Of a DNA stretch of 64,000 nt, positions 1-64,000 are shown one piece after another. The position numbers were made by a program, and so were the translations under genes. How positions within the stretch are numbered: position 1 is the first letter of the stretch; every line of letters starts with the position of its first letter. Under the pieces are notes generated by a model, which saw only the letters and a program-made list of their open reading frames with translations, ran no database searches and was not told where the DNA came from. The DNA comes from an uncultured delta proteobacterium (GTDB taxonomy: Bacteria; Desulfobacterota; Syntrophorhabdia; Syntrophorhabdales; WCHB1-27). Location: assembly GCA_963810935.1 (NCBI GenBank), contig CAWEPK010000008.1, positions 1-64,000 of the forward strand, read 5' to 3'.

Positions 1-5
1 ACCCC

Positions 6-1313
6 GTGAAATACGTGATCGTCAACGCGGACGAGGGCGACCCCGGCGCCTACATGGACAGGAGCTTGCTCGAAGGCAACCCGCATGCGGTGCTTGAGGG
101 CCTGACCCTGGGGGCTTATGCGATAGGCGCCCACGAGGGCTACATATACGTCCGCCAGGAATACCCCCTCGCTGTCGAAAACGTCAACATGGCCATAAAG
201 ACGGCGGAAGAAATGGGCCTCCAGGGCAAGAACATCCTGGGTTCCGGCTTCGACTTCGTCGTCAAGGTACACAGGGGCGCAGGCGCCTTTGTTTGCGGCG
301 AATCGACCGCCCTCATGACCGCCATCGAAGGCAGGGCGGGAGAGCCCAGGCCCAAGTATATCCGGTCCAATATCGTCGGCCTCTGGAGCAAGCCGTCCGT
401 CCTCAACAACGTCGAGACGTGGGCCAACGTCCCGCTTATCATCAACAACGGCGCCGACTGGTTCACGCAATACGGCACGGAGACGAGCAAGGGCACCAAG
501 ATATTCTCCCTTGTCGGCAAGATAACGAATACGGGTCTCGTCGAAGTGCCTATGGGCACTCCTCTGAAGGAGATCATTTACGACATAGGCGGCGGCATAC
601 CGAACGGCAAGAAGTTCAAGGCCGTACAGACGGGCGGGCCTTCGGGCGGCTGCCTGCCTGAAGACGCCCTTGACCTGCCAGTCGGCTTCGACGGGCTGAC
701 CAAAGCAGGCTCGATGATGGGCTCCGGCGGCATGATCGTCATGGATGAAGATACCTGCATGGTCGACGTCGCCAGGTACTTCATGGAGTTCCTCACCGAC
801 GAGTCGTGCGGCAAGTGCGTACCCTGCCGTGAGGGCATGAGGCAGATGCTCAAGCTGCTTACCAATATCACCAAGGGCAAAGGCAAGGAAGGCGACGTAG
901 AGACCCTCGAGGCGCTCTCCGAGACTGCCATAGAGGCGGCCCTCTGCGCGCTCGGTAAAAGCTCCCCGAACCCCTTCCTCTCAACGCTTAAATACTTCAG
1001 GGACGAGTACGAGGCGCACGTTAAAGAGAAGCGCTGCCCCGCCTTGTCGTGCAAGGAGCTTATCAACTTCTACATCGACCCCGCGAAGTGCAACGCCTGC
1101 ACCACCTGCGCCAGGAAATGCCCCTCGGAAGCGATTATAGGGGGGAAGAACCTCATCCATATGGTAGATCAGGAAAAGTGCACGAAATGTGGAACGTGCT
1201 TTGAAGTCTGTCCTCCCAAGTTCCGCGCGGTGACCAAGATATCGGGCGTCCCCGTTCCGCCGCCCCTTACCGAAGAAGCGAGAAAGATAGTCAGGGAGGC
1301 TAAACAGAAATGA
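6..1313 (+). CDS. NuoF/HydB-like NADH- and FMN-binding Fe-S subunit with C-terminal 2x[4Fe-4S] (5'-truncated by the window edge)
   Basis: [22 protein letters not shown] and [12 protein letters not shown] motifs; two CxxCxxCxxxCP motifs. Confidence 0.9.
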
Positions 1314-1918
1314 GTGAGATCGTCTTCCAGATCGACGGCAAGGAAGTAAAGGCGACCGAGGGACAGACCGTCCTCGAAGTAGCGCAGGCGAACGGCATAT
1401 CCATCCCGACCCTTTGCTGGCATGAGAAGCTGGAGCCCTTCGGGGCCTGCCGGCTCTGCATAGTCGAGATAGAAATAAAGGGCTGGACCAAGCTCGCCGT
1501 CTCCTGCGTCTATCCTGCCGAGAAGAATATAATAGTGCGCACCCGGTCCGAGAAAGTAGACAGGATACGCAAGATGATCCTGGAGTTGCAGCTTGCACAT
1601 GCGCCCGACGCCTTCATCCTACAGGACTACGCCAGGGAATACGGGGCGGACAAAAACCGCTTCGAGAAGGAGTCTTCTTTCTGCATCCACTGCGGCCTTT
1701 GCATCCGTTACTGCAACGAGGTCAAGAAGGCAAACGCCATCGGCTTCGTGGACAGGGGCATCCGCAAGGAGATAAGCTTCATCCCAGACATAGCGGCCAA
1801 AGAATGTTGGAACTGCAAGGAATGCTTCCCCCTGTGCCCGACCGAGGCCCTACAGGCGGCCTACGTGCTGGTCGAGGCGCTGGCGGGGTTTCCGAAAAGA
1901 AACGGCGCAGGAGAGTAG
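1310..1918 (+). CDS. 2Fe-2S/4Fe-4S protein resembling the NuoG/HydA N-terminus, with no catalytic domain
   Basis: [27 protein letters not shown] and [12 protein letters not shown]; overlaps the upstream stop. Confidence 0.85.
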
Positions 1919-1975
1919 GACGGGAAGGGTTGCCGCTGACGTGGCAGGGTCCGGGGAGGAGAGGCCCCGGATAAG

Positions 1976-2407
1976 ATGAAAGTCATAGTCGTCGCAGGCG
2001 CCCGGTCCAAAATCGGCAAGACACACCTTGCCAGGGCGCTGTGCAACCTCCTTCCGGGCGCAGTCCGCATCAAAATCGGCCATCACGAGCGGAAGAAGAA
2101 CGCCGTCGATGACGGCTACCTGTATCCGATGGGCACGGGTTTTGCCCGCATCGCCTCCGACCACCCCGACGCGGACTTCCTCATAATCGAGAGCAACGGG
2201 ATACTCGAAGAGATCAACCCCGACTGCACTATCTACCTTCCCGCCGACGACCCGAAGCCGTCTGCGGCAATCGCTATGGAGAAGGCCGACATAATCCGGG
2301 GGACGCGCGTTTCCGCCATCACAATCTCTCTTCTGGCGAAGCGCCTGGAGTGCGACGAGTCGCTTGTCGAGGAAATTATAAAACTCTCCAATGCCATGAA
2401 AGAATAA
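1976..2407 (+). CDS. Small hypothetical P-loop protein
   Basis: GARSKIGKT Walker A-like motif and FLIIES Walker B-like motif. Confidence 0.6.
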   Translation: MKVIVVAGARSKIGKTHLARALCNLLPGAVRIKIGHHERKKNAVDDGYLYPMGTGFARIASDHPDADFLIIESNGILEEINPDCTIYLPADDPKPSAAIAMEKADIIRGTRVSAITISLLAKRLECDESLVEEIIKLSNAMKE

Positions 2408-2421
2408 TGCCGCTTGCTGCT

Positions 2422-3468
2422 TTACTCCAGATAGCCCTTTTGCGGCATAAGGTCAAGCTGCGTAAGGACATCGCCTGTCGCTGCGATCATCTCTTGCGGT
2501 ATGCGGACCCCGGCATGGAGCATCGGGCCTTCCTTCTTGCGTGCCGACGGCCCGAATGCAAAGAAGTGGTCTATCGCCTTATTCGCGTTCGTGAATGCGT
2601 TGCCGCCGGCCATGTCCTGCACCGTTGCGAAGACCCGGTCGAACGCGAAAGTCACTTTTTCGGACGCCTCTGCCGCCGCAGATAAGCGCCCGCCTGTCGC
2701 GGCCTCGACAATGGCCGATAGTTTTTCGGCGAAGCAGTTGGCCGTGCTCAGGAGGAACCCATCGTAAGGGCCGCCCCCTTCCTTAAGCCAGCCCGCATAG
2801 CTCCCTTCGGCCCCCCGCGTAAGGAAGACCCCGCCGCTGTCGACGCCCGATAAGGCCACTGCGTCGCTCCCGCTCGTGTCTTTGAAGAAGACCAGATTCG
2901 GATATTTCTTTACGAGGCCGGCGAAGGTCTCCGGCGCTACCTCGTTCTCCGTCACCTGCGGGAGCTGGTAAAGGGCGGTAGGCAAACCCTTATCGAGGAC
3001 TGCGGAGAGTCCGGCCGCAATATCATCCTGAGTGAGCGCGTTGCCCTTAGGCGGGCAGACTGTGAAAGCGGCGATGCGAGCGGCCGCGAGGTATTCGGCT
3101 TTCTCTTTCTTCCCGGTTATCGCCGACGCGAGGGCCGCGATCCGGTCGATCTGCTTTAGCATAGAGGCGGCATCCGGCTTGAGCACTCCCGCGAGCAGCG
3201 CAAGGCCATCCTTTTGGGCACGGACAATTGCGAACCTCAAAAGCTGTTCCTCTTCATCATCGCGCAGCTCCCAGCCGTCGCCGGTCGTTCCCGGCACCAG
3301 GTAACCTTTTACCCAGCGGCCGATGTGGCCCAGGTGCGCCGACATGCGGTCAAAATTGATGCGGACCGCATCGTCGTAATGCGTCAGGAGCGGGCACCAC
3401 AGCCTTGGTATCCCCTCCGGAAAAGGCCGTGACATAAGCTCCCTGCGCGTTTCCGTAACATCGCCCAT
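2422..3468 (-). CDS. Dihydrodipicolinate synthase-family aldolase/dehydratase
   Basis: PGTTGDG, LYQLPQVT and FFKDTSG (Schiff-base Lys). Confidence 0.8.
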   Translation of the reverse strand: MGDVTETRRELMSRPFPEGIPRLWCPLLTHYDDAVRINFDRMSAHLGHIGRWVKGYLVPGTTGDGWELRDDEEEQLLRFAIVRAQKDGLALLAGVLKPDAASMLKQIDRIAALASAITGKKEKAEYLAAARIAAFTVCPPKGNALTQDDIAAGLSAVLDKGLPTALYQLPQVTENEVAPETFAGLVKKYPNLVFFKDTSGSDAVALSGVDSGGVFLTRGAEGSYAGWLKEGGGPYDGFLLSTANCFAEKLSAIVEAATGGRLSAAAEASEKVTFAFDRVFATVQDMAGGNAFTNANKAIDHFFAFGPSARKKEGPMLHAGVRIPQEMIAATGDVLTQLDLMPQKGYLE

Positions 3469-3489
3469 CCGAAAACCCTCCCTGCCGCG

Positions 3490-5070
3490 CTACATGCTGA
3501 ACGCTTTTTCCGTGCCGGCGTACTGCTTCCTGAGTTTCGGTTTCTCTATCTTCCCCGTAGGGTTCCTGGGGACTTCCCCGAAAAATACCTTGCGGGGCCG
3601 TTTGTACCTGGGAAGCTTCTCGCAGAATTTGAGAAGCTCCTCTTCTGTCAGCGTCCTGCCGGGCGCGACATCGACGACGACGGCGACGATCTCGCCCAGC
3701 CGCTCGTCCGGTATGCCGATGGCCGCAACGTCTTTGATCGCCTGGTTCGTATGGATGAAGTCCTCGACTTCTACAGGGAAGACGTTCTCGCCGCCCGTAA
3801 TGATAACGTCCTTCGCCCGGTCCACGATATAGATAAATCCGTCCTCATCCTGCCGGGCGATGTCCCCCGTGTAGAGCCAGCCGTCTTTGAGGGCCTTGGC
3901 AGTCGCCTCCGGGTTCTTGTAATATTCGCGCATTACACCGTTGCCCCGGACGACAAGCTCCCCGGGGCCTCCAGCCTCCACGTCCTTGCCCGACGCATCC
4001 ACGATGCGCGCGTCCCAGTTGAAGCCGGGCCGCCCGATTGCGCCCACCTTGTGGATATTTTCGAGTCCCAGATGGACGACGTTGGGGCCCGTCGCCTCGC
4101 TCAGCCCGTAAGTCGTATCATAGGCCATGTCCGGGAAATATTTCTTCCAGTGGATGATGAGCGCCGGCGGGACGGGCTGCGCGCCTATGTGCATGAGGCG
4201 CCACTGGGAGATCCTGTAGTCGGAAAGCTTCAGCTCTCCGCTGTCGAGCTTGAGCAGTATGTCCTGCGCCCAGGGCACGAGCAGCCAGACGATGGTGCCC
4301 CCTTCCTCGCTCACCGCCTCCAGCACCCACTGGGGCGACGCGCCTTTCAGGAGCACCGATGGCGCCCCCACTATGAGGCTGCCGAACCAGTGCATCTTCG
4401 CGCCCGTATGATAAAGGGGAGGGATGCAGATAAAAATGTCCTTCTTTGTCTGGAAATGGTGCAGGTTCTCCGTGATGCAGGCGTTCGCCATGTTGCGATG
4501 GGTCAGGAGAATGGGCTTTGGCTGGCCCGTAGTGCCGGACGTGAAGTAAAGCCCGCACGGGTCGTCGAACGCTATGTGGACGCCGGCCGGCGTTGACGGA
4601 GATGCGCCAAGCAGCTTTGAGAAACTCTCAGCGTACGGCGGGCAGTTGTCCCCCGCGCAGATAAAGTGCTTTACCGAAGCGAGCTTTTCCTTTATCGGAT
4701 CGATCCTGTCGGCGAACTCGCCGCCGAAGATGAGAATATCCGGCTCTGCGACGTCCGCGCAATATTTTATATCGTCGCTGGTGAACCTGAAATTAAGGGG
4801 GACGACCCATGCCCCGGTGCGGACGATGCCGAAATAGGCGATGAGCCACTCGATGGAGTTATTCATCAGGTGCATCACCTTGTCGCCCTTGCGGATGCCC
4901 CTGGCAATGAGCGCGTTGGAGAATGCGTTAGCCCGCTCATCGAATTCGCGCCACGTAATGGTCAGCCGTTTTCTGTCCTGAGGGCTCCTTTCGACCAGGG
5001 CGATATCGTCCGGGTACATCCTGCCGTTCCTTGCAAGCATCTCACCGATATGCACGTCAATGTCACCCAT
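3490..5070 (-). CDS. Acyl-CoA synthetase (AMP-forming, class I adenylate-forming enzyme)
   Basis: YFTSGTTGQPK, YGLSEA, YTGDIA and RNPTGKI. Confidence 0.9.
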   Translation of the reverse strand: MGDIDVHIGEMLARNGRMYPDDIALVERSPQDRKRLTITWREFDERANAFSNALIARGIRKGDKVMHLMNNSIEWLIAYFGIVRTGAWVVPLNFRFTSDDIKYCADVAEPDILIFGGEFADRIDPIKEKLASVKHFICAGDNCPPYAESFSKLLGASPSTPAGVHIAFDDPCGLYFTSGTTGQPKPILLTHRNMANACITENLHHFQTKKDIFICIPPLYHTGAKMHWFGSLIVGAPSVLLKGASPQWVLEAVSEEGGTIVWLLVPWAQDILLKLDSGELKLSDYRISQWRLMHIGAQPVPPALIIHWKKYFPDMAYDTTYGLSEATGPNVVHLGLENIHKVGAIGRPGFNWDARIVDASGKDVEAGGPGELVVRGNGVMREYYKNPEATAKALKDGWLYTGDIARQDEDGFIYIVDRAKDVIITGGENVFPVEVEDFIHTNQAIKDVAAIGIPDERLGEIVAVVVDVAPGRTLTEEELLKFCEKLPRYKRPRKVFFGEVPRNPTGKIEKPKLRKQYAGTEKAFSM

Positions 5071-5300
5071 ATTCCCCCCTTTTTGGCCCGCGCCCTAATT
5101 TATCTTGGCTTTGCCTACCCGATGGTATTATACATAAATAAGCCGCCCTTGTGAACGGTTCTCGGGCTCGGGCCGTGCAAGAAATAACGCGTGTGTTGCG
5201 GGGATTTTTATGAAGGAAGTCGATCTATCGTCCGCCCGGCCTTATCTTCCGGTCCGATATTGCCGAACATATTATCATGCACATGCTCAAGGAGAGGAGA

Positions 5301-7805
5301 ATGGCCCAGAAATCGGAAAACGGGGCGAAAGTCACGCCGCTGACCATAAACGAGGTTAAGCCCGGCTGGTCCGGGGACGACGACCGGTACGCCAAGTCCC
5401 TCGTCAACCACCTCACCCTAGGCCTTGCCAAGGACATGTATTCGGCGACAGCCAAGGACAAGTTCAACGCGGTCATCCTCTCGGTGCGGACGGCCATGAT
5501 CCGCGACTGGATCAGCACGCAGCAGCAGTATTACCTGACCGATGCGAAGCGCGTCTATTACCTCTCGATGGAGTTCCTCCTCGGGCGGCTCCTCAATTCT
5601 TACCTGATCAACCTGGGCCTTACGGAGCAATACCGCCAGGCCCTGGGCGTCCTGGACATAGAGTTCGAAGAGGTGCTCGATAACGAATGGGACGCGGCGC
5701 TGGGCAACGGCGGCCTGGGCAGGCTCGCCGCCTGCTACCTCGACTCGATGGCGACGCTGCGGTATCCCTGTTACGGATACGGCATCCGCTACGAATACGG
5801 TATATTCAGCCAGAGGATCAAGGACGGCTACCAGTCGGAAGCGCCCGACAACTGGCTCCGCTACGGCAATTTCTGGGAATTTCCCAGGGCCGAGCTGCTC
5901 TACCCGGTCCGGTTTTACGGCCGCGTCGAGAATTACTCGGGCTCCGACGGCCGACAGAAGTCGGCATGGATCGACACGGACGAGATATTCGCCATGGCGT
6001 ACGACTACCCGGTACCGGGGTACAGGAACGGCTTCGTCAATACCCTACGCCTCTGGGCCGCCAAATCGACGCGCGACTTCAACCTGGATTACTTCAACAG
6101 CGGCGACTACGTAAAGGCCGTTGAGGACAAGAATAACAGCGAGAACATATCGAAGGTCCTCTACCCGAACGATTACTCCCTGGCCGGCAAGGAGCTGCGC
6201 CTGAAGCAGCAGTATTTCTTCGTAGCGGCCACGCTGGGAGACGTCATCCGCAGATATAAAAAAACGCACGACTCGTGGGTAGGCTTCCCGCAGAAGGTCG
6301 CCATCCAGCTTAACGATACGCATCCTTCGATCGCGATCCCCGAGCTTATGCGCAAGTTCGTCGATGAAGAGGGCCTGGAATGGGATGACGCCTGGGCCAT
6401 CGCATCGCGCACCTTCGGCTACACGAACCATACGGTGCTGCCCGAGGCGCTGGAGACGTGGTCCGAGGACCTGATCGGCCATCTGCTCCCCCGCCACCTG
6501 CAAATCGTCCGGGAGATCGACAGGCGCCTTCTTATTCAGGTGTCGCGCCGGTTCCCGAACGAGCCGGGGCGTCGTGAGAAGACGGCCATCATCACGGGCG
6601 GCTGCGGCGGCGTGGTCCACATGGCAAGGCTCGCCATCGTCGGCAGCCACGCGACGAACGGGGTCTCGCGCCTCCATTCCGAGATACTCAAGGCGGACGT
6701 CTTCAACGATTTTTACCTGATGTATCCCGAGCGATTCCATAACGTGACGAACGGCATAACTTACAGACGGTGGCTCATGGAGGCCAACCCCCGGCTCGCG
6801 GACCTGATAACGGAGGCCATAGGCGTTGGATGGACAAAGGACCTGGAGCAGTTGCGCGCCCTGGAGCCCTTCGCTTCCGACGGGAGTTTTTGCGACTCCT
6901 TCGGGCAGATAAAGCAAAAGAACAAGGAGAGGCTTGCCGAGCACCTGGAGACCACGGAAAAGATCAAAATGGAGCCGGCGCTTTTCCTGGACTGCCAGGC
7001 GAAGCGGTTCCACGAATATAAACGGCAGCTCCTCAACGTCTTCCACGCGATAACGCTCTATAACAGGCTCGTCGAGGGCAGGGAGGGCGACTCCTTCGTG
7101 CCGAGGACGATCCTTTTCTCCGGCAAATCTGCGCCTGCTTATCTTATCTGCAAACTGATCATCAAGCTGATCCACAACGTCGCCGACGTGATCGCCGCGC
7201 ATCCTCTCTCAAGAGAGAAGCTGCAAATCGTTTTCGTGCCCAACTACAGCGTGACCCGCGCGCAGTACATCATCCCTGCCGCCGAGCTGTCCGAGCAGAT
7301 ATCGACGGCCGGGTATGAGGCGTCCGGCACGGGCAACATGAAGTTCATGCTCAACGGGGCGCTCACGCTGGGGACGCTCGACGGCGCCAACATCGAGATG
7401 CTTGCAGAGGTGGGGGAAGAGAACTTCTTCCGCTTCGGCCTCGACGCCTGCGGTGTGCAGGCGCTAGGCCCGTGCTACAACCCGGAGAAATACATACAGG
7501 AGAATGAGGAGCTTAAGCGCGTCATCGCGCAGCTTAGGGGCGGCTATTTCTCTGCCGAAGACCCCGCCCTGTTTTACCCCATACTCGACAGCCTGAAAGG
7601 CGACCGCTTCTTCGTGCTTGCCGACTATGCAGCCTACGTGGAATGCCAGGAGAGGGTGTCGAGGGCCTACCAGGACCGCGAGGAATGGACCAGGAAGGCG
7701 GTTATCAACGTGGCGAGGTCGGGAAGGTTTTCCAGCGACCGGGCAGTGGACGAGTACGCGCGGGACATCTGGGACGTCTCCCCGCTGCTGCCGAAGATAG
7801 AGTAG
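5301..7805 (+). CDS. glgP: Glycogen/alpha-glucan phosphorylase
   Basis: LGNGGLGRLAAC and EASGTGNMKF (PLP Lys); SD AAGGAG before ATG 5301. Confidence 0.95.
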   Translation: MAQKSENGAKVTPLTINEVKPGWSGDDDRYAKSLVNHLTLGLAKDMYSATAKDKFNAVILSVRTAMIRDWISTQQQYYLTDAKRVYYLSMEFLLGRLLNSYLINLGLTEQYRQALGVLDIEFEEVLDNEWDAALGNGGLGRLAACYLDSMATLRYPCYGYGIRYEYGIFSQRIKDGYQSEAPDNWLRYGNFWEFPRAELLYPVRFYGRVENYSGSDGRQKSAWIDTDEIFAMAYDYPVPGYRNGFVNTLRLWAAKSTRDFNLDYFNSGDYVKAVEDKNNSENISKVLYPNDYSLAGKELRLKQQYFFVAATLGDVIRRYKKTHDSWVGFPQKVAIQLNDTHPSIAIPELMRKFVDEEGLEWDDAWAIASRTFGYTNHTVLPEALETWSEDLIGHLLPRHLQIVREIDRRLLIQVSRRFPNEPGRREKTAIITGGCGGVVHMARLAIVGSHATNGVSRLHSEILKADVFNDFYLMYPERFHNVTNGITYRRWLMEANPRLADLITEAIGVGWTKDLEQLRALEPFASDGSFCDSFGQIKQKNKERLAEHLETTEKIKMEPALFLDCQAKRFHEYKRQLLNVFHAITLYNRLVEGREGDSFVPRTILFSGKSAPAYLICKLIIKLIHNVADVIAAHPLSREKLQIVFVPNYSVTRAQYIIPAAELSEQISTAGYEASGTGNMKFMLNGALTLGTLDGANIEMLAEVGEENFFRFGLDACGVQALGPCYNPEKYIQENEELKRVIAQLRGGYFSAEDPALFYPILDSLKGDRFFVLADYAAYVECQERVSRAYQDREEWTRKAVINVARSGRFSSDRAVDEYARDIWDVSPLLPKIE

Positions 7806-7978
7806 CAAGCCGCAGCCTCCGCACATTTCGACGTAATCCACGCCCGTTCTTTCCCGCGTACATCGGCCTTCGCCGAGCATGCCCTTAAGTGTTTCTAAAA
7901 ACAGACGAAAAGATTATCAACGCGGTGACGTTGGGGAGCGCAGCCGGCGACCGCAAATCAGCTTGGGGGCAAAAATAC

Positions 7979-8446
7979 GTGAAAACAATCGTTGCTATAC
8001 CGATGATATGCGCAGTGGTTATCGGTCTTTTGCTGACAGGAGCGGAGGGCGTTTCTAACGCGGGCAGCACTCCCGCCCAGGCGAAGGCCATGGTCGAAAA
8101 AGCAATCGCGTACTACAAAGCAAACGGCAGAGACGGCTCGCTGGCCGAGATAAGTAACTCCAAGGGCCGGTTCGTAAAGGACGACCTCTACGTCTTCGTC
8201 TACGACATGAAGGGGAAGTGCGTGGCCCACGGGTTCAATCAAAAGCTGGTCGGCATCGACCTCGCGGACATGAGGGACCCCGACGGCACGTATTACGTCA
8301 AAGAGAGGATAGAGATTGTAAAGGCGAAGGGAAAGGGGTGGCAGGACTATAAATTCTCCAACCCCGTGACGAAAAAGATCGAGCACAAGACCGCTTACGT
8401 GGAGAAGGCAGGCGATCTCATATTCGGATGCGGGGCATATAAGTAG
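7979..8446 (+). CDS. Exported single-Cache domain protein
   Basis: Signal peptide; DLYVFVYD...AHG...DPDG...GWQDY Cache signature; start approximate. Confidence 0.8.
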   Translation: MKTIVAIPMICAVVIGLLLTGAEGVSNAGSTPAQAKAMVEKAIAYYKANGRDGSLAEISNSKGRFVKDDLYVFVYDMKGKCVAHGFNQKLVGIDLADMRDPDGTYYVKERIEIVKAKGKGWQDYKFSNPVTKKIEHKTAYVEKAGDLIFGCGAYK

Positions 8447-8485
8447 CGGCAGAAAGGTGCCCGCCCGATAGACGAGGGGTGTTGC

Positions 8486-10126
8486 ATGAAGCGATATCTC
8501 ATGGGCTTGCGGATGCAGAAAAAACTCTTTTTGCCTCCGGCTTTTGTAACCCTTTGCCTACTGGTCTTCGGCGTAACTGCCTACCTCGGGCTCGCGAGCC
8601 AGCAGTCCGTAATAAAAACGATGTACAACGAGAGCTTTGCCGGGTACAGGACCTCCGCCGAGGTCTCCCACGACATGGCCGACGCCCACGCCGGCATTTA
8701 CCGGCTCCTCGGCTGGGCGAGCGCTCAATACCAGGCGAGTAAGATCGAAGAAGCGGGGGCGCAGCTTAGCCGGACGATAGATAAATCGGTTGAAAACCTG
8801 ACGAAGAAGGCGGAATCGCCCAGAATATCGAAAGCCGAGAGAGACCTGTACCAGGCGTCTCTGGATGCCCTCAAGGAATACCGCACGACCGCATCTACGG
8901 TCATCAGCATGGCGACGGGTGACGCCAACTCCGCAATCATGTTCATGGCGAGCGCGGAGGACAAGTTCCAGAAGATGAGCGGGCAGTTCAAGGAGCTTCT
9001 CAGGTACGACAACGAGAAGAGCAGGGCAAGCTACGAATTTTCTTTAAAGACGTTCACACGGGTCGCGGAGGTCTGCGGAGCGGTGCTCTGCGCCGGCCTC
9101 GTACTCTCCTGGCTCCTTACGATCTTCATGGCGAGGTTGATACTCGATCCCATCAAAAGAATGGTCGAGACCATCGAGGAAATATCGAAAGGCGACCTGA
9201 CGAAGCGCGTAGACGCCGACTGCAGGGACGAGATAGGCGACATGGCCCGCCACTTCAACAGTTGCACGGAGGGCCTGCGCATGGTGGTAAGCCAGCTTGC
9301 ACAAAGCAGCAAGCAGGTATCGTCGGCCGCCCACCTGCTCGACAAGTCGACCGAGCAGATGACCGCAGGTGTCGAGCAGGCGGCTGTACAGGCAGACTCC
9401 GTCGCAGCCGCGGGTGGGCAGATGTCCCTGACGTCCGCCGACATCTCCCGCAGTTGCGCAGTTGCAGTAACCAACTCCGAGGAGGCCAACAAAGCAGCGG
9501 CTGCCGGTGAGACAGTGGCGCTGGCCGCTATCGCAGTGATGAACCGCATCAACGAGCGGATGGCAGCGTCGGCCGGTATCGTGAAGGACCTGGGCGAGCG
9601 GTCGCAAGAGATCGGGCGCATCGTAGGGCTTATCGACGAGGTGGCGGACCAGACGAACCTGCTGGCGCTCAATGCGGCGATAGAGGCGGCGCGGGCGGGC
9701 GAGCACGGCAGAGGGTTTGCGGTCGTTGCCGACGAGGTCAGAAAGCTCGCAGAGAAGACGAGCCTTGCTACGGGCGAGATCAGCCATACAATACGGGCGA
9801 TGCAGGCGGAGACGAAGAAAGCCGTGTCATCGATGGAAGACGGGGTTGCCGAGGCAGGGAAGGGCAACGTGGAGGCGGCCAAGTCCGGGGAATCGCTGGG
9901 CGATATACGCCGGCAGATAAGTAACGTTACTACGGAGATCAACCAGATAGCAACGGCGTCGGAGGAAGAGACTGCGACGACGAACGAGATAGCAGCGAGC
10001 ATAAAGCAGATATCGAATGTCATGAAGGATACGGCTGCAAGGATACAGGAGAATGCGGCTGCGTCGTCACAGCTCGCAGGGCTCGCGAAGAGCCTGGAGA
10101 GCCTCGTAGGACAGTTCAGGCTGTAG
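8486..10126 (+). CDS. Methyl-accepting chemotaxis protein
   Basis: Two TM segments, HAMP domain, and [36 protein letters not shown]. Confidence 0.95.
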
Positions 10127-10180
10127 GCGCGGCCTGCCCGTAAAAGGCCGGGCCGCAGGTTTCGCGCCGGGCCGACGCGC

Positions 10181-11155
10181 CTATGTCTTGAGTAGTATGA
10201 CCACTTTTCCGCCGGCCGCACCGCTCCCGACGTCGACGTACGCCTGCACTGCCTCCGATAGAGAGCACGTCCTTGCGATGTGCGGCGCAGTGAGCCTGCG
10301 GCCGTCGAAATCGGCCATCAGGCCGTCGAGGAGATCGCCCGATGCAATGGTGTCGAGGAGGGCCGTGTTGACGCCAAAAAGAGTGAGCTGCCTCCTGTAA
10401 AAATCGAGCAGGTCGAAGGTGACCCTCCTTTCGCCGACTGCCGTGATGTTTATCTGGCGGCCGTCACGGCCGAGTGAGTTGAGAGACGGCTCGAAAAGCG
10501 GACCTCCGACGCAATCGAAGGCCACGTCCGCGCCGCGTCCGTCCGTAAAATACATGACGCGCTTTGCGACGTCGTCCGTATCGCTCCCCAGGGCAAGGTC
10601 GATGCCGGACAGCCCCGCCTTGTCCGGTGGCTTTTTGTCTACCGCGATGACGCGCGCGGCCTTCGTTTTCGCCATCTTGATTACGGAGCTTCCCACGCCG
10701 CCGCTCGCCCCGGTCACAAGCACCGTCTCGCCTTCTTTAAGTGCGGCCTTCTTTATGAGGCCGAGGTAGGCGGTAATGTAATTCGTGCCGACGCTGGCTG
10801 CTTCCTCCATCGAAAGAGACGACGGCTTGCGGCGCGCGCCCTTTTTCGGGACCACTATATATTCGGCGTGGCTGCCGTCCCTGGTGAAGCCGATGTCTCC
10901 CCCTGACGCCCACACGTGCACCCCTTTCATCGCGTCGTCGCCTGCCACAACGACCCCGGCGAGGTCGCGGCCTGGAATGCGGGGTAGCTTCGTCTGGGGG
11001 AAACTTCCCTGGACGTTCTTTACGTCGGCAGGGTTAATAGATGCGGCATGTACTTCTATCAGCACCTCGCCGGGACCGGGCGAGGGTGTGGGTACTTCCA
11101 CCACGCGCAGCACGCTCTTTATATCTCCGAAGTTTTCGAATCGCAGGGCCTTCAT
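10181..11155 (-). CDS. MDR-family NADPH:quinone oxidoreductase
   Basis: ASINPAD, PRIPGRDLAG and VLVTGASGGVG. Confidence 0.85.
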   Translation of the reverse strand: MKALRFENFGDIKSVLRVVEVPTPSPGPGEVLIEVHAASINPADVKNVQGSFPQTKLPRIPGRDLAGVVVAGDDAMKGVHVWASGGDIGFTRDGSHAEYIVVPKKGARRKPSSLSMEEAASVGTNYITAYLGLIKKAALKEGETVLVTGASGGVGSSVIKMAKTKAARVIAVDKKPPDKAGLSGIDLALGSDTDDVAKRVMYFTDGRGADVAFDCVGGPLFEPSLNSLGRDGRQINITAVGERRVTFDLLDFYRRQLTLFGVNTALLDTIASGDLLDGLMADFDGRRLTAPHIARTCSLSEAVQAYVDVGSGAAGGKVVILLKT

Positions 11156-11227
11156 ATGTCATCCCTCCATGGGGCAAATTTAAGTAGGGGCGCACGATCG
11201 CGCAAGGGCACTCTCCGCACAAATTAC

Positions 11228-11261
11228 TTGACTATCGTAGTATCGGGTGTTATATAGCGAT
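11228..11261 (+). promoter_or_regulatory. sigma70 promoter overlapped by a ModE-type operator
   Basis: TTGACT-N17-TATATA; ATCGTAGTATC-N6-TATATAGCGAT (11234-11261) resembles the ModE box; lies upstream of modA. Confidence 0.7.
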
Positions 11262-11298
11262 GAAAGGCGAAAGACGAAACGCCTACAGGGAGGAAACA

Positions 11299-12042
11299 AT
11301 GAAGAGAATAGCAATCCTGGTTTTTGCCGCAGTTTTCCTCTTTGCCGCTGCCGCAAGCGCGGCAGAAGTCAATGTATCGGCTGCGGCTTCCCTGCGCGAG
11401 GCGGTAAACGCCCTGACGGACAGTTTCGCGAAGCGGAACCCCGGCATCGAGTTTCGCAACAATTTCGGCGGGTCGGGTGCGCTGGCAAAACAGATCGAGA
11501 ACGGGGCGCCTGCGGACGTCTTCTTTTCCGCAAATGTCGAGTGGATGGACTACCTCAGGGGCAAGAAACTGATTGACGACAAAAGCGTCTTCACGTTCGC
11601 TTACAACGTCCTTGTCTTTGCGGGAAAGCCGGACGTGAAAGCGGAGAAGCTTCAGGACATGGTGCGGCTAAGGAAGATTGCGATAGGCAGCCCCAAGAGC
11701 GTGCCCTGCGGTGAATATACGATGCAGGCATTCAAAAACGCCGGCATCGAGAAACAGGTCGAAAACAAGCTCGTCATGTGCCGGGACGTGCGTGAATGCC
11801 TCCTTTACGCAGAACGCGGCGAGGTGGACGGCTCCTTCGTTTACAAGACCGATGTAGAGACGGCGGGGCAGAGCGTCAAGGTCCTCTTCACGGTGCCGCA
11901 GGAATATTATTCCAGGGTGACCTATCCGGCAGGGCTGACCGTGGCGGGCAGCAAGAAGGCGGAAGCCGGCGCGTTCGCCAAATTCCTCCAGTCGGCGGAG
12001 GCAAAGAAGATACTCGCGGGGCATGGTTTCGTGGTAAAGTAA
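11299..12042 (+). CDS. modA: Molybdate ABC transporter substrate-binding protein
   Basis: SAAASL, FGGSGALAKQIENGAPADVFFSAN; signal peptide; SD GGAGG. Confidence 0.95.
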   Translation: MKRIAILVFAAVFLFAAAASAAEVNVSAAASLREAVNALTDSFAKRNPGIEFRNNFGGSGALAKQIENGAPADVFFSANVEWMDYLRGKKLIDDKSVFTFAYNVLVFAGKPDVKAEKLQDMVRLRKIAIGSPKSVPCGEYTMQAFKNAGIEKQVENKLVMCRDVRECLLYAERGEVDGSFVYKTDVETAGQSVKVLFTVPQEYYSRVTYPAGLTVAGSKKAEAGAFAKFLQSAEAKKILAGHGFVVK

Positions 12043-12046
12043 CCGG

Positions 12047-12733
12047 ATGATCGGCTTCACGCCTGCCGATTATTCGGCGATCTACCTGTCTCTGAAGGTG
12101 TCGATCACGGCGACGTTGATATCGCTTCCTTTCGGTTTCGCCGTCGCCTACCTGATGACGTATCGGCGGTTCAGGGGGAGAGTGGGAGTGGACGTTGCGG
12201 TGAACCTCCCCCTGACTCTGCCTCCCGTTGTGATCGGCTACCTGCTGCTCCTTTTGCTCGGCCACCAGGGACCTATCGGTAAGTTCGTGCTCCAGCCCCT
12301 CGGCATAAAGCTGATCTTCACGTGGAAGGCCGCAGTCCTGGCCACGGCAGTGGTCGGTTTTCCGCTCATGGTCAGGTCGATACGCACGGCCATGGAAGCC
12401 ATCGACGAGCGGCTCGTCAACGTCTCGCGCCTTCTCGGGGCGCGGACCCTCGACACTATCATTACCGTAATCGTGCCCCTCTCCGTGCGCGGGATCATAG
12501 CGGGCTCCGTGCTCATGTTCGCGCGCGGACTGGGCGAATTCGGCGCGACCGTCATCGTGGCAGGCAACATCCCCGGCGTCACGCAGACAATACCACTCGC
12601 CATTTATGAATATGCAAGCTCGCCGAGGGGCGACGTCATGGCCCTGAGCCTATGCGCTGTATCCGTTACGATCTCCATTGTTGTCCTAGTTTTTCATGAG
12701 TGGCTCGGAAGGCGCGTAGTGAGGGCGGATTAG
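12047..12733 (+). CDS. modB: Molybdate ABC transporter permease
   Basis: LPLTLPPVVIGY and FARGLGEFGAT. Confidence 0.95.
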   Translation: MIGFTPADYSAIYLSLKVSITATLISLPFGFAVAYLMTYRRFRGRVGVDVAVNLPLTLPPVVIGYLLLLLLGHQGPIGKFVLQPLGIKLIFTWKAAVLATAVVGFPLMVRSIRTAMEAIDERLVNVSRLLGARTLDTIITVIVPLSVRGIIAGSVLMFARGLGEFGATVIVAGNIPGVTQTIPLAIYEYASSPRGDVMALSLCAVSVTISIVVLVFHEWLGRRVVRAD

Positions 12734-12735
12734 GT

Positions 12736-13788
12736 ATGGAGCTACGGGTAGCGGCGCAGAAACGGTTCGGCGGCTTTTTCCTCGATGTAGATTTCACCGT
12801 GCGGGGTGACCGCGTCGGTGTCTTCGGCCCATCGGGCTGCGGAAAATCGACGATGGTGGGCCTGGTCGCCGGCCTTACCGCTCCGGACAAGGGCGTGATA
12901 ATCCTCGACGGGGAGACGCTTTTCGATAGCTCGACGGGGCGCAACGTCCGGGCGGAGCAAAGGCGCATAGGCATGGTTTTCCAGCGGCCGAGCCTGTTCC
13001 CCCACCTGAGTGTGAAAGGCAATCTTATGTACGGCTACAAGAGGTGCCCGCCCGACCTTCGCAAAATCGAATTCGGCGACGTGGTGGAGGTACTGAAGAT
13101 TTCGAGCCTCCTCGATCGGGGCGTAAGGCACCTTTCGGGCGGGGAGAAACAGCGGGTGGCGCTCGGCCGGGCGGTGCTCGGTAGCCCGCGCCTGCTGCTC
13201 CTCGACGAGCCCCTGTCCGCCCTCGACGACAATCTCAAGTTCCAGATAATCCCTTTTCTGAAAAATGCCTGTGAAGCCTTTAAAATTCCGTACCTGTTTA
13301 TCTCTCATTCGTTGCTCGAGATGCGGATCATGACGGACGCCGTGCTCCATGTCGCGGAAGGCCGTGTTATCGGGCAGACAACCGCCGAGGACCTTACGCG
13401 GGCCGCCATGAGCGAGACCACAGGCTACACGAACCTACTCCGCCTGCCTGCGCCCCGCCGGCTCGACGGGCTGTATGCCTACAGTTGGGGCGGCCTGGAG
13501 CTATTCATCTCTTCCGGGAGCGATCAGCCGGAGGTGCTCTTCGAGCTTCCGGCAAGGGACATTATCCTATTCAGCGGCAAGCCCCAGGCGATCAGCGCCC
13601 GCAACCTGCTCAAGTGCAAAGTCGCGGGCGTATTCGAGGCCCGCGGCTCGGTCGGCATCGAATTGGAATGCGGAAGCGGCCGCCTGGTGGCCGAGGTGGT
13701 CAGGCAAGCCGCAGACGAGCTTGGCATAAAGCCAGGAGGCGAGCTTTATGCAGCGATCAAGGCGACGGCGTTCAGGAGGCTCGGTTAG
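12736..13788 (+). CDS. modC: Molybdate ABC transporter ATP-binding protein
   Basis: GPSGCGKST, LSGGEKQR and C-terminal TOBE/Mop (ISARNLL...IKA). Confidence 0.95.
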   Translation: MELRVAAQKRFGGFFLDVDFTVRGDRVGVFGPSGCGKSTMVGLVAGLTAPDKGVIILDGETLFDSSTGRNVRAEQRRIGMVFQRPSLFPHLSVKGNLMYGYKRCPPDLRKIEFGDVVEVLKISSLLDRGVRHLSGGEKQRVALGRAVLGSPRLLLLDEPLSALDDNLKFQIIPFLKNACEAFKIPYLFISHSLLEMRIMTDAVLHVAEGRVIGQTTAEDLTRAAMSETTGYTNLLRLPAPRRLDGLYAYSWGGLELFISSGSDQPEVLFELPARDIILFSGKPQAISARNLLKCKVAGVFEARGSVGIELECGSGRLVAEVVRQAADELGIKPGGELYAAIKATAFRRLG

Positions 13789-13829
13789 CAAGACGATAAA
13801 CATAGAACCGATAGGGTCATCCGCTCCCC

Positions 13830-14750
13830 TCATCCCCGCCAACGCAGGAGCCGTTTTTCCGCCCGGTCCAGACAGAATATTATCCCGGTCACAACAAAGC
13901 CGATAAAGATGATGCCGGCGATGACCCGTTTGTAATCTGCGAAGTCGGAGAAGTATTTCACGTACCAGCCCAGGCCCGATGTGGCGCCTATCATCTCAGC
14001 TGCCGTCAGCAAAATGAATGACAGAACGAGTCCTATGTTTGCCCCGGCAATGATGGACGGCAGGCAGGCGGGCAGGATCACGCGGAAGAGCATGGTTCGT
14101 TCCCCTACGTTCAGGGCCCGAGCCGAGTCTATGATCCGCCGGTCCACGGTGAACACGCCGTTCAGGGTGTTGATAAAGACCGGCCAGAAGGCGCCTATGA
14201 AGATAATGAACATGGAAGACAGCATAAACGTCGGGAAGACAGCAATGGCGTAAGGGATATAAACGATGGGAGGGATCGGTCCCAGGATCCTAGTCAGTGG
14301 GGTGACGGCCCTGTGCAGGCGCTTGTGCCAACCGATGACGAGGGCCAGCGGTATGGCGGCCGCCAAAGCCGCCACGTACCCCGCCAACAGAAGCCTGAGC
14401 GAGCTTGCAAGCCCCTTCGCCAGCTCACCCGCGTCCCCTGCCATGAGTATCATGATCTGATTGGGGGTCGGGTAGAGTATACGATCGAGAAGGTCGAGCC
14501 TGGTGGTCGCCATCTCCCAGGCGAGGAGGGATAGGTATAAAATGGCCGTCAGGTCGCCCGCGGTCTGTATTCCGGAGTAGCTATGACCTGCAACAAGGAA
14601 GACGACATATAAAGACTCCACTGCGAGGACGAACCAAAGCAGTTGGGTGCCCGCTGCTCCCGGACGTCCCGTGGGCATGAACAAGAGCACGGCTGCGAAA
14701 ATGAGAAAAAGAAAGTTTGCCGGTGACAGGAACCGTCTGGCGACGTCCAT
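13830..14750 (-). CDS. ABC transporter permease (SsuC/TauC-like)
   Basis: PIPPIVYIP, EAA-like loop and AAEMIGATSGLG. Confidence 0.9.
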   Translation of the reverse strand: MDVARRFLSPANFLFLIFAAVLLFMPTGRPGAAGTQLLWFVLAVESLYVVFLVAGHSYSGIQTAGDLTAILYLSLLAWEMATTRLDLLDRILYPTPNQIMILMAGDAGELAKGLASSLRLLLAGYVAALAAAIPLALVIGWHKRLHRAVTPLTRILGPIPPIVYIPYAIAVFPTFMLSSMFIIFIGAFWPVFINTLNGVFTVDRRIIDSARALNVGERTMLFRVILPACLPSIIAGANIGLVLSFILLTAAEMIGATSGLGWYVKYFSDFADYKRVIAGIIFIGFVVTGIIFCLDRAEKRLLRWRG

Positions 14751-14756
14751 ATCTTA

Positions 14757-15656
14757 TTACCTCTTTGCTATCCTTTCCGATCCTGCGCCGGCGTCGGCAA
14801 GGAATAGCTCTTCATCCTCATGGAAGAGATCGAGTACTTCATTGCGTAGATGCACGTACGCATCTTGCTTCATGATGGCCGTCCTGCGGCGAGGACGCTC
14901 GAAAGGGACGGTAAACTCCCTAAGCACCGACCCGTAGCGGGCCGACATGACCACGACCCGGTCAGCCATAAGGATCGCCTCGTCCAAATCATGGGTAATG
15001 AAAACAACTGTTTTTCGCGTGTTGCCTTCATCGCGGAGATGTAATAACAGTTCTTGCAGGGCCACCCTGTTCCTGGTGTCGACTGCGCTGAAAGGCTCGT
15101 CCATAAGCAGGATATCCGGGGACATTGCGAAGGCCCGCGCGATAGCGACCCGTTGCTGCATACCGCCCGACAACTGCAAAGGGAATTTGTCGCCCAGCCC
15201 CGCGAGGCCGACCATCTCCAGATAACGGTCGGCATGGTCTTTCAGCTCGCGCGCACTTGCGCCGGGACGGACTTGCCTGAGACCGAAGGTAATGTTGGTC
15301 CGGGCGCTCATCCAGGGGAAAAGGGAGTAATGCTGGAAGACGATTCCCCTCTCAATCCCGGGGCCGGTCACCTCCTTTCCGTCAAGGAGGATCGTCCCGC
15401 CGGTCGGCCGTATGAGGCCGACCAGGAGAAACAGGAGCGTGCTTTTGCCGCAGCCCGAAGGTCCGACTATGCTTACGAACTCCCCGGTGCCGACAGAGAG
15501 GGACATACCGTTCAGTACGGGTACGCTCTCGGGTCCCGTGCCATAAGCGAAAGAAACGTCCTGCAAAGCCAGCTTATTGATGACACATCCTTTGTCCATG
15601 CCTGAAAACCCTTTACATGGTATCGGGCGACGTCCGCTTGCGAATCCGGCGGACAT
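14757..15656 (-). CDS. ABC transporter ATP-binding protein (SsuB/TauB-like)
   Basis: GPSGCGKST, LSGGMQQR, LLMDEPF and FITHD. Confidence 0.9.
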   Translation of the reverse strand: MSAGFASGRRPIPCKGFSGMDKGCVINKLALQDVSFAYGTGPESVPVLNGMSLSVGTGEFVSIVGPSGCGKSTLLFLLVGLIRPTGGTILLDGKEVTGPGIERGIVFQHYSLFPWMSARTNITFGLRQVRPGASARELKDHADRYLEMVGLAGLGDKFPLQLSGGMQQRVAIARAFAMSPDILLMDEPFSAVDTRNRVALQELLLHLRDEGNTRKTVVFITHDLDEAILMADRVVVMSARYGSVLREFTVPFERPRRRTAIMKQDAYVHLRNEVLDLFHEDEELFLADAGAGSERIAKR

Positions 15657-15673
15657 CGCCTCCCTTCGGCCCT

Positions 15674-16704
15674 CTAAGCGTTACGCAGCTTATATTCCTT
15701 CGCTAGTCGCTGATAGACAGGGTCTTTAGGCGCTTCTTTGAGAATGGAGTCGAGCGCTTTCTTGTAGAGGTCCGTATTCAGGTGCTTGTCGATGTCTACG
15801 TTCGTGCCCGGCTCTATATAGCCGACTTTGCGCATGTTCTCCCAGAAGTGCACGGACCCTTTCCTTCCGGGGTCCGGGTGGCTATCGCAATGGCCGCCGT
15901 AAGTTTCCTCCATGAGGACGTCCTTGTCGACCTTTACATACTTCGCGATGATATCGACCGTCTCTTCTTTTCTCGTCTGGTAGAAGCGGTATGCCTTGAT
16001 GAGGGCCCGCAGGAAATGGACGTAGTCATCAGGTTTCTCGCTCAGCCTGCCGGTGAGGGCCACCTGGCGGCAGCAGGAATGGTCCTTCTCCACCGTGTCC
16101 GTGTAGAGCGCCGTCTTTAGGCCCATCTTCTCGCAATTTTTCAAATGGGGCGACCAGACCATGCCTGCGTCCACCGTCCCTTTCTTTACCGCTTCGAGGA
16201 CGGCGCCGGGCGATTCGAGTTCCAGCAGGGTCATATCCTTCTTCCAATCGACCCCTGCCCGCCGCAGGGCTGCCCGGAAGACGACGTCGGCCGTGGAGAG
16301 CCGGACGGTGGCGATCCTCTTGCCTTTGAAGTTTTTCAGGCTCTTGAATTCGTTTACGCGGTCCGCCTTCGTCACCAGCCCGCTGCCTCCGTTCTCCATC
16401 TGCCCGCCGAACATGGTGAATGGGCTCCCGTTTGCGATGAACTTGAGGGGGGCGGTCGTGCCGAAAGTCCCTGCGTCAAGCCTGCCCGCGAGAATGGCGT
16501 TCATGCCCTCGCCCGAGTTGTTGAACAGGAACAGTGTGACGTCGAGTCCCTCCTCCTCGAAGAAGCCTTTCTCCTTGGCCACGAAATAGAGTACGTGGCC
16601 GGGGCTCGCCAGGTATCCCGCGTTGAACCTCTTGAGCTCTTGGCCCAGGCGGGCGCCGCAGACAGAACGGCGCCGATCAATGCCATCACTATAAATCTTT
16701 TCAT
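15674..16704 (-). CDS. ABC substrate-binding protein (SsuA/NMT1-like) with a Cys-Cys motif; apparent 1-nt deletion near 16642
   Basis: Signal peptide MKRFIVMALIGAVLSAAPAWA lies in a different frame from ELKRFNAGYLASPGH...AKEKGFF; HSCCRQ motif. Confidence 0.85.
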
Positions 16705-16765
16705 AACCTTGATCCTCCTTGCTGTATTCAAACGATCCGGCTACGCCAACCGTTTGGCGTATTCC

Positions 16766-17788
16766 CTAATTCCCCTTTACGGCGGCTGTCATCGCCTTGA
16801 TATGCGCTATGGGAGTAGAAGTGCTCAGGCCGCACGCGGGGGAGATTATATCCACATCGTCCCGAACCAGTTTCCTTGCCGTCTTTGCGATCTTGCCGGC
16901 AGGGCCGAATTCCAAAAGGTACGTGCTGACGTTCCCCATCGTTGTCAGTCGCGGGTATGTCTGCTTCAAGCCGCGCAGGCTCACCATGGCATCTGTACTG
17001 ACTGCATCGGCTCCTATCGCGGGGATAAGATGCGCGACAGCCTTCATGTCCCCGCAGATATGAACTATGACGGGCGTGTCTGCATCACGTACGGCTTGCA
17101 CGATCTTTTTCAGATACCTGACCGCGTACTCTTCAAAGGTCTTCGGCCCGAGTATCTCTCCTGAGGCGGTAGGGTCGGCTATGCAGACGGCGTCCGCTCC
17201 GCTCTCGACAAGCGACCTCGCATACGCGATCAGGAAGCGGCTTACGTGGTCGATTATCCGGTGCGAGTTTTCCCTGTCCTTCCTCAGCTCCTTAAGGAAC
17301 GCGGAAGGGTCCACCAGTGAGGCGGCGGCCGTGACCGGCCCCGTGATGTTCCCGATGACGGGGATATCCGGATATCTGCGGGACAGGATGCCCGCCGCCC
17401 GGACGACCGTACGAATGCGACTTGAATTCAGCAGATCGTTAATATCCTTGCACACCACTTTCGAGACGGAGGGAAATTTTTCTTTCGCGACCTTCGGCTC
17501 GCAGGTGAGGCTGCCGTAATCGATTTCGCTCCCCATGGCCTGCGCCTCGGCGGTGACGTCGAAAGGAACACCCAGGTTCTCGAAGCCCGTCTGCTCGTGT
17601 ACATCGTAGGCAAGCTCCGCCATGAGCGTGCTGTCAGTGTGGGCTTCGGGCAAACGGTGGCCCGTCTTTCTCATGATGTCCACCACGGCAGCGTTCATCA
17701 TGCCGCCGGCGCAGATTACGGGCGGCCGGTCCGGTGTTTTCTTCGCCAGGACCGCCATCAACCGCTCTTTGGGGTTCAATGCAGCCAT
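16766..17788 (-). CDS. MtaA/CmuA-type methylcobamide methyltransferase (UroD family)
   Basis: VHICG and SPACGL Zn ligands; GPVTAA. Confidence 0.85.
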   Translation of the reverse strand: MAALNPKERLMAVLAKKTPDRPPVICAGGMMNAAVVDIMRKTGHRLPEAHTDSTLMAELAYDVHEQTGFENLGVPFDVTAEAQAMGSEIDYGSLTCEPKVAKEKFPSVSKVVCKDINDLLNSSRIRTVVRAAGILSRRYPDIPVIGNITGPVTAAASLVDPSAFLKELRKDRENSHRIIDHVSRFLIAYARSLVESGADAVCIADPTASGEILGPKTFEEYAVRYLKKIVQAVRDADTPVIVHICGDMKAVAHLIPAIGADAVSTDAMVSLRGLKQTYPRLTTMGNVSTYLLEFGPAGKIAKTARKLVRDDVDIISPACGLSTSTPIAHIKAMTAAVKGN

Positions 17789-17790
17789 GA

Positions 17791-18858
17791 TTATTTTTTT
17801 GCCACCAGCGGCGAATGCGCCGGGTCTCCACCTATCTCCGCGGCCGTATCGAGCATGGCCCGTATGTTCTCGAAAGGGGTGTCGATAGGCAGGCTGCAGC
17901 CGGAACAGATCACATAGCCCTTGGGGTTGTCATGGGCCTGCCTGACGCATTGGATAGTCGCTTTGCGCACGTCTTTCGGCGTCCCCGCGTACATCACGCC
18001 GGAAGGGTCAACGTTCCCCGTAATGCGCACCCTGTCGCCCACCCGCTCCTTGCACTCGGAAAGGCTCGCGACGTTATCGATGCTGAGGCAGTCCGCCCCT
18101 GTGTCGGCCATCCCCTCCCAAATCTTGTCCGTCTTGCCGCATATATGGAGCGTGACCGGTTTGCCCCTGGAGTGTACATGGGCGATGAGCCGCTTAAGGT
18201 ACGGGAATGAATACTCCATGAAATGTTTGGGACTGACGATGGTGGTGGACGACATGGGCTCGGAAACGGTCGGCGTTAGCCCTATATCGATAAAGGCGTC
18301 GGCGTACCGGACGGCCGTCTCAAAAGAAACGGCGCACAGCTTGTGCACCGCTTCGGGGTCTCTGGCTAGGAGCCTTGACAGTTTCTCGACGCCGATCAGG
18401 AAAAACGCGTTCGTGAATGGACCGACGACGCCGCCCGAGCAAGACACTTCCGCCCCCAGTGCATCGATGACTATTTTGGCGGCTTCGAGGTGGGAAGGAA
18501 GGCGGCCGTCATGGTATGGGTCTGCCGGCTGAATGTCGTCTATCCCGGCGAGGTCGGTTATGGCGGGCGCTTCCAGGTCGGCCGTGTCGTCTACCGGATA
18601 GCAGACCTTTGCCCCCATGGCCTCCGCCTGGACGTAAAGGTCCGTAAAGGGCCTGACGCCGTCGTATGCGAACATGCGGTAAGCGGCGATGTGGGCTTGT
18701 GCGATCAGTTGTCCGTTGTTCCTGAACTCGGACACCTTACAGCCGATAACCCTTGCTGCGCCGTTCGCGATATTCGGGTTGCAAGGCAGGCGGTCTATCC
18801 TTTCCCCTTTGTTGTAAGCGATCATCCGCTCAAGCGAAGTTATACGGTCTCTATCCAT
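17791..18858 (-). CDS. Second UroD/MtaA-family methyltransferase
   Basis: GPFT, LHICG, GNVDP and CSGCSLP. Confidence 0.85.
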   Translation of the reverse strand: MDRDRITSLERMIAYNKGERIDRLPCNPNIANGAARVIGCKVSEFRNNGQLIAQAHIAAYRMFAYDGVRPFTDLYVQAEAMGAKVCYPVDDTADLEAPAITDLAGIDDIQPADPYHDGRLPSHLEAAKIVIDALGAEVSCSGGVVGPFTNAFFLIGVEKLSRLLARDPEAVHKLCAVSFETAVRYADAFIDIGLTPTVSEPMSSTTIVSPKHFMEYSFPYLKRLIAHVHSRGKPVTLHICGKTDKIWEGMADTGADCLSIDNVASLSECKERVGDRVRITGNVDPSGVMYAGTPKDVRKATIQCVRQAHDNPKGYVICSGCSLPIDTPFENIRAMLDTAAEIGGDPAHSPLVAKK

Positions 18859-19513
18859 TGTCCAAGCCTCCTGTCAGCTTACGGGCCAGCTTCGCCGCGA
18901 GCGATGCGTTTGCGGCATAGCCGTTCGCGCCTATCCGCTCAGCGAATCCTTTCGAGATGGGCCCGCCGCCGACCATCACCCTGACCCGGTCTTTCATGTT
19001 GCCTTTTTTCAGAAGCGCCACGACTTCTTTCATCCCGTTCATCGTAGTCGTCATCAGCGTGGAGAGGGCGATGATCCGTGCGTCCGTCTCTTTCGCCTTT
19101 TCGATAAACGCCCTGGGGGAAACGTCCCTCCCGAGATCGACGACATCGAAGCCTGATGTCTCCAGCATGATCTTCACGAGGTTCTTGCCTATGTCGTGGG
19201 TATCACCTTCAACCACGCCGATGACGACCTTTACCTTGGTCCCGCCGTCATCAACGGGCAGGTGCGACTTGAGGACATCGAGGCCGGCGTACATGGCGTC
19301 GGAGCAAAGCAAGAGCTCCGGTATAAAGTATTCCTCCGCTTCATAGAGCTTACCGGCCCTGTTCATTCCGTCGGATAGACCCTTGTTGATTGCCCGATAG
19401 GCGTCGAGTTTGCCATCTGCCACCGCTCTCGATATTCTCACGGTTTCTTCTTCATCCATATCGAGAACGGCGTCCGAAAGGGATTTATATAAACGTTCTT
19501 TTAGTATTGCCAT
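18851..19513 (-). CDS. Methyltransferase-cognate corrinoid protein
   Basis: GDTHDIGKNLV, STLMTTTM and MVGGGP B12-binding motifs. Confidence 0.92.
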   Translation of the reverse strand: MAILKERLYKSLSDAVLDMDEEETVRISRAVADGKLDAYRAINKGLSDGMNRAGKLYEAEEYFIPELLLCSDAMYAGLDVLKSHLPVDDGGTKVKVVIGVVEGDTHDIGKNLVKIMLETSGFDVVDLGRDVSPRAFIEKAKETDARIIALSTLMTTTMNGMKEVVALLKKGNMKDRVRVMVGGGPISKGFAERIGANGYAANASLAAKLARKLTGGLDNG

Positions 19514-19691
19514 TTATCTTATCTCACAATGTTTTTGTAAACCCCGGATAGTTCCTTTCGCACCTCTTTATGGTGCGGTGTTCCGGCCGTGGCTGAGCAT
19601 CCGCCTTTCCGCAAAGAAAGGCTTCTTCAGCGCTATAGCCGATGTTGGATGAGTTTACGAAAGGAGGAATAAGGTGGGGGGGAAGATCAAG

Positions 19692-19817
19692 CTAGAGGGG
19701 AACGACCGGACGATGAGACACCTCTCCCTCCTTCCGTGACATTTTAAGGCCTACCCTAGGCCTTTCGCGGCCATACGCGACCGCTCACGTGAGAGAAAAG
19801 GGCGCCTGACGAGGCAT
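19692..19817 (-). CDS. Putative selenocysteine leader peptide A (MPRQAPFSLT-U-AVAYGRERPRVGLKMSRKEGEVSHRPVVPL)
   Basis: SD AAAGGAGGTGA; ATG 19817; in-frame TGA 19787-19785; hairpins follow; TAG 19694-19692. Confidence 0.65.
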
Positions 19818-19856
19818 GGTCTCACCTCCTTTACCTTTCAAGTCGAATCGTCCGTA

Positions 19857-19885
19857 ATGCTAAATTAAATATTTCCGTATGTCAA
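19857..19885 (-). promoter_or_regulatory. sigma70 promoter for leader A and the corrinoid operon
   Basis: TTGACA-N17-TAGCAT on the minus strand. Confidence 0.75.
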
Positions 19886-19911
19886 ACGTAATCAAGGCGT
19901 GCGAAAGGTAT

Positions 19912-19941
19912 TTGACTTGCGGACAGGTTCGGGTATAGAGT
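19912..19941 (+). promoter_or_regulatory. sigma70 promoter for leader B and selD
   Basis: TTGACT-N16-TATAGA (or N18-TAGAGT). Confidence 0.55.
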
Positions 19942-19990
19942 TAAGCAGCAACGCGCACTCGCAAGTAAAAATAAACAGTAAAGGTGTGCA

Positions 19991-20095
19991 ATGTTCAAGA
20001 TTTGCGCGTGAATTGAAACAGGGGCGCCGGGTGGCGCGCTTGGCTTCGCCTCCATACGTCGGGTAATGGAGCAGTCTCTCCTCGCGGTCGTTTAA
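19991..20095 (+). CDS. Putative selenocysteine leader peptide B (MFKICA-U-IETGAPGGALGFASIRRVMEQSLLAVV)
   Basis: SD AAAGGTG; ATG 19991; TGA 20009-20011; SECIS-like GCGCC-GGGT-GGCGC with the loop starting at +18; TAA 20093-20095. Confidence 0.65.
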
Positions 20096-20114
20096 CCTTC
20101 CAGGGCTTCTCCTT

Positions 20115-20144
20115 GCGGCCGGCGCATGCCGGCCGTTGTTATTT
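20115..20144 (+). terminator. Attenuator-type terminator in the selD leader
   Basis: GCGGCCGGC-GCAT-GCCGGCCGT followed by TGTTATTT. Confidence 0.6.
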
Positions 20145-20191
20145 GTCCGTCTCAATATAGCAAGGGGCAAAATTCGTTAAAGGAGAGGCAC

Positions 20192-21217
20192 ATGGAAACA
20201 GCACTTACGCAGCACGCCCGTTTCGGGGGGTGCGGGGCGAAGATCGGCCCCGGCGACCTTTCGAACATACTCTGCGGGATCGACATCCCCGAGGACGCCA
20301 ACGTAATCGTCGGTCTCAAAGGCTTCGAGGACGCAGGCGTCTACCGCATCACCGATGAATTGGCCGTCGTCCAGACAGTCGATTTTTTCACGCCTGTCGT
20401 GAACGACCCGTACACGTTCGGCAGGATCGCGGCGGCCAATGCCCTTTCGGACATCTACGCAATGGGCGCGAATCCGGTGACTGCCCTCAACCTCGTTTGT
20501 TTCCCGCCAAAGAAGCTCGATATAAGCATACTGCGCGATATCCTGCGCGGGGGCATCGACAAGGTAAGGGAAGCGGGGGCGAGCCTGCTGGGCGGCCACA
20601 GCGTAGATGACGATGAGGTCAAGTACGGCCTGTCCGTGACGGGCCTTGTACATCCCGACAGGATCGTGAGGAACGAGGGCGCCGGGCCGGGCGACCTGCT
20701 CGTCCTCACGAAGCCGCTGGGTACGGGTATCCTCATAAGCGCCATGAAAGGAAATCAGGTGTCTCCGGAGACGGAGGCGCAGGTGTCGTCCGTCATGGCG
20801 ACGCTTAACAGGCAGGCATCCAAGGCGATGCTCGCAGCGGGCGCCCATGCTGCTACGGACGTGACGGGCTTCGGCCTTGCGGGCCATCTCAAGGAGATGA
20901 TAAAGGAGGACATCGGCGCGGAAATTGACGCCGCAATGCTGCCTTATTTTCCCGAGGCGGAGGGCCTTGCAGCCGCCGGGTTCCTCCCGAGCGGCTTCTA
21001 CAGGAACAGGGATTTTTACTCGCCGTCCGTGGAGTCGGAGGTGGACGGCTTCTTGTTCGACCTGATATTCGACCCCCAGTCATCGGGCGGGCTTCTCATC
21101 GCCCTCGGGGAGGGCGATATGGAGGCTTTCGACAGGGAGGCGAAAGGCCGCTCCGTGGATTACCGGGTGATAGGCCGCTTCACGGACGGGCCGAAAGGGA
21201 AGATACACGTCGCCTGA
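20192..21217 (+). CDS. selD: Selenide, water dikinase (selenophosphate synthetase), Cys form
   Basis: GGCGAKIG (TGC codon), QTVDFFTPVV, AANALSDIYAMG, TDVTGFGLAGHL and DPQSSGGLL. Confidence 0.95.
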   Translation: METALTQHARFGGCGAKIGPGDLSNILCGIDIPEDANVIVGLKGFEDAGVYRITDELAVVQTVDFFTPVVNDPYTFGRIAAANALSDIYAMGANPVTALNLVCFPPKKLDISILRDILRGGIDKVREAGASLLGGHSVDDDEVKYGLSVTGLVHPDRIVRNEGAGPGDLLVLTKPLGTGILISAMKGNQVSPETEAQVSSVMATLNRQASKAMLAAGAHAATDVTGFGLAGHLKEMIKEDIGAEIDAAMLPYFPEAEGLAAAGFLPSGFYRNRDFYSPSVESEVDGFLFDLIFDPQSSGGLLIALGEGDMEAFDREAKGRSVDYRVIGRFTDGPKGKIHVA

Positions 21218-21281
21218 ACGCCTTACGGCCCTTACGCAGAGAGTTGCGGGGAACCGACAAGTTGAAGGAGGAGAAGAGAAG

Positions 21282-21734
21282 ATGAAGGAATTCGAGCCCA
21301 ACATTGTTGCGTATTGTTGCGAGTACTGCGGGTATGCCGCAGCCGACCTTGCCGGCTCCATGCGGATTTCGTATCCCGCCAACGTGAAGATCGTCAAGAT
21401 CCCGTGCACCGGCAGGTTCGACATCATCCACGCACTTAAGGCCTTCGAGTCGGGTGCGGACGGGGTCTTCCTCGTTGGATGTCTCGAAGGGAATTGTCAT
21501 TTCGAGACAGGGAACCTGCGGGCCAAAAAGCGGGTCGAACATCTCCGCCGCCTGCTGGACGAGTGCGGGATAGGCGGCGACCGCTCGGGCATGTACAACA
21601 TGTCTTCCGCAATGGGCAGGCAGTTCGCGGAAGCGGCACGCGAGATCACGGAAAAGGTAAGGTCGCTTGGACCCAACCCTGCGAGGAAAGCGAGGAAGAG
21701 GGGCGGCGAACACACCGTCGGGGCAGCCCTGTAG
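21282..21734 (+). CDS. mvhD: MvhD/FlpD-type [2Fe-2S] hydrogenase delta subunit, Cys form
   Basis: CCEYCGYAAADLAG, PCTGR and GADGVFLVGCLEGNCHF. Confidence 0.9.
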   Translation: MKEFEPNIVAYCCEYCGYAAADLAGSMRISYPANVKIVKIPCTGRFDIIHALKAFESGADGVFLVGCLEGNCHFETGNLRAKKRVEHLRRLLDECGIGGDRSGMYNMSSAMGRQFAEAAREITEKVRSLGPNPARKARKRGGEHTVGAAL

Positions 21735-21782
21735 CCGGAAGCAACCGCCGGGGGCTTATCCTGCCCGGCCCCTTAGCGGCTA

Positions 21783-21811
21783 TTGACTTTGCGCGGGTGC
21801 CCTTATACTAT
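21783..21811 (+). promoter_or_regulatory. sigma70 promoter for leader C
   Basis: TTGACT-N17-TACTAT. Confidence 0.7.
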
Positions 21812-21844
21812 ATATGTGGCCGGTGCAATCGCCGGCAGGATAAA

Positions 21845-21946
21845 ATGATGAAAATATACGGGATAATATTTGTTCCATTGAGCTGAGAAGCGAGCGGGAG
21901 GCCCGTGAGGTCTCCACTTCCGTCCGCTGCCGCTTCACCGCCCTGA
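21845..21946 (+). CDS. Putative selenocysteine leader peptide C (MMKIYGIIFVPLS-U-EASGRPVRSPLPSAAASPP)
   Basis: SD AGGA; TGA 21884-21886; then 10 nt and GGAGGCC-CGTGA-GGTCTCC; second TGA 21944-21946. Confidence 0.7.
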
Positions 21947-21960
21947 CCCTTCTTTTTTGG

Positions 21961-22019
21961 ACCTCTCGGGAAATCCGGGCGCGAAGATGTCGCGGCCGGA
22001 TTTTTTGTCTCCGGGAGGT
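21961..22019 (+). terminator. Terminator / SD-sequestering hairpin upstream of the double-cubane reductase gene
   Basis: AAATCCGG.GCGCGA-AGATG-TCGCG.GCCGGATTTTTT; the outer ACCTCTCGG pairs with CCGGGAGGT, which contains the SD. Confidence 0.7.
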
Positions 22020-22023
22020 TTAA

Positions 22024-23211
22024 ATGCCTGACAGCAATCAAATATATCCATATGCGGTCGAGCCGCTGATCGAGGACGACTACGCAGGCGAGCCGCCCGC
22101 CAAGCGCCTCCTTGCGTATCTTCAGAGCCGGCGCGAGGCCGGCTCTAAGATCGTGGGCATCTACTGCGGCTACGCGCCGGTAGAGATAATCCGCGCCCTC
22201 GGCCTCGTGCCCGCTTCGCTCTGCGCGTTCTCAAACGCGACGATAGAAGCTGCTGAGGCGGTGCTGCCCGCCAACCTTTGTCCCCTTATAAAATCGAGCT
22301 ACGGCTTTATCATGAAAGACGCCTGTCCTTTCTTTGCGGTCTCCGACGCGGTGGTGGCCGAGACGACGTGCGACGGCAAGAAGAAGATGTTCGAGCTGAT
22401 CGCAGACCGCAAGCCGATGCACGTCATGGACCTGCCGCAGGTGCCGGACGAGCCGGAGGCGCTCGACAACTGGACCACGATGATCCGCAAGCTTCAGAGG
22501 TTCCTCGAATCCGTGTTCGGCGGCAAGGCAACCGACGAACAGATAGAGTCTGCCATCCATGACACGAACGAGAAGGCCCGGCGCATGAATGAGATATTCG
22601 AATACGCGGCCCTCAACCCGCCGGTGATAGGGTGGCCCGAGCTTTATGACGCCCTTTTCCTGGGCCAGGGCGCATCGGGGGCCGACCTCGCGCCCATACT
22701 CGACGGGATGCTTGAGAAGCTCGAAAAACGAAAACGCGACGGTTACGTCTATGGGCCGAAAGGCGCGCCCAGGGTCATGGTGACGGGGTGTCCCGTAGGC
22801 GGTGATTCGCTAAAGGTGCTTACGGCGATAGAAGAGGCGGGAGGGGTAGTCGTCGCACTCGATTCATGCTCCGGCATGAAGCCCTACGCGGACTACATCG
22901 AAGAAGGCACGGGGGACCCCGTGCGCGCGATGGCTGCGCGATACCTGAAGGTCCCGTGCTCCTGCATGACGCCGAACAGGCGCCGGCTCACGGAGATTGA
23001 CAGGCTTATCGAAAAGTTCAGGCCGGACGCGGTCGTGGACGTAGTCCTCCAGGGGTGCCATTCGTACAACATAGAATCGATCAAGGTGGGTGAGAGGGTG
23101 CGGACGAACCACGGCCTGCCTTTTCTCACCGTAGTCACCGATTACTCACAGGGCGATATCGGGCAGATGCGGACGCGAATGGAGGCTCTTCTGGAAATGT
23201 GCAGGCAATGA
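22024..23211 (+). CDS. Double-cubane-cluster reductase (2-hydroxyacyl-CoA dehydratase D family)
   Basis: YCGYAP, LCPLIKSSYG, CPFF, ETTCDGKKKM, DSCSG, PCSCMTPN and GCHSY. Confidence 0.85.
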   Translation: MPDSNQIYPYAVEPLIEDDYAGEPPAKRLLAYLQSRREAGSKIVGIYCGYAPVEIIRALGLVPASLCAFSNATIEAAEAVLPANLCPLIKSSYGFIMKDACPFFAVSDAVVAETTCDGKKKMFELIADRKPMHVMDLPQVPDEPEALDNWTTMIRKLQRFLESVFGGKATDEQIESAIHDTNEKARRMNEIFEYAALNPPVIGWPELYDALFLGQGASGADLAPILDGMLEKLEKRKRDGYVYGPKGAPRVMVTGCPVGGDSLKVLTAIEEAGGVVVALDSCSGMKPYADYIEEGTGDPVRAMAARYLKVPCSCMTPNRRRLTEIDRLIEKFRPDAVVDVVLQGCHSYNIESIKVGERVRTNHGLPFLTVVTDYSQGDIGQMRTRMEALLEMCRQ

Positions 23212-24390
23212 AGCCCATCTATTTCGATAATGCGGCTACCTCGTGGCCCAAGCCGCCCGCTGTGATAGAGGCGATGGCGCAGGTTCAACGACGCGGTAGG
23301 GGGCAACCCCGGCCGCTCCGGCCACAGGCTTTCCATCGAGGCGGCCCGCGTAGTCTTCGAGGCGAGGGAGCTTGTGGCGCAGCTTATCGGCGCCCCCGAC
23401 CCGCTCTCTGTCGTTTTCACGAAGAACGCAACGGAGGCGCTCAACTGCGTCCTTCTCGGCCTGCTCAAACCGGGCGACCACGTTGTCACGACGTCCATCG
23501 AGCATAATTCGGTGATGCGGCCCCTGCGCTTTCTCGAAGGGCAGGGCGTAGAGCTTTCCATTGCGCGCTGCTCGCCTGCGGGAGAGCTGGACCCGGAAGA
23601 CGCAGCGGCCTGCATGAGAAAGAATACCCGCGCCGTTGTGGCGACCCACGCCTCCAACGTCACGGGCACATTGCTTCCCATAGAGGAGCTTGCGGAAATC
23701 GCGCACCGGTACGATGCGCTCCTGGTTGCGGACGCTTCCCAGACTGCGGGCTGCGTCCCGATAGACGTTGCCGCATCGGGCATCGACGTCCTCTGTTTTA
23801 CGGGTCACAAGTCCCTCCTAGGTCCGCAGGGGACGGGCGGCTTCTACGTGCGCAAAGGGGTCGAAGAACGCCTTCTCCCGCTCATGCGGGGCGGCACGGG
23901 AAGCGCCTCCGAATCGGAGGAGCAGCCTGAGTTTTTGCCGGACAGGTTCGAGTCGGGCACACCCAACACCATCGGCCTCGCGGGACTCGCCGCAGGCGTC
24001 CGTTTCGTGCTTGACGACGGGGTAGGGCGCATCCGGGAGAGGGAGATCGGCCTGACGCGGCAGTTTCTTGAAGGGGCCGGGGCTATCCTGGGCATAACCG
24101 TTTACGGGCCGCCGGAGGCGGACCGGCGCACAGCCGTCGTCTCCTTCAACCTGAAGGGCGGGAGTCCGTCGGAGCTTGCCTTCGACCTCGACGAGCGTTT
24201 CGCCGTCCTGTGCCGTCCGGGCCTGCATTGCGCCCCTGCCGCGCATCGCACCATAGGCACCTTCCCGCAAGGGGCCGTGCGGTTCAGCTTCGGATTCTAC
24301 ACGACTGCGGATGAGGTCCGCGCCGGGCTGGCCGCTATGGCGCAATTGAGCGCCGAACACTATGCTTCCAAAGGAGGAACTAATGTCTGA
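23208..24390 (+). CDS. Cysteine desulfurase/selenocysteine lyase-family (class V PLP) enzyme; apparent 1-nt insertion near 23280
   Basis: IYFDNAATSWPKP is out of frame with NPGRSGH...EHNSV, TGHKSLLGPQG and RPGLHCAP. Confidence 0.88.
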
Positions 24391-24988
24391 GCTGGTGAAT
24401 GCGAAAGGCCTTGCCTGCCCGGAACCCGTTATACTGGCAAAAAAGGCGCTCGATGCGCATGACGAGGTTACGGTGCTGGTCGATAATGAGATGTCGCTGG
24501 AGAACGTGCAGCGCCTGGCCTCATCTTCGGGATGCGCAGTCGAGACTATAGCAGAGGCGGGCGGGGTCTTCCGTCTCGAAATAAAAAAACAGCAGGGCAA
24601 AGCGACGCCGTGCGCTGCGTCGCCGGGACCCGCGCCTGTGCAGAGCAGCCAGGGGCCTACCATATTCGTTATCGCGTCGAATATCATGGGCTACGGTAAC
24701 GACGACCTGGGCGCGCTCCTGATGAAAGCGTTCATCCATACGGCCGTTGACCTGGAACGCTTACCCGACATGATGATCTTATACAACACGGGTGTTAAGC
24801 TGGCCGCGCCGGATTCAGGCGCGCTCGACGACCTGAAGGCGCTCGAAGAGAAAGGGGTGAAGATACTCGTCTGCGGCACGTGCGTCAATTTCTTTGACCT
24901 GACAGGCAAGATCGGCGCGGGGACCGTCTCCAATATGTACGACATAGCGGGCGCGCTATCGAGTGCGGGCAGAATCGTGAAGCCTTGA
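24383..24988 (+). CDS. yedF: Selenium-metabolism protein YedF (TusA/SirA plus DsrE-like domains)
   Basis: KGLACPEPVI, YNTGVKL, LVCGTC and VSNMYDI. Confidence 0.85.
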   Translation: MSELVNAKGLACPEPVILAKKALDAHDEVTVLVDNEMSLENVQRLASSSGCAVETIAEAGGVFRLEIKKQQGKATPCAASPGPAPVQSSQGPTIFVIASNIMGYGNDDLGALLMKAFIHTAVDLERLPDMMILYNTGVKLAAPDSGALDDLKALEEKGVKILVCGTCVNFFDLTGKIGAGTVSNMYDIAGALSSAGRIVKP

Positions 24989-25224
24989 AGGAAGAGCAGA
25001 AGCAGCGTTACCTGGTTGCCATGTTCGCTTCCGTCAGCATGGTGATGAAGGCGGAAAAGATACTCAAGGCGGCGGGTGTCCCCCACAAGATAATTCCCGT
25101 ACCCAGGAGCATCAGCTCTGACTGCGGGGTCTGCATCCGCTTACTGCCCGAAGACAGGGAAACCGTAGTTGAGGCGCTCGGGGCCGAGGTGCGCGTGAGC
25201 GAGATACGCGAGCTGGAGCGATGA
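24985..25224 (+). CDS. DUF3343-family small Se/S carrier-like protein
   Basis: IPVPRSISSDCG motif; coupled to yedF. Confidence 0.8.
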   Translation: MKEEQKQRYLVAMFASVSMVMKAEKILKAAGVPHKIIPVPRSISSDCGVCIRLLPEDRETVVEALGAEVRVSEIRELER

Positions 25225-25275
25225 GGACTTGCTTATGAGCACAATGGCGTTTGCGTACGCCCGGAACGATAAGCA

Positions 25276-25735
25276 ATGACGCTCGACCTTGTGCGCCGGG
25301 TGGCGCTCTCACCCCGTTTGTATATACCTGTACGGCTCGGCCTTGCCGTTCTTTTTATCTATGCGGGCGCGGTAAAGCTCGCTGACCCGAGGGCGTTTGC
25401 CCGCACCATCTCCCACTACGGCCTCGTACCCGAACCCCTGCTGCCCACCGTTGCAGTGGGGCTGCCGGTAATGAGAGCTGCTCGCCGGTATTGCGCTGTT
25501 GTTAAATCTGGTGCCCGGCCTGCACGCCGTATCCGTCCTTCTTTTGCTCTTTGCCGGCGTCCTCGGCTACGGTTACTTCACCAATATGGATATAGACTGC
25601 GGCTGCTTCGGACAGCAGGAGCTGGCGGAGCACAAAGGCCTCGTTTATGCTTTTTATCGCGACCTCGGGCTTCTCGCAACGGTCGCGTTTCTTCACTGGT
25701 CGCGCATTGCGCGCAGCAGACCCGTTTCAAAATAA
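25276..25735 (+). CDS. MauE/DoxX-family membrane protein; apparent 1-nt insertion near 25473
   Basis: The FIYAGAVKLADP...GLPV frame joins the ELLAGIALL...IDCGCFG frame. Confidence 0.8.
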
Positions 25736-25755
25736 CAGACTGAGGGAGGTTTAAA

Positions 25756-26268
25756 ATGACGTTGAAAAAGACGGTTGTTGCGGCCCTGGTTGTTGCGGGT
25801 ATATTTTGCTTCGCAGGGTCGGGTAAGGCCCTGGCCGCATGGGGAGACAAGGAACTGGAGACGGAAAAAACGGCGGTTGCCTTCCAGCGGGAGGTTGTAA
25901 GGGGCGCATACAAGGTCGTGACGACCGAAGAATTGAAAGGCTGGATCGACCAGAAGAAGGAGATGCTGATCGTCGATACGATGCCCGCCGACAACTTCAA
26001 GAAAGAGCATATACCGGGGGCCGTCAACTTCCCCCTGCCTATCCCCGAAATGAAAGAGATGGACGCAAAGACGAAGGCCGATCTCGAGAAAGTCCTGGGG
26101 CAGAACAAAGACCGGCTGATTGTTTTCTATTGCGGCTTCACGAAATGCACGCGGAGTCATAACGGTGCGATGTGGGCGGTGAAGCTGGGCTACAAGAACG
26201 TTTACAGGCAGCCCGGAGGCATCAAGGCGTGGGATGAGGCGGGGTATCCAGTGGAGAAGTCTAAATAG
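25756..26268 (+). CDS. Exported rhodanese-like sulfur/selenium transferase
   Basis: Signal peptide; HIPGA, FYCGFTKCTRSH and GGIKAW. Confidence 0.88.
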   Translation: MTLKKTVVAALVVAGIFCFAGSGKALAAWGDKELETEKTAVAFQREVVRGAYKVVTTEELKGWIDQKKEMLIVDTMPADNFKKEHIPGAVNFPLPIPEMKEMDAKTKADLEKVLGQNKDRLIVFYCGFTKCTRSHNGAMWAVKLGYKNVYRQPGGIKAWDEAGYPVEKSK

Positions 26269-26281
26269 GCGGAAAGCCCCC

Positions 26282-26968
26282 TCAAGGGTACCATTTCACG
26301 AGCTTCTCCGGGTGGACGCCCGCCAGGTAAAGCACCATGATCGTCCAATTCCGCAGTGTGCATCCGGCAATGCCTTCTTTTTGCCAGCGGCGGGCGGAGG
26401 TCTGCACCTTTTTATCGATTATGCAGATCTTCCCGCCGCGTTTTTTTACCCTGCGCATCAGGTCTACATCTTCCATGATCGGCATGTCGCCGTAGGCGCC
26501 GATGTCCGTAAAGTAGTCGCGGGCTATAAAGATAGCCTGGTCCCCGTAAGGTACGCGCGTCAGGCGCGAGCGCATGCTCGATATCTGCTCGATGACGCGG
26601 AACACGCATCGGCTGTCGCTTATCCCAAGGTCGAACGCCCCGGCCGCGAATTGCCCGTCCGCCATTACCGACGCGACTTTTTCGAGTCCGCCGGCAGGGA
26701 GCGCCGTATCCACGTGGAGGAATAGAAGCACGTCGCCATGCGCGGCAGCGGCCCCGGCGTTCATCTGGGCGGCGCGTCCTTTCGCGGAGACAATGCCGTG
26801 CGCACCGCCCCTGATAGCGCTCACGGTCTCGCCTCCAGGGCTTCCGTCCACCACGATGATCTCTACCGTCCCTTCCGGCGTTTGCGCAGCCTGGGCGGCA
26901 AGGCGGCCTATCGCGTCATTGACTATCGCCTCTTCATGGAAGACGGGGATAATGACGGAGATGCTCAC
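26282..26968 (-). CDS. GT2 glycosyltransferase, rSAM/selenodomain-associated transferase 2 type
   Basis: ISVIIPV, VVDGSP, GRAAQMNAGA, LFLHVD, PYGDQAIF and TSARRW. Confidence 0.85.
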   Translation of the reverse strand: MSISVIIPVFHEEAIVNDAIGRLAAQAAQTPEGTVEIIVVDGSPGGETVSAIRGGAHGIVSAKGRAAQMNAGAAAAHGDVLLFLHVDTALPAGGLEKVASVMADGQFAAGAFDLGISDSRCVFRVIEQISSMRSRLTRVPYGDQAIFIARDYFTDIGAYGDMPIMEDVDLMRRVKKRGGKICIIDKKVQTSARRWQKEGIAGCTLRNWTIMVLYLAGVHPEKLVKWYP

Positions 26969-27645
26969 GGCTTGCCGAGCCTCTCCCTTACGAAATCGAG
27001 GGACGCGAGGACGCCGGACGGCAGATGTTTGTTGCGTTCCCGGAAGGCAAGAAGGTCGTCGTAGACATCGATGTCTCTCCAGACCGGCAGGATATGGACG
27101 CAGAGGCCGTGCCTTTTGAGCACGGCTATTGTCGTGTCGAATACGCCCGGTGCCCCCCATTCTACCCCTGAGAAAGGCGCATCGATCAGGGTCGCTGGCC
27201 GGAAGCCTATGAGGTAGTATCCACCGTCCGCTGCGGGGCCGATGACAACGTCCCGCGTCCGCAATCCCTCGAATGCCTCTTTCAGTAAGACAGATGGGAG
27301 GTCTGGGAAGTCGCTGCCTATGAGGACGGCCCGGGCGCAGCCCGAAAGGGCCTGCGCGAGCGCGGAGAACATCCTCTGTCCGAGGTCGGCCCCGGCCTGG
27401 GGCAGACACGTTATATCATCGCCGAGCCAAGCTGCGACGTCCTCTCGCGCGTCCGGCGGATGGAAGCGGACGAGCGGGGGGTAGCCCGCCTTGCGGGCGG
27501 TTGCCAGGATATCGGAGACACAGGCGCCATAAAAGGCCGCGGCATCGTCGTCGCCTATCTTTCGTGCAAGCCTCGTTTTGACCCGGCCTTTTTCGGGGAG
27601 CCTGACAAAAACGATCAGCCGTTCATCAGATGGCTGGTTTATCAT
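26965..27645 (-). CDS. DUF2064 transferase, rSAM/selenodomain-associated transferase 1 type
   Basis: GRVKTRL, DLGQRM, IGSDFP, GPAADGGYYLIG and DID. Confidence 0.85.
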   Translation of the reverse strand: MINQPSDERLIVFVRLPEKGRVKTRLARKIGDDDAAAFYGACVSDILATARKAGYPPLVRFHPPDAREDVAAWLGDDITCLPQAGADLGQRMFSALAQALSGCARAVLIGSDFPDLPSVLLKEAFEGLRTRDVVIGPAADGGYYLIGFRPATLIDAPFSGVEWGAPGVFDTTIAVLKRHGLCVHILPVWRDIDVYDDLLAFRERNKHLPSGVLASLDFVRERLGKP

Positions 27646-27651
27646 CGGCCC

Positions 27652-28609
27652 TCACGCTGTCTGGCCCTGGCACGAGCTCGCCCGCGCCCGCCGTGCACCC
27701 GTAGCAGTGGTCGCCGACGACGATGCGCCGGGCGGCAAGCGCGCCCGTATCGAAATCGGAGATGTGGTATGGAGCGCCGTGGTTTATCGTCAGGCCGAGG
27801 ACCTGATTGAAGTCGCAGTCGTAGAGGCTGCCGTCCCAGCCTACCGAGACGGTCGATTTGCACATCACGCCGCTCAAACTCGCCGGGTTGAAGGCAGCGA
27901 TAAGACTCTTCATATAATCCTCGTAATTGCCCGATGCGAGAAGATACTCAAGGTAGCGTCCTATGGGCATGTTCGTTATGCAGAAGAGATGGTTGAAGCT
28001 TACCCCGTGACGCTCGGCGAGGACCTGCCTGAAAAGCGCCTCAAGCCCTGCCTGCGATCCGGGGAGATATGCGCCTGCCGGGTTGTGCACGAGATCGAGG
28101 ACCAGTCCGCTGCCCTCCCGCCCGTAGCCGAGGGCGTTGAGACGGGCAATGACTCCGATCAGACCGGTGAAGACGCCTTCACCCCTCTGGCGCTCGGTCA
28201 GCCTGGGATCGACGTGGGGCAGGGAAAGGACGACCTCGATCCCGGTGGCTGCGTAAAGATCGATGAACGGCTCGTATCTCTTTTCCAGAAGGACGACGCC
28301 GTTGCTTCGCACGAGGACGCGCCGCCCGAGGGCGGCACATGCCTGCAAAAAAGGCCGCAGGCCGGGATGCAACTCCGGGCTGCCCCCCGTTATATCGACT
28401 ACGGGGATGTCCTGGCTGCGCACCACTTCGAGGCACTGCTCCATCACCCTATCCGGCATCACTTCCGACCGTTCGGGACCTGCCTGCACGTGGCAATGCC
28501 TGCATTGGAGGTTGCACCGGTAGCCGACGTTCACCTGGAGGACGCCGATGCCCGAGGCCATGATCGGCACCCGCGCCTTGTCCTCGAACGATGGTGAGAC
28601 TTTCGACAT
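27652..28609 (-). CDS. arsS: ArsS-like radical SAM/Cys-rich protein, Cys form; apparent 1-nt insertion near 27680
   Basis: CNLQCRHCH, DITGGSPEL and YDCDFNQ; removing one base restores the C-terminus HCYGCTAGAGSSCQG. Confidence 0.85.
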
Positions 28610-28617
28610 CCTCACTT

Positions 28618-28950
28618 TTACATCTCCTTCTTCCTGACTATCTTCCTCATCTGGGTAGAGTGCGCAAGGACTATACCGGCAGTCATGGCGGCGCCCACGT
28701 GGACGGCCTCCATCATCTCTTCCCTGGATATGCCCAGAGACAGGCAGTGGTTCGTGTACGCGTCGATGCAGTAGGGGCATTTCTGCGTAGTCGCGACTGC
28801 CAGGGCTATAAGGCTCTTTTCTTTCTCGGTCAGGCGTCCCGCTTTCATTGCCTCGCCGTAATAATCAAAATACTTCTCCCCGAGCGCCGGCGCGTACTCA
28901 CCGATATTCGGAAAGTCTTCAAGGTCCTTCGTCTCGTAGTATTCTCCCAT
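28618..28950 (-). CDS. AhpD/CMD-like peroxidase associated with ArsS
   Basis: EKSLIALAVA..QKCPYCIDAY. Confidence 0.85.
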   Translation of the reverse strand: MGEYYETKDLEDFPNIGEYAPALGEKYFDYYGEAMKAGRLTEKEKSLIALAVATTQKCPYCIDAYTNHCLSLGISREEMMEAVHVGAAMTAGIVLAHSTQMRKIVRKKEM

Positions 28951-28964
28951 AAATATGCCTCCTT

Positions 28965-29402
28965 TCACGATATTTTTGAAGTACCGCCCCATCGCGCAAC
29001 TGCCGCGCCGGGAATCCACACGAGGTTTGCCGTACCCAGAAGGCAGAGCAAAATCATATCGATCTGCCATAGGGAGAGGAAGCCAAGATGAAAGCCGTCC
29101 CTGAAAAGGGCGGCGGGCACGATGAGCAGGGCTTGTGTGGCCGGTGTATATCCTGCAAAGAGTATGGCGGCGGCAAGCAGCTCCAGGAGCAGGAAGACGA
29201 CGAGCCGGATCTGCCGCCGGGCAGCGCCGAAGGCTGTTGCGAAGACAGCCGTCAAAAGGGGTATCGCGTGCCCGGTTGTCAGGCGCATCTCCAGCCATAT
29301 GAACCGATTAAGGATGAGGGCCAGGCAGAGACCCGCAACCATGCCGGCAAGGGCGGCTTTTATATAGTTGCGGACCGTTCCTGGCTGACAGTTATCGGGC
29401 AA
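28965..29402 (-). CDS. Hypothetical integral membrane protein
   Basis: About four hydrophobic segments; sits within the operon. Confidence 0.6.
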   Translation of the reverse strand: MPDNCQPGTVRNYIKAALAGMVAGLCLALILNRFIWLEMRLTTGHAIPLLTAVFATAFGAARRQIRLVVFLLLELLAAAILFAGYTPATQALLIVPAALFRDGFHLGFLSLWQIDMILLCLLGTANLVWIPGAAVARWGGTSKIS

Positions 29403-29420
29403 AAGTCTTCCCTCCCCTGC

Positions 29421-30062
29421 CTATCTTGCGGCCTTGAAGGTAATGATTACGAGCGTGCCGTCAGGCGGAAGCACTTCCCTGTTGCCCATGAGGGAAACTT
29501 CTTTCCGCGACTCGATGGCCCCGTAGGTATACGTCGCGTTGCTAGTTATGCCGACCGGGCAACTGTCCAGGCACATGAGGCAGCCTGTCTTCATGTCCAT
29601 CGCTGCCTGGAGGTTCCCACCGAAACGGATAACGAGCGGCTTGCCGCTGCTGTCCTTGATCGCCTCGTCGATGCGGTAGACCTTCGGCGCGCCTTTCCAC
29701 GTCACGAAGACGTCGAGCCTGTCCCCCTGGACGTGGGTCTTCTCTTTGTTGTCCCACGTCACGTTGTTCCCCGGCGTCAGGCCGAGCTTCACGAGGGCGT
29801 CGTAAAAGGGCTTCGGTTCCGCAAAGGCGGCAAAGACCGATTTGCCCCCATTCGACCCTCCCTTGAAGACTACCCCGTGCCGGGTCGTCTGAACGAGGTA
29901 CTTTCCGTTGACCTGGGCGAGGACGGAGACGCTACGGGCTTTCATATCGATGACGAGCGGGTTGTTTGGCGTGGGGCCTGTCTCCTGTGAGAACGCGGGT
30001 ATCGCCGTAAACGCCGCGAGCAGGGCGACGGCCAGGGCCCATACGAAAAAGTGTTTCTTCAT
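29421..30062 (-). CDS. YdjY-family exported protein
   Basis: Signal peptide; TRHGVVFKGGSNG and GCLMCLDSCPVGITSN. Confidence 0.75.
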   Translation of the reverse strand: MKKHFFVWALAVALLAAFTAIPAFSQETGPTPNNPLVIDMKARSVSVLAQVNGKYLVQTTRHGVVFKGGSNGGKSVFAAFAEPKPFYDALVKLGLTPGNNVTWDNKEKTHVQGDRLDVFVTWKGAPKVYRIDEAIKDSSGKPLVIRFGGNLQAAMDMKTGCLMCLDSCPVGITSNATYTYGAIESRKEVSLMGNREVLPPDGTLVIITFKAAR

Positions 30063-30117
30063 ACTTGTTCCTCCTGGTGACTTGGTTTTGTCTTTTTGTC
30101 GGGTATCTGCACGGCTC

Positions 30118-31977
30118 TCATACAAGGTCGTCCTTTCCGTGCTTTGCCTTGTAGCGCCTGTAGAGCAGGGGCAGCACCGAGACGAGGACGATAAGGACGA
30201 GGCCGATGATAAACGTGAGGGAGACCTTGCCGCGCGCAAGGTCGAGGAGAGAGCTGGAAAAAACGATAAACGCGATGCAGGCGGGCAACATGCAGAAAAA
30301 GGTGGCGATTGCATATTGGCGGAAGCCGATGCTGGTCAGCCCGAATGCATAGTTGAGGAGGTTGAACGGAAAAATCGGGACCAGGCGCGTGAAGGCGACG
30401 ACCTTCCATCCGTGTTTCTCCACCCCCTCGTCGAGCCTCTTCCACCTGGGACTACTGAGGTGCTGCGCCACCCATTCGCGCGCGAGGTAGCGGGAGACGA
30501 GGAAGGCGACGCAGGCGCCCGCCGTAGCGCCGATTATCGCATAAATGACGCCCCAGAACGGCCCGAAGATGATGCCTCCGACGACAGTGATGGGCGTCCC
30601 CGGCAGGAAAAGGGCGGGGGCTACCGCGTAGATGATTACATAAATGACGGGCGCGAGGGCGCCATACCCTGCTATCAGGTTGCGGAGGGTTTGCTGGTCC
30701 AGGTATCGGGAGAGGCCGGCGGTCTTTACTACTGCAATGGCTGCCGCCACAAAGAGCACGAACAAAAGGAGCTTTGCCATGCCGCCTTTCTTCTGCGGCT
30801 CCTTACCCGTGAAGGTGCGCTCCCTGGAGACCGCGGCGGGTACGTTCTCCTTGAACCATTTCTTCAGCCTGAGCCGCTTCCAATAGGTGAGGGGAGGCTT
30901 TGCTACCTTCGCTCTGCCGTCGGGATCGGGCCCGTCATCCCAGAGGATATCGAGGATATGCGCAGCAGGGGCGAGCTTCGAGAGCATATTTGCGCAGCCC
31001 GCGCAGTAAGTGATGACTTTTTTTCCGACGGCTTCGGTCCGTCGCCGCCTGCCCCAGACCGCCGCAAGCTCGGGAGCAAGGGCGCCGACCGCCCCGCCTT
31101 CGCCGCAGCAAAAGGTCCGGCTGCCGGTGTGCTCCATCTCCATGATTGCCCGGCCTTTGTTCCCGATCAGCTTTCGGACCGACCTGTGCATCTCCTCATC
31201 GAACCGCACTGCACACGGGTCGTGCACGGTGACTGCCTCTCCGGTCAGCCCGGCGCGCCCCCCGTCGCCGCAGTCTTCGGCGAGCACTTCATATAGGCTC
31301 CGGATCGAAAGACCCGTGCCGTAGCGGACGAACATCCTATAGCAGTTCGGGCAAGCGACGATGACGCGCGTAACGCCATGCGCGGCGAGGTAGCCCCTCA
31401 TCTCCGCGAACATGGCGTTGAAATGGTCCTCTCTGCCGAGGTCGTGAGAGGGTTTCATACAGCAATCGAGCACTATGCCGATGGATGGGAGCTTTTCTTT
31501 CAGGCGCTTGTAGACGAGCTTGACCTTTTCGGAGCGTGTGCCGGCGAGCGTGCAGCCGGGAAAGAAGACCGTATCGCAGCCTGCCGGGAGCGCATAATAC
31601 GAATACTTGCGGGAAGTGCCGCGCCTTTCGTATCCCTTCAGGACGGCGTGCTCCGGATAGTCGCCTCTACCCTGCCTCACGGCCTCTCTGCGCATCTCCA
31701 AAAAGAGGCGCGCCGGGTCGATCTTCGCCGGGCAGACCGCGGTGCAGAGGCCGCAGAGGCTGCATTCGAAGGGCAGGGCCAGGTCCTCTTTCCGCAAGGC
31801 GGGGTCGTACCGGTCCGCTATCTCTTTGGGTTTGCCGTGTTTCTTGAGGAAGGCGCACTCTTTCCGGCAGAGGTCGCATTCAATACAGGCGGTGGAGACC
31901 AGGCCCAGCTCTTCCTGCATTGTCGCGCTAAGCCCGGTTGTTTTGTCCGGGGAGCGCACTTTCGGCTTTGCGGCCAT
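30118..31977 (-). CDS. Fe-S/CCG-domain oxidoreductase fused to a TVP38/VTT (DedA-like) membrane domain
   Basis: CIECDLC, CSLCGLCTAVCP, FFPGC, HDPC and CCGEGG; C-terminal RLVPIFPFNLLNYAFG. Confidence 0.85.
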   Translation of the reverse strand: MAAKPKVRSPDKTTGLSATMQEELGLVSTACIECDLCRKECAFLKKHGKPKEIADRYDPALRKEDLALPFECSLCGLCTAVCPAKIDPARLFLEMRREAVRQGRGDYPEHAVLKGYERRGTSRKYSYYALPAGCDTVFFPGCTLAGTRSEKVKLVYKRLKEKLPSIGIVLDCCMKPSHDLGREDHFNAMFAEMRGYLAAHGVTRVIVACPNCYRMFVRYGTGLSIRSLYEVLAEDCGDGGRAGLTGEAVTVHDPCAVRFDEEMHRSVRKLIGNKGRAIMEMEHTGSRTFCCGEGGAVGALAPELAAVWGRRRRTEAVGKKVITYCAGCANMLSKLAPAAHILDILWDDGPDPDGRAKVAKPPLTYWKRLRLKKWFKENVPAAVSRERTFTGKEPQKKGGMAKLLLFVLFVAAAIAVVKTAGLSRYLDQQTLRNLIAGYGALAPVIYVIIYAVAPALFLPGTPITVVGGIIFGPFWGVIYAIIGATAGACVAFLVSRYLAREWVAQHLSSPRWKRLDEGVEKHGWKVVAFTRLVPIFPFNLLNYAFGLTSIGFRQYAIATFFCMLPACIAFIVFSSSLLDLARGKVSLTFIIGLVLIVLVSVLPLLYRRYKAKHGKDDLV

Positions 31978-32119
31978 TCCATCACCCCTGTTCTTTAGCT
32001 TACAGGCCGCCCGTACGCGCTTCCGTTCAGCACGGGCACGCCGCCGTTCTATTGTCTTTCTCGATTACCTGTTTTTGCCTTCCGACCTTCGACTTCCCGG
32101 CCGTAGGCTATGGACGGCC

Positions 32120-32215
32120 CTATCGGCGCCGGGCGGGGAAGGTGGAGGGGCTCATTGAAGGTCGCACGGACCTCCACGCAATCGATCAGATCGACATTTT
32201 GCTTAGATAGAGCAC
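32120..32215 (-). CDS. Putative selenocysteine leader peptide D (MLYLSKMSI-U-SIAWRSVRPSMSPSTFPARRR)
   Basis: SD GGAGG; GTG 32215; TGA 32188-32186; then 10 nt and GGAGGTC-CGTGC-GACCTTC; TAG 32122-32120. Confidence 0.7.
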
Positions 32216-32372
32216 TCTATGAAACCTCCATTGCCATCAAAGTATAACTAGGTTATTAGTATCATACTGCGGTGGAAGAATCAAGGGAAGGCTGCGCAGG
32301 ATAGGCTCATGTGCCTTTAGCGACTGTGCGAGGTTTGTAATTAGATGCGCCCGGCGCGCGGCGATTTTTTAA

Positions 32373-32401
32373 TTGACATGACGGGTAAAGGGGTTTAAGT
32401 T
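32373..32401 (+). promoter_or_regulatory. sigma70 promoter for the porin leader
   Basis: TTGACA-N17-TAAGTT. Confidence 0.65.
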
Positions 32402-32433
32402 TAAGAAAATTTGGGTAGGAAGGTGTGTGCGCA

Positions 32434-32517
32434 ATGGAAGACGACCCTGGCGGTCATATACAACTCGGTTGGAGCGGTGGACATGCTGCAGCTTCCGGGT
32501 GTCGTCGGACCCTCTGA
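32434..32517 (+). CDS. Putative leader peptide MEDDPGGHIQLGWSGGHAAASGCRRTL
   Basis: SD AGGAAGGT; first 22 nt identical to the mgtA leader. Confidence 0.65.
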   Translation: MEDDPGGHIQLGWSGGHAAASGCRRTL

Positions 32518-32725
32518 GAGTTCCGACCACTCCCGGTCCGGATAGCGTCTCCTCCGGGAGAGGATCGTATCATGTATTCCCCAAACCACTCTTCTGACTG
32601 GCTCCAGCCATAGAAACAAAATATGAATTTGCTGGTATCAGCGATCAACCTGCGGGCAGCATGCCGCTTATCGGCGTGCCGTTCAAGTCTGTGAGATATG
32701 CCGTCCGCCCGCAACAGAAGGAGAC

Positions 32726-34105
32726 GTGGAAGTGCGATTCTGCATTCGCCGGAAGACAGGCTTGTTCATTCTGGCCCTGGGCGCCCTCGCGGCGCTGGCG
32801 GCTCCCGGCCTCGTGCGCGCCGCCGACCCCCAGTCCTCCCTTCCCCCCTGGTTCCCCCAGCTCTTAGGCGCACAGGTAAACGGGGTCTACCAGAACTCCC
32901 CTTCCTTCCATAGCCCGTACACGGGAGACAAGAGCTTCATCTTCGATCATAGCTTCAAGCAACAGTTGACCCATGTCTACGGCCTCTATTTAGGCTCCCA
33001 GATAACACCTTCACTCCAGGCATACGGTGACTTCGAGATGTTTCGGGGGTCGGGCATAAGCAACGGCATTGGTTTGGGCGGTTTCAGTAATGCGGACGTC
33101 ATAAGGGCAGGGCCTGCCAATTTAGGCCAGGAGCCCTACCTTGCCCGCCTCTATGCCAGATACGTCATCCCCTTATCGAATGCCGTGACGGACCCGGTAG
33201 AGAGGGGCATGGACCAGATACCGGGTAGCCAGGCTGCGGACCGCATAGAGATAAAGGCAGGCAAGCTCGCCCCTACGGACGACTTCGACCAGAACCGCTA
33301 TGCCAATAACGGCCGCACGCAGTTCATGAACTACGACTTTTTATTTAATACGGCCTGGGACTATGCATCCGATACAAGGGGATACTCCATAGGCTTCTCC
33401 GCCGCTCTTGTCCATCCCACGTGGAGGCTTATCTTAGGAAGCTACCAGGAGCCTACATCCAGAAACGGCATGAACCTGGACAATAATATCTCCAAGGCCA
33501 GAGGGGACCAGATGGAGCTTGACCTGGCGCACTGGGAGAAGGGCCCCGTAGTCCGCCTTTTAGCCTTCAGGAACGAAGGGAGGATGGGCGACTACAGGGA
33601 CGCCATCGCCTTAGGTGCATTAACAGGTAACGTACCCGACACCACCCTCAACGGGCGGCCCGGCCACGTCAAGTACGGCTTCGGCTTAAACATAGAGCAG
33701 CCCCTTGCCAATGACGGGGACACGGGCATCTTTGCAAGGTTCGGCTGGGCCAACGGGAATAACTCCAACTGGTCCTATACCGAATCCGACAGGCACGCAA
33801 GCACAGGCGTCCAGATAAGCGGCAAGAACTGGGGCAGGCAGGAGGACCAGGCAGGTCTGGCCTTCGGCCTGAACGGCATCACGTCCTCCCATCAGCACTA
33901 CCTCCAGCAGGGAGGCATAGGCATGCTCGTAGGGGACGGGACGCTGAACTACGGCCTGGAGCAGGTGACGGAGGCCTACTACAGGATACAGGTAGGCAGG
34001 TACGTGCAGATAAGCCCCGACTTCCAGTACATCTGGAACCCTGCCTACAACAAAGACAGGGGGCCGGTGCAGGTCTACGGGATGAGGATGAGGGTGTACT
34101 ACTAA
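32726..34105 (+). CDS. OprB-family outer-membrane porin (MnoP-like divalent-cation porin subgroup)
   Basis: Signal peptide; FDQNRYA...TQFMN...AWDYASDTRGY, EAYY and SPDFQYIWNPAYNKDRGP. Confidence 0.8.
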   Translation: MEVRFCIRRKTGLFILALGALAALAAPGLVRAADPQSSLPPWFPQLLGAQVNGVYQNSPSFHSPYTGDKSFIFDHSFKQQLTHVYGLYLGSQITPSLQAYGDFEMFRGSGISNGIGLGGFSNADVIRAGPANLGQEPYLARLYARYVIPLSNAVTDPVERGMDQIPGSQAADRIEIKAGKLAPTDDFDQNRYANNGRTQFMNYDFLFNTAWDYASDTRGYSIGFSAALVHPTWRLILGSYQEPTSRNGMNLDNNISKARGDQMELDLAHWEKGPVVRLLAFRNEGRMGDYRDAIALGALTGNVPDTTLNGRPGHVKYGFGLNIEQPLANDGDTGIFARFGWANGNNSNWSYTESDRHASTGVQISGKNWGRQEDQAGLAFGLNGITSSHQHYLQQGGIGMLVGDGTLNYGLEQVTEAYYRIQVGRYVQISPDFQYIWNPAYNKDRGPVQVYGMRMRVYY

Positions 34106-34164
34106 CTACCGGGTGGTTGGTGGTGATAAAGGCAAAGGCGGATGTTGTGGCGGGGTTTGGACTC

Positions 34165-34286
34165 GCCGCATGGAGGATACTCCCTCTGCGGCGCACTGTT
34201 CGCCTTGCGCCCTACGACGTACCTGCGTACGCCTCCGGGCGGCAAGGCTCCCATTGCATCCGCACATGAAGCATCCTCCATGCGGC
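34165..34286. repeat. MITE/REPIN-like long inverted-repeat element
   Basis: 14-bp perfect terminal IR GCCGCATGGAGGAT / ATCCTCCATGCGGC with nested internal IRs. Confidence 0.6.
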
Positions 34287-34370
34287 TCCTCCGACCACGG
34301 CTGCAATTGGACCGAGGGCCAATTGCAGCAACTGCGGGTGGGAAGTAATTGTAGGGCGGCTATTTACTTC

Positions 34371-34399
34371 CGCCATTCCGGCGGAAGCCGGAATCCAGG
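34371..34399. repeat. REP-like palindrome
   Basis: ATTCCGGC-GGAA-GCCGGAAT followed by CCAG. Confidence 0.5.
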
Positions 34400-34431
34400 G
34401 TTGAGGGGCTGTGGAGCGGCCCTGAGGCTCG

Positions 34432-35241
34432 TTATTTTTTTTGCGCTGCCTTTGAGATAGCTACCCGTATCGCGAGGCAATCGTACACCACACGGTCGGC
34501 CTGGTAGACGACGGTTCCCCGGCTCACTACGCGCCACCCTCCGTTTTCATAAACGCCGTTGGACGCAAGCGCTTCGATGAGGCCGGGTGCGGAATCGAGG
34601 GATTCCACGAGACCGGGGTTCTGGGCAAGGACCACGTATTTCATGCCTGGGGCAGTCACCAGGGTCAGGGGCTCGATCAGAAGGCTCGACAAATCAGGCG
34701 CTACCTCTTCCGCGACAGTGGCCCTGGCCTGGAGCTGGATCATCCTCGCCCTGGTGTCGGGCCCGGCCGTTTCCTTCGCGGAGCTTATGAGATCGAGGAG
34801 GTCGTCCCGGACCTCGTTCAACTCCTTGACAGAGCGCCACTTCTCAGCCCCTTCATAGGCCGTGAGGGCCTTGGCCAGCATGGAGACCTCTCTCAGGTAG
34901 TGGTTCCGCTGGTTCGCGGGCACGAGATACATGGCGATGACAGAGACCGGGACGCCGTCGGGAGCGCCGTAATCGATCCCTGTCGGGCTCCAGCCCACAA
35001 CGCACATCAAGTCTTCTTCGAAGGGCACCCGCGCGTGCGGGCATGCCCAGCCTTTTCCGATTGACGTGTTGAACGAGGTCTCCCTCGACATTACCAGTCC
35101 CACCACATCGGTCCCGGAGGGCACTGACGGGATTGCTTCGAGGATGTGGGCGAGGACGCGCAGGGCGTCATCCTTGTCATTGTCGGGCAGCTCGATCAGC
35201 CTGCCTTCCTGAAGTGCGTCGAGAAGGGTGTCCATAATCAA
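34432..35241 (-). CDS. PTS EIIA(Ntr/Fru)-type domain protein with a C-terminal extension
   Basis: RE...TSIGKGWACPHAR and GIDYGAPDG; overlaps the mgtA stop. Confidence 0.8.
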   Translation of the reverse strand: MIMDTLLDALQEGRLIELPDNDKDDALRVLAHILEAIPSVPSGTDVVGLVMSRETSFNTSIGKGWACPHARVPFEEDLMCVVGWSPTGIDYGAPDGVPVSVIAMYLVPANQRNHYLREVSMLAKALTAYEGAEKWRSVKELNEVRDDLLDLISSAKETAGPDTRARMIQLQARATVAEEVAPDLSSLLIEPLTLVTAPGMKYVVLAQNPGLVESLDSAPGLIEALASNGVYENGGWRVVSRGTVVYQADRVVYDCLAIRVAISKAAQKK

Positions 35242-37955
35242 TAACCTCCGTACCGTTTAAAGAACCACGTTTTGACGAGGTGCGTCAGGGTGGCGTACGA
35301 AAAGAGGAAGAAAGCGATCCATGCCCAATAAATAGGCGGCAAAGGCACAAACCCCAAGGTAGGCGCGAACGACGAATAGGGCAGCCAGGCGCCGATAGCC
35401 ATCACGAGGATCGTCATGAAGGTCATCGGCATGGACGCGTGGCTGCCTATAAAGGGTATCCGGCGGGTCCTGATGATGTGGACTATCAGCGTCTGGGTCA
35501 GAAGGGATTCCACGAACCATCCCGTATGGAAAAGCCTCGCGGCGGCCTCGCCCGCCAAAGGCCCCGCGCCTGCATAGCCCCGGCACCCGAAAAAGAACCA
35601 CATCAGGGCAAAGGTCGCGTAGTCGAAGATCGAGCTAACCGGCCCTATGAACACCATGAAGCGTTTTATATTGGCTATGTTCCACTTGAGTGGTTTTGTG
35701 ATCTGCTCGGGGTCAACGCTGTCTGTCGGTATGCCGGTCTGGGAAAAATCGTAGAGCAGGTTGTTCAGAAGCACCTGTATGGGCAGCATGGGCAGGAAGG
35801 GCAAGAGGTAGCTGGCGCCGACTACGCTGAACATGTTCCCGAAGTTAGAACTTGCTCCCATCCGTATGTATTTCACTATGTTGGCAAAGACCTTCCGGCC
35901 TTCGATGATGCCCTCGGCGAGAATCAGCAGGCTTTTCTCAAGAAGCACGATGTCCGCCGACTCCTTGGCGACATCGACTGCCGAGTCGACTGATATGCCT
36001 ACGTCTGCCGCCCGGAGGGCCGGCGCATCGTTGATCCCGTCTCCCAGGAACCCTACAACGTGCCCGTTAGACCTGAGGTTGCGGACGATCTCCTCCTTTT
36101 GCGTCGGGGTAAGCTTGACGAAGACATCGGTCTCCCGCACGGTCCTGGAGAAGTCCTCTGCCGACATGGCGGATAGCTCCCCGCCTGTAATGATGGTCTC
36201 TGCCAAAAGGTCGACGTCCCTGCACACCTTTTGCGTGACCAGATAGTTGTCCCCGGTCAGCACCTTCACTTTTACGCCTGCCTGGCTCAAAAGGTCCAGC
36301 GCTTCCGCGGCCTCGGATTTCGGAGGGTCGAAAAATGCGATATACCCGAGGAGGATCATCGCCGATTCGTCGCCGGCCGTGAAAATGCTCTTGTCCCTGG
36401 GAAACTCACGGTATGCGATGCCCAGCACCCGGAAGCCGTCCGTGTTGAGCCTGTCGACCTCCTCGAACAGGTCTGCCCGGATCATTGGGATCAGAGGGTA
36501 CACCTCATCGCCGATCTGGTAGTGGGTGCAGCATGCGTAGATTTCCTCTACGGCCCCTTTGCAGATGAGGACGTTGTCGCCCTCGTAATCGACGACGACC
36601 GACATACGGCGACGCTGAAAGTCGAACGGCAGCTCGTCCACGAGGGTGCAGTCCCGCTCCACGTCGAGGTCCGCGTGCTCGAGCACGGCGCGGTCGATCA
36701 GATTGCGAAGGCCCGTCTGGTAATAGCTGTTCAGGTACGCGTAGGTCAGCACGTCGGTGCTCGGATGGCCGATGATGTCGACGCTGCGCTCCAGCACGAC
36801 CTTGTCCTGGGTGAGAGTACCCGTCTTGTCGGTGCAGAGGATGTCGATGGCGCCGAAGTTCTGGATCGAAGGAAGGCGTTTGACGATGACCTTTTCCTTA
36901 GCCATGGCGAGGGCGCCCTTGGCCAGGTTCACCGTTACGATCATGGGCAACATCTCGGGGGTAAGGCCGACCGCGACCGAAAGGCCGAAGAGAAGGGCTT
37001 CCAGCCAATCGCCCTTGGTCATGCCGACGATGAAGAAGACGGCGCAGACCAGGACGGTCATGTACCTGATCATGAGCCAGGTAAAGGAACGGACGCCCTG
37101 GTCGAAGCTAGTTTCTTCCCTCTCCCCCGCCAGCCGCTCGGAGATAGCCCCGAAGATAGTGTGCGCCCCGGTGTTTATCACAAGCCCCCGGGCGGAGCCG
37201 CTGGTGGCCGTGGTGCCGAGAAAACAGGCGTTCGGCAGCTCCAGGGCGGAGTGGCGCGGGACGTCTTCGGCGTCCGCTGTTTTTTCCACCGCCATCGACT
37301 CGCCGGAGAGGGCCGATTGGCTGACAAAAAAGTCTTTCGTCCAGAAGAGGCGCAGGTCTCCGGGGATGAGCGACCCTGCCTGGAGTAGCACCACGTCGCC
37401 GGGCACGACCTCGGATATCCTTATCTCCACCGCAGCCCCGTCTCTGAGTACGACGGTCCGTGACTGCACGCGTTTCCCAAGGGACTCGACGGCACGGTTC
37501 GAGCGGTTGTCAAGGACGTAGGAAAGGCCTACGCTGAGAAGGACCATCGCGCCGACGATGAAAGACGACCTGATCTCGCCGATGACGCCGGAAACAACGG
37601 CTATAACCAGAAGCTGGATAACCAGGGGGCTTTTGCAGCGATGGAGAATGTCTGCAAAAAAACCGACGTGCCGTGTGTGGGAAAGCTCGTTGGGCCCGTA
37701 TTCGTCCAGCCGGCGTTCGGCCTCTTCGCTATTGAGGCCCCCCGGGGTCGTCCCAAGGACCTTTACGGCCTCGGATACAGGCACTACGCAAAGGTCGATG
37801 AGGCGGCGTTCATCCTCCGGGGTATTGCGGTGATTATTGGCCGCTTGAGGGTCGCGCCTGGACTTATTCGAGAGGTTGGTAAATACGCCCTTGTTCGTTT
37901 TGCAGCCTCCGCTCTTCCCCGGGTGCGCGACGGACCCCGAGACAGGCATGAACAA
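35238..37955 (-). CDS. mgtA: Magnesium-translocating P-type ATPase
   Basis: AVGLTPEMLP, DKTGTLT, PFDFQRRRMSV, GDGINDAP, SSNFGNMFS and FHTGWFVES. Confidence 0.93.
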   Translation of the reverse strand: MFMPVSGSVAHPGKSGGCKTNKGVFTNLSNKSRRDPQAANNHRNTPEDERRLIDLCVVPVSEAVKVLGTTPGGLNSEEAERRLDEYGPNELSHTRHVGFFADILHRCKSPLVIQLLVIAVVSGVIGEIRSSFIVGAMVLLSVGLSYVLDNRSNRAVESLGKRVQSRTVVLRDGAAVEIRISEVVPGDVVLLQAGSLIPGDLRLFWTKDFFVSQSALSGESMAVEKTADAEDVPRHSALELPNACFLGTTATSGSARGLVINTGAHTIFGAISERLAGEREETSFDQGVRSFTWLMIRYMTVLVCAVFFIVGMTKGDWLEALLFGLSVAVGLTPEMLPMIVTVNLAKGALAMAKEKVIVKRLPSIQNFGAIDILCTDKTGTLTQDKVVLERSVDIIGHPSTDVLTYAYLNSYYQTGLRNLIDRAVLEHADLDVERDCTLVDELPFDFQRRRMSVVVDYEGDNVLICKGAVEEIYACCTHYQIGDEVYPLIPMIRADLFEEVDRLNTDGFRVLGIAYREFPRDKSIFTAGDESAMILLGYIAFFDPPKSEAAEALDLLSQAGVKVKVLTGDNYLVTQKVCRDVDLLAETIITGGELSAMSAEDFSRTVRETDVFVKLTPTQKEEIVRNLRSNGHVVGFLGDGINDAPALRAADVGISVDSAVDVAKESADIVLLEKSLLILAEGIIEGRKVFANIVKYIRMGASSNFGNMFSVVGASYLLPFLPMLPIQVLLNNLLYDFSQTGIPTDSVDPEQITKPLKWNIANIKRFMVFIGPVSSIFDYATFALMWFFFGCRGYAGAGPLAGEAAARLFHTGWFVESLLTQTLIVHIIRTRRIPFIGSHASMPMTFMTILVMAIGAWLPYSSFAPTLGFVPLPPIYWAWIAFFLFSYATLTHLVKTWFFKRYGGY

Positions 37956-38092
37956 TGAAACCCCTTGCCGGAAAGGAACTTAACCGGCCGGGAAAATGTT
38001 CTTTACTTCAGCGTCTGTTGCTTATCTGTCTTAGGAGCGAATGAGGAGAGTTTTCCCCTGATGCCGCCCGGGCTCAGGGGGAGATAAGAAGG

Positions 38093-38173
38093 CTAACGAA
38101 TCTTCCCGTAGTGCTGAGGAGGAGCGGCTTCGCTCCGACCAAACCAAGTAGGACCGCCAGGGTCGTCTTCCAT
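38093..38173 (-). CDS. Putative MgtL-like leader peptide MEDDPGGPTWFGRSEAAPPQHYGKIR
   Basis: Lies between the promoter and mgtA; SD GGAAAGGT; shares 22 nt with the porin leader. Confidence 0.7.
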   Translation of the reverse strand: MEDDPGGPTWFGRSEAAPPQHYGKIR

Positions 38174-38215
38174 CAAGGACCTTTCCATAGTGTAGTATTA
38201 CAACAACTCCTTCGA

Positions 38216-38244
38216 ATTCTAATTCATATAAGCTCTTTGGTCAA
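38216..38244 (-). promoter_or_regulatory. sigma70 promoter for the mgtA leader
   Basis: TTGACC-N17-TAGAAT. Confidence 0.7.
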
Positions 38245-38317
38245 CAAAAAAATAAGCCCTTGCCTTCATTAATGTTATCTTTTTATAATACTTATCGCGG
38301 CGAGAGGGAGGGAGCCC

Positions 38318-38791
38318 TTGGACGAAGGGATATCGATAACGATTGATGCGAGCGTCTCGGAAGTCATCGAGAAAAGAGGCATAAGGCGGGAAGACGTCGT
38401 AATGGTCCTGGCATACGCCCAGGAGACAGGGAATTTCTTCGCAAACGGCTCGGGGGAGCGTCGCCTGGCCTATCGGAAGGCGGAAAAAACGACGTTCTGG
38501 GTTGAATACGCGAGGGAGGGGGACGGGTACAGGGCCCTGTGCGCCTACTCCCATCGTATGGAGATACTGGAAGGGCTCAACATGCCGGCCGGGCCCAGGG
38601 ACGAGAAAATCGATTGGCTCTGCGCCCGGTGCCGTAAGGCCCTGGAGTGGGCCACCGTGAAACTGGCGTACCTGGACGAGACCTTCGCTGCGGACATCCC
38701 TGCCTGCCCCTCCTGCCAGCGTCCCCTCGTGAGCGAGGAGAACGCAGTCGGGAAGATGGCGCTGGCCGAAAAAATGCTGGAAGACAAATAA
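38318..38791 (+). CDS. Small redox protein with two CxxC motifs (DVU_1557-like C-terminus)
   Basis: TFWVEY...AYSHRM, then CARC...CPSC...EKMLEDK. Confidence 0.65.
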   Translation: MDEGISITIDASVSEVIEKRGIRREDVVMVLAYAQETGNFFANGSGERRLAYRKAEKTTFWVEYAREGDGYRALCAYSHRMEILEGLNMPAGPRDEKIDWLCARCRKALEWATVKLAYLDETFAADIPACPSCQRPLVSEENAVGKMALAEKMLEDK

Positions 38792-38804
38792 AGGAGCCGT
38801 TCCG

Positions 38805-39257
38805 ATGGAGCGCGTTATCAATCTCAGCGGAAGAGAAATGGACATCATGGTCCTTACGCATAAAGGCTACTGTTGCAGCCAGGTGATGGCCATCCTCATG
38901 CTGAGGGAGATGGGGCGGGAAAACCCCGACCTCGTAAGGGCCATGGGCGGCCTCTGCTACGGTATCGGGTACTCGGGCGAGATGTGCGGGGCCCTGTCGG
39001 GCGGGGCGTGCCTTATATCCCTCGTTGCAGGCAAGGGCGAAGACGGCGAATCCCCCAAAGAAAAGATGCCCCTCATGCTGAGCGAGCTTGTCGATTGGTT
39101 CAGGGAGAAGGTGCAAGGCCCTTACGGGAGCGCGAAGTGCGACGATATCCTGGGGTCGAATGCCGACAAAAGGCCCTGCATGGCCCTTATCGCGGAAACA
39201 TACGACAAGACAATGTCGATCCTCAAAGCGCATGGGATAGGACCGGCTGCGGCCTGA
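38805..39257 (+). CDS. C-GCAxxG-C-C family putative redox protein
   Basis: GYCCSQ and MCGALSGGAC. Confidence 0.8.
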   Translation: MERVINLSGREMDIMVLTHKGYCCSQVMAILMLREMGRENPDLVRAMGGLCYGIGYSGEMCGALSGGACLISLVAGKGEDGESPKEKMPLMLSELVDWFREKVQGPYGSAKCDDILGSNADKRPCMALIAETYDKTMSILKAHGIGPAAA

Positions 39258-39327
39258 ACAGTCGTCCACTTTACGTGGTCTGGAGACCGGCCTTATGTTA
39301 CCTTCAGGGGCACCCGAAGGAGCGGAC

Positions 39328-40974
39328 ATGGTAACGCTCGACGAGAACGCGCTGCTAGTCCTTAGTAAAAGGTACCTCGTCAAGGACGAGACAGGGGAGC
39401 CGGTCGAGACGCCGGACGGCCTCTTCCGCCGTGTCGCGGAGCACGTGGCCGCTGTCGAGGACGGCTATCCGTCCGGGCGGCGCCGCGAGATGAGCGACGC
39501 TTTTTACCGGATGATGGCAGATCTCGAATTCCTGCCAAATTCCCCGACGCTCATGAACGCAGGCCGCCCCCTGGGGCAGCTTGCCGCATGCTTTGTCCTG
39601 CCCGTTGAAGACTCCCTCGACTCGATCTTCGACCAGGTAAAGCTGACCGCCAGGATCCACCAGACAGGCGGCGGCACCGGTTTTTCCTTCTCCCGCCTCA
39701 GGCCGAAGAACGACGTGGTGAGGTCCACGACGGGGGTGGCGAGCGGTCCGGTCTCCTTTATAAGGGTCTTTAATTGCGCGACCGGCGTCATGAAGCAGGG
39801 CGGGACGAGGCGGGGCGCCAACATGGGAGTGCTCAGTATCGACCATCCCGACATAGAGGAGTTCATAACGGTCAAGAAGGACCCGGCGGAGCTTACCAAC
39901 TTCAACCTGTCCGTCGCCGTGACGGACGAATTCATGCAGGCATTCGAGGCGGGCCGCGCATTCCCTCTCGTTAATCCCAGGACCGGCAAGGAATCGACGA
40001 AGGTAGACGCACGAGGACTCCTGATGTTGATTGCGGAATCCGCCTGGTCCTCCGGCGAGCCCGGAGTGATCTTTATCGATACGGTCAATAAGGCTAACCC
40101 CACGCCCCGCATAGGAGAGATTGCCGCCACCAACCCCTGCGGAGAGCAGCCGCTTCTGCCCTATGAATCATGCTGCCTTGGGTCTATCGACCTGGCTAAG
40201 ATGGAAAGAGACGGGGACGTGGATTGGGACAGGCTAAAGCGGCTGACGCACCTCGGCGTGCGGTTCCTCGACAACGTGATTGACGCGAGCGTCTATCCGG
40301 CAGAAGAGATCGCCGCCATTACGAGGTCGAACAGGAAGATCGGCTTAGGCGTCATGGGTTTTGCGCACCTGCTGATCCGTCTCGGCATACGGTACGACTC
40401 GGATGAGGCCGAAAAGCTGGGCGGCAAAATAATGGAATTCATCCAGGCGGAGTCGAAGGCAGCGTCCGGTGAGCTTGCGGGGGAGCGCGGCCCGTTCCCT
40501 AATTTTAAGGGGAGCGTGTGGGACAATAAGGGCCTCCCCCAGCGGAACGCAACCACGACCACGGTGGCCCCTACCGGCACACTGAGCATTATCGCAAATA
40601 CGTCGAGCGGCATAGAGCCGATCTACGATGTGGCGTACAGCAGGCTGATCCTCGGCGGGATAGAAGTGCACGTGGACGACCCGCTGTGGCGCAGTATCAA
40701 GGGCCGGCCCGACGCCGCGAACGCTATGGACAGGCTTTTCCGCAAGGCTTACCAGGTAGCCCCCATCGACCACCTGCGGATACAGCGGGCCTTCCAGGAG
40801 CACGTGGACAACGCTGTGTCGAAGACCATCAACCTGCCCGAGACGGCCACGCCGGACGAGGTGCTCGACATCTACGTCCAGGCCCACCGGATGGGCCTGA
40901 AAGGCACTACGATCTTCAGGAACAAAAGCCGCGATTACCAGATACTCTCCTGCGGTACGCACCAGATCTGCTGA
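39328..40974 (+). CDS. nrdJ: Class II (B12-dependent) ribonucleotide reductase, compact form
   Basis: PNSPTLMNAG, QLAACF, ATNPCGEQPL, VAPTGT and NAVSKTIN. Confidence 0.9.
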   Translation: MVTLDENALLVLSKRYLVKDETGEPVETPDGLFRRVAEHVAAVEDGYPSGRRREMSDAFYRMMADLEFLPNSPTLMNAGRPLGQLAACFVLPVEDSLDSIFDQVKLTARIHQTGGGTGFSFSRLRPKNDVVRSTTGVASGPVSFIRVFNCATGVMKQGGTRRGANMGVLSIDHPDIEEFITVKKDPAELTNFNLSVAVTDEFMQAFEAGRAFPLVNPRTGKESTKVDARGLLMLIAESAWSSGEPGVIFIDTVNKANPTPRIGEIAATNPCGEQPLLPYESCCLGSIDLAKMERDGDVDWDRLKRLTHLGVRFLDNVIDASVYPAEEIAAITRSNRKIGLGVMGFAHLLIRLGIRYDSDEAEKLGGKIMEFIQAESKAASGELAGERGPFPNFKGSVWDNKGLPQRNATTTTVAPTGTLSIIANTSSGIEPIYDVAYSRLILGGIEVHVDDPLWRSIKGRPDAANAMDRLFRKAYQVAPIDHLRIQRAFQEHVDNAVSKTINLPETATPDEVLDIYVQAHRMGLKGTTIFRNKSRDYQILSCGTHQIC

Positions 40975-41085
40975 CGAAAGAACCTGCGTAATAATTATAA
41001 GAGATGCCGTCGCGCCGGAGGTGCCTCCGCCTCCGCTTCCCGCTGATCTTGTCTGCCTGAAGCAGGGTACATACATTAGGCGTAA

Positions 41086-41115
41086 CAAAAAAGGGCGGCG
41101 ATGAGCGCCGCTTTT
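41086..41115 (+). terminator. Intrinsic terminator-like hairpin after nrdJ
   Basis: AAAAGG-GCGGCG-ATGAG-CGCCGC-TTTT. Confidence 0.5.
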
Positions 41116-41132
41116 CGTGAAGGAGGCAATCA

Positions 41133-42347
41133 ATGAAGGCAATGGTTTTTGAAGGGATAGGAGACATACAGGTCGAAAACGTGCCGGACCCGAAGATCGA
41201 GCAGCCGACGGACGCCATCGTGCGCCTCACGGCTTCCGCCATCTGCGGGACCGACCTGCACATGGTAAGAGGGACGCTGGGCCACATGAAACCGGGGACT
41301 ATCCTGGGGCACGAGGGCGTGGGCATCGTTGAAGACTTCGGGCCGGGGGTCAGAAACATGAAGAAGGGCGACAGGGTTATAATACCATCCACTATCGCCT
41401 GTGGCTATTGCTCGTACTGCCGGGACAGCTATTACTCGCAATGCGACAACGCCAACCCGAACGGCAGGCTCGCCGGCACCGCCTTCTTCGGGGGGCCGCA
41501 GGAATCGGGGCCGTTCAACGGCTTGCAGGCGGAGTTTGCCAGAGTCCCTTACGCGAACGTCGGGCTCGTAAAGATGCACAACGGCATCGAGGACAGGCAG
41601 GCGATCATGCTCTCCGACATATTCCCTACGGGGTATTTCGGCGCTGACATCGCACAGATCGAGCCGGGCGATACAGTGGCCGTCTTCGGGTGCGGGCCCA
41701 TCGGCCAGTTCGCCATAGCGAGCGCGCTGCTCATGGACGCCGGCCGGATATTCGCGATAGACCATGTACCCTGCCGCCTGCAGATGGCCCTGAACCAGGG
41801 CGCGGAGATCATCAATTTCGAGGAAGAAGACCCTGTGCAGGTGATACGCGATCTGACGGGAGGCATCGGCGTGGACAGGGCCATAGACGCGGTCGGCGTC
41901 GACGCGCAGCGACCCCATCAGGGCCCGGCGGCGTCGAAGGCCCAGGCGGACGAGGCCGAGTTCACGCGGGAATTGAGCGAGATCGCGCCGGAGACGCACC
42001 CCCAGGGCCGGACGTGGGTGCCGGGCGACGCTCCTTCGCTCGCGCTTACGTGGGCGGTAGAGGCGCTCGCAAAAGCGGGCACTCTCTCGGTCATCGGGGT
42101 CTATCCGCAGCCGCTGCGCGCATTCCCGATGGGTGAGGCGATGAACAAGAACCTTACGGTGAACATGGGGAACTGCAACCATCGTAAGTATATCCCCAAG
42201 CTCCTGGAGCTGGTGCAGAACAACACCATAGACCCCTCGAAGATGCTCACCAACGTAGAGCCCCTGACGTCCGCCTCCGACGCGTACAAGTCCTTCGACG
42301 AGCGGCAGCAGGGATGGATCAAGGTGGAGCTGGTGCCTGGGAGGTAA
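41133..42347 (+). CDS. Zn-dependent alcohol/formaldehyde dehydrogenase
   Basis: ICGTDLH, GHEGVG, CGYCSYC, SDIFPTG and GCGPIG. Confidence 0.9.
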   Translation: MKAMVFEGIGDIQVENVPDPKIEQPTDAIVRLTASAICGTDLHMVRGTLGHMKPGTILGHEGVGIVEDFGPGVRNMKKGDRVIIPSTIACGYCSYCRDSYYSQCDNANPNGRLAGTAFFGGPQESGPFNGLQAEFARVPYANVGLVKMHNGIEDRQAIMLSDIFPTGYFGADIAQIEPGDTVAVFGCGPIGQFAIASALLMDAGRIFAIDHVPCRLQMALNQGAEIINFEEEDPVQVIRDLTGGIGVDRAIDAVGVDAQRPHQGPAASKAQADEAEFTRELSEIAPETHPQGRTWVPGDAPSLALTWAVEALAKAGTLSVIGVYPQPLRAFPMGEAMNKNLTVNMGNCNHRKYIPKLLELVQNNTIDPSKMLTNVEPLTSASDAYKSFDERQQGWIKVELVPGR

Positions 42348-42353
42348 CGGACG

Positions 42354-42986
42354 TTATTTTACCGCCCTGACGATGTAGCCGAGGGGGAAGGCGGCGCTGG
42401 CCGGACCGAGCCTCGCAAAAAGCGGGTTCAACAGGTTGAGTGCGACCCGCGACGGCCTGTAGTCGTTATTGGCGATATGCCATGCCGCCTGAAATCCGTT
42501 TCCATGAGGTTCCACGCGAACCTCCGAAAAGGCCGAGCAGAGGGCATTCAGGGAATCGGGCGTGTACCTGTAGTAATCGAACGGGTCGGGATGGTAACGG
42601 TAAATGAAACGGGTAGAGGCGATAAAGACGCCTCCAGGTTTGAGGACCCTGTGGATCTCGGCGATTGCTTTTTGCGGCTCGCGCAGATGTTCGAGGACTT
42701 CGAGGGCCAGCACTGTATCGAATGAGCCATTTGCGGCCGCAATATCGTGGAGGTCGCAGCAGATATCGGGCCTTGCCTCGCCGCAGATATCGAGCGTAAC
42801 GTAGCGGGTGCTTTTTATGAGGCGCCTGTAGGGCGCGTACTTTGCGCCCACGTCGAGAATCCACCCGCCGTCAATCGAGGCGAGCACAGGCGCGAGCCTC
42901 CGCATCAGGCTCGTCCTGACTACGGACGGTATCCGGAGCGTCGGGCAGGCGTCAAAAAGGCTTTTAATCCATTTTTGTCTGGTCAT
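42354..42986 (-). CDS. Class I SAM-dependent methyltransferase
   Basis: ILDVGA, EVLEH and RVLKPGG. Confidence 0.85.
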   Translation of the reverse strand: MTRQKWIKSLFDACPTLRIPSVVRTSLMRRLAPVLASIDGGWILDVGAKYAPYRRLIKSTRYVTLDICGEARPDICCDLHDIAAANGSFDTVLALEVLEHLREPQKAIAEIHRVLKPGGVFIASTRFIYRYHPDPFDYYRYTPDSLNALCSAFSEVRVEPHGNGFQAAWHIANNDYRPSRVALNLLNPLFARLGPASAAFPLGYIVRAVK

Positions 42987-44236
42987 GGCGTACCGGCCGA
43001 AAGCACCCGGTCCATCGTCTCCTTAAGCGTCCGGGACAGGTTGGCGTAGTCGAATTTCTCTATCTCCGCAATCTCCGGGGCATACGGGAGCGTGCCGCTC
43101 TCCTGCCATGGGCATATGCTGCGGCCAATGCGCCTTCCACCTCCGCCTATGCGGCAGGCCGGTATCGTCACACCCGTCCTTGTCTTTTTTATGATGTCGT
43201 CCACGTCGCCGTTTTCTTCGGCGATTGCCAGGACGGGTTTCGCCATGGCGAGATAATAATAGAGCTTATGAGGGACAATTGCCTTGCTGTACGGGGTCTC
43301 GAACATCAGAAGGAGCAGCATGTCGCACCTGCCGACGATCTCGAACGCATCGGCGTGGGGCAGGTTGCCGTGGACGATGACCCGGTCCGCCATCCCCTCA
43401 CTCTGGATGAAATTCCTTGCCTGGAGCGATACCGGGCCGCATATGTGGAGCTTGATCCGGGGATGCGGGGGCGCGCCGGCCAGCCGCTTCAGCGCAAGGA
43501 TAAACTCCTTCCACGGGAAGCCCCTCTTGTCGAAGTATCCCATGTAACCGACGGTGAATTCATCCGTCCTGGCGGTCATAGGCACGGCCCTTTCCCTGCC
43601 GTCGTAGCCGTTTGGTATCACCGTTATCTTGCTTGCGTCGATGCCGAAAGACTCCCGGTAGACGCGCTCATTGCCCATGGTGTTCGCGATGATGTGGTCG
43701 CACCTGTCGTAGACGAGGCGCTCCATCCTTTTGACTATGAGGTCGTGCAGCGGGGTAGGGGGCCGGTAGACGACCTTCTTCGTCGTCCAGAGGTCCTGGA
43801 AATCGGCGATCCAGCGGACGCCCGTCAGCCTGGCGAGAAGCATGCCTGTTATATGTATGCTTTCCGGGGGCGACGTGGTCAGGACGAGGTCGATAGCCTC
43901 TTTTCGTATCATGCGGCAGCCCTTTATGAGGGCGCTCGGCAGCCACGTCACGTAGAGGTCGGGGATGAAGAAGAGGCTTTCGAAATATACGGTCATGGCC
44001 CACGAGTGGAAGAGCTTTGAGAACACGCGGAAGGGGGACTTGCGCATGCAGAGCGTACGCTCAACGCGCAGGCCGTTGGACTTTGGGCCGGACAGGGGCA
44101 ATTCGCGCTGCCGGCCTGTCCTGACAGTCAGGATCACAGGCTCGTAGCCGAGCGCGGGCAGGCGGTGGGCGAATTTGTCCAGACGAAGCCCGCCGCCACC
44201 GGGAAAGTCGTGGGTTACGATCAGGACCTTTCTCAT
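42983..44236 (-). CDS. GT4-family glycosyltransferase
   Basis: TTSPPES, WIADFQDLW, IPNGYD and PHKLYYYL. Confidence 0.85.
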   Translation of the reverse strand: MRKVLIVTHDFPGGGGLRLDKFAHRLPALGYEPVILTVRTGRQRELPLSGPKSNGLRVERTLCMRKSPFRVFSKLFHSWAMTVYFESLFFIPDLYVTWLPSALIKGCRMIRKEAIDLVLTTSPPESIHITGMLLARLTGVRWIADFQDLWTTKKVVYRPPTPLHDLIVKRMERLVYDRCDHIIANTMGNERVYRESFGIDASKITVIPNGYDGRERAVPMTARTDEFTVGYMGYFDKRGFPWKEFILALKRLAGAPPHPRIKLHICGPVSLQARNFIQSEGMADRVIVHGNLPHADAFEIVGRCDMLLLLMFETPYSKAIVPHKLYYYLAMAKPVLAIAEENGDVDDIIKKTRTGVTIPACRIGGGGRRIGRSICPWQESGTLPYAPEIAEIEKFDYANLSRTLKETMDRVLSAGTP

Positions 44237-44456
44237 TGGTCTTGCAATGAGATTAATATTGGTACGTTCTAGTGATTGTCAACTTGCGGGGTAGGGGCGG
44301 CCGGGATCTTTTCGCGGCAAATGCGGGCGACCCGTCGGCGCAGCGTCCTCACGTACCAAATGTGTACGCTCCGGGCGCGCGCTCTCCGGTTCTACGCATT
44401 ACCCACGAAAATCTCTCCGGCCTCAGGCTGTTAAAAAAAACAATGGCCGCCGCTAA

Positions 44457-45621
44457 TCAAATGTCCGGGTTCATCTTAAAGACGGCAAAGTCCCTCTGTC
44501 CGAGCTTTTCTGCCTTAGTCAGCTTGCCCGATGCTACGGCGATGATCTCGTCGAAGATGCGTTTCCCTGCGTGGGCCGGCGTCTCCTTTCCCTGGAGGAG
44601 CCTGTCCATGTCCATGTCCATATTATCGCGCATGGCAAGGAAGGTCTGGTGGTTAGCCGTTATCTTGATGACCGGCGAAATCGGCGATCCGCAGGGTGTG
44701 CCCCTGCCTGTCGTGAACGCGACTATCTGGGCGCCGCCTGCGACCATCCCGGTAAGCTGCTCGATGTCATGGGCCGGGGTGTCCATATAGATGAGGCCCT
44801 TCTTTGACGGCCGCGAGGCGTAGGCGACCAGCTCTTCGAGCCGGGCGGTCCCTGCCTTGTAGATGCAGCCGAGCGATTTTTCTTCCAGGGTCGTGATGCC
44901 GCCCGCGATGTTGCCGGGCGCGGGGTTGCTCTGCCTGATGTTCTGGCCCGACGCAAGAGTTCTCCGTTCCCACCACGCGACCGCTTCGACGATCTGCCTC
45001 GCCACCTTCTTTGTCCGCGCCCTGGCCGCCAGAATGTGCTCCGCGCCGATGATCTCCGGCGTCTCGGAAAGGATCACCGAGCCGCCTTCCGCAATCAGCA
45101 TGTCGCTCGCGAAGCCGAGGGCGGGGTTCGACGCCAGGCCGGAGTCTGTAATCGGACCCTCCGCATTCCGTCCCGAGGAGCAGCTCGCCCGCAGGTATCG
45201 GCCGCCGTTTAAGGGCGGCTGCCTTGCGAAGCATGCCGGCAACGATCTTCCTGCCCTGCGCCGTTGTCTTGCGCGTGCCGCCCGCCTCCTGGATGACGAG
45301 CGTCTCGACCGGTTTGCCGGCCTTTGCGATATCGCCGCCAAGCTCCTGGGCGGACAATTCTTCGCAGCCGTTCCCGACGACGAGGACGGAAAAGACGTTG
45401 GGGTTCATGCCGAAGCCCGAAAGCGTCCGTCGGACGATAGCCCGATCCTCGCCCATCTGGCCGCACCCGAAGATATTGGGCAGGCAGACGACGCCCTTGA
45501 ATCCCCTGGCAATCGACTGGGCGCATACCTGCGAGCAGCCGACGCTCGGGATAACGAGCACGTGGTTCCGCGTCCCCGCACGGCCGTCGCTTCGTTTATA
45601 ACCCTGGAAGGTCGTCGTCAT
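44457..45621 (-). CDS. UxaA/GarD/SuyB-family dehydratase, large subunit; apparent 1-nt insertion near 45146
   Basis: GYKRSDGRAGTRN...GTECGGSD joins SGLASNPALG...LEEKSLG...FTTGRG in another frame. Confidence 0.88.
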
Positions 45622-45908
45622 CGCGCGCCTCCTTTCGGCCCGCTGACGAGGTTGTGGACATGGACGTGCTCGCCCCGCGCAACCTTCGATACGGCCCGCC
45701 CGATGGTCTCGCCGTATTTTATGACCGCCTCGCCCTTCTTGATCGGCCTCAGTGCGAGCTTATGGCCCTTCGGCACGTCCGACACAAGCTGGATATCTTC
45801 AACGCCCCCTTTCAGCTCTACGGAGACGGTCGCCCCTTTTTCGAGGCCGTCGAGGGCGGTCGCCACATTGTCTTTCACGTTGATAACTATTACCTTCGCC
45901 TGTCTCAA
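45618..45908 (-). CDS. UxaA-family SAF-domain small subunit
   Basis: DNVATAL, GHKLAL, KYGETIG and HVHVHN. Confidence 0.88.
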   Translation of the reverse strand: MRQAKVIVINVKDNVATALDGLEKGATVSVELKGGVEDIQLVSDVPKGHKLALRPIKKGEAVIKYGETIGRAVSKVARGEHVHVHNLVSGPKGGAR

Positions 45909-45927
45909 TTCTTCCTCCTTTCAGTAA

Positions 45928-47229
45928 CTACTGCCAGTCGACGATGGGGATGACGAGGCCGCCTGATGGCAGTACTGCGACTTCCGCCTTCGGGTAGGAG
46001 GCCGCGAGCCGCTGCAAGCCTTCGGCAAGCGTGGGTGCATGCTCGAGGCCCATAGCTGCCGCCTCCTCGGGTGATATCATGGTCGAGACTAGGACCGTGC
46101 GGACCTTTTCACGGAGGAAGAAACACGACATTGCCATGTTGAATTCAACGGCCTTATCCGTAAGAAAGGGGCGTCCGGCGGACATTGTCTCCCTTATGTA
46201 TCCGGCCGGGTCCGCGCCCGCGCATTTCTCCGCCACGCTTCTGAATGCCGAAGTGAAGAAATCGGGCACCGGGTGCACGAGTGGCGCGACCAACAGGATG
46301 GCGCCCGTCTGCCTGGTGATCAAGTCCGGCGCGCTTAAGCCCTTTGCAAACTGGTGGCCGTGCGTGTGGGGGTAAGTAGACGCGATCGTGATATCGACCT
46401 TGCCGGGAAAGGGGTGGCCGAGCTTCTCCGCGCAGACTGCGCACGCCGCCTCGAAGGCGCCGTCCAGGCTGCCGCCGATTATGCCGATGATTTCCCCCTC
46501 CTGGTTATAGACGCAGTTGATGGAAAAATCGAGGCCGATGGCATGGGCGACCTTCATGCAATCTTCATGGAAGGGGTTGCCCTTCGTCCTCCCTGCTCTT
46601 GCCCCCGGGTCCACCGTGTTCTTCATGTGGTGGGCCATGATGAAGTCGAAGTTGCAGACGCCCGGCATGAGGATCTTGGGCCCTCCGCCGAAACCGGCCA
46701 TGGGGTGGGGCAGTATGGAACTGAGGCTGATCTTGAAATCTGCCCCTGCTACTACCGGGTTTATCTTTAGCTGTCTGGCGTCGCCCGGTATGGCGATGGG
46801 GACGAGGTCCGCCTGGCTTGCGTTGTGCTGGACTATGCGGTAAGAGGAGACGGTCTCTTTCCCGACTCTGTGCTCCAGCTCTTTCGGGTCGAGGGGCACG
46901 TGGGTGCCGAGGGCGACAACTATCGTGACGCTATCCCTCGGTATTCCTGCGTCGAGAAGGGCCGGCAGCAGGACGCTGAGTATGCCGGCCACCGGGGTAG
47001 GGCGCGTGCCGTCGTCGATGATGACGGCGAATTTCTTCGACCCGGCGCAGGCCTCCCGCAACGGCTTCGAGCCGACAGGCTTTGTCAGCGCGGCCAGCGC
47101 CATCTCATTGACCGGCGCGGCCTCAGCGGGCGGGCTTTCGACGAAGTGGGTCACCTCCCATCCGGGCGGGAGTGTGAAATACTCTTTTTTGCCGGGACCG
47201 GTGCACAGATAGAAACGCTGCTCCATCAT
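45928..47229 (-). CDS. LarA-family nickel-pincer racemase/epimerase
   Basis: DDGTRPTP, ALGTH and PHPMAGFGGGPKILMPG. Confidence 0.85.
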   Translation of the reverse strand: MMEQRFYLCTGPGKKEYFTLPPGWEVTHFVESPPAEAAPVNEMALAALTKPVGSKPLREACAGSKKFAVIIDDGTRPTPVAGILSVLLPALLDAGIPRDSVTIVVALGTHVPLDPKELEHRVGKETVSSYRIVQHNASQADLVPIAIPGDARQLKINPVVAGADFKISLSSILPHPMAGFGGGPKILMPGVCNFDFIMAHHMKNTVDPGARAGRTKGNPFHEDCMKVAHAIGLDFSINCVYNQEGEIIGIIGGSLDGAFEAACAVCAEKLGHPFPGKVDITIASTYPHTHGHQFAKGLSAPDLITRQTGAILLVAPLVHPVPDFFTSAFRSVAEKCAGADPAGYIRETMSAGRPFLTDKAVEFNMAMSCFFLREKVRTVLVSTMISPEEAAAMGLEHAPTLAEGLQRLAASYPKAEVAVLPSGGLVIPIVDWQ

Positions 47230-47341
47230 ACCCTCCCATCGAAGAGTCCTGTTTGCGGGCCTTTGCGAAGACCCGGCCGGCACGCGTGAGCGCCTGGTAC
47301 ACTATAACATGCGTGCGACTATTTTTGTCTGGAATAGTTGC

Positions 47342-47376
47342 AAAAAAAAGCAAAGGCCCTCTGGACGAGGGCCTTT
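47342..47376 (-). terminator. Intrinsic terminator of the csp gene
   Basis: AAAGGCCCTC-GTCCA-GAGGGCCTTT-GC-T8 on the minus strand. Confidence 0.75.
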
Positions 47377-47387
47377 ATCCGGCAGGC

Positions 47388-47588
47388 TTAGACAGGCACT
47401 ACGTTTGTGGCGCGCAAACCCTTCGGCGTCTTTTCGATATCGAACTCAACCGCCTGACCCTCGGTCAGGGATTTGAACCCGCTGCCGCTGATCGACGTGT
47501 GATGAACAAAAACATCTTCGCCGTCTTCCCGGGCAATAAATCCGAAGCCCTTCGAGTCGTTAAACCATTTTACGGTTCCCCTAGGCAT
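47388..47588 (-). CDS. cspA: Cold-shock protein
   Basis: [15 protein letters not shown] and DVFVHH. Confidence 0.95.
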
Positions 47589-47698
47589 CCCCGAACACCT
47601 CCTTTCATAGATTGAAAGGTTACGAAACGCAATAAAAAAAACCGCAAAGGACGTTCGTCTTTGCGGCCTTCATTACGGCAAAAACGTAAACCTGGGTT

Positions 47699-47727
47699 AG
47701 TATGTCACGCGTATTAGGTGTTGTCAA
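47699..47727 (-). promoter_or_regulatory. sigma70 promoter of csp
   Basis: TTGACA-N17-CATACT. Confidence 0.7.
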
Positions 47728-47847
47728 GAAAATTTGTATGGCTTTTTCACAAGGCCGGATTTTCGCTGCTTCCATTTTTCTGATAGAATATTGCGGTCGC
47801 AAATATGTGTTTCGGTAAATACGGTCCAAGGAGAGAACGGGCACGCT

Positions 47848-49020
47848 ATGATAACCTATGAAGACCGGGGAGTTTCGGCAGGCAAGGCAGACGTGAAGGC
47901 GGCAATAAAGGCGGTCGATCCGGGCCTTTTCCCAGGGGCTTTTTGCAAGGCCGTGCCCGACGTTCTGGGAGGCTCTCCCGACCATTGTCTTCTGCTTCAC
48001 GCGGATGGGGCGGGCACGAAGGCGGCGGTCGCCTATATGCATTACCGCCGCCACAAGGACGCCTCCATATTTTATGGTATTGCCCAGGACTCGCTGGTGA
48101 TGAACCTGGACGACCTGGCCTGCGTGGGGGCAAGCGGTCCCTTCGCACTCTCCAATACGATAGGGCGGAATGCAAAGCTGGTCCCCGGCGAGGTGATCGA
48201 GGCGATTGTGACCGGCTACGAGATGCTCGCGCAGAAGCTGAAAGGCTATGGGATAGATATCCACGGCTGCGGCGGCGAGACGGCGGACGTGGGCGACCTG
48301 GTCAGGACCATCATAGTCGATTCGACAATGGCCGTGCGCATGGCGCGGGCAGACTTCGTCGATTGCAGCCGGGTCGCGTGCGGCCACGATATCGTGGGGC
48401 TCGCGTCGAGCGGCCGGGCCGTATATGAAGAGACGTACAACTCAGGAGTAGGCAGCAACGGCTTCACCGCCATGCGCCACGAGGTCCTCGCCGGAAAGTA
48501 CCGTGAGGAATTCCCCGAGACGTACGCGCCGGAGATCGCAGGCATTGCCTACACGGGCAAATGGGACATTGACGACGCCCTGCCGGGGACGCCGATGACT
48601 GTCTGCGAGGCACTCCTTTCCCCGACGCGCACGTACGCGCCGGTCCTCCGGGAGATAATCGGCCGTTACAGGAATGCGATCTCGGCCGTCTTCCACAACA
48701 CGGGCGGGGGGCAGACGAAATGCCTGTCTTTCGGGGAAAACATCAAATACGTGAAAGACAATCTCTTCCCGGTGCCGCCGGTTTTCGCGTTTGTCAGGGA
48801 GCAGACGGGTTTGTCCGAGAGAGAAATGTACAGGGTATTCAACATGGGGCACCGCATCGAGATAGTATGCGAGCCGGTCGTTAGTGCTGCAATCATTGAT
48901 ATATCCGGAAAATTCGGCATCGAGGCGCGCGTGGTCGGACGCACGGAGGTCGGCGACGGCGGAGTCTCGCTCGACGTCATCGCCCCCGGAGGGACCATAA
49001 GCTATCGAAAAAATGGGTGA
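47848..49020 (+). CDS. purM: AIR synthase (phosphoribosylformylglycinamidine cyclo-ligase)
   Basis: YEDRGVSAGK, HADGAGTK, MNLDDL, GGETAD and EMYRVFNMG. Confidence 0.85.
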   Translation: MITYEDRGVSAGKADVKAAIKAVDPGLFPGAFCKAVPDVLGGSPDHCLLLHADGAGTKAAVAYMHYRRHKDASIFYGIAQDSLVMNLDDLACVGASGPFALSNTIGRNAKLVPGEVIEAIVTGYEMLAQKLKGYGIDIHGCGGETADVGDLVRTIIVDSTMAVRMARADFVDCSRVACGHDIVGLASSGRAVYEETYNSGVGSNGFTAMRHEVLAGKYREEFPETYAPEIAGIAYTGKWDIDDALPGTPMTVCEALLSPTRTYAPVLREIIGRYRNAISAVFHNTGGGQTKCLSFGENIKYVKDNLFPVPPVFAFVREQTGLSEREMYRVFNMGHRIEIVCEPVVSAAIIDISGKFGIEARVVGRTEVGDGGVSLDVIAPGGTISYRKNG

Positions 49021-49115
49021 TATGCAAAGTTTTTTGGTGACACGGACAAACATATCTTATAGAATGTTTCTCAACGAGTCGTTGGAGACTCTTGAAGGTA
49101 TGGAGGTAGAAGATT

Positions 49116-49976
49116 ATGCCTTTGGACCTTGGTAATATCGGCCAGGTTTTAAAAAATGCTCGTGAGGAAAAAGGACTCACCATCGAGCAGGTGGCCGCCC
49201 GCCTCTTCATAAGCAAGGGAAAATTGGACGCAATCGAGAACGGCGACTGGAGAAGGTTGCCGCATCAGGTTTACATCAGAGGATACATCATTCAGTATGC
49301 GACGTTCCTGAATGTGCTGGACCTCGTGCGGGCCGAGCTTGCGGCCCCTGAAGCGGAAGCAGATCAGGCCAGGCAGAAGGATGCGCCGAAGGGGCGCGTG
49401 GCCATACCTATGAGCCAGGGCCTGAGGAAGAGGGTAGTAAGCATTGGGATAACGGGCGCAGTGCTGCTCGGCTTCCTTATTTTTATGAACGTCCGGACGC
49501 CGCACCATGTCGTGCAGCAACCGCAGCAACAGGCATTGAAGGGAGCGCCGCAGGCGGCTGCCGAGCAGGCAGCGGCTGCGGCGAACCAGCAGGATGGTGC
49601 AGCGGCTGGCGCGCAGACAGTGGCGGGCCAGCCGCAGGACCAGAAGGCCGCTGCGCAGGCCGGCGAGGAGGGCTACCAGACCGTCGCCGGGCAGGACCGC
49701 TCGGAAGCCGTCTATGACAAGAGACAGGACAAGCTGGTCCTTGCGCCCAAGAAGCTGATGATCGCATGCCAGGAACGGACGTGGCTGGCCATCGTAATCG
49801 ACGGCACGGAGCGGAAGGAGTTTACGCTCAATCCGGAAGAGGTGGTCGTGCTGAACGCCAACGAGAAGTTCGACGTCCTCATCGGCAACGTCGGAGGCGT
49901 CAAGCTGTTCTACAATGGTAAAGAAGTGAGCCTCCCCGGGGAGAGCGGAGAGGTAAAGCGCGTTACCCTCTCGTAG
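49116..49976 (+). CDS. rodZ: RodZ-like HTH-TM-DUF4115 protein
   Basis: N-terminal HTH (LP..VYIRGYI..YA), one TM segment and a C-terminal IGNVGGV...NG. Confidence 0.8.
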   Translation: MPLDLGNIGQVLKNAREEKGLTIEQVAARLFISKGKLDAIENGDWRRLPHQVYIRGYIIQYATFLNVLDLVRAELAAPEAEADQARQKDAPKGRVAIPMSQGLRKRVVSIGITGAVLLGFLIFMNVRTPHHVVQQPQQQALKGAPQAAAEQAAAAANQQDGAAAGAQTVAGQPQDQKAAAQAGEEGYQTVAGQDRSEAVYDKRQDKLVLAPKKLMIACQERTWLAIVIDGTERKEFTLNPEEVVVLNANEKFDVLIGNVGGVKLFYNGKEVSLPGESGEVKRVTLS

Positions 49977-50078
49977 CCGACGCCGGTCCCCCAAAACCCG
50001 TTTACACCATCAATCGCAAACGCCCGGGAAATTTTGATTGCACTCGCCGGCGTATTATGAGAAACCATATACTGACTT

Positions 50079-50573
50079 ATGGTTATTCTCGGTATAGATC
50101 CAGGATTGGCAAACACGGGTTTCGGGGCTATCACCTGCGGCCGGGGTTCTGTTTCGCTGGTGAGGTGCGGGGCTATAACGACTTCGCCCCGGTCCCACGT
50201 TGCGGAGCGGTTCTTCCAGATCCACAGCGACCTCGGTCAACTGATGGACGCCCTTAAGCCGGAGGTCGTAGCCGTGGAGAACATATTTTCTCTCGTGCGC
50301 TATCCGAAAGCGGGCCTGACGCTCGGCGGTGTCATGGCCGTCGTTTACCTGGCCGGCTCCCAGAGGGGCACCCGCGTTATCGAGGTGACGCCCAGGGAGA
50401 TAAAGAACGCGCTTGCGGGCTACGGCAATGCGGCCAAGGTGCAGGTCCGGGAGGTTACAAAAAGGGCGCTCGGCGTCGGGCAGGTCAAATCCTTTCACGC
50501 TGCAGACGCGCTCGCCGTAGCGTTGACGGTTTTTTACAGGAGCTACCGGGGGAAAAATGATATCCTACCTTGA
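50079..50573 (+). CDS. ruvC: Holliday junction resolvase
   Basis: ILGIDPG, GYGNAAK and AADALAVA. Confidence 0.93.
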   Translation: MVILGIDPGLANTGFGAITCGRGSVSLVRCGAITTSPRSHVAERFFQIHSDLGQLMDALKPEVVAVENIFSLVRYPKAGLTLGGVMAVVYLAGSQRGTRVIEVTPREIKNALAGYGNAAKVQVREVTKRALGVGQVKSFHAADALAVALTVFYRSYRGKNDILP

Positions 50574-51171
50574 AGGGGTGCTCAAAAGGCTGTATGCGGA
50601 CAGGATCATGCTTCTGGTCGGGGGGACCGGCTACGAGGTGCTGATCCCCGCCTACGTGATGAGCGAGATCAGGCGCACGGTGAAGGCGGACGAGGCCCTG
50701 AAGCTCTACATCTCGTTCAACCAGACGGAGAGGCAGCCCAAGCCCGTGCTCGTCGGTTTCAGGACGGAGCTTGACAAGGAGTTCTTCGAGCTGTTCATAT
50801 CGGTGGAGGACATCGGTCCTTCGGCCGCGATCAGGGCGCTAACGAGGCCAGTGCGGGAGATCGCGCGGTCGATAGAAGAAAAGTCCGTGAGGGACCTGCG
50901 TCAATTGAAAGGAATAGGCGAGAGGAAGGCGGAGAAGATCATAGCCACTCTCAAAGGCAAGGCGGCCAAATACGCCCTCATACCGCAAGAGGAGCTGCCC
51001 GCCGAAGTGCCGGAAGACTTCAAAACCGAGGTCGAGATGGTGCTTACAACGCAGTTGGGCCATAAGCCGCTCGAGGCAAGGAAGATGATAGAAGAGGCCA
51101 TGAAAAGGGCGCCTTCGATAGCGACGTCCGAGGAGCTCTTCGAAGAGGTCTACAGGGGCCAGAAGAAATGA
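50557..51171 (+). CDS. ruvA: Holliday junction branch migration protein
   Basis: MISYLEG, GTGYEV and [11 protein letters not shown]; lies between ruvC and ruvB. Confidence 0.9.
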
Positions 51172-52217
51172 TAGAGGACGAGTCGGATAAACTCACCGTC
51201 GCGGAAAAGGAAGATGCGGCCGACGAAGATTTCCTGAGCCTGCGGCCGAAGGCGCTGACCGAATACGTCGGGCAGGATAAGGCCGTCGAGACCCTGAAGA
51301 TAGCGATAGAGGCGGCGCTCAAGAGAGGAGAGGCGCTGGAGCATATCCTTTTAAACGGGCCGCCGGGCCTGGGAAAGACCACGCTCGCCCACATCATCGC
51401 CAACGAGATGAACACGAAGATCATCACCTCTTCGGGGCCGGCCCTTGAGAAAGGCGGGGACCTGATGGGCCTGCTTACCAATATGGAGAAGGGGGACATC
51501 TTCTTCATCGACGAGATACACCGGATACCGAAGATCGTGGAGGAGTTCCTTTACCCGGCCATGGAAGACTTCGCAGTGGACTTCATATTCGACCGCGGCG
51601 TCCACGCCCGGACACACAGGTACCGGCTGGAGAGGTTCACGCTCATAGGGGCCACGACAAGGGCCGGGCTCCTGTCGTCGCCTCTGCGCGAGCGGTTCGG
51701 CATCGTGCGGGACCTCGATTTTTACGAAGAGCCGGACCTTGTGCGCATTGTCAAGCGGTCGGCCGTTATCCTGCAGATACCCGTCCACGAAGACGGGGCG
51801 TACGAGATAGCCAGGAGGTCGAGGGGCACGCCAAGGGTGGCCAACAGGCTGTTGAAGCGCGTCCGCGACTACGCCCAGGTAAGGGCGAAGGGCGTTATCA
51901 CGAAGGCCGTTGCCATCGAGGCCCTGTCGCTCGAAGGCATCGACGAGCAGGGCTTAAGCGAGCTGGACAGGAAGCTGCTCAAAGTGATCATCTTCAATTA
52001 TAAAGGCGGCCCGGCGGGCATAGAGGCCCTTGCGGCAACTCTCCAGTTGGAGACGGACGTGCTTCTGGAGGTGGTTGAGCCCTATCTCTTGAAGACGGGC
52101 CTTGTGATCAGGACATCGCAGGGCAGGAAGGCGTCCGAAAAGGCGTACGAACACTTAGGGCTGCAGCACCACGGGAAAGCCCACGGGGCGTCAGGCCTGT
52201 TCGAAGACAAGAAATAA
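51168..52217 (+). CDS. ruvB: Holliday junction helicase
   Basis: [18 protein letters not shown] and [12 protein letters not shown]. Confidence 0.96.
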
Positions 52218-52349
52218 AGTCTTTCATCCCCCCACGAAAATGCTTGACAAGTATCCGGGAACCGGCTGAAAATAGGTGCAACCGGACACCGGGTGAGGCA
52301 ACAGGCCCGCGAAATCGGATCGTTTTGGTGTCCTTTGTGGAGGCGTATA

Positions 52350-53871
52350 ATGAAGCATTACTCAGCTTTAGGAGAGGGACCGAAAGTATTCCATAAGGAG
52401 ACTACGGTTGCGCGGACGGGCGCACGGAAGGCGATTTCGCTCTTGTGCCTGCTCGTTTTTCTGTTGCCGGTGGCGATCGCAGGCTGTGGACCTACGACCG
52501 AGGAGATCGCGGCGCGAGAGCAGGCGAGGGAGAGGCGGCAAGCCGCCCTGCACGTGCAGGAGGAGGCCAGGAAGCGTGAAGAAGAGGTGCGAAAGCGCGA
52601 AGAACAGGCCAGGCAGGAGGCCCGGATAAAGGCAGAGGCCGCGCGCCTCGCGCGGATCGAGGCGGCCATATCCGCTGCTGACCAGGCGGGATCCCAAAAC
52701 CGTCCGGACGTCGCCCTTGCGCGTCTCCTTGAAGCCCTTAAGGACATAAAGCGCTACGAACCCGAGGTAGTAGGGATAGGGGTGCAGATAGCCATCAAAG
52801 ACGGCTTCCCGTCCGTTGTCTCCATTTCCGGGCAGTCACCCGCATATAAGGCTGGGGTCCGGGCCGGCAACCGGATCGTAAAGGTCGAGGGGCAGCCGAC
52901 TCAGAATATGGAGCTCGCGGGCATCGTCAGGACGTTGAGGGGGGCAAAAGGTGCGGCGGTCACAGTGACCGTTTCGGCCGAAGGCGGCGATCAGGCGACC
53001 GAGTGCCGGATCGTGCGTGACACTGTTTACCCCGGCGACCGGCAGATCAGGGAGAAGATAATAAAAGTGGTCAGGGCAATGAAACCGGCCCCAGCGCTTC
53101 CCGAGGAGGCCGTCCGCTCGATGACGAGGGGGGATACCAAGGTGCGGATGGGAGGGACCGGCGCCTATGCCGCCGCCGCCGTCGAGATGGAGCAGGCGGT
53201 ACTGGCCGCGCCCTGGAACGCGGACTATTATTTCAGGTTGGGCATGGTCCAGGAGAGGGCGGAGATGTACGGCGAGGCGAGCCAGAACTATCTGCTCTAT
53301 GTGGCGGCGGCGCCCAACGCGCCTAATGCCTCAGCCATGCGGAACAAGGTCTACAGCCTCGAAGTGATGCAGGAAGAGAAGGAGAAACTACTTTCCCTCG
53401 CTGGGCCGTGGAAAAGCAGGGGAGGCAACATATACACCGTATCGGTAGAGGGACGGAGGATAAAGATCGACGGCGAGCTCTCCGGAGAAGCTGGCCAACG
53501 GCACCACGCAGAAATGGTATTACTCCTTCGACCTCGAGGCCACGGGCAACTCACTTGAAGGGGCCAACACGATTGCACGCGACCCTCATTCAGGGTGCAG
53601 CTTTCCGAACGAGACGGTACAGGCATCCGGAATGATAGGCGATGGGGCCGGCTCGCTGAAAATCAACTGGAAGAATACGATCTATTCATGGACATGGCAG
53701 GGTAACGCGTGTACGGAAGTTAACTCCATGGGCGTACGGGACGAGGTGCTGGACCTGGTGGAGCGCACAACTGCCACCCAACAGGCCGCCCAGCAGGTAA
53801 GTCAGCCGAGCCCTGCACAGGAGCAACCCGCCAGATCGAGAGGGCTTAAACGCAAAGCAGTCTCGCAGTGA
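52350..53871 (+). CDS. Lipoprotein with coiled coil, PDZ and TPR regions; apparent 1-nt insertion near 53484
   Basis: Lipobox IAGC; GIGVQI...SPAYKAGV PDZ; TPR-like; the shifted frame continues open into the 53632-53871 ORF. Confidence 0.7.
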
Positions 53872-53960
53872 GGCGCGGGAAAGAGCTAATAGGTTAACGC
53901 GCGAAAGGTCGGAAAAAAGGAATTTTGCAGGCGGCTGGTGAGGCGTTTAGAAAAAGCGCC

Positions 53961-54713
53961 TTACTGGCTGAGCCTCTCCATCTCCTTGGTCGATATATCG
54001 AAGTTGGCGTGTACGTCCTGCACGTCGTCCGAATCTTCCAGGATTTCCATGAGCTTAAGCATGGTCTCGGCGGGTTTCCCTTCGAGCTTTACGGAGGTCT
54101 GGGGAACCATGTCGATCTGGGCGACGCTGTATTTCAGGTTGTTCTGGTCGAAGACCTTCTTGACGGACTCGAAGCTGGCGGCGTCGGTAAATACCTCCAC
54201 GACGTCTTCATCTTCGGTAACGTCTTCTGCGCCCGCTTCCAGGGCCACTTCCATTATCTTGTCCACGTCCACAGCCTGTCTCTCAAAGGAAAGGTAACCC
54301 TTTTTACTGAATATCCAGGCCACGCTGCCCGCCTCGCCGAGGTTCCCGTTATAGCGCGAGAAGATGTGGCGTATCTCCGCCGTGGTCCTGTTCTTGTTGT
54401 CGGTGAGCGTTTCGACGAGTATGGCCACGCCGCTGGGCCCATAGCCCTCGTAGGTGTACTCTTCGTACATCTCGCCGCCTTCCTGGGCGGCCGCGCCGCG
54501 TTTTATCGCCCTTTCAATGTTCTCCTTGGTCATATTCTCCGACTTTGCCTTGAGCACGGCAACCCGGAGACGGGGGTTGGCCTCTGCGTCCCCGCCGCCC
54601 GTCCTTGCAGCGGTGGTAATCTCTTTGATAATCTTGGTAAAGATCTTGCCCCGCCGGGCATCAGCGGCGCCCTTCTTGTGCTTAATGGTGCTCCACTTGC
54701 TATGTCCGGACAT
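53961..54713 (-). CDS. yebC: YebC/PmpR family protein
   Basis: [22 protein letters not shown] and TDNKNRT. Confidence 0.95.
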
Positions 54714-54734
54714 GGTCCCCTCGGGAAAGATTAG

Positions 54735-54811
54735 TGGTGGGCAGTACAGGAGTCGAACCTGCGACCTCTGGTATGTGAGACCAGCGCTCTAACCATCTGA
54801 GCTAACCGCCC
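54735..54811 (-). tRNA. tRNA-Val(CAC)
   Basis: GGGCGGTTAGCTCAG...CTGGT-CTCACAT-ACCAG...GGTTCGACTCC...ACCA; 77 nt with encoded CCA. Confidence 0.95.
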
Positions 54812-54978
54812 TTTTTCCTTATAGTATAATGAACACCGAATCAAAGTCAATACAGACCTGCGGCCTAAAAGGCATGTCGGCAGCGACTTTGCGGACAAGT
54901 CATGCGCGGACGCGTTGCGCCCCCGGTCCGCTCCGTGGGATACTACCACCTGGCTGGAAGCTGCTCATGGAGAGTGGA

Positions 54979-55707
54979 ATGAGAAAGGGCGGAGTGGCCG
55001 GCGCCCCGGAAATCGTTGAGATGCTGCGGGCCCTAGGCGACCCGGAAAGGGCCGGGGCCATGCAGAGATATTTCAAGACAGGCCCGGGTGAATACGCGGA
55101 GGGCGACCCTTTTCTCGGCATCACCGTGCCCCAGGTAAGGAAACTCGCCGCCCGGCTCGGCCAAGTGGGTCTTCCCGAAACGTTGAGGCTCCTCCGGTCG
55201 CCCATTCACGAGGCGAGGCTCCTCGCCCTGATCGTCATGTGCAGCGCGTACGAAAAGGCGGACGGGGACATAAAGGAGTCCATATTCCGCGCATACCTTG
55301 CGAATACAAAGTTCATCAATAACTGGGACCTCGTAGACGTTTCCGCGCCGAGGATCGTGGGGGCGCATCTGGCCGGTTGCGGAAGTCGCGACATCCTTCG
55401 CCGCCTGGCCGCCTCAAAGCTCCTCTGGGAAAGGCGGATCGCCATCATAGCCACCTTTTATTTTGTGCGCAGGGGAGAGTATGCGGATACCCTCGATATA
55501 GCGCGCCTGCTCCTCGACGACCGGTCCGACCTGATACACAAAGCGGCAGGATGGATGCTCAGGGAGGTCGGCAAGCAGGACCGCGAGGCCGAGGAAGCCT
55601 TTCTGAAGACCTATTGCAGACGCATGCCGAGGACGATGCTGCGGTATGCCATAGAGAAATTTCCCGAAGCGGTAAGGCGGCAATACCTTAAAGGCGAGAT
55701 CGCATGA
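54979..55707 (+). CDS. DNA alkylation repair protein (AlkD-like)
   Basis: YFKTGPGEY, NNWDLVD, WERR and HKAAGWMLREVGK. Confidence 0.88.
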   Translation: MRKGGVAGAPEIVEMLRALGDPERAGAMQRYFKTGPGEYAEGDPFLGITVPQVRKLAARLGQVGLPETLRLLRSPIHEARLLALIVMCSAYEKADGDIKESIFRAYLANTKFINNWDLVDVSAPRIVGAHLAGCGSRDILRRLAASKLLWERRIAIIATFYFVRRGEYADTLDIARLLLDDRSDLIHKAAGWMLREVGKQDREAEEAFLKTYCRRMPRTMLRYAIEKFPEAVRRQYLKGEIA

Positions 55708-55874
55708 GCGGGGGTCGTGGCCCGGTGCGCCCAGCGAGCCCCCGCAGTTCCTTAAGTTTTGGCAGTCCGTAGCGATAATCCGTTGAGACGCCGTAATTAT
55801 ACGTCCGATCCGGCCGGGGAAGGGCCGGGTGCGGACCTTGGCCAAGCCGGGGGGTAGCCCCGCTGGAGGAGAAA

Positions 55875-56348
55875 ATGGACGTCAAGTTTATCAACCCTTT
55901 CGTCGCAGCCACCCAAACGGTCTTCAAGACCATGCTCAATATCGACCTGCTCCTGGGAAAACCGAGCCTTAAGCAACAGAGGACGACATCTGCCGACGTG
56001 ACGGGCATCATGTCCATGGTGGGGGACAAAAAAGGGACGATTGCCCTCTGTTTCAAAGAGAAAGGGGCGCTTTTCGTCTTCAACAGCCTTATGGGCGACA
56101 ATGTGTCCGCCATATCGGCTGAAGTCGTCGACGCCATAGGCGAGCTTACCAATATCGTCTCCGGCCAGGCTCGGAAGGAGTTCGAGAAGAGCGATATAAA
56201 CCTGAAGGCATCCATCCCTATGGTCGTAGTAGGGCAGGGCGTCGAAACAAACTTCATCACGAGCGTTCCGATAATCACGCTGCCTTTCACCTTCTCCGTC
56301 AATAATGGAGTGGACGAGCCGTTCAACCTGGATTTTTCGTTCGAATAG
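55875..56348 (+). CDS. cheX: Chemotaxis phosphatase CheX
   Basis: INPF and DAIGELTNIVSG. Confidence 0.88.
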   Translation: MDVKFINPFVAATQTVFKTMLNIDLLLGKPSLKQQRTTSADVTGIMSMVGDKKGTIALCFKEKGALFVFNSLMGDNVSAISAEVVDAIGELTNIVSGQARKEFEKSDINLKASIPMVVVGQGVETNFITSVPIITLPFTFSVNNGVDEPFNLDFSFE

Positions 56349-56506
56349 ACGGGCTGACCGGGAAAGGGAAGGTATCGTAAGCCGCTGCCCCGTTGTCGAA
56401 CCATCGACGTTCCGCCATCGAATATGTGTTGCAATCTTTCTTTCAATGTGGGAAAAGAATATGGGAGTTGACCCGGCAGCTTTTGCCGTGTCACAAGGAG
56501 GTAGGA

Positions 56507-56802
56507 ATGGTGTGTCGCAGCAGGACGTGGCAGGTTGCGTCGTTGCTCGTTGCCCTGGCGTCGTCGGCCCCTTCGGCCCGGCGCTGGCCGGTGAGGGCCG
56601 CGATGGGCAGACAGGCGGCCCGGCACCGGCGCCCCCTCCCGTGATCGACGTACAGCGGGACAGTGAGAAGACCGTTTATACGATCGGAAGCTCTCCCAAG
56701 GCCAAAGGAAAGACAGATAAAGACAGGTCATGGGATATGCTCAACAATGTGCTGATCGACGCGAGAGGCGTTAATGGAAAAAGGCCGGATAATAATCGTT
56801 GA
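56507..56802 (+). CDS. Small exported hypothetical protein, probably frameshifted near 56560
   Basis: SD AAGGAGGT; the signal-like MVCRSRTWQVASLLVAL is out of frame with ...KTVYTIG...SWDMLNNV. Confidence 0.45.
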
Positions 56803-58216
56803 TGATGAACAGGGCATCCTGGACACCCTCAGCGAGTTCCTGAGGGCGAAGGGTTACGAGGTAGACCCTTTCGCCGACGCGATCAATGCGCTGCCTGCCC
56901 TGAAGAACAACGGCTACGACGTCCTGATCACCGATATCAAGATGCCGAAGATCGATGGGCTTCAAATCATCAATTTCATTCAGAAAGAGTATCTCAACAC
57001 CCTTGGTATCGTAATCACGGGGTACGCCAGCCTGGAAACGGCAGTGGCCGCAATGCGCTGCGGCGCCTTCGATTACATCAGCAAGCCGTTTAAGTCGGAA
57101 GACGTGCTTGCGATCGTCGAGTCGGCCATGCAGTACGCGAAGCTGCTTGCCGGGGACAGCATACCGAAAAAGCTCACCTCCAAGGCGAACCTGCTGAGGC
57201 GGTTCTCGGAAAGCCGCGTGATCCGCGAGAACACCATGCTCCGCAGCTTCCTCAAAGACAAATACAAGTTCGAGAACATGATAGGCGTGAGCCTGAGCAT
57301 GCAGAAGGTCTTCGAGCTTATTGAGAAGGTGGCCGACACGAACGCGACCGTGCTGGTTACCGGGGAAAGCGGGGTAGGCAAGGAGCTTGTGGCAAGGGCC
57401 ATCCACTTCAATTCTTCCAGGAGGGATAAGCCCCTTGTCGTAGTCAACTGCGGCGCCATCCCTGAGACCCTGCTCGAAAGCGAGCTTTTCGGCTACGAGA
57501 AGGGCGCCTTCACGGGTGCGGTCGCCACGCGCCTCGGCAGGTTCGAGCTGGCCGACGGCGGGACGATCTTCCTGGACGAGATAGGCGACATGAGCTCCAG
57601 CCTCCAGGTCAAGCTGCTGCGCGCCATACAGGAGAGGACCTTCGAGCGCATAGGCGGGAATAAGACAATCGACGTGGACCTGCGCATCATCGCTGCCACG
57701 AACCGCGACCTGGACGGGATGGTAAGGGAGGGCAAATTCAGGGACGACCTGTATTACAGGCTCAACGTCGTCCCCATCCACATCCCGCCCCTGCGCGAGC
57801 GCAAGCAGGACGTCCCCCTGCTGTATGCCCATTTTCTCGAAAGGTCGAACGCCATGAACAACGGCGCCGTCGATGGTTTTTCCGACGAGACCATGGAGGT
57901 CCTGCTCGATTACGACTATCCCGGGAACGTGCGGGAGCTGCAGAACCTGGTGGAGCGGCTCGTTGTCCTGAGGAAGAGCGGCATCATCAAGATCGAGGAC
58001 CTGCCGGAGAAATTTTACCTCCCGCAGCAGAAGAGGGAGCAGACGGGATTCGACCTCGCCCGCGGCTACGATACGCTCGTCTCCGAGTTCGAGCAGAACC
58101 TCATATTAAAAGCGCTCGACGAGACGAACGGCGTCAAAAGCAAGGCCGCCCAAATCCTCAGCATGAACAGGACTACGCTGATAGAAAAGATGAAAAGACT
58201 GGGCATCGCGGATTAA
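56774..58216 (+). CDS. sigma54-dependent response regulator (FleQ/FlrA-like)
   Basis: REC domain, GESGVGKE, GAFTGA and Fis HTH (NRTTLIEKMK). Confidence 0.9.
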   Translation: MEKGRIIIVDDEQGILDTLSEFLRAKGYEVDPFADAINALPALKNNGYDVLITDIKMPKIDGLQIINFIQKEYLNTLGIVITGYASLETAVAAMRCGAFDYISKPFKSEDVLAIVESAMQYAKLLAGDSIPKKLTSKANLLRRFSESRVIRENTMLRSFLKDKYKFENMIGVSLSMQKVFELIEKVADTNATVLVTGESGVGKELVARAIHFNSSRRDKPLVVVNCGAIPETLLESELFGYEKGAFTGAVATRLGRFELADGGTIFLDEIGDMSSSLQVKLLRAIQERTFERIGGNKTIDVDLRIIAATNRDLDGMVREGKFRDDLYYRLNVVPIHIPPLRERKQDVPLLYAHFLERSNAMNNGAVDGFSDETMEVLLDYDYPGNVRELQNLVERLVVLRKSGIIKIEDLPEKFYLPQQKREQTGFDLARGYDTLVSEFEQNLILKALDETNGVKSKAAQILSMNRTTLIEKMKRLGIAD

Positions 58217-58260
58217 ATCCAGACAAAAAGAAGAAACTCCCCGGCCATGCCGCAAATGTG

Positions 58261-59295
58261 TCACAAACGATAGACGTCGGTCAGGCTGACCCGTTTCCCC
58301 GGTGAAGTCAGAATGTTCTCGAATCCGGCTTCGTGCAGCATAGTTTTGCAGTCCCGGATGTCCAGCCCGCGATGCCCGGCAGTATCCTTCTCCGTGTCTC
58401 TGGGGTTGGCCCCGGTCTCCGCGAAGACCGTGTTCGCCCCGGCGGTGATGCCCAACAGGTTGGGCTCATGGACCCCGATGCATCTCGTTTCGGAACATGC
58501 CAGGGTCGCCATGGCAATCACGGCTGTTACCTGCGCCAGCCTCAGTTCCGAAATCTGGCCGTACGGAGACAGCGGGGCCGACGGAATATAGACTCGCCTC
58601 ATTGCGGCGTGCTGGACGCATCCGTATTCGATCCCGACGAACATCTGCTCTATGAGTTCCTCTGTGGTATGTTCCGGTCCTATCGGCTCGCAGCAGTAGT
58701 AAAAGTCCAACCCGGCGTCCTTGATGGTCCGCATAGTCGCCTTTCTCCGCTCGGGGTCGAGCGACGTGTCGATGCCTTCCCGCAAGCGGCAAACATGATA
58801 AGCCCCGTCTACGCCCGCCGCTTTCAGGTCGCGCGCCTGGGCTTGATCGAAGTCGCCGATGTTGACCACAATCCCCGTTTCCCGGGGGATGCGCTCACGC
58901 ACGCTCCGCACGACGCGGATCAGCCGCTCAAAGTCGAACGTGTGCATCGTCATCAGGAAAAGGGCGTAGAGGTCTCCGGAGGCCGTCAACTCGCCGGCCC
59001 TATGTAAAACGTCCTCGTCCGTCATAACGCTCGGCTCAAATACAGTGTGACCCTCGCCGAAACTGCAAAACTTACACTTGCCAGGACAAGCCGCGATCTC
59101 GATGCCGATCTGGGCAAGGACAATGCCTCCATTGTCGAACCGTCGCCTGGTTACCGAATCACCCACGGCGCGTAAGACGGCCGCCTCGAACGACCTTTCC
59201 GGCAATTCCAGAAGAAAAGCGCACTCCGCCCTGCCTGGGGCGCGGCCCTCCTGCGCCCGGTCGAGAATTCCAGCAACTGTCGCATGAATCTTCAT
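58261..59295 (-). CDS. BioB-like radical SAM protein
   Basis: CPGKCKFC and ETGANPRD. Confidence 0.8.
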   Translation of the reverse strand: MKIHATVAGILDRAQEGRAPGRAECAFLLELPERSFEAAVLRAVGDSVTRRRFDNGGIVLAQIGIEIAACPGKCKFCSFGEGHTVFEPSVMTDEDVLHRAGELTASGDLYALFLMTMHTFDFERLIRVVRSVRERIPRETGIVVNIGDFDQAQARDLKAAGVDGAYHVCRLREGIDTSLDPERRKATMRTIKDAGLDFYYCCEPIGPEHTTEELIEQMFVGIEYGCVQHAAMRRVYIPSAPLSPYGQISELRLAQVTAVIAMATLACSETRCIGVHEPNLLGITAGANTVFAETGANPRDTEKDTAGHRGLDIRDCKTMLHEAGFENILTSPGKRVSLTDVYRL

Positions 59296-59443
59296 TCGTA
59301 TCTCCTTTATGCCGGCAACTAACACCTGGCGTTGTCCATCCCTTATTGTGATACCACTTCCTGGTTGGCACAGCAACAGGAAGGCGAAACCCGTATTGCG
59401 ACAAGGCATGGCGGGAGGGTACGCCTATAATTGTCTACCCCCT

Positions 59444-59457
59444 GTCAAAACCGTGAC
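59444..59457. promoter_or_regulatory. FleQ-type enhancer site
   Basis: GTCA-AAACCG-TGAC inverted repeat about 80 bp upstream of the sigma54 promoter. Confidence 0.5.
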
Positions 59458-59533
59458 GGAACCATCTGGAGCCCGCCCGCCGTTTCCCGCAAATCTCCTT
59501 TCATTTCAAGCAAGTCCCCTCAAACCTGAATTT

Positions 59534-59549
59534 TGGTACGCGTTTTGCT
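59534..59549 (+). promoter_or_regulatory. sigma54 -24/-12 promoter
   Basis: TGGTACG-CGTT-TTGCT. Confidence 0.8.
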
Positions 59550-59561
59550 TAGGAAGCCTTC

Positions 59562-60653
59562 ATGCAATCTTCAGAGACACAACTGCTCAAGAATGCGTTC
59601 CAGGAATTCGTAAAGGCATCCGACTCACTCAGCGGTTATTACCTCGTGCTGGAAGAGCGGATAAAACGCCTCAACGAAGAGGTCAACGAGAAGAATAAAG
59701 AGCTGGAGAAGGCTAAGGAATACTTTTACAACATCCTCAACTCGCTGCCTGTAGGGGTCGTCGTGCAGAAGGGCGAGTCGGTCCTTTTCACCAACAGGGA
59801 GGCTGAAAAATTCGGATGGGCCGAGCTTTCCGGCCAGCTCAACCGGGCGGGTTCGCTCATAGGGGAGGTCAAAAACGGCAAGGGCTTCTTCCGGTGGCGG
59901 AAAAGCGGCCTGACGAACGGCTCGGCCGGCAAGGACGTGATCGTCCTGGAAGACGTAAGCGAAATCCAAAGGATGAAGGAGCGTTCCGAGAGGGACGAGA
60001 GGCTCCGGGCAATGGGGGAGATGGCCGCAAGGATCGCCCACGAGATAAAGAACCCCCTTGGGTCGATGCAGCTCTTCCTTTCCATGATACTCAGGGGCGA
60101 GGTCGGCGACAAGGAAAGGGAATATGTCAATTCGGTGATCTTCGGCGTCAACACCATCGACAGGATAATCAACAACATCCTTTCGTACACGCGGCCCAAA
60201 ACCCTCGTCCGGAGGGAAGCGCTGCTTTCCGCCATAGTGAAAGAGACGCTCGATTTCATGGGCATCTCCGTCGTCAAAAAGAACATCAGGATAGGTTTTG
60301 CGAGCGAATTCGACGAGAAGACCTGGTTCGACCCGGACCTTCTGAAGCTGGCGCTCATGAACTTTATAAGCAACGCCTTCGAGGCCCTGCCGGAGAACGG
60401 CTCCCTCGACGTTGCGATAAGAGAGGAAGGGGCATACGCGTCGGTTGCCCTTGCGGATAACGGCGTGGGGATGGACGAGGAGACCAGAAGGAGCATATTC
60501 AACCCCTTCTTCACGACGAAAGACAAAGGCGTGGGCCTCGGCCTTTTCATAGCGCACAACATCGTGAAGGCGCACGACGGCTACATAGAGGTGGAGTCGG
60601 CGGAAGGGAAGGGATCGACCTTCACCGTCTACCTTCCCAAAGGACAGTCATGA
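59562..60653 (+). CDS. Flagellar sensor histidine kinase (FleS/FlgS-like)
   Basis: AHEIKNPLGS, DNGVGM and FFTTKDKGVGLGL. Confidence 0.88.
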   Translation: MQSSETQLLKNAFQEFVKASDSLSGYYLVLEERIKRLNEEVNEKNKELEKAKEYFYNILNSLPVGVVVQKGESVLFTNREAEKFGWAELSGQLNRAGSLIGEVKNGKGFFRWRKSGLTNGSAGKDVIVLEDVSEIQRMKERSERDERLRAMGEMAARIAHEIKNPLGSMQLFLSMILRGEVGDKEREYVNSVIFGVNTIDRIINNILSYTRPKTLVRREALLSAIVKETLDFMGISVVKKNIRIGFASEFDEKTWFDPDLLKLALMNFISNAFEALPENGSLDVAIREEGAYASVALADNGVGMDEETRRSIFNPFFTTKDKGVGLGLFIAHNIVKAHDGYIEVESAEGKGSTFTVYLPKGQS

Positions 60654-61945
60654 GAAATATCCTTGTTGTCGATGACGATTACCACATGCGCATGGCCCTA
60701 ACCGAGGCGCTTTCCAAGGCAGGCTATGACGTCTGCGCGGCTGAGGACGGAAGGGTCGCCATGGAGTCCATGAAGAAATCGGTTTGCGACCTCGTCATCA
60801 CCGACGTAAAGATGCCCTATGTCAACGGGATCGACCTGCTGGGGCGCATAAAAAAGGAGCACTGCTCCCTTCCCGTTATAGTTATAACCGCTTACGGTAC
60901 TGTCCAGCACGCGGTAAACGCGATCAAGGAAGGGGCGTTCGACTACATACAGAAGCCCTTCGATACGGACACGCTCTATGAAGTCGTGCAACGCGCCCTC
61001 GGGCTCGAAAGCGGGCGGATCGTCTGCGTCTCCAGGATCATGAAGGACCTGCTCGTGCGGGCGCAGCAGGTTGCGCGCTCGGACGCAACTGTCCTCGTCG
61101 CGGGTGAGAGCGGAGTAGGCAAAGAGCTGATCTCCAGATATATCCACGAAAACAGCGACCGGGTAGATATGCCTTTCGTGGCCGTAAACTGCGCGGCACT
61201 GCCGGAAAACCTTCTGGAAAGCGAGCTTTTCGGATACGAGAAGGGCGCCTTTACGGGCGCGATTGCGCGGAAGCCAGGCAAGTTCGAGCTTGCGGACAAG
61301 GGCACCATCCTCCTGGACGAGGTCACTGAGATGGACCTCAGGCTCCAGGCAAAACTCCTCCGCGCGCTTCAGGAAAGGGAGGTCGAGGTAATCGGCGGGA
61401 AACTGCCCAGGAAGGTCGATGTAAAGGTAATCGCGACGACGAACAGGAACCTCACGCAGCTCGTCGAAGAGGGCAAGTTCCGCGAAGACCTTTATTACAG
61501 GCTGAACGTCTTCCCCATCACGGTGCCGCCTCTGCGCGAAAGAAGGGAGGACATACCGGAGCTTGCAGCCAACCTATTGAAGAAATACGCCCGAGGCGCA
61601 GACACGCGCATCGAAGAAGAGGCGATGTCGCACCTGATCTCGCGCCGGTGGAGAGGCAACGTGCGCGAGCTCGAGAACGTGATAGCGCGGGCGTGCATCC
61701 TTTCCGACTACAGGGTCATCAAGCTGGCGCACCTCCAGGAGCCGGGCGACGAGAGGGCCCAGGTGCAGCCCTCGCAGATAGAGACGGTCGGCTCAGTCAG
61801 GCAGATGGAGATGAAGCTTATCCTGGAGGCCTTAAAGACGGTGAACGGGAACAGGACCAAGGCCGCCTCCGTCCTGGGAATAACGTCCAGGACGCTGAGG
61901 AACAAGATAAGGGAATACCGGGACCTCGGTCTCGCAGTGCCTTAA
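60650..61945 (+). CDS. Flagellar sigma54 response regulator (FleR/FlgR-like)
   Basis: REC domain, GAFTGA and RTLRNKI HTH; precedes flgB. Confidence 0.9.
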   Translation: MRNILVVDDDYHMRMALTEALSKAGYDVCAAEDGRVAMESMKKSVCDLVITDVKMPYVNGIDLLGRIKKEHCSLPVIVITAYGTVQHAVNAIKEGAFDYIQKPFDTDTLYEVVQRALGLESGRIVCVSRIMKDLLVRAQQVARSDATVLVAGESGVGKELISRYIHENSDRVDMPFVAVNCAALPENLLESELFGYEKGAFTGAIARKPGKFELADKGTILLDEVTEMDLRLQAKLLRALQEREVEVIGGKLPRKVDVKVIATTNRNLTQLVEEGKFREDLYYRLNVFPITVPPLRERREDIPELAANLLKKYARGADTRIEEEAMSHLISRRWRGNVRELENVIARACILSDYRVIKLAHLQEPGDERAQVQPSQIETVGSVRQMEMKLILEALKTVNGNRTKAASVLGITSRTLRNKIREYRDLGLAVP

Positions 61946-61957
61946 ACGGGAGCGACC

Positions 61958-62302
61958 ATGGGCATGATCGACCTGATCGAAAAAGCACTCGACATCAGGG
62001 CCTTCTATCAGAGGGTGCTGGCGACCAACATCGCCAATGTCGAGACGCCGGGGTACAAAGAGAGGGAGCTGGACTTCAAGACGGAGCTGGACAGGCTTGC
62101 CGACGACAGCACGGGAAGCGCAATCCGGGTAGGCGAAAAGACGGAAGGCGCGGGAAGCAGCGCAGTGGATGATAATACGGTGGTTATCGAAGGCCAGATC
62201 GTCAAAATGACGGAAAATACTTTGATGTTCAATTCCCTGGTCCAGCTCATAAACAAGAGATTCTCGATGATTCGTTACGCGATCAACGAGGGGAGGAAGT
62301 AG
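61958..62302 (+). CDS. flgB: Flagellar basal-body rod protein FlgB
   Basis: NIANVETPGYK. Confidence 0.9.
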   Translation: MGMIDLIEKALDIRAFYQRVLATNIANVETPGYKERELDFKTELDRLADDSTGSAIRVGEKTEGAGSSAVDDNTVVIEGQIVKMTENTLMFNSLVQLINKRFSMIRYAINEGRK

Positions 62303-62303
62303 C

Positions 62304-62735
62304 ATGGATATGCTCGAGATCCTGCGTATAAGCTCGTCCGGCATGAGGGCGCAGAGGACCAGGATGGAGGCCATCGCCACGAACCTGGCGAACGTAAACT
62401 CGACGAAGAGCGACGAAGGCGGGCCGTTCAGGAAGAAAGAGGTCGTCTTCGCCACCAGCGACGTATCGGAAGGCAGCACGTTCGGCTCGGTTTTAGAGAA
62501 GAAGCTCGAGGGCGTTAAGGTCGACCAGGTAATCGAGAGCCAGAGGCCCTTCGAGCGGACTTACGACCCCTTCCATCCCCACGCGGATAAAGACGGCTAT
62601 GTCTCCATGCCCAACGTAAACGTGATGGAAGAGATGTCCGACATGGTGTCGGCGACGAGGGCCTACGAGGCCAACGTCAACGTGGCGGGAAGCGTTAAGC
62701 AGATGTTCATGAAGTCTTTGGAGATAGGCCAGTAG
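62304..62735 (+). CDS. flgC: Flagellar basal-body rod protein FlgC
   Basis: NLANVNST, YDPFHPHAD..GYV.MPNVN and RAYEAN. Confidence 0.95.
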   Translation: MDMLEILRISSSGMRAQRTRMEAIATNLANVNSTKSDEGGPFRKKEVVFATSDVSEGSTFGSVLEKKLEGVKVDQVIESQRPFERTYDPFHPHADKDGYVSMPNVNVMEEMSDMVSATRAYEANVNVAGSVKQMFMKSLEIGQ

Positions 62736-62743
62736 GAGACGCC

Positions 62744-63031
62744 ATGAAGGTAGAAAAGCTCGTATTGGACGACTTCTCGAAGCAGCAGACCGCCAAGGCG
62801 CAGAAAGCGGAAACTTCCTTTTCAGACATACTGAAAGAGTCCATCGACAAGGTTTCGGAGCTTGAAAAGGAAGCCGGCGTCCAGACGGAAAAACTGGTGA
62901 AAATGGAGAGCCAGGACGTCCATAACACCATGATCTCCGTTCAGAAGGCAGACCTCACGTTCCAGATGATGATGCAGATCCGGAACAAAATAATCGATGC
63001 CTATCAGGAGATCATGAGGATGCAGGTGTAA
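62744..63031 (+). CDS. fliE: Flagellar hook-basal body protein FliE
   Basis: IRNKIIDAYQEIMRMQV. Confidence 0.95.
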   Translation: MKVEKLVLDDFSKQQTAKAQKAETSFSDILKESIDKVSELEKEAGVQTEKLVKMESQDVHNTMISVQKADLTFQMMMQIRNKIIDAYQEIMRMQV

Positions 63032-63034
63032 AAG

Positions 63035-64000
63035 GTGGATACGGTTTTCGATAATATCAGGGGTCATCTGAAGACCATACCGAAAAACAAGCTCTACCTT
63101 TACGTTATGCTTCTGCTCGGCGGCATAGGTGCTGCCGTCATCGGCCTTTCCTTCATCGAACGGGAAGAGTATCAGCCGCTTTTCATAGGGTTGACTACCG
63201 AAGACGCCTCCAACGTAGTGTCGAGGCTGAAGGAGCAGAAGATACCCTATAAGCTGGGCGCCAGCGGGACGACCGTTTCCGTGCCCAAGGAAAAGCTGTC
63301 CGACGTCAGGCTGGTCCTCGCCTCCCAGAACGCGCTTCCGGGCGGAGGAGGGGTGGGCCTGGAGCTTTTCGACAAGACGAATTACGGCATGACCGAGTTC
63401 ATGCAGACCGTCAACTATAAGAGGGCCATACAGGGAGAGCTGACCAGGACCATCAACCAGATGCCCGAGGTGAAGGCCTCCCGCATACACATAGCTATAC
63501 CGGAGAAGTCGCTTTTCACGGAGAGGGAAAAAGAGGTCACGGCCTCGGTGTTCCTGAAGCTGAAGCCGGGCAGGGACCTTTCCAGGGAACAGGTGGCCGC
63601 CGTCGTGCAGCTCGTTGCGGGCAGCATAGAGGGACTCAAGGCGGACAACGTAGTCGTCATTGACTCTTCCGGTAAGGTACTCCATAAGAGCGGCGAAGGC
63701 GACTCCGGACTGGTGCTTTCCGGGCAGCAGTACGAGCTGCAGAAAAGCGTGGAAAAGAAGATAGAGGATTCGGTCGCCTCGATGCTCCAGACGGTGCTGA
63801 TGAGCAGCAGGTCGATCGTCCGGGCGAGCGTCGATCTCAACCTCCGCAAAGTAGAGAGGATGGAGGAAGAATACGCCCCCGACAAAAAAGTTGTGACGCA
63901 GGAAAAGAAGACGAGAGAAAAATCAGTCAACGGCAAGCCCAAGGCCGGCGGGGTGCCGGGGGCAGCGGCAAGTCTCGCGGCTGCGGCTGCAAAGACGCAG
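63035..64000 (+). CDS. fliF: Flagellar M-ring protein FliF (3'-truncated by the window edge)
   Basis: GVGLELFDKTNYGMTEF...NYKRAIQGELTRTI...SRIHIAIPEKSLF; absent from the ORF track because it has no stop in the window. Confidence 0.93.
   Translation, partial: MDTVFDNIRGHLKTIPKNKLYLYVMLLLGGIGAAVIGLSFIEREEYQPLFIGLTTEDASNVVSRLKEQKIPYKLGASGTTVSVPKEKLSDVRLVLASQNALPGGGGVGLELFDKTNYGMTEFMQTVNYKRAIQGELTRTINQMPEVKASRIHIAIPEKSLFTEREKEVTASVFLKLKPGRDLSREQVAAVVQLVAGSIEGLKADNVVVIDSSGKVLHKSGEGDSGLVLSGQQYELQKSVEKKIEDSVASMLQTVLMSSRSIVRASVDLNLRKVERMEEEYAPDKKVVTQEKKTREKSVNGKPKAGGVPGAAASLAAAAAKTQ

Follow-up and report, generated by a model that had tools for sequence, protein, structure and literature searches.

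A conserved UGA-containing leader ahead of a putative methyl-selenium import and demethylation operon in an uncultured delta proteobacterium

On the minus strand of the window, i.e., the 64,000-nucleotide stretch of DNA that was analysed, a promoter-like site is followed by a strong Shine-Dalgarno (SD) sequence, a 10-codon open reading frame (ORF) with an in-frame UGA, a SECIS-like hairpin and then six genes (Table 1). The region ahead of the genes is referred to here as leader A. The extended SD and the in-frame TGA described in a sequence-only reading of this DNA are both present, as are its two hairpins and its C-rich, G-poor tract after the stop, a candidate rut site (C 41% and G 9% in a 70-nt stretch that begins 10 nt ahead of the TAG). 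A paralogous leader elsewhere in the genome, 77% identical to leader A, has a comparable TTGAC..TAGGAT site upstream, and AAGGAGGTGA or a near variant is the SD in most of the 22 leader homologs described below. No intrinsic terminator was found in the remainder of leader A (19514..19658). Leader A had no match in Rfam, and no earlier description of the leader was found there or in the literature searched.

Table 1. Features of leader A and of the operon that follows it (window positions).
Feature	Position	Strand	Basis or remark
Promoter-like site TTGACA-17-TAGCAT of leader A transcript	19857..19885	-	10/12 matches
Extended SD AAAGGAGGTGA of leader A ORF	19822..19832	-	sequence
Leader A ORF, ATG 19817, ten sense codons MPRQAPFSLT, in-frame TGA 19787-19785	19785..19817	-	
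Putative extension of the frame with UGA read as Sec, 30 codons, TAG 19694-19692	19692..19784	-	
Hairpin 1, GCGGTC-GCGTAT-GGCCGC, immediately 3' of UGA	19767..19784	-	covariation
GGCC/GGCC hairpin of the sequence-only reading	19772-19759	-	sequence
Hairpin 2, SECIS-like, AAGGCCT-AGGGT-AGGCCTT, loop start 27 nt past UGA	19746..19764	-	covariation
Purine tract GGAAGGAGGGAGAGG within the extension	19721..19735	-	included in model R1
Pyrimidine-rich, C-rich, G-poor tract just past extension stop	about 19659..19686	-	candidate rut site / purine-tract partner
Remaining 5' leader, local hairpins, weak SD ahead of corrinoid gene	19514..19658	-	
Corrinoid (B12-binding) methyl-carrier protein	18851..19513	-	Pfam B12-binding + B12-binding_2
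MT1, MtaA/CmuA-family (URO-D fold) methyltransferase, HxC...C motif	17791..18858	-	nearest solved structure 4AY7 MtaA
MT2, MtaA-like methyltransferase	16766..17788	-	NF004889, 386 bits vs cut-off 244
NMT1/SsuA-like periplasmic binding protein	15674..16704	-	best score SsuA family, 113 bits, below cut-off
ABC ATPase, nitrate/sulfonate/taurine type	14757..15656	-	scores of 246 bits (ntrCD) and 233 bits (SaoA), each below its cut-off
ABC permease, nitrate/sulfonate/taurine type	13830..14750	-	

The six genes encode a corrinoid protein, two MtaA-like zinc methyltransferases and an SsuABC-like importer, as had been proposed from the sequence. The corrinoid protein is MtbC/MtgC-like by NCBIfam, at scores below the cut-offs, and its orthologs (55-76% identity) adjoin MT1/MT2 in many phyla. 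The MT2 orthogroup is strongly conserved (54-71% identity across phyla), and both methyltransferases retain the HxC...C zinc motif of MtaA, which is expected for S/Se-methyl chemistry. The importer shares with SsuABC/TauABC and the NCBIfam Sao models an NMT1-fold binding protein, an ATPase and a permease of the family, but it scores below the curated cut-offs (SsuA_fam, 113 vs 163.5; SaoX, 49 vs 300; SaoA, 233 vs 360; SaoP, 87 vs 295) and its permease, in contrast, has no Sec codon. In the window, the signal peptide of the binding protein (ATG 16704) and its mature part are in different frames; in an ortholog the two share one frame, and contigs from the 3 runs (of 4) that cover the site have an additional base following 16639 that brings both parts into a single frame.

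The operon lies within a selenium island, with selD adjoining it in divergent orientation and with DCCP, an SclA-like enzyme, yedF and a rhodanese as further neighbours. The genome encodes selA, selB and tRNA-Sec as well as Rho, and three RACo activases, all of them outside the operon; no Sec paralogs of the operon genes were found in it. The corr-MT1-MT2(+ABC) core is a widely conserved cluster, which recurs across phyla with RACo and the same ABC importer, the latter being present in 26 of 80 related loci. Most of the orthologous clusters carry no Sec leader of any kind. A search of 80 orthologous-cluster loci with a covariance model of the leader (R1) detected none, a loose motif scan of 66.5 kb of upstream sequence gave one match, equal to the background rate, and at least 5 of the 12 corr loci in the class are without one.

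In its make-up the operon corresponds to the type I mlp gene clusters, proposed in 2023 to function in methyl-selenium metabolism and including SdmABC of M. voltae (PMC10418091). Both comprise a corrinoid protein and at least two MtaA-like Zn methyltransferases but lack an H4folate methyltransferase, and the type I clusters likewise occur in Sec-using anaerobes near selD and DCCP-type genes and are starvation-induced in Methanococcus. The suggestion that the operon is a bacterial counterpart of Sdm fits the composition of the cluster; the idea itself was already published in that 2023 paper (PMC10418091). What sets the operon apart from the type I clusters is that it has no RACo of its own, that it stands under a Sec-codon leader, and that it has a conserved SsuABC-like importer, of which no description was found in the available part of PMC10418091. 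The Sec leader and this importer are the parts for which we found no description in print.

The R1 model, when used to search genomes, recovered 22 copies of the leader (class A) in three families of one phylum, the named relatives being Syntrophus/Syntrophaceae. Within the class, 16 of 96 genomes gave matches, as did 3 of 150 additional genomes drawn from the phylum. Leader A and its paralog are joined by 20 further homologs in other genomes. The UGA is invariant (22/22), and the leader peptide ends in P(F/L)SLx in 17 of the 20 tabulated and in PSSR in 2. Beyond the UGA, 26 codons are stop-free in frame 0 in 19/20 leaders, compared with 1/20 and 0/20 for the other two frames. The read-through peptides diverge freely past the RNA-constrained part. 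Hairpin 2, with the loop consensus AGGNU, is paired in all 18 aligned leaders (100%) and shows double-sided changes in 4 of its 7 pairs. Hairpin 1, which was not among the hairpins of the sequence-only reading, is paired in 86.7% of cells, with double-sided changes in 2 of 6 pairs, and is missing from 4 of the 18, namely the AT-rich yedE leaders. The covariation score of the two helices combined was reached by none of 500 shuffles. The GGCC/GGCC hairpin, which had been put forward as an alternative to hairpin 2, is absent from 4 of 18 sequences and its score was reached by 89 of 500 shuffles; only hairpin 2 of that pair has covariation backing, and the notion of alternative hairpins has none. 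A purine tract (13-14 purines per 14 nt) is found at the matching place in 19/20 leaders, and a tract with at least 18 pyrimidines in 20 nt in 14/20, compared with a frequency of 6.4% in 170-nt windows drawn at random from the own genome. Hairpin 2, at its distance of 27 nt, resembles the GG(U)-type SECIS loops of this genome, which lie 18-27 nt past the UGA: its selenoprotein genes have the loops GGUC, AGGU, GGUCU and GGGCU at 27, 22, 18 and 18 nt, respectively.

Downstream of the 22 class-A leaders lie yedE/yedF in 8, URO-D methyltransferase clusters in 5 (three include a corrinoid protein, and two, both MT+ABC, lie on near-identical contigs from a single genome), a double-cubane protein in 3, an HdrA-type gene in 2, a Mo-hydroxylase in 2 (one followed by a class-V aminotransferase), a rhodanese in 1 and a contig end in 1. 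Both leader-controlled HdrA-type genes are Cys forms, whose paralogs in the same genomes (76% and 79% identical) carry TGA at the Cys position; a Cys-form HdrA is also found behind one leader of a second family, the D-type. The Mo-hydroxylases resemble selenium-dependent XDH (334 bits, below the cut-off) and may themselves depend on selenium, in which case they would be consistent with control opposite to that proposed below.

The genes under class-A leaders are a selenium-linked set, and leader A is a real, conserved element tied to selenium. Because the leader is conserved and the genes it controls are selenium-linked, we read it as a Sec-decoding sensor, ON when selenium is scarce. The sequence-only reading as a whole is upheld in part, for the leader, the selenium island, the type of cluster and the zinc motif of the methyltransferases; the selenium response and the substrate are what we infer.

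The explanation we favour, with middling confidence, is that leader A serves as a ribosome-mediated selenium sensor, ON under scarcity, of an operon for the import and demethylation of methyl-selenium (or sulfur/selenium) compounds. The strongly translated 10-codon ORF would end at the UGA, followed by the SECIS-type hairpin. With Sec-tRNA(Sec)/SelB available, the UGA would be decoded and translation would proceed for 30 more codons, through the purine tract, to a stop beside the C-rich pyrimidine tract; with selenium short, it would stop at the UGA. Read-through would keep the two tracts from pairing, and the pyrimidine tract, once free, would switch off expression, in this copy most likely through Rho loading and in several relatives through masking of the downstream SD. 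If no read-through occurred, the pyrimidine tract would be sequestered and the operon ON. The operon would then import a soluble methylated selenium (or sulfur/selenium) compound, from which the two Zn methyltransferases and the corrinoid carrier would strip the methyl group to give selenide or selenol for SelD.

In MFE folds the pyrimidine tract does pair with the purine tract. The duplex energy was, however, not significant against its controls: among random genome windows, the strength of this duplex in leader A was reached by 205 of 400 and that of the paralog by 23 of 400, and the shuffle z-scores of the duplex energy are weak (median -1.2). In the folding model, SD accessibility is unchanged in leader A (0.53 to 0.48), and a drop of at least 0.15 is seen in only 7/20 class-A leaders. 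Since class A has no intrinsic terminator (a terminator-like site in 1/20 leaders), the switch step is conjecture, and the leader may act by Rho loading on the exposed C-rich tract or by SD masking. Among the D-type leaders, one of which stands ahead of the orthologous operon in L061, read-through raises the modelled terminator probability by at least 0.3 in 16/20 copies (0.0 to 0.72 in L061), but the window's own D-type leader and a same-genus copy have the terminator in both modelled states (0.92/0.98), and MFE folds of leader B have one in all states.

The attenuators of the trpL/hisL type and tnaC are short upstream ORFs which read the supply of one charged tRNA. Leader A would share with them a short, strongly translated upstream ORF, a regulatory codon whose passage depends on one charged tRNA, and a ribosome position that selects between alternative RNA states; the classic intrinsic terminator is shared by its D-type relatives and not by class A. 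Leader A would differ in what is sensed, namely whether SelB/Sec-tRNA recodes a stop codon at a SECIS hairpin rather than how fast sense codons are read, and failure would mean termination at the UGA. According to PMC3892789, which also describes trp attenuation, leader designs built on a rare amino acid had been engineered but not reported from nature. The same source describes fdhFSec of Treponema primitia, in which translation through UGA/SECIS sustains transcription, so that selenium supply acts via UGA/SECIS decoding and translation-transcription coupling, as proposed here. There, however, the UGA lies within the enzyme gene, where it encodes the catalytic Sec, and read-through is ON, whereas leader A is dedicated and non-enzymatic, precedes genes without Sec codons and would work in the opposite direction. 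LysR_Se/HrsM, protein transcription factors thought to sense selenophosphate, also place Cys isoforms and selenium genes under the control of selenium status (PMC5322559); leader A, in contrast, would be a cis-acting RNA/peptide element that reads Sec-decoding capacity directly.

A chance ORF and hairpin (the loose motif finds a short ORF, TGA and nearby hairpin at about 0.016 per kb), or a genuine 41-residue selenoprotein with its own function, is hardly credible: the 22 homologs with covariation and the synteny with selenium genes led us to reject chance, and read-through peptides that vary so freely argue against a small selenoprotein. The hairpin could instead be a SelB operator that regulates the operon directly, the short ORF delivering ribosomes or being incidental; the 5' region of E. 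coli selAB is reportedly a precedent (Thanbichler and Bock, in 2002), and hairpin 2 is the best conserved part of the leader. We consider this very unlikely, as the strong SD, the ATG, the fixed ORF length, the invariant UGA and the P(F/L)SLx peptide all indicate decoding, and so does a frame that is selectively open past the UGA.

The same sensor might work the other way, with read-through sustaining transcription or translation and the operon ON only when selenium is plentiful, e.g., to detoxify or recycle methylselenol formed as a by-product of selenium metabolism. T. primitia fdhFSec works in this sense (PMC3892789), Kountz and Balskus raise the recycling of endogenous methylselenide (PMC10418091), the leader-controlled Mo-hydroxylases resemble selenium-dependent XDH, and the terminator persists in all modelled states of leader B, of the D-type leader in the window and of the copy from the same genus. 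We nevertheless regard this direction as unlikely and prefer ON under scarcity, because both leader-controlled HdrA genes (and the D-type case) are Cys forms, the former with Sec paralogs in the same genome, because 16 of 20 D-type models give termination on read-through, and because yedE (+5.3 log2) and the Sdm-like locus are induced by selenium starvation in M. maripaludis (PMC11097638). As to substrate, the leader could sense selenium while the operon acts on methylated sulfur compounds, e.g., methylthiols, sulfonium or sulfonate-like compounds or those of methionine salvage. Its place in the regulon would then have some other basis, for instance that it spares or replaces a route dependent on selenium. 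Consistent with this are the SsuA family as best score of the binding protein, the action of MtaA-like Zn enzymes on thiols, the scarcity of Sec leaders among orthologous clusters, and one clade of type I clusters that Kountz and Balskus assign to methyl-sulfur metabolism and methionine salvage (PMC10418091). We hold a sulfur substrate to be possible but rather doubtful, given that no operon gene has a Sec paralog in the genome, that class-A leaders also control yedE/yedF, DCCP and Cys isoforms, that selD, yedF and the SclA-like enzyme lie alongside, and that Sec machinery was counted in 87% of the species carrying type I clusters (PMC10418091). One enzyme from that source, ClMlp2, methylates selenide in vitro (PMC10418091).

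All elements of the Sec-codon leader that the sequence-only reading had placed ahead of the six-gene operon (13830..19513), i.e., an SD, an in-frame TGA and downstream hairpins, were located on the minus strand, and the anatomy of this leader A is thus confirmed (see the table). As expected of an attenuator, it has a short ORF ahead of the operon, equipped with an SD of its own and with a regulatory codon for the molecule presumably sensed. The sequence 3' of the TGA allows three helices: hairpin 1, immediately after it, and two that had been noticed before, a GGCC/GGCC hairpin and the SECIS-like hairpin 2. Across 18 aligned class-A copies (class A being leader A and its homologs), hairpin 2 is paired in 100% of cells and shows compensatory changes, with both-side changes in 4 of its 7 pairs; for hairpin 1, which four AT-rich copies lack, the figure is 86.7% of cells. 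The GGCC/GGCC hairpin did not hold up: it can form (91% paired) but lacks covariation, and 89 of 500 shuffles reach its observed score. Overall, 94.7% of cells are paired versus 87.8% in shuffles, of which 0 of 500 reach the observed value; the alignment was fitted to the model and is biased toward structure, but a plain MAFFT alignment shows compensatory changes too. The 70 nt that begin 10 nt before the stop of the extension, the frame after UGA if read as Sec, contain 41% C and 9% G. No intrinsic terminator was found after leader A, and a terminator-like site is present in only 1 of 20 class-A leaders. A scan of the whole window with Rfam 15 at gathering scores returned tRNA only, with no match to the leader, and at E values up to 10 the region 19450-20200 gave no credible match. 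At position 19789, the contig of one run differs by one base, so that ATG (M) replaces ACG (T) as the last codon ahead of an unchanged UGA; the same-genus relative has this state too.

Leaders and neighbouring genes of the selenium island
Feature	Position	Strand	Remarks
Promoter-like sigma-70 site	19885-19857	minus	TTGACA-17-TAGCAT
Leader A SD	19832-19822	minus	AAAGGAGGTGA
Leader A ORF	ATG 19817; TGA 19787-19785	minus	ten sense codons (MPRQAPFSLT)
Hairpin 1	19784-19767	minus	GCGGTC-N6-GGCCGC; absent from the sequence-only reading
Hairpin 2	19764-19746	minus	AAGGCCT-AGGGT-AGGCCTT; listed in the sequence-only reading
Purine tract	19735-19721	minus	within the leader A extension
Leader A extension	stop TAG 19694-19692	minus	30 codons if UGA is sense
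Pyrimidine tract	about 19686-19659	minus	starts at the stop of the extension
Leader B	19981-20136	plus	upstream of selD; SD, ATG 19991, 6 codons, TGA 20009-20011
Leader B hairpin	20024-20037	plus	GCGCC-GGGT-GGCGC; extension to TAA 20093
Leader B intrinsic terminator	20115-20136	plus	followed by T-run; ahead of selD
selD	ATG 20192	plus	
mvhD	21282-21734	plus	
D-type leader	21783-21999	plus	before double-cubane gene; promoter-like site 21783
D-type leader ORF	ATG 21845; TGA 21884	plus	MMKIYGIIFVPLS
D-type hairpin	21897-21915	plus	
D-type second stop	21944	plus	19-codon extension
D-type terminator	21975-21999	plus	followed by T6
Double-cubane protein (DCCP)	22024-23211	plus	
SclA-like cysteine desulfurase	23374-24390	plus	N-terminus may sit in other frame, 23199-23507
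yedF	24362-24988	plus	
Small DUF3343-like ORF	24985-25224	plus	judged by eye; no NCBIfam match
MauE/DoxX-like membrane protein	25276-25743	plus	looks frame-shifted
Secreted rhodanese	25756-26268	plus	

Leader A has a paralog with 77% identity on another contig of its own genome (C1:6595-6709), and BLAST over 61 relatives gave clear matches in five other genomes. The covariance model R1, built from seven leader copies, matched in 9 of the 22 genomes of the family, in 16 of the 96 genomes of the class (19 matches in total) and, among 151 phylum-sampled genomes with the own genome included, in the latter and in three members of one further family; scoring was restricted to 30-150 candidates per genome, which makes these minimum counts. 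The 22 class-A copies thus assembled, two of which are near-identical contigs of one genome, have in common the SD, the ATG, a short ORF, the TGA (kept in 22/22) and hairpin 2. The purine tract is present in 19 of the 20 tabulated copies and the pyrimidine tract in 14. Of 20 leader peptides, 17 have P(F/L)SLx as their last residues before the UGA and two have PSSR, and the read-through peptides diverge beyond the RNA-constrained part.

The published distance range of bacterial SECIS hairpins is 16-37 nt 3' of the UGA. In leader A, the in-frame UGA lies within an ORF (SD, ATG, 10 codons, TGA), the hairpin 3' of it has a 7-bp covarying stem and a G/U-bearing apical loop, and the frame continues past the UGA: the following 26 codons are free of stops in frame 0 in 19 of 20 leaders and in the other frames in 1/20 and 0/20, which is what selection for read-through predicts. 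Hairpin 2 presents its loop, AGGNU, 27 nt after the UGA. Among the Sec genes of the own genome, the HdrA-type gene has the loop GGUC at 27 nt, the HdrL-type gene AGGU at 22 nt, and two FdhA genes GGUCU and GGGCU at 18 nt. This genome has selA, selB, three tRNA-Sec copies and selenoprotein genes. Hairpin 2 is, by its sequence and placement, a SECIS-like element and a putative SelB site for Sec insertion. The selB match is split into two adjoining pieces (G000:C5:224288-225450), which cover profile positions 1-168 and 175-368 and individually score below the cut-off; a frameshift or an assembly break may be the cause. The tRNA-Sec copies are on contigs C4, C6 and C11, and the contamination of the genome is estimated at 7%.

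The genes behind the class-A leaders belong, as in leader-peptide attenuators, to the metabolism of the molecule presumably sensed. Eight leaders precede yedE/yedF (yedE, 479 bits on TIGR04112, cut-off 200), five precede URO-D methyltransferase systems, three a double-cubane cluster protein with its activase (NF040772, 465 bits), two HdrA-type genes, two a Mo-hydroxylase, in one case with a class-V aminotransferase gene after it, and one a four-domain rhodanese; the last is at a contig end and is uninformative on genes. The five URO-D systems comprise the window operon, two clusters of the order MT-corrinoid-MT(-RACo), where RACo is the corrinoid activase, and a methyltransferase with an SsuABC-like importer on two near-identical contigs. 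The corrinoid proteins of the two MT-corrinoid-MT(-RACo) clusters share 64-65% identity with that of the window. Both leader-controlled HdrA-type genes encode Cys forms, and their same-genome paralogs (76% and 79% identity) have TGA at exactly that Cys. A role of the window operon as a Cys back-up of Sec enzymes is ruled out, since none of its six genes has a Sec paralog in the own genome. In the same-genus class-A rhodanese locus (L144; G002:C15, 150-2214), the signal peptide is out of frame with the 552-residue rhodanese ORF, possibly through an assembly frameshift.

A second Sec-leader family, the D-type, bears on the direction of control. In these leaders, 12-13 codons ending F(V/I)PL(G/S/D) precede the UGA, and a hairpin and then an intrinsic terminator follow it. 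The frame extends past the UGA for 20 codons, or 19 in two same-genus copies, and in most cases closes with SPP-stop. BLAST placed this family in 24 of the 96 genomes of the class, where the downstream genes include double-cubane proteins, SclA-like enzymes, YedF/TusA, MvhD, Cys-type HdrL, a Mo-oxidoreductase and an ABC ATPase; at one locus (L061), a leader homologous to the D-type leader of the window (68% column identity) precedes an orthologous six-gene operon. The terminator was modelled in two states, with the ribosome halted at the UGA or having translated as far as the second stop. Its pairing probability rises by at least 0.3 on read-through in 16 of 20 copies, at L061 from 0.0 to 0.72, and Sec insertion is therefore predicted by the folding model to terminate transcription. 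In the D-type copy of the window and that of a same-genus relative, the terminator forms in both modelled states (0.92, 0.98). Selenium starvation of M. maripaludis is reported to raise yedE by 5.3 log2 and also an Sdm-like corrinoid/methyltransferase locus (PMC11097638). Because the D-type models, these starvation responses and the Cys isoenzymes behind the leaders, which are what a selenium-scarce cell needs, all point to expression under selenium shortage, the window operon is likely to be ON at low selenium. The assignment of the leader as a putative selenium sensor is well supported by comparative evidence.

As to how leader A would act, the purine and pyrimidine tracts are base-paired with each other in the MFE fold of each of the five class-A copies inspected. 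However, against shuffled partners the duplex has a median z of -1.2, i.e., no support beyond composition, and random genome windows gave a duplex as strong in 205/400 cases for leader A and 23/400 for its paralog. Of the two, helix and composition, only the composition was retained as significant, at least 18 of 20 positions being pyrimidines in 14 of 20 leaders versus 6.4% of background windows. In leader-peptide attenuators, RNA structures exclude one another and one of them blocks expression, either as a terminator or by SD masking. Modelled read-through lowers SD accessibility by at least 0.15 in 7 of 20 leaders, mostly those of yedE and double-cubane genes, and yedE leaders carry a CCUUCCUCU box able to pair either with the SD or with the purine tract. 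With leader A the folding model gives no such change (0.53 to 0.48), which speaks against SD masking there. Given a model without SD change, the likelier candidate for the switch step of leader A is Rho loading on an unmasked C-rich tract: read-through would unmask this tract and allow Rho to load, in line with the rut-like tract proposed in the sequence-only reading. Rut sites are unstructured, rich in C and poor in G over some 70-80 nt, and the own genome has rho (700 bits).

The surroundings form a selenium island, with the leader A operon on one side and leader B (the plus-strand leader before selD), selD, mvhD, the D-type leader and the genes from DCCP onward on the other. MFE folds form the leader B terminator in every modelled state. 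A candidate 'leader C' at 25235 was discarded, its TGA overlapping the ATG of the next gene. A ModABC-type molybdate/tungstate transporter (11260-13788, plus strand) converges on the end of the operon; the M. maripaludis genes that selenium starvation is reported to induce include one for a molybdate-binding protein (PMC11097638). A radical SAM/DUF3641 protein encoded within a few kb of the island (27626-28780, minus strand) matches TIGR04167, the ArsS-type '(seleno)protein' family, with 382 bits.

Domain matches bear out the operon content described in the sequence-only reading, the genes behind leader A encoding a corrinoid protein, two MtaA-like methyltransferases (MT1 and MT2), an NMT1/SsuA-like binding protein, an ABC ATPase and a permease. 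MtaA (PDB: 4AY7) gives the best alignment for MT1 as well as MT2, and its HxC...C motif is conserved in the two. Type I mlp clusters combine a corrinoid protein with at least two Zn-binding, MtaA-like members of the UroD superfamily and lack an H4folate methyltransferase; among the six operon genes, no pterin-binding methyltransferase was found. Nor does the operon include the Ram/RACE activase of type I mlp clusters, and RACo genes are located elsewhere in the genome (contigs C9, C12 and C16). A 24-residue fragment with 92% identity to the N-terminus of MT1, on another contig (G000:C16:23936-24007), may be a remnant or an assembly fragment. The importer has the fold family of SsuABC/TauABC (Pfam NMT1, ABC_tran, BPD_transp_1) and scores below the curated cut-offs (SsuA_fam, 113.1 vs 163.5; ntrCD, 246 vs 292; TauC, 103 vs 342). 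In the window the signal peptide of the binding protein is out of frame with the mature domain, while in an ortholog it is in frame. A search for runs covering the locus returned no RNA run; DNA contigs from four soil-metagenome runs of one study were compared with the window. Those of the three runs that cover 16639-16640 all have one extra base after 16639, which joins both frames, and the base loss in the window, in a short A/T run, is treated as either a minor variant or, more probably, an assembly error. SdmABC of M. voltae is induced by selenium deprivation and demethylates dimethylselenide to supply selenium. With an importer in the window operon, its substrate is more likely soluble than volatile. 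Since yedE was not found in the own genome (93% complete), this importer may be a main route for selenium entry.

The window cluster is of the published type I mlp kind, with the same corrinoid and MtaA-like Zn make-up. Kountz & Balskus tie type I mlp clusters to methyl-selenium metabolism and to M. voltae SdmABC and show selenide methylation by ClMlp2 (PMC10418091); the words 'leader', 'riboswitch', 'upstream' and 'promoter' do not occur in their text. The methyltransferases of type I clusters fall into the Mlp2 and Mlp3 sequence clusters or clades. No description of a Sec-codon leader peptide or attenuator was found in the literature searched, which lies largely outside subscription journals. 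The closest precedent is fdhFSec, where selenium control operates at the catalytic Sec codon inside the gene (PMC3892789). We tentatively propose, as a possibility somewhat short of probable, that Syntrophia and relatives sense selenium in cis mainly through Sec-codon leader peptides, which fall into two or more families, among them class A and the D-type. These leaders would gauge UGA recoding and switch on a starvation regulon of yedEF, double-cubane reductases, Sec-lyase-like enzymes, Cys isoenzymes and mlp-type corrinoid methyltransferase clusters, in which the window operon would be dedicated to taking up and demethylating a soluble methyl-selenium compound, such as methylseleninate or Se-methylselenocysteine, to give selenide for SelD. 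If this were so, the leaders would form a naturally occurring attenuator that senses stop-codon recoding and could serve as a computational flag for the bacterial selenium-starvation regulon. They would also provide testable functional links for YedE/YedF, double-cubane cluster proteins and mlp methyltransferase clusters, long-standing 'selenium-associated' proteins whose function is still sought, and for the ABC importer. The proposal would further point to organoselenium scavenging by syntrophic anaerobes in soils, with a bearing on selenium cycling and on the reasons for which these organisms maintain paired Sec/Cys isoenzymes.

The methyltransferase clusters themselves are widespread. The MT2 orthogroup comprises 2836 proteins at E values up to 1e-20, the best 120 at 59-80% identity, and its named orthologs come from Syntrophus, Clostridia, Heliobacteria and Desulfuromonadales. 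Orthologs with 54-71% identity are found in corr-MT-MT-RACo clusters (corr, the corrinoid protein) of Clostridia, Acetivibrio and Geobacter. RACo follows MT2 in all four loci checked (L062, L072, L084 and L105) and is present also in the leader-controlled cluster of genome G014. At 80 loci with an MT2 ortholog, the corrinoid ortholog was found in 71, MT1 in 46 and at least two importer parts in 26. R1 gave no match on these 80 loci, and a loose 'SD-ORF-TGA-hairpin' scan upstream of them, blind to loops without GGU such as that of the window's own D-type leader, gave one (L061), equal to the background rate. By these two scans, no Sec leader was found before such clusters outside Syntrophia-type genomes. 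Within the class, at least 5 of 12 corr loci are without a Sec leader and have TATACTAT-like repeats near the promoter instead. Four loci (L153, L156, L160 and L161) have TATACTAT/TACTATAGTA-like boxes around a TTGACA promoter, some 60-150 nt before the corrinoid gene, which suggests a protein operator in place of the Sec leader, and two of the four have a small conserved ORF just upstream.

Follow-up and report, generated by a model that had tools for sequence, protein, structure and literature searches.

The selAB leader of Escherichia coli contains a SECIS-like element that binds SelB, and the logic of tnaC and prfB is comparable to sensing UGA termination or the activity of RF2. A literature search found no description of leader-peptide attenuators with a selenocysteine (Sec) codon, and no Rfam family, SECIS models included, matches the leaders described here.

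The window, which is the whole 64,000-nucleotide stretch of DNA analysed, contains, between 13.8 and 32.3 kb, four transcription units (A to D), each preceded by a leader with an upstream open reading frame (uORF). The uORFs were present as an earlier note on this DNA had described them, each with a Shine-Dalgarno sequence (SD), a start codon, one in-frame TGA and a hairpin. That note had also placed a promoter at the head of every unit; -35/-10 matches were found for A, B and C, but the promoter scan gave none for leader D. In our best reading, the four leaders are probably translated regulatory peptides, in which the UGA and a SECIS-like hairpin report selenocysteine-insertion capacity via SelB and Sec-tRNA(Sec). 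Leaders B and C are best read as attenuators that sense Sec-tRNA and are likely to be ON at low selenium.

Anatomy of the leaders

19857..19885, minus strand: leader A promoter, sigma-70-like, TTGACA-17-TAGCAT (promoter scan, 10/12 matches)
19692..19817, minus strand: leader A uORF, class IV (ATG 19817, UGA 19787-19785, TAG 19694-19692)
19746..19784, minus strand: leader A, two post-UGA hairpins (consensus fold of 7 sequences)
19912..19941, plus strand: leader B promoter-like site, TTGACT-18-TAGAGT (promoter scan)
19991..20095, plus strand: leader B uORF, class III (ATG 19991, UGA 20009-20011, TAA 20093-20095)
20019..20042, plus strand: leader B SECIS-like hairpin (core GGCGCC-GGGT-GGCGC 20024-20037, loop 20029-20032)
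20105-20114, plus strand: leader B anti-SD-like sequence GCTTCTCCTT
20115-20146, plus strand: leader B intrinsic terminator, GCGGCCGGC-GCAT-GCCGGCCGT and T-run (terminator scan)
21783..21811, plus strand: leader C promoter-like site, TTGACT-17-TACTAT (promoter scan)
21845..21946, plus strand: leader C uORF, class I (ATG 21845 or 21848, UGA 21884-21886, stop TGA 21944-21946)
21897..21915, plus strand: leader C SECIS-like hairpin GGAGGCC-CGTGA-GGTCTCC (loop 21904-21908)
21933..21943, plus strand: leader C 'region 2', CTTCACCGCCC, the final codons Ser-Pro-Pro
21959..22019, plus strand: leader C expression platform (MFE fold)
32120..32215, minus strand: leader D uORF, class II (GTG 32215, UGA 32188-32186, TAG 32122-32120)
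32157..32175, minus strand: leader D SECIS-like hairpin GGAGGTC-CGTGC-GACCTTC (loop 32168-32164)

The uORF of leader A consists of 10 codons, the UGA and 30 further codons (MPRQAPFSLT-U-30 aa) behind the SD AAGGAGGTGA (19831-19822, minus strand), and that of B of 6 codons, the UGA and 27 codons (MFKICA-U-27 aa; SD AAAGGTG, 19980-19986). In uORF C, 12-13 codons precede the UGA and 19 follow it, for a peptide (M)MKIYGIIFVPLS-U-EASGRPVRSPLPSAAASPP; uORF D has 9 codons, the UGA and 21 codons (VLYLSKMSI-U-21 aa; SD GGAGG, 32229-32225). As the earlier note claimed, the apical loops of B (GGGT), C (CGTGA) and D (CGTGC) begin at the 18th base past the TGA, and the hairpins of C and D differ from one another by compensating changes. 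Leader A has a hairpin directly abutting the TGA (GCGGTC..GGCCGC, 19784-19767) and a better conserved one (AAGGCCT-AGGGT-AGGCCTT, 19764-19746) whose loop lies about 26 nt past the TGA. Leader B has a further hairpin, CTCCAT..ATGGAG, at 20050-20071, and leader D a C-rich, G-poor tract from the hairpin to the uORF stop (32150-32123).

The genome encodes selB, selA and tRNA-Sec, the machinery that a Sec-dependent reading presupposes, and five genuine selenoprotein genes with an in-frame TGA: selD on contig C9, two FlpD and two FdhA. Counted from the U of the UGA, the loop starts at position 21 in leaders B, C and D and at 21-23 in four of the five genuine SECIS elements (selD, the FlpD on C16 and both FdhA); for the fifth, the FlpD on C12, no clear hairpin was obtained. 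Leaders B, C and D thus share their UGA-to-loop spacing with these SECIS elements of the same genome. Loops are G-rich in both sets, GGGU, CGUGA and CGUGC in the leaders and GGG, GGGCU and GGUCU in the genuine elements.

Conservation of the leaders in related genomes

A generic pattern (SD, start, 4-16 codons, TGA, a hairpin with its loop at +17 to +24, then 15-40 codons) matched 49 sites in the organism's own 4.06-Mb genome, where its rate per codon occurrence for TGA was not above that for TAA, TAG, TGG, TGC, TGT, CGA or GGA. In the 20-kb island, three such sites (B, C and D) were observed against about 0.24 expected. The pattern by itself exceeds chance only modestly, and the leader system is taken as real because it is conserved in other genomes.

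A model of the TGA and hairpin of the C and D types (model R1) was searched in 61 genomes of the order and gave 60 matches, spread over 36 of them. TGA stood at the model position in 60/60, and in 59/60 an in-frame start is present and no stop intervenes. Leader C belongs to 44 class-I-like leaders, in which the start lies exactly 12 codons ahead of the UGA in 38 (ATG in 35) and the post-UGA frame has 20 codons in 36 and 19-21 in 41. The tail Ser-Pro-Pro-stop is found in 30/44 and is followed by a covarying terminator; the stop itself varies (TAA 25, TGA 13, TAG 3). A search pattern free of TGA, which joined region 2 to the stop and the terminator arm, located 17 sites in 16 genomes (reversed control, 0), and all 17 have TGA 21 codons upstream. 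Replacement of the TGA, which the earlier note had named as a possible refutation, was thus never seen.

Six of six B-type leaders share the layout of 6 codons, UGA, 27 codons and TAA or TAG, all preceding a Cys-type selD (in this genome and in G002, G001, G008, G009 and G011); their hairpin consensus fold has 11 pairs, with compensatory changes in 4. Six more distinct sequences related to leader A were found (G002, G008, contig C1 of this genome, G020, G014 and G011), and 7/7 have the in-frame start, the TGA and two hairpins (15 consensus pairs, 3 with compensatory changes). Leader D is one among 16 class II leaders. The layout of SD, start, UGA, hairpin and stop is kept in relatives for all four types.

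Reading frames were compared by counting, for each of frames 0, +1 and +2 relative to the UGA frame, the sequences that contain one stop or more. After the UGA, the counts were 0, 23 and 8 of 42 for class I, 0, 12 and 1 of 16 for class II, 0, 4 and 5 of 6 for class III and 0, 6 and 7 of 7 for class IV; before the UGA in class I they were 0, 37 and 11 of 43. The pre-UGA peptide keeps the motif (I/L)F(I/V/L)P(L/S)(G/D/S), with the third codon position most variable at codons -5, -3 and -2, and the RNA hairpin itself accounts for much of what is conserved in the post-UGA peptide. What is observed directly is how the leaders are built and conserved, that the UGA frame is open and, as given below, which genes follow.

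Terminators and competing helices

In 37 class I leaders, 98.5% of the 259 cells of the SECIS-like hairpin are paired, a level reached by 0/500 shuffles, and the terminator helix is 93.8% paired, with 5/10 pairs compensatory and 0/500 shuffles as good. Leader C has an anti-SD, GGACCTCTCGGGA, at 21959-21971, a terminator stem at 21971-22003 with a T-run at 22001-22006, and the SD of the first gene at 22009-22019. Region 2 is complementary to the terminator 5' arm GGGCGCGAAG (21977-21986), in a predicted duplex of -14.1 kcal/mol. Over 36 leaders this duplex averages -11.6 against -7.9 for shuffled sequences and beats its own shuffles in 34. The pairing holds in 88.2% of cells in 37 class I leaders, compared with 36-57% when slid, and its level was matched by 14/500 shuffles; complementarity is conserved, with little covariation. 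When region 2 was matched instead to terminator arms taken from other leaders, the result was as good as with the true partner, in a comparison that was mis-anchored by one base and carries little weight in either direction. Since Ser-Pro-Pro overlaps region 2, peptide-level and RNA-level roles are not separable. Unlike a trp-style attenuator, class I offers no support for a 'region 1' next to the stall codon: a duplex of the segment adjoining the UGA with region 2 was no better than shuffles (19/36 leaders).

A ribosome-sized mask was placed on the UGA or on the uORF stop during folding of 38 class I leaders. The terminator was predicted in 37 with the stop masked, 24 with the UGA masked and 29 unmasked, and in leader C it had 17 pairs unmasked, 0 with the UGA masked and 17 with the stop masked. 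The 24/38 leaders that still yield a terminator with the UGA masked count against the mechanism proposed below.

The terminator of leader B, with 8 G-C among 9 pairs, is conserved among B-type leaders, and masks left it unchanged in the folds of 5 of them. In A and D, the terminator scan found no intrinsic terminator between uORF and gene, and predicted SD accessibility was unaffected by masks in 13 class II leaders. Evidence for a strict attenuator, with terminator and competing helix, is confined to the C type; the B type contributes its terminator, and for A and D the evidence concerns the sensor part (uORF, UGA and hairpin).

Genes downstream of the leaders

13830..19513, minus strand: unit A, a corrinoid protein (MtbC/MtaC-like), two MtaA/CmuA-family methyltransferases, an SsuA-like binding protein, an ABC ATPase and a permease (Pfam, NCBIfam)
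20192..21734, plus strand: unit B, total extent
20192-21217, plus strand: Cys-type selD (GGCGAK)
21282-21734, plus strand: Cys-type MvhD/FlpD (CEYCGY)
22024..26268, plus strand: unit C, total extent
22024-23211, plus strand: double-cubane-cluster reductase (HGD-D family)
23208-24390, plus strand: NifS/Sec-lyase-like aminotransferase, frameshifted
24362-24988, plus strand: YedF
25276-25743, plus strand: MauE/DoxX
25756-26268, plus strand: rhodanese
31977-30118, minus strand: unit D, HdrD-like Fe-S/CCG protein fused to a DedA/VTT membrane domain
30314-29421, minus strand: YdjY-domain protein
within 26282..31977, minus strand: AhpD-like TIGR04169
28780-27626, minus strand: radical-SAM ArsS-type TIGR04167
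27645-26965, minus strand: TIGR04282
27409-26282, minus strand: TIGR04283

The selD and mvhD of the window are Cys forms, and Sec forms are encoded elsewhere in the genome (selD on C9, GGG*ASK; FlpD on C16, CEY*AY, and on C12, CHW*AY). The first genes after 54 leaders encode HGD-D/double-cubane reductases, NifS-like, TusA/DsrE/YedF, rhodanese, ABC transport, HdrD-like and HdrA-like proteins and FdhA; in G054 and G059 the FdhA that follows the leader carries Cys in place of Sec. The regulon is one of selenium-trafficking and scavenging genes together with Cys versions of selenoproteins (SelD and MvhD; FdhA in relatives).

Proposed mechanism and alternative explanations

For the C type, ribosome-mediated transcription attenuation is the most likely mechanism. 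With ample Sec-tRNA, the ribosome would read past the UGA, melt the hairpin and continue 20 codons to Ser-Pro-Pro-stop, where it would cover region 2, so that the terminator forms and the unit is OFF; the base of the terminator would additionally sequester the SD of the first gene. When Sec-tRNA is scarce, the ribosome would halt or be released at the UGA, leaving region 2 free to pair with the terminator 5' arm as an antiterminator, and the unit would be ON. The logic of the B type (selD-Cys, mvhD-Cys) is probably the same, because its parts match (uORF, UGA, hairpin, anti-SD and terminator). From these features we infer that Sec is inserted, that SelB binds and ribosomes stall on the leaders, and in which direction control runs. 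The computational checks proposed in the earlier note that were run all favoured its Sec-tRNA-sensing interpretation, which we judge supported.

The SECIS-like geometry of the hairpins and the selenium-related regulon would also suit a SelB operator, at which SelB, free or charged, would act directly on the mRNA as a repressor or activator, the uORF and UGA being by-products of SECIS copying. This is unlikely: four unrelated families retain an SD, a start, exact numbers of codons and a frame that is free of stops before and after the UGA, and the hairpins do not cover the regulated start codons but stand 100-300 nt upstream of these. Four unrelated peptide families in the same position, a post-UGA sequence that tracks the RNA hairpin and, in classes I and III, a terminator that separates the peptide gene from the following one similarly make it improbable that the uORFs are independent small selenoproteins (31-41 aa with one Sec, for example selenium carriers) that merely share selenium operons. 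The open UGA frame, fixed length and conserved pre-UGA motif do agree with such proteins, but no Cys-containing homologue was seen (TGA in 60/60 R1 matches) and no family in Pfam or NCBIfam covers the peptides. A riboswitch-like RNA that binds a metabolite or protein, with the uORF and UGA incidental, could explain why leaders with terminators and helices that sequester the SD are conserved; it is highly implausible, as strong covariation upstream of the terminator is limited to one simple hairpin, no Rfam family matches, and the invariant TGA, in-frame start and stop-free frame are unexpected in an untranslated aptamer.

A sensor that works independently of Sec and responds to UGA termination or RF2 activity, or else to translation and coupling in general, with a hairpin that merely slows the ribosome, seems unlikely. 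An open post-UGA frame with a fixed end would be pointless if the UGA always terminated, the hairpin spacing is that of genuine SECIS elements and the regulon is specifically one of selenium, including Cys paralogues of selenoproteins; on the other side stand the conserved residues ahead of the UGA and the resemblance of the class II C-rich tract after the hairpin to a Rho loading site. The same Sec sensor might instead work in the opposite direction, read-through at ample Sec giving ON, for example by a translating or stalled ribosome that hides a Rho site or an anti-SD. We hold this to be doubtful but well worth considering, and it may apply to D and A only. Post-UGA sequence is C-rich and G-poor (mean C 47%, G 17% in the 16 class II leaders; C 37%, G 19% in class I), an anti-SD is located 8-14 nt past the uORF stop of class I leaders and 9 nt past that of B, and A and D have no terminators. 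In D, Rho-dependent termination on the C-rich tract may be the output, and under such a model class II would be ON with selenium. Against this direction, a ribosome at the stop spares the terminator in 37/38 class I folds, Cys back-up enzymes are sensible only when ON at low selenium, and the Cys-type fdhF of Treponema primitia rises under selenium limitation (PMC3892789).

We therefore favour leaders that sense Sec-tRNA, with B and C ON at low selenium. Given a regulon of selenium trafficking and scavenging and of Cys versions of selenoproteins, the effect of such a switch would be to start a selenium-sparing programme as selenium runs short.

Transcription units and leaders of the selenium island

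The selenium island, from 13.8 to 32.3 kb of the window, consists of four transcription units. An earlier note on this DNA had described a short upstream ORF (uORF) with one in-frame TGA at the head of each unit, and all four were found in place, as listed here with the class to which each leader belongs.

Transcription units and leader uORFs of the selenium island
19513-13830 (-): unit A; corrinoid protein, two MtaA/CmuA-type methyltransferases, SsuA-like ABC importer
19817-19692 (-): leader A (class IV)
20192-21734 (+): unit B; selD, MvhD/FlpD protein
19991-20095 (+): leader B (class III)
22024-26268 (+): unit C; double-cubane-cluster reductase (HGD-D family), NifS-like aminotransferase, YedF, MauE/DoxX membrane protein, rhodanese
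21845-21946 (+): leader C (class I)
31977-26282 (-): unit D; HdrD-like Fe-S/CCG protein fused to a DedA/VTT domain, YdjY-domain protein, four-gene cassette TIGR04169/04167/04282/04283
32215-32120 (-): leader D (class II)

Promoters had been described before all four units; our scan gave promoter matches for A, B and C and none for D. The compensating differences reported between the hairpins of leaders C and D are indeed present. Leader A differs in that its first hairpin abuts the TGA and is followed by a second, better conserved one. All these hairpins sit within the uORF that carries the UGA, 100-300 nt 5' of the regulated gene starts. Intrinsic terminators were found between the leader ORF and the first gene in B (20115-20146) and C (21971-22006); the terminator scan of leaders A and D detected none.

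Several features of the island genes deserve mention. The last cassette of unit D (26282-29298, -) encodes an AhpD-like protein, an ArsS-type radical SAM "(seleno)protein" and two glycosyltransferase-like proteins; TIGR04169, TIGR04167, TIGR04282 and TIGR04283 are annotated as "arsenosugar biosynthesis" (ArsS and partners), and here they lie under a putative Sec-codon leader. The cassette may have selenium rather than arsenic as its substrate. We speculate that the unit A genes (13830-19513, -), under leader A, serve the scavenging of methylated selenium compounds. In unit C, the ATG of the NifS/selenocysteine-lyase-like gene (23208-24390, +) lies at 23208 and overlaps the stop of the HGD-D gene. 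Its frame shifts after about 27 codons, near 23285, and the part from 23374 matches Aminotran_5 from profile position 53; the orthologue in the related genome G001 is intact, at 394 aa. The break is a frameshift, an assembly error or a pseudogene.

The machinery for selenocysteine insertion, a prerequisite named in the earlier note, is encoded in this genome, where selB, selA and tRNA-Sec were all found. ARAGORN predicted three tRNA-Sec genes (C4:30323-30418, C6:4921-5016 and C11:126660-126755), at least one of which lies at the end of its contig. Genuine extra copies, redundancy in the assembly or the 7% estimated as contamination may account for them.

Conservation of the leaders in related genomes

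A generic genome scan for an SD, start, TGA, hairpin and open frame returned 49 TGA sites, a per-codon rate not above that of control codons, and within the island about 0.24 sites were expected compared to 3 seen. By itself, the leader pattern is barely above chance; the argument depends on what other genomes show. Among the sites of the generic scan, C1:60731 and C1:60856 (+) of this genome are near-identical short frames 125 nt apart, each with a TGA followed by a 10-bp hairpin.

Regions upstream of HGD-D orthologues in relatives show the same leader as unit C. These orthologues were briefly considered as Sec forms, each having been scored with one TGA; translation identified that TGA as the terminal stop.

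A 49-nt covariance model of the TGA and hairpin (R1) matched 60 sites in 36 of 61 genomes of the order, falling into class I, the type of leader C (44 sites), and class II, the type of leader D (16 sites). The TGA is present at all 60 sites, as a single codon with no tandem run, and an in-frame start precedes it at 59. In class I the start lies exactly 12 codons 5' of the UGA in 38 of 44 leaders, and in 35 it is ATG. The motif (I/L)F(I/V/L)P(L/S)(G/D/S) leads into the UGA, and the frame continues for 20 codons in 36 of 44 and for 19-21 codons in 41. Among these 41 the stop is TAA in 25, TGA in 13 and TAG in 3, and the peptide ends in Ser-Pro-Pro in 30 of the 44. Downstream of the uORF stop lie, in order, an anti-SD, an intrinsic terminator and the first gene's SD. 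Class II leaders open with a GGAGG SD and 9-10 codons ending in Ile. The UGA and hairpin come next, then a C-rich tract, and the stop is usually reached after 16-24 codons (47 in one leader); one of the 16 lacks an in-frame start and another is cut by a contig end. No terminator was found at any class II site.

A second pattern, made from the uORF 3' end and the terminator arm of class I and blind to the TGA, matched 17 sites, with none in the reversed control; a TGA lies 21 codons upstream in 17 of 17. Replacement of the TGA in orthologous leaders, which the earlier note had named as evidence against its proposal, was thus seen at neither the 60 R1 sites nor the 17 TGA-blind sites. The layout whose conservation in relatives it had proposed to test was also kept, in the class I start position as well as in the B and A types, which keep their uORFs in 6 of 6 and 7 of 7 sequences.

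Beyond the window, this genome has another class I leader at C8:400947 (-), with the peptide MIRIADLLFPSG-U..., a terminator and an SD, ahead of a secreted rhodanese gene; the strict-filter R1 genome search missed it. In the related genome G050, two class I leaders (C1:142265 and C1:142602) lie 337 nt apart before an HdrA-like gene. Their hairpins and tails are identical and their N-terminal peptides differ, a tandem leader duplication.

Possible reading through the UGA and resemblance to SECIS elements

The UGA frame is free of stops on both sides of the UGA in every class, and the other two frames often have them. After the UGA, no stop occurs in the UGA frame of 42 class I sequences, compared to 23 and 8 sequences with stops in the other two frames; the corresponding counts are 0, 12 and 1 of 16 for class II, 0, 4 and 5 of 6 for class III, and 0, 6 and 7 of 7 for class IV. 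Before the UGA, the class I counts are 0, 37 and 11 of 43. The open frame of set length that follows the UGA in all four classes is an indirect sign that the codon may be decoded as Sec. The class I sequence 5' to the UGA also has a coding pattern, in which T is kept at the second position of hydrophobic codons and the third position is the most variable in codons -5, -3 and -2.

Functional small selenoproteins would be expected to have Cys-containing homologues and a peptide whose conservation does not depend on RNA structure. No Cys variant occurs among the 60 R1 sites, and the residues after the UGA track the hairpin. Searches of Pfam and NCBIfam with the four leader peptides matched no family.

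Bacterial SECIS elements, as defined for bSECISearch, are hairpins just 3' of an in-frame UGA with the loop within about 16-37 nt and a G early in the loop. This holds for leaders B, C and D, in which the loop starts 18 nt past the TGA as had been reported (GGGT, CGTGA, CGTGC), and in leader A the loop of the second hairpin is about 26 nt after the TGA. The comparison with genuine SECIS elements of this genome, proposed in the earlier note, was favorable. Four of five (selD, one FlpD and two FdhA; the fifth gave no clear hairpin) have G-rich loops at 21-23 from the U of the UGA, a count that puts those of B, C and D at 21. The class I hairpin covaries strongly, with 98.5% paired, a value reached by 0 of 500 shuffles, and hairpin covariation was found in the B and A leaders too. 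No SECIS match was obtained from Rfam, at the gathering score or at E values up to 10, where one tRNA and chance-level matches were the sole returns. Because the bacterial SECIS families of Rfam are narrow, the missing match weighs little. The one match in the window at the gathering score is a tRNA gene at 54738-54811 (-).

Taken from their sequences, leaders A-D are quite likely Sec-sensing regulatory leaders.

Terminators and competing structures

The class I terminator is 93.8% paired, with compensatory changes at 5 of 10 pairs (0 of 500 shuffles). Region 2, the last uORF codons that specify Ser-Pro-Pro (UUUCUCCGCC), shows complementarity to this terminator in its 5' arm and loop: 88.2% of cells can pair, compared to 36-57% when the two segments are slid against each other. 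The duplex has a mean energy of -11.6 kcal/mol, compared to -7.9 kcal/mol for shuffles, and is stronger than shuffles in 34 of 36 leaders. Covariation in this putative antiterminator helix is weak (14 of 500 shuffles), and a permutation re-count, anchored one base off, gave no sequence-specific covariation. Folds were also computed with a ribosome-sized mask. A terminator was predicted in 37 of 38 class I leaders with the mask on the uORF stop, in 24 of 38 with the mask on the UGA and in 29 of 38 unmasked. For leader C of the window, the terminator has 17 pairs unmasked, 0 with the UGA mask and 17 with the stop mask.

A trp-like arrangement, with a region 1 directly 3' of the UGA that pairs with region 2, was tried and rejected, as the pairing was no better than shuffles (19 of 36); RNAalifold and a pair scan did not recover a region 1/region 2 helix either. 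Our model for class I is therefore drawn from the terminator, the region 2 complementarity and the masked folds, with no UGA-proximal helix. Prolines slow termination. A ribosome that has passed the UGA would pause on Ser-Pro-Pro-stop and hide region 2, so that the terminator and the SD-sequestering stem would form. A ribosome that fails at the UGA would leave region 2 free to block the terminator.

Masked minimum free energy folds of five B-type leaders predicted no switch, and SD accessibility in 13 class II leaders showed no consistent change under the masks. The class II tract after the hairpin is rich in C (47%) and poor in G (17%), which suggests Rho; control in this class perhaps runs in the opposite direction.

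Distribution of the leaders and the genes they precede

The B-type leader was found at 6 of 12 Cys-type selD loci examined in the order. Its layout is the same in all six (6 codons, UGA, 27 codons, then TAA or TAG), with a covarying hairpin, a second hairpin, an anti-SD and a terminator. At three other Cys-type selD loci a class I leader is present on the same strand, 4-7 kb upstream of the gene. Six more distinct sequences contain the A-type leader, among them a second copy in this genome (L128:1516-1571, -, corresponding to about 6595-6709 of contig C1), ahead of an HdrA-like gene; a Cys-type FlpD gene lies further down the same strand at C1:2797-3168.

In a sample of the phylum searched with stricter filters, under which weak matches may be lost, R1 was found in 3 of 151 genomes: this one, one of the same order and one other. 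R1 is thus almost specific to this order. On four Syntrophus-labelled contigs, related leaders stand ahead of the same gene cluster.

The first genes behind 54 leaders are of selenium-trafficking types or of families that are often selenoproteins. The members of these families that could be checked are Cys forms: the FdhA proteins behind leaders in two related genomes, G054 and G059, have Cys at the Sec site. In the window, SelD (GGCGAK) and MvhD (CEYCGY) likewise have Cys, and the genome encodes a Sec paralogue of each at another locus; that of selD is on contig C9. The Cys forms behind leaders fit expression that is ON at low selenium, in agreement with the behavior of the Cys-type fdhF of Treponema primitia (PMC3892789). 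We propose this direction for units B and C, with less certainty than the Sec-sensing reading itself.

Comparison with known systems

In the trpL, hisL, pheL and leuL attenuators, the position of the ribosome on a short leader with its own SD chooses between an antiterminator and an intrinsic terminator. Judged from their sequences, leaders A-D would act like such attenuators, but the codon that they are proposed to sense is a stop whose recoding would require a SECIS. They share with the trpL type the short leader with an SD, a proposed decision by ribosome position, proposed control of genes that supply the sensed amino acid, and, in class I, a predicted competing helix of about -12 kcal/mol set against a stronger terminator. 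Unlike that type, they have in place of tandem sense codons a single UGA predicted to need the SECIS-like hairpin and SelB; no region-1 helix is supported, and Ser-Pro-Pro-stop lies on the competing strand. The base of the terminator also sequesters the SD, and leader types A and D lack a terminator.

The E. coli selAB 5' leader has a SECIS-like element, not known to involve a UGA or uORF, that acts on selA translation initiation. Leaders A-D resemble it in placing a SECIS-like hairpin, presumably read by SelB, ahead of selenium-metabolism genes, but they differ in that their hairpin follows an invariant UGA carried by a translated uORF. They do not have the form of a selAB-type operator, with the hairpin at or over the initiation region and no UGA or uORF. 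The tnaC leader, in which the ribosome stalls at a UGA stop next to a Rho site and the signal is free tryptophan sensed via the nascent peptide, may offer a parallel to the D type and its C-rich tract; unlike what is proposed for leaders A-D, it is not known to use recoding or a SECIS.

Matson et al. (2013, mBio; PMC3892789), whose introduction treats amino-acid operon attenuators, describe the closest system found, in T. primitia. That organism has Sec and Cys isoenzymes, the latter rising at low selenium, and failed decoding of the UGA in fdhF(Sec) uncouples translation from transcription and alters transcript elongation. Our leaders have in common with it the Sec/Cys isoenzyme pairs and a proposed effect of UGA decoding on transcript elongation. 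Unlike this intragenic polarity, in which the UGA is the catalytic codon within the enzyme gene and the downstream transcript is lost, the UGA lies here in a dedicated leader, and no such peptide is described for fdhF(Sec) (PMC3892789). There, the route of Cys gene induction is left open, and an attenuator for a rare amino acid is stated as not reported in nature (PMC3892789). A search of full-text literature available outside subscription did not turn up any leader peptide or attenuator based on a Sec codon, and a term search of a 2026 review (PMC13188914) gave no "leader", "attenuat" or "upstream".

Significance

We lean toward the view that these leaders represent a natural family of Sec-sensing leader peptides. 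It would comprise at least four sequence classes that are unrelated to each other, and would occur in at least two orders of the Desulfobacterota, the Syntrophorhabdales and the Syntrophus-like Syntrophales. SelB decoding of one uORF UGA on a SECIS hairpin would set termination and SD access, switching between selenoproteins and their Cys back-ups and turning on selenium scavenging. To our knowledge, it is not known how bacteria sense their selenium status, including what decides between a selenoenzyme and its Cys paralogue in formate dehydrogenases, hydrogenase-linked HdrA/MvhD and SelD. The leaders offer a concrete mechanism with clear mutational predictions, which would widen leader-peptide attenuation to include stop-codon recoding and the 21st amino acid. 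They could also serve as selenium-responsive genetic parts. The regulon points to uncharacterised genes of selenium metabolism, including the double-cubane reductase with its ATPase, the HdrD-DedA fusion and the YdjY-domain protein; the ArsS-type radical-SAM cassette and the corrinoid methyltransferases with their ABC importer are further candidates. If the proposal is true, these leaders would be the first natural attenuator built on stop-codon recoding, and the long-missing selenium sensor behind bacterial Sec/Cys isoenzyme switching.

Follow-up and report, generated by a model that had tools for sequence, protein, structure and literature searches.

A leader with an in-frame UGA and a SECIS-like hairpin precedes a Cys-type selD operon and may act as a selenocysteine-sensing attenuator

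The window, a 64,000-nucleotide stretch of DNA from an uncultured delta proteobacterium, contains a Cys-type selD (selenide, water dikinase) gene on the + strand at 20192..21217; its start is 20192, not 20193. The product matches TIGR00476 with 386 bits (cut-off 125) and is classed as a Cys-type SelD by this equivalog match together with a cysteine at the catalytic position. The residue concerned, Cys14 (codon TGC, 20231-20233), corresponds in alignments to the active site of Aquifex SelD (PDB 2yye/2zod) and to the TGA of a second selD in the same genome; the original prediction of TGC at this site is confirmed by both alignments. The second gene (G000:C9:199252-200256), which that prediction had proposed looking for, is 62% identical and has TGA at the catalytic position. 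A UGA-containing selD is also present in all of the family's genomes that have the Cys form (8/8).

The genes that follow on the + strand (21282..26268) encode a Cys-type MvhD/FlpD-like protein, a double-cubane reductase, an SclA-like class-V lyase, YedF, a Se/S carrier, a MauE-like protein and a rhodanese. The lyase gene is split over two frames. The MvhD-like gene has a 73%-identical paralogue with TGA at the Cys position. selD heads this predicted selenium-trafficking operon.

Upstream of selD lies a leader whose parts (19991-20146) can be read directly in the sequence. The architecture originally described, an upstream frame with UGA, a SECIS-like hairpin and a terminator before a Cys-type selD, is found there in that order. 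Including the flanking elements, a promoter-like site and an SD precede ATG plus five codons plus TGA; two hairpins, the first a GC hairpin, come next, and then an in-frame TAA, a terminator and Cys-type selD. All features are on the + strand. The promoter-like site (19912..19941) consists of TTGACT, an 18-nt spacer and TAGAGT and agrees with the consensus at 9 of 12 positions. The selD operon has no other candidate promoter; a + strand scan for promoter-like sites between the terminator and selD found none.

The leader frame has its own SD, AAAGGTG (19980..19986, read from sequence), and runs from ATG (19991-19993) through MFKICA to the proposed sensing codon, TGA (20009-20011; frame 19991..20011). 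If the TGA is decoded, the frame extends over 34 codons (19991..20095) to a TAA at 20093-20095. The SECIS-like hairpin (20019..20042) has an upper stem of GCGCC (20024-28) and GGCGC (20033-37), a lower stem of 20019-22 and 20039-42, and a GGGT loop (20029-20032) which begins 18 nt past the TGA. Hairpin 2 (20046..20075) has the core CTCCAT (20050-55) paired with ATGGAG (20066-71), and its loop carries a strand of the proposed antiterminator. The stretch at 20076-20115 is C-rich.

The predicted intrinsic terminator (20115..20146) lies between the leader frame and the first structural gene. Its stem (20115-20136) has nine pairs, eight of them G-C, with the loop GCAT, and is directly followed by TGTTATTTGT, a T-rich run at 20137-46. 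Terminator-like sites are not enriched in a 2-kb scan (2 found vs 2.6 expected). A third hairpin (20143..20170), present in the MFE fold, lies between the terminator and the selD SD region, AAGGAGAGGC (20180..20189); relatives retain a hairpin at this position with other sequence. An Rfam search of 19500-20400 with E up to 10 gave three chance-level matches, the best with E 0.43. No RNA run was among the nine runs listed as containing the locus.

Sixteen distinct copies of the leader were collected from metagenomes and from the order, in which 7 of 96 genomes carry it. Ten of 37 metagenome pattern matches are leaders, eight of them distinct. A pattern scan of genome contigs gave 23 loci, including five true leaders, all in genomes already counted; the other 18 were rejected, ten because they matched just in part at E up to 1, and eight because they gave no match. 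Searching the order with sensor model R2 gave no additional leaders. In a phylum sample of 151 genomes the same model gave four weak matches, none of which is a leader: two consist of the hairpin only, one has its TGA out of frame and one has no hairpin. All 16 copies have ATG plus five codons plus TGA, a purine-rich GG-containing stretch upstream of the ATG, and a hairpin loop from 18 nt past the TGA. Several alignment and fold counts cover 14 or 15 of the 16, with denominators as given; TTGACTT and TAnAGT, for example, are aligned in 13/14. Conservation over 16 distinct sequences places the leader far beyond chance.

The downstream genes are all Cys-type: selD in 15 cases and the MvhD-like gene in one (16/16). 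The latter belongs to the complete genome G087, in which a second leader precedes the Cys-type MvhD-like gene. UGA-containing paralogues are present in every leader-carrying genome (7/7). A selenium-independent backup SelD under Sec-dependent feedback, as first suggested, fits this distribution, the co-occurrence of both selD forms in the family and the Cys/UGA pair of MvhD-like genes.

The upper stem of the SECIS-like hairpin is paired in 14/14 sequences, and eight of these carry a G-C to A-U double change. Both the 18-nt distance and the G-rich loop are those of the hairpin behind the TGA in the genome's own Sec-selD. A 3' stem-loop with a G-rich apical loop at fixed distance is found in 16/16 leaders, and the reading frame continues past the UGA, as in bacterial SECIS elements; the assignment is made on these features and on the match to Sec-selD in spacing and loop. 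The element resembles an fdhF-type SECIS in the position of its hairpin immediately 3' of an in-frame UGA, in its loop at the Sec-selD distance and in the continuing frame. Unlike fdhF, the element sits in a leader rather than an enzyme gene, and its product would be a 34-residue peptide that shows no sequence conservation. The hairpin behaves like a SECIS; SelB binding and Sec insertion are putative. The genome carries selA, selB matches (spread over three frames of the assembly) and tRNA-Sec. Scanning the whole genome for a TGA followed by a hairpin returned 62 candidates, most of them noise in a GC-rich genome; three TGA genes found by homology were used instead.

In contrast to the peptide, the frame past the UGA is conserved. 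An open frame 0 is found in 14/14 sequences, against 5/14 for the +1 frame and 3/14 for the +2 frame. Thirteen leaders have a read-through frame of 34 codons and three have one of 35, and the stop is TAA or TAG in all 16. The sole indel within it is of 3 nt; indels directly outside are of 1-2 nt. There are 12 different N-terminal hexapeptides among the 16 leaders, and peptide conservation is confined to residues imposed by the two hairpins. The diverged copy L109 retains exactly 34 codons with a different peptide, wholly so after APGGA. Per-position variability shows a weak third-position excess (0.80 vs 0.49 and 0.60). Each leader (16/16) is a short frame with its own SD and start codon and contains one in-frame UGA with a SECIS-like hairpin as the codon for the sensed amino acid, which is probably decoded as Sec.

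Hairpin 2 is paired in 97% of cells, with one two-sided change, A-U to G-C in four sequences, and is found in the RNAalifold consensus. Its loop and 5' arm are complementary to the 5' arm and loop of the terminator, and the pairing runs on into an anti-SD stretch. The proposed antiterminator has a 5' strand at 20053..20076, in which CATACGTCGG pairs with 20119-28 and GGAGCAGTC with 20104-12, and a 3' strand at 20104..20128, made up of the anti-SD GCTTCTCCTT (20105-14) and the terminator 5' arm and loop. It is seen in the consensus fold of transcripts ending at the terminator loop and is transient in the MFE trajectory of 11/14 sequences. Its two parts are paired in 88% and 84.5% of cells (slid controls 31-52%); the structure was derived from the same sequences, and these figures measure conserved complementarity. 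Two-sided compensatory changes were found in 0/22 of its pairs. The double change of hairpin 2 is tolerated in the antiterminator too.

A different antiterminator had been proposed originally, formed by an arm of the SECIS-like hairpin (20024-30) and the terminator (20119-25). GCGCCGG at 20024-30 and CCGGCGC at 20119-25 are indeed exact reverse complements, but the match is perfect only in the window: 8/14 relatives have GCACCGG, which gives an A.C mismatch. The G-to-A change is compensated within the SECIS hairpin, not in the terminator. In partition-function folds with three ribosome footprints this pairing reaches at most 1.4 expected pairs in 14/14 sequences. It was rejected, and the earlier interpretation as a whole is partly supported.

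The terminator hairpin is retained in 16/16 leaders. A U-run of at least six in eight follows it in 10/16 and is absent in 6/16, with L061 and L042 judged by eye. The anti-SD can pair with the selD SD (20180-89) in 89% of cells. The full-length MFE structure is the OFF fold in 15/15 selD leaders. For L109, in which the analogue of hairpin 2 has only 4 bp, the naked full-length MFE is the long hairpin with the SD free.

Folding of incomplete transcripts was followed through the antiterminator core (S3, 20053-62) and the terminator 5' arm and loop (S5, 20119-28). While the terminator is incomplete, at least 6.6 of 10 S3:S5 pairs are expected in 11/15 sequences. Along nested paths, conversion of hairpin 2 into the antiterminator faces a barrier of ~10-20 kcal/mol in 10/14 sequences and ~0-3 in 4/14 at the last length tested. 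When the terminator 3' arm is blocked in full-length RNA, the antiterminator is not obtained; this is explained by anti-SD:SD pairing, which wins. With a ribosome modelled at the UGA of the window sequence, two of the three footprint sizes favour hairpin 2 at the expense of the antiterminator. In L008, L014 and L044, modelling a ribosome at the stop moves the equilibrium away from the antiterminator and towards the terminator; the reverse shift is never clear. As long as the terminator 3' arm is missing, S3:S5 remains favoured in 11/15 sequences even when the ribosome sits at the stop; blocking of this pairing would require steric hindrance or timing.

These parts, their conservation and their alternative pairings are observed, and a mechanism can be proposed from them. 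The frame can be completed only with Sec insertion and stands before a selenium-free copy of SelD; the ribosome therefore probably reports selenium supply and switches the backup operon. We propose a leader-peptide attenuator that senses UGA/Sec, in which read-through turns the operon off and release at the UGA turns it on; we put the probability of this reading at roughly 55%. Transcription would start near 19945, from the conserved promoter. A ribosome initiating at the ATG at 19991 would reach the UGA at codon 7, with the SECIS at the spacing of the organism's real selenoprotein genes. With SelB and Sec-tRNA(Sec) available, the UGA would be decoded and the ribosome would translate 27 further codons, through hairpin 2, to the TAA at 20093. 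There it would sit over the long antiterminator hairpin (20053-76 : 20104-28), covering its loop and inner part. On either side of the ribosome footprint, hairpin 2 and the terminator (20115-36) would then be free to form, and transcription would end. In escaped transcripts the anti-SD (20105-14) would hide the selD ribosome-binding site.

When Sec-tRNA is scarce, release factor would terminate translation at the UGA and leave the distal leader ribosome-free. The antiterminator could then take up the terminator 5' arm and the anti-SD, and Cys-type selD and the selenium-trafficking operon would be expressed. Ribosome, SelB and SECIS would together form a selenium sensor in cis, which turns on Cys-type backup enzymes and selenium-scavenging genes when Sec cannot be inserted; the odds for this are slightly better than even. 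Termination at the leader terminator is predicted, and the direction of the switch (on when Sec-tRNA falls) is plausible. In favour of this direction are the shift caused by a ribosome at the stop in three leaders, the SD-free naked fold of L109, the placement of all leaders before Cys-type genes alongside UGA paralogues, and the second leader of G087. Weighing against the reading are the 0/22 two-sided changes in the antiterminator, the barrier out of hairpin 2, the preference for hairpin 2 with a ribosome at the UGA of the window sequence, the persistence of S3:S5 with one at the stop, the OFF fold of all full-length selD leaders, the missing U-runs and the selB matches in three frames. Unmasking of the SD by the terminating ribosome was judged unlikely, as the stop is at least 9 nt before the first anti-SD pair, set against the usual size of a ribosome footprint. 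Rho-dependent control via 20076-20115 was also considered.

The same sensor could work with the opposite sign. The naked leader might terminate by default, since hairpin 2 forms first and a barrier separates it from the antiterminator. Without selenium, hairpin 2 would lock the antiterminator strand and the operon would be off; with selenium, a read-through ribosome would melt hairpin 2 and the freed strand would take the emerging terminator arm, which would turn the operon on. Consistent with this, hairpin 2 exceeds all other elements in conservation (97% paired), the barrier is ~10-20 kcal/mol in 10/14 sequences, and S3:S5 is favoured in 11/15 when a ribosome occupies the stop before the terminator 3' arm is made. 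Sec insertion is inefficient in E. coli; repression by read-through would consequently be limited, and an ON switch is better suited to low-efficiency insertion. In addition, SelD has no substrate when selenium is absent. However, this sign leaves unexplained why 16/16 leaders precede Cys-type genes in genomes with UGA forms. The inner half of the antiterminator cannot form where a ribosome occupies the stop, and such a ribosome never clearly raises the antiterminator. L109, with a hairpin-2 analogue of just 4 bp, is already SD-free in its naked MFE. The sign is also contrary to that of amino-acid attenuators. It is likewise contrary to selAB control (PMC13449736). On balance it is unlikely, although it retains a real chance of being correct.

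An operator that involves no decoding is improbable. Here the UGA would be the plain stop of a six-codon frame and the hairpin would bind SelB (with or without Sec-tRNA), another factor or a ligand, as in the 5'-UTR of E. coli selAB. The original work on the selAB element is reportedly that of Thanbichler and Boeck (2002). The hairpin of the selD leader is SECIS-like, and repression by SelB through such an element is known: according to PMC13449736, SelB with GTP and Sec-tRNA represses selAB from an element that is 3 nt away from the selA SD, lacks a decoded UGA and blocks initiation. As in selAB (PMC13449736), the operon belongs to the selenocysteine pathway and has a SECIS-type hairpin in its leader, which would report Sec-tRNA/SelB status and give negative feedback. 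In contrast to selAB, whose type of operator is adjacent to the SD with no decoded UGA before it, the selD hairpin follows the in-frame UGA of a translated leader and lies ~140 nt upstream of the SD; the 27-codon open extension and the terminator are conserved as well. Against such an operator, the frame after the UGA is open for exactly 27-28 codons in 16/16 leaders with a conserved TAA/TAG, even in diverged sequence, and no Rfam family matched.

An independent gene for a 34-residue selenopeptide, merely beside selD, would account for the full anatomy (promoter, SD, frame with UGA and SECIS, stop and terminator) and for the weak third-position excess (0.80 vs 0.49 and 0.60), but is highly improbable given a peptide conserved only where the hairpins force residues (12 hexapeptides in 16 leaders, L109 fully different after APGGA), the lack of a promoter-like site between terminator and selD, a conserved anti-SD that pairs with the selD SD, and a conserved terminator loop complementary to hairpin 2.

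The proposed attenuator, with read-through as the off signal, most resembles those of amino-acid operons (trpL, hisL, leuL and pheL type), in which ribosome position on a translated leader selects antiterminator or terminator. Both have a short translated leader 5' of an operon that makes a precursor of the sensed aminoacyl-tRNA; a choice between mutually exclusive antiterminator and terminator would be common to both and so, under the main reading, would negative feedback. Unlike the trpL type, the selD leader would sense a single UGA which depends on a SECIS hairpin and SelB, and shortage would lead to release at the codon, not stalling. For its 5' strand the proposed antiterminator would use an upstream hairpin, both its arms and its loop; the 3' strand includes an anti-SD, and the U-run is absent in 6/16 copies. 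Literature searches turned up no leader or attenuator based on a Sec codon.

A Sec/Cys isoenzyme switch is known from Methanococcus. PMC11097638 describes increased Cys isoforms and yedE in M. maripaludis under selenium starvation, and a LysR-type repressor, HrsM; the selenium sensor is stated there as unknown. The resemblance lies in Cys isoforms that go up without selenium, including a VhuD/VhcD pair related to the second gene of the selD operon. The Methanococcus switch (PMC11097638) is archaeal, protein-mediated and acts at promoters, whereas the sensor proposed for selD is the decoding event itself, in cis.

If correct, the main reading would bring the 21st amino acid within the reach of classical attenuation, and the attenuator family would gain a member that depends on recoding. 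The decoding event would be the sensor, with UGA and SECIS as the sole conserved coding feature of the leader; this would answer how bacteria sense selenium status, an open question. It would also explain how selenoprotein-rich organisms escape the bootstrapping problem of a SelD that itself requires Sec. The leader could then serve as an annotation marker for selenium-starvation regulons.

Lastly, a G at -10, a pyrimidine at -1 and a G at +1 are found around 20083/84, 11-12 nt past hairpin 2; speculatively, this matches the consensus of a pause site.

The leader upstream of the Cys-type selD (19991-20146) most likely acts as a sensor of Sec decoding (probability about 0.85). A promoter-like site, TTGACT-18-TAGAGT, lies on the plus strand at 19912-41; the promoter-like site search found no second such site on this strand before selD, so the leader must belong to the selD transcript. 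An SD, AAAGGTG (19980-86), precedes a short frame consisting of ATG (19991), five further codons (MFKICA) and TGA (20009-11). Downstream on the same strand are a SECIS-like GC hairpin with a GGGT loop (20019-42), hairpin 2 (CTCCAT/ATGGAG, 20046-75), an in-frame TAA which ends the read-through frame (20093-95), a pyrimidine stretch, GCTTCTCCTT, which is the anti-SD (20105-14), and a nine-pair terminator found by terminator search and followed by TGTTATTTGT (20115-36). Hairpin 3 separates the terminator from the selD SD, AAGGAGAGGC (20180-89). The selD gene (plus strand) starts at ATG 20192, one base from the start originally proposed, and its identity is clear (TIGR00476, 386 bits; cut-off 125). 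The original prediction of TGC at the catalytic position is borne out: Cys14 (20231-33) aligns with the active-site position of Aquifex SelD. The leader has zero family matches in Rfam, and a full-text literature search found no description of a Sec-codon leader or attenuator of this kind; PMC1794560 gave no hit for a word beginning 'regulat'.

The set of 16 distinct leader sequences includes both leaders of G087, a complete genome of another family. All 16 have ATG, five codons and TGA, and in all 16 the hairpin loop begins 18 nt past the TGA; the N-terminal hexapeptide is not fixed (12 different versions). Thirteen leaders have a read-through frame of 34 codons and three one of 35, ending in TAA or TAG (n=16). 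Past the TGA, all 14 sequences examined keep frame 0 open, compared with 5/14 and 3/14 for the other frames; the sole indel within the frame is 3 nt. Every one of the 14 aligned sequences preserves pairing in the upper stem of the SECIS-like hairpin, eight of them with a G-C to A-U double change.

The window's own genome uses selenocysteine: selA scores above its cut-off. The original prediction looked to a second, UGA-containing selD; one is present (62% identity). Its TGA falls exactly on the catalytic position and is followed by a hairpin whose GGG loop has the same position as in the leader. TGA also occupies the CCEY-C position in a 73%-identical paralogue of the operon's MvhD-like protein; in two UGA-containing MvhD paralogues the loops contain GG and sit a few bases farther from the TGA. 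Matches to selB (C5:224288-226169, outside the window) are spread over three reading frames (profile positions 1-168, 175-368 and 496-580); this reflects either assembly indel errors or a broken selB. ARAGORN finds three tRNA-Sec genes (C4:30323-30418, C6:4921-5016 and C11:126660-126755), which could be repeats, contamination (estimated at 7%) or real copies. One of them sits at the extreme end of contig C4.

In the consensus fold of an alignment ending at the terminator loop, hairpin 2 contributes its loop and upper 5' arm (CAUACGUCGG, 20053-62), which pair with CCGGCGYAUG (20119-28), the terminator 5' arm and loop. An inner helix joins GGAGCAGUC (20068-76) to GGCUUCUCC in the anti-SD (20104-12), and encloses a 27-nt loop (20077-20103) containing the final codons and stop of the read-through frame. 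This antiterminator would explain two oddities, the conserved hairpin-2 loop and the conserved terminator loop. Across the 14-sequence alignment, 88% of cells are paired in the outer helix and 84.5% in the inner helix, versus 31-52% in slid controls; the values for hairpin 2 and for the anti-SD with the selD SD are 97% and 89%. Since the structure was derived from those same sequences, its support is conserved complementarity rather than covariation proof; no two-sided changes occur in the antiterminator among the 14 sequences. The lone double change in hairpin 2 (A-U to G-C, four sequences) still fits the antiterminator, as G.U and C-G. The antiterminator appears transiently in 11/14 single-sequence folding trajectories, and 11 of 15 naked pre-terminator transcripts have at least 6.6 of 10 expected pairs between its core (20053-62) and the terminator 5' arm and loop in single-sequence folds. 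The originally predicted antiterminator, the SECIS-like 5' arm with the terminator 5' arm (20024-30 with 20119-25), has an A.C mismatch in 8/14 sequences and exceeds 1.4 expected pairs in none of the 14; it was rejected. In one clade (L008, L061, L062 and L042), the 6-codon frame itself holds CAUACGUAC, a repeat of the antiterminator core complementary to the terminator loop, which competes for the terminator in naked folds.

Weighing the points for and against each direction, we therefore consider a negative sign, in which Sec read-through turns the operon off, about twice as probable as the opposite, in which read-through turns it on. The translated extension would pass through the antiterminator 5' strand and end mid-loop. 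The ribosome footprint is about -15 to +15 nt; on these sizes a terminating ribosome would fit precisely into the space from hairpin 2 to the terminator, and would be incompatible with the inner helix. With a ribosome set on the stop codon, the balance moves from antiterminator towards terminator in L008, L014 and L044, and in no case clearly in reverse. In L109, the second G087 leader, the fold with a free SD is already the naked full-length MFE. All leaders precede Cys-type genes, with the Sec form encoded in the same genome. Amino-acid attenuators work by negative feedback. Negative feedback is also described for E. coli selAB control (PMC13449736) and for the Cys-isoform response of Methanococcus (PMC11097638).

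Other points speak against the negative sign. Hairpin 2 forms first, and the nested-path barrier from it to the antiterminator, at the last length tested, is about 10-20 kcal/mol in 10/14 sequences and about 0-3 kcal/mol in the remaining four; these values cover nested paths only, with no loop-capture pseudoknot. On thermodynamics alone, core pairing before terminator completion would persist even with a ribosome at the stop. All 15 selD leaders have the OFF fold (terminator plus masked selD SD) as their full-length MFE; in the window the antiterminator fold lies 12.8 kcal/mol above it, and the barrier is about 21 kcal/mol. For the antiterminator, the window's leader is a marginal case, since its terminator loop carries C at a position that is U in 13 of 14 sequences.

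G087 has one leader before Cys-selD, and also a UGA-selD. L109 is diverged and precedes a Cys-type MvhD-like gene (L109/L122, G087:C1:2684600-2692600) which has two UGA paralogues and is followed by genes for a 2Fe-2S protein (Fer2), a xanthine-dehydrogenase-family molybdenum hydroxylase and a class-V aminotransferase. L109 retains ATG, five codons and TGA, the hairpin spacing, exactly 34 codons, the anti-SD and a long hairpin with the stop codon in its loop. Its peptide past APGGA is unrelated to the other leaders, and it has no U-run.

Leader carriers are Syntrophorhabdales and 'delta proteobacterium' MAGs. Five of 61 genomes (the window's own counted) show the leader in a DNA search, and six of 22 family genomes with a covariance model from five sequences; order-wide, this model matches 8/96 genomes, one by the terminator part only. 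Pattern scans gave 23 loci in genome contigs (five true leaders, all from genomes already known) and 37 in metagenome contigs (10 full-length leaders, eight distinct). Among the 22 family genomes, eight have this Cys-selD (74-100% identity) plus UGA-selD, nine have UGA-selD alone and two have UGA-selD plus a more distant Cys form; in one each, the distant form is the only one found, selD matches are broken, or selD has no match. The leader is present in six of the eight. In G004 and G021, the DNA upstream of Cys-selD differs and the leader is absent. The G004 locus (L082, G004:C2:144703-148713) has lost it; the recognisable remnant is hairpin 3 to SD only, behind the stop codon of another gene. 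In G013, G016 and G018 a more distant Cys-type selD (L105, L097 and L106; 55-59% identity) lies directly 3' of a gene for a double-cubane reductase, so these two genes are also found side by side where the leader is absent.

In the window, selD is followed by genes for a Cys-type MvhD/FlpD-like protein, a double-cubane reductase, an SclA-like lyase and YedF; the operon further contains a Se/S carrier, a MauE-like protein and a rhodanese. The SclA-like class-V lyase gene is in two frames (23199-23507 and 23374-24390), which could reflect a frameshift or an assembly indel. Upstream of the leader, a corrinoid protein gene (MtbC/MtgC-like) and two MtaA/CmuA-family methyltransferase genes (16766-19513, minus strand) are divergent from it. 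Directly beyond the selenium operon, at 26282-28780 (minus strand), are genes for a family-2 glycosyltransferase and a radical-SAM/DUF3641 protein; this pair may have a connection with the sugar chemistry of selenium or arsenic.
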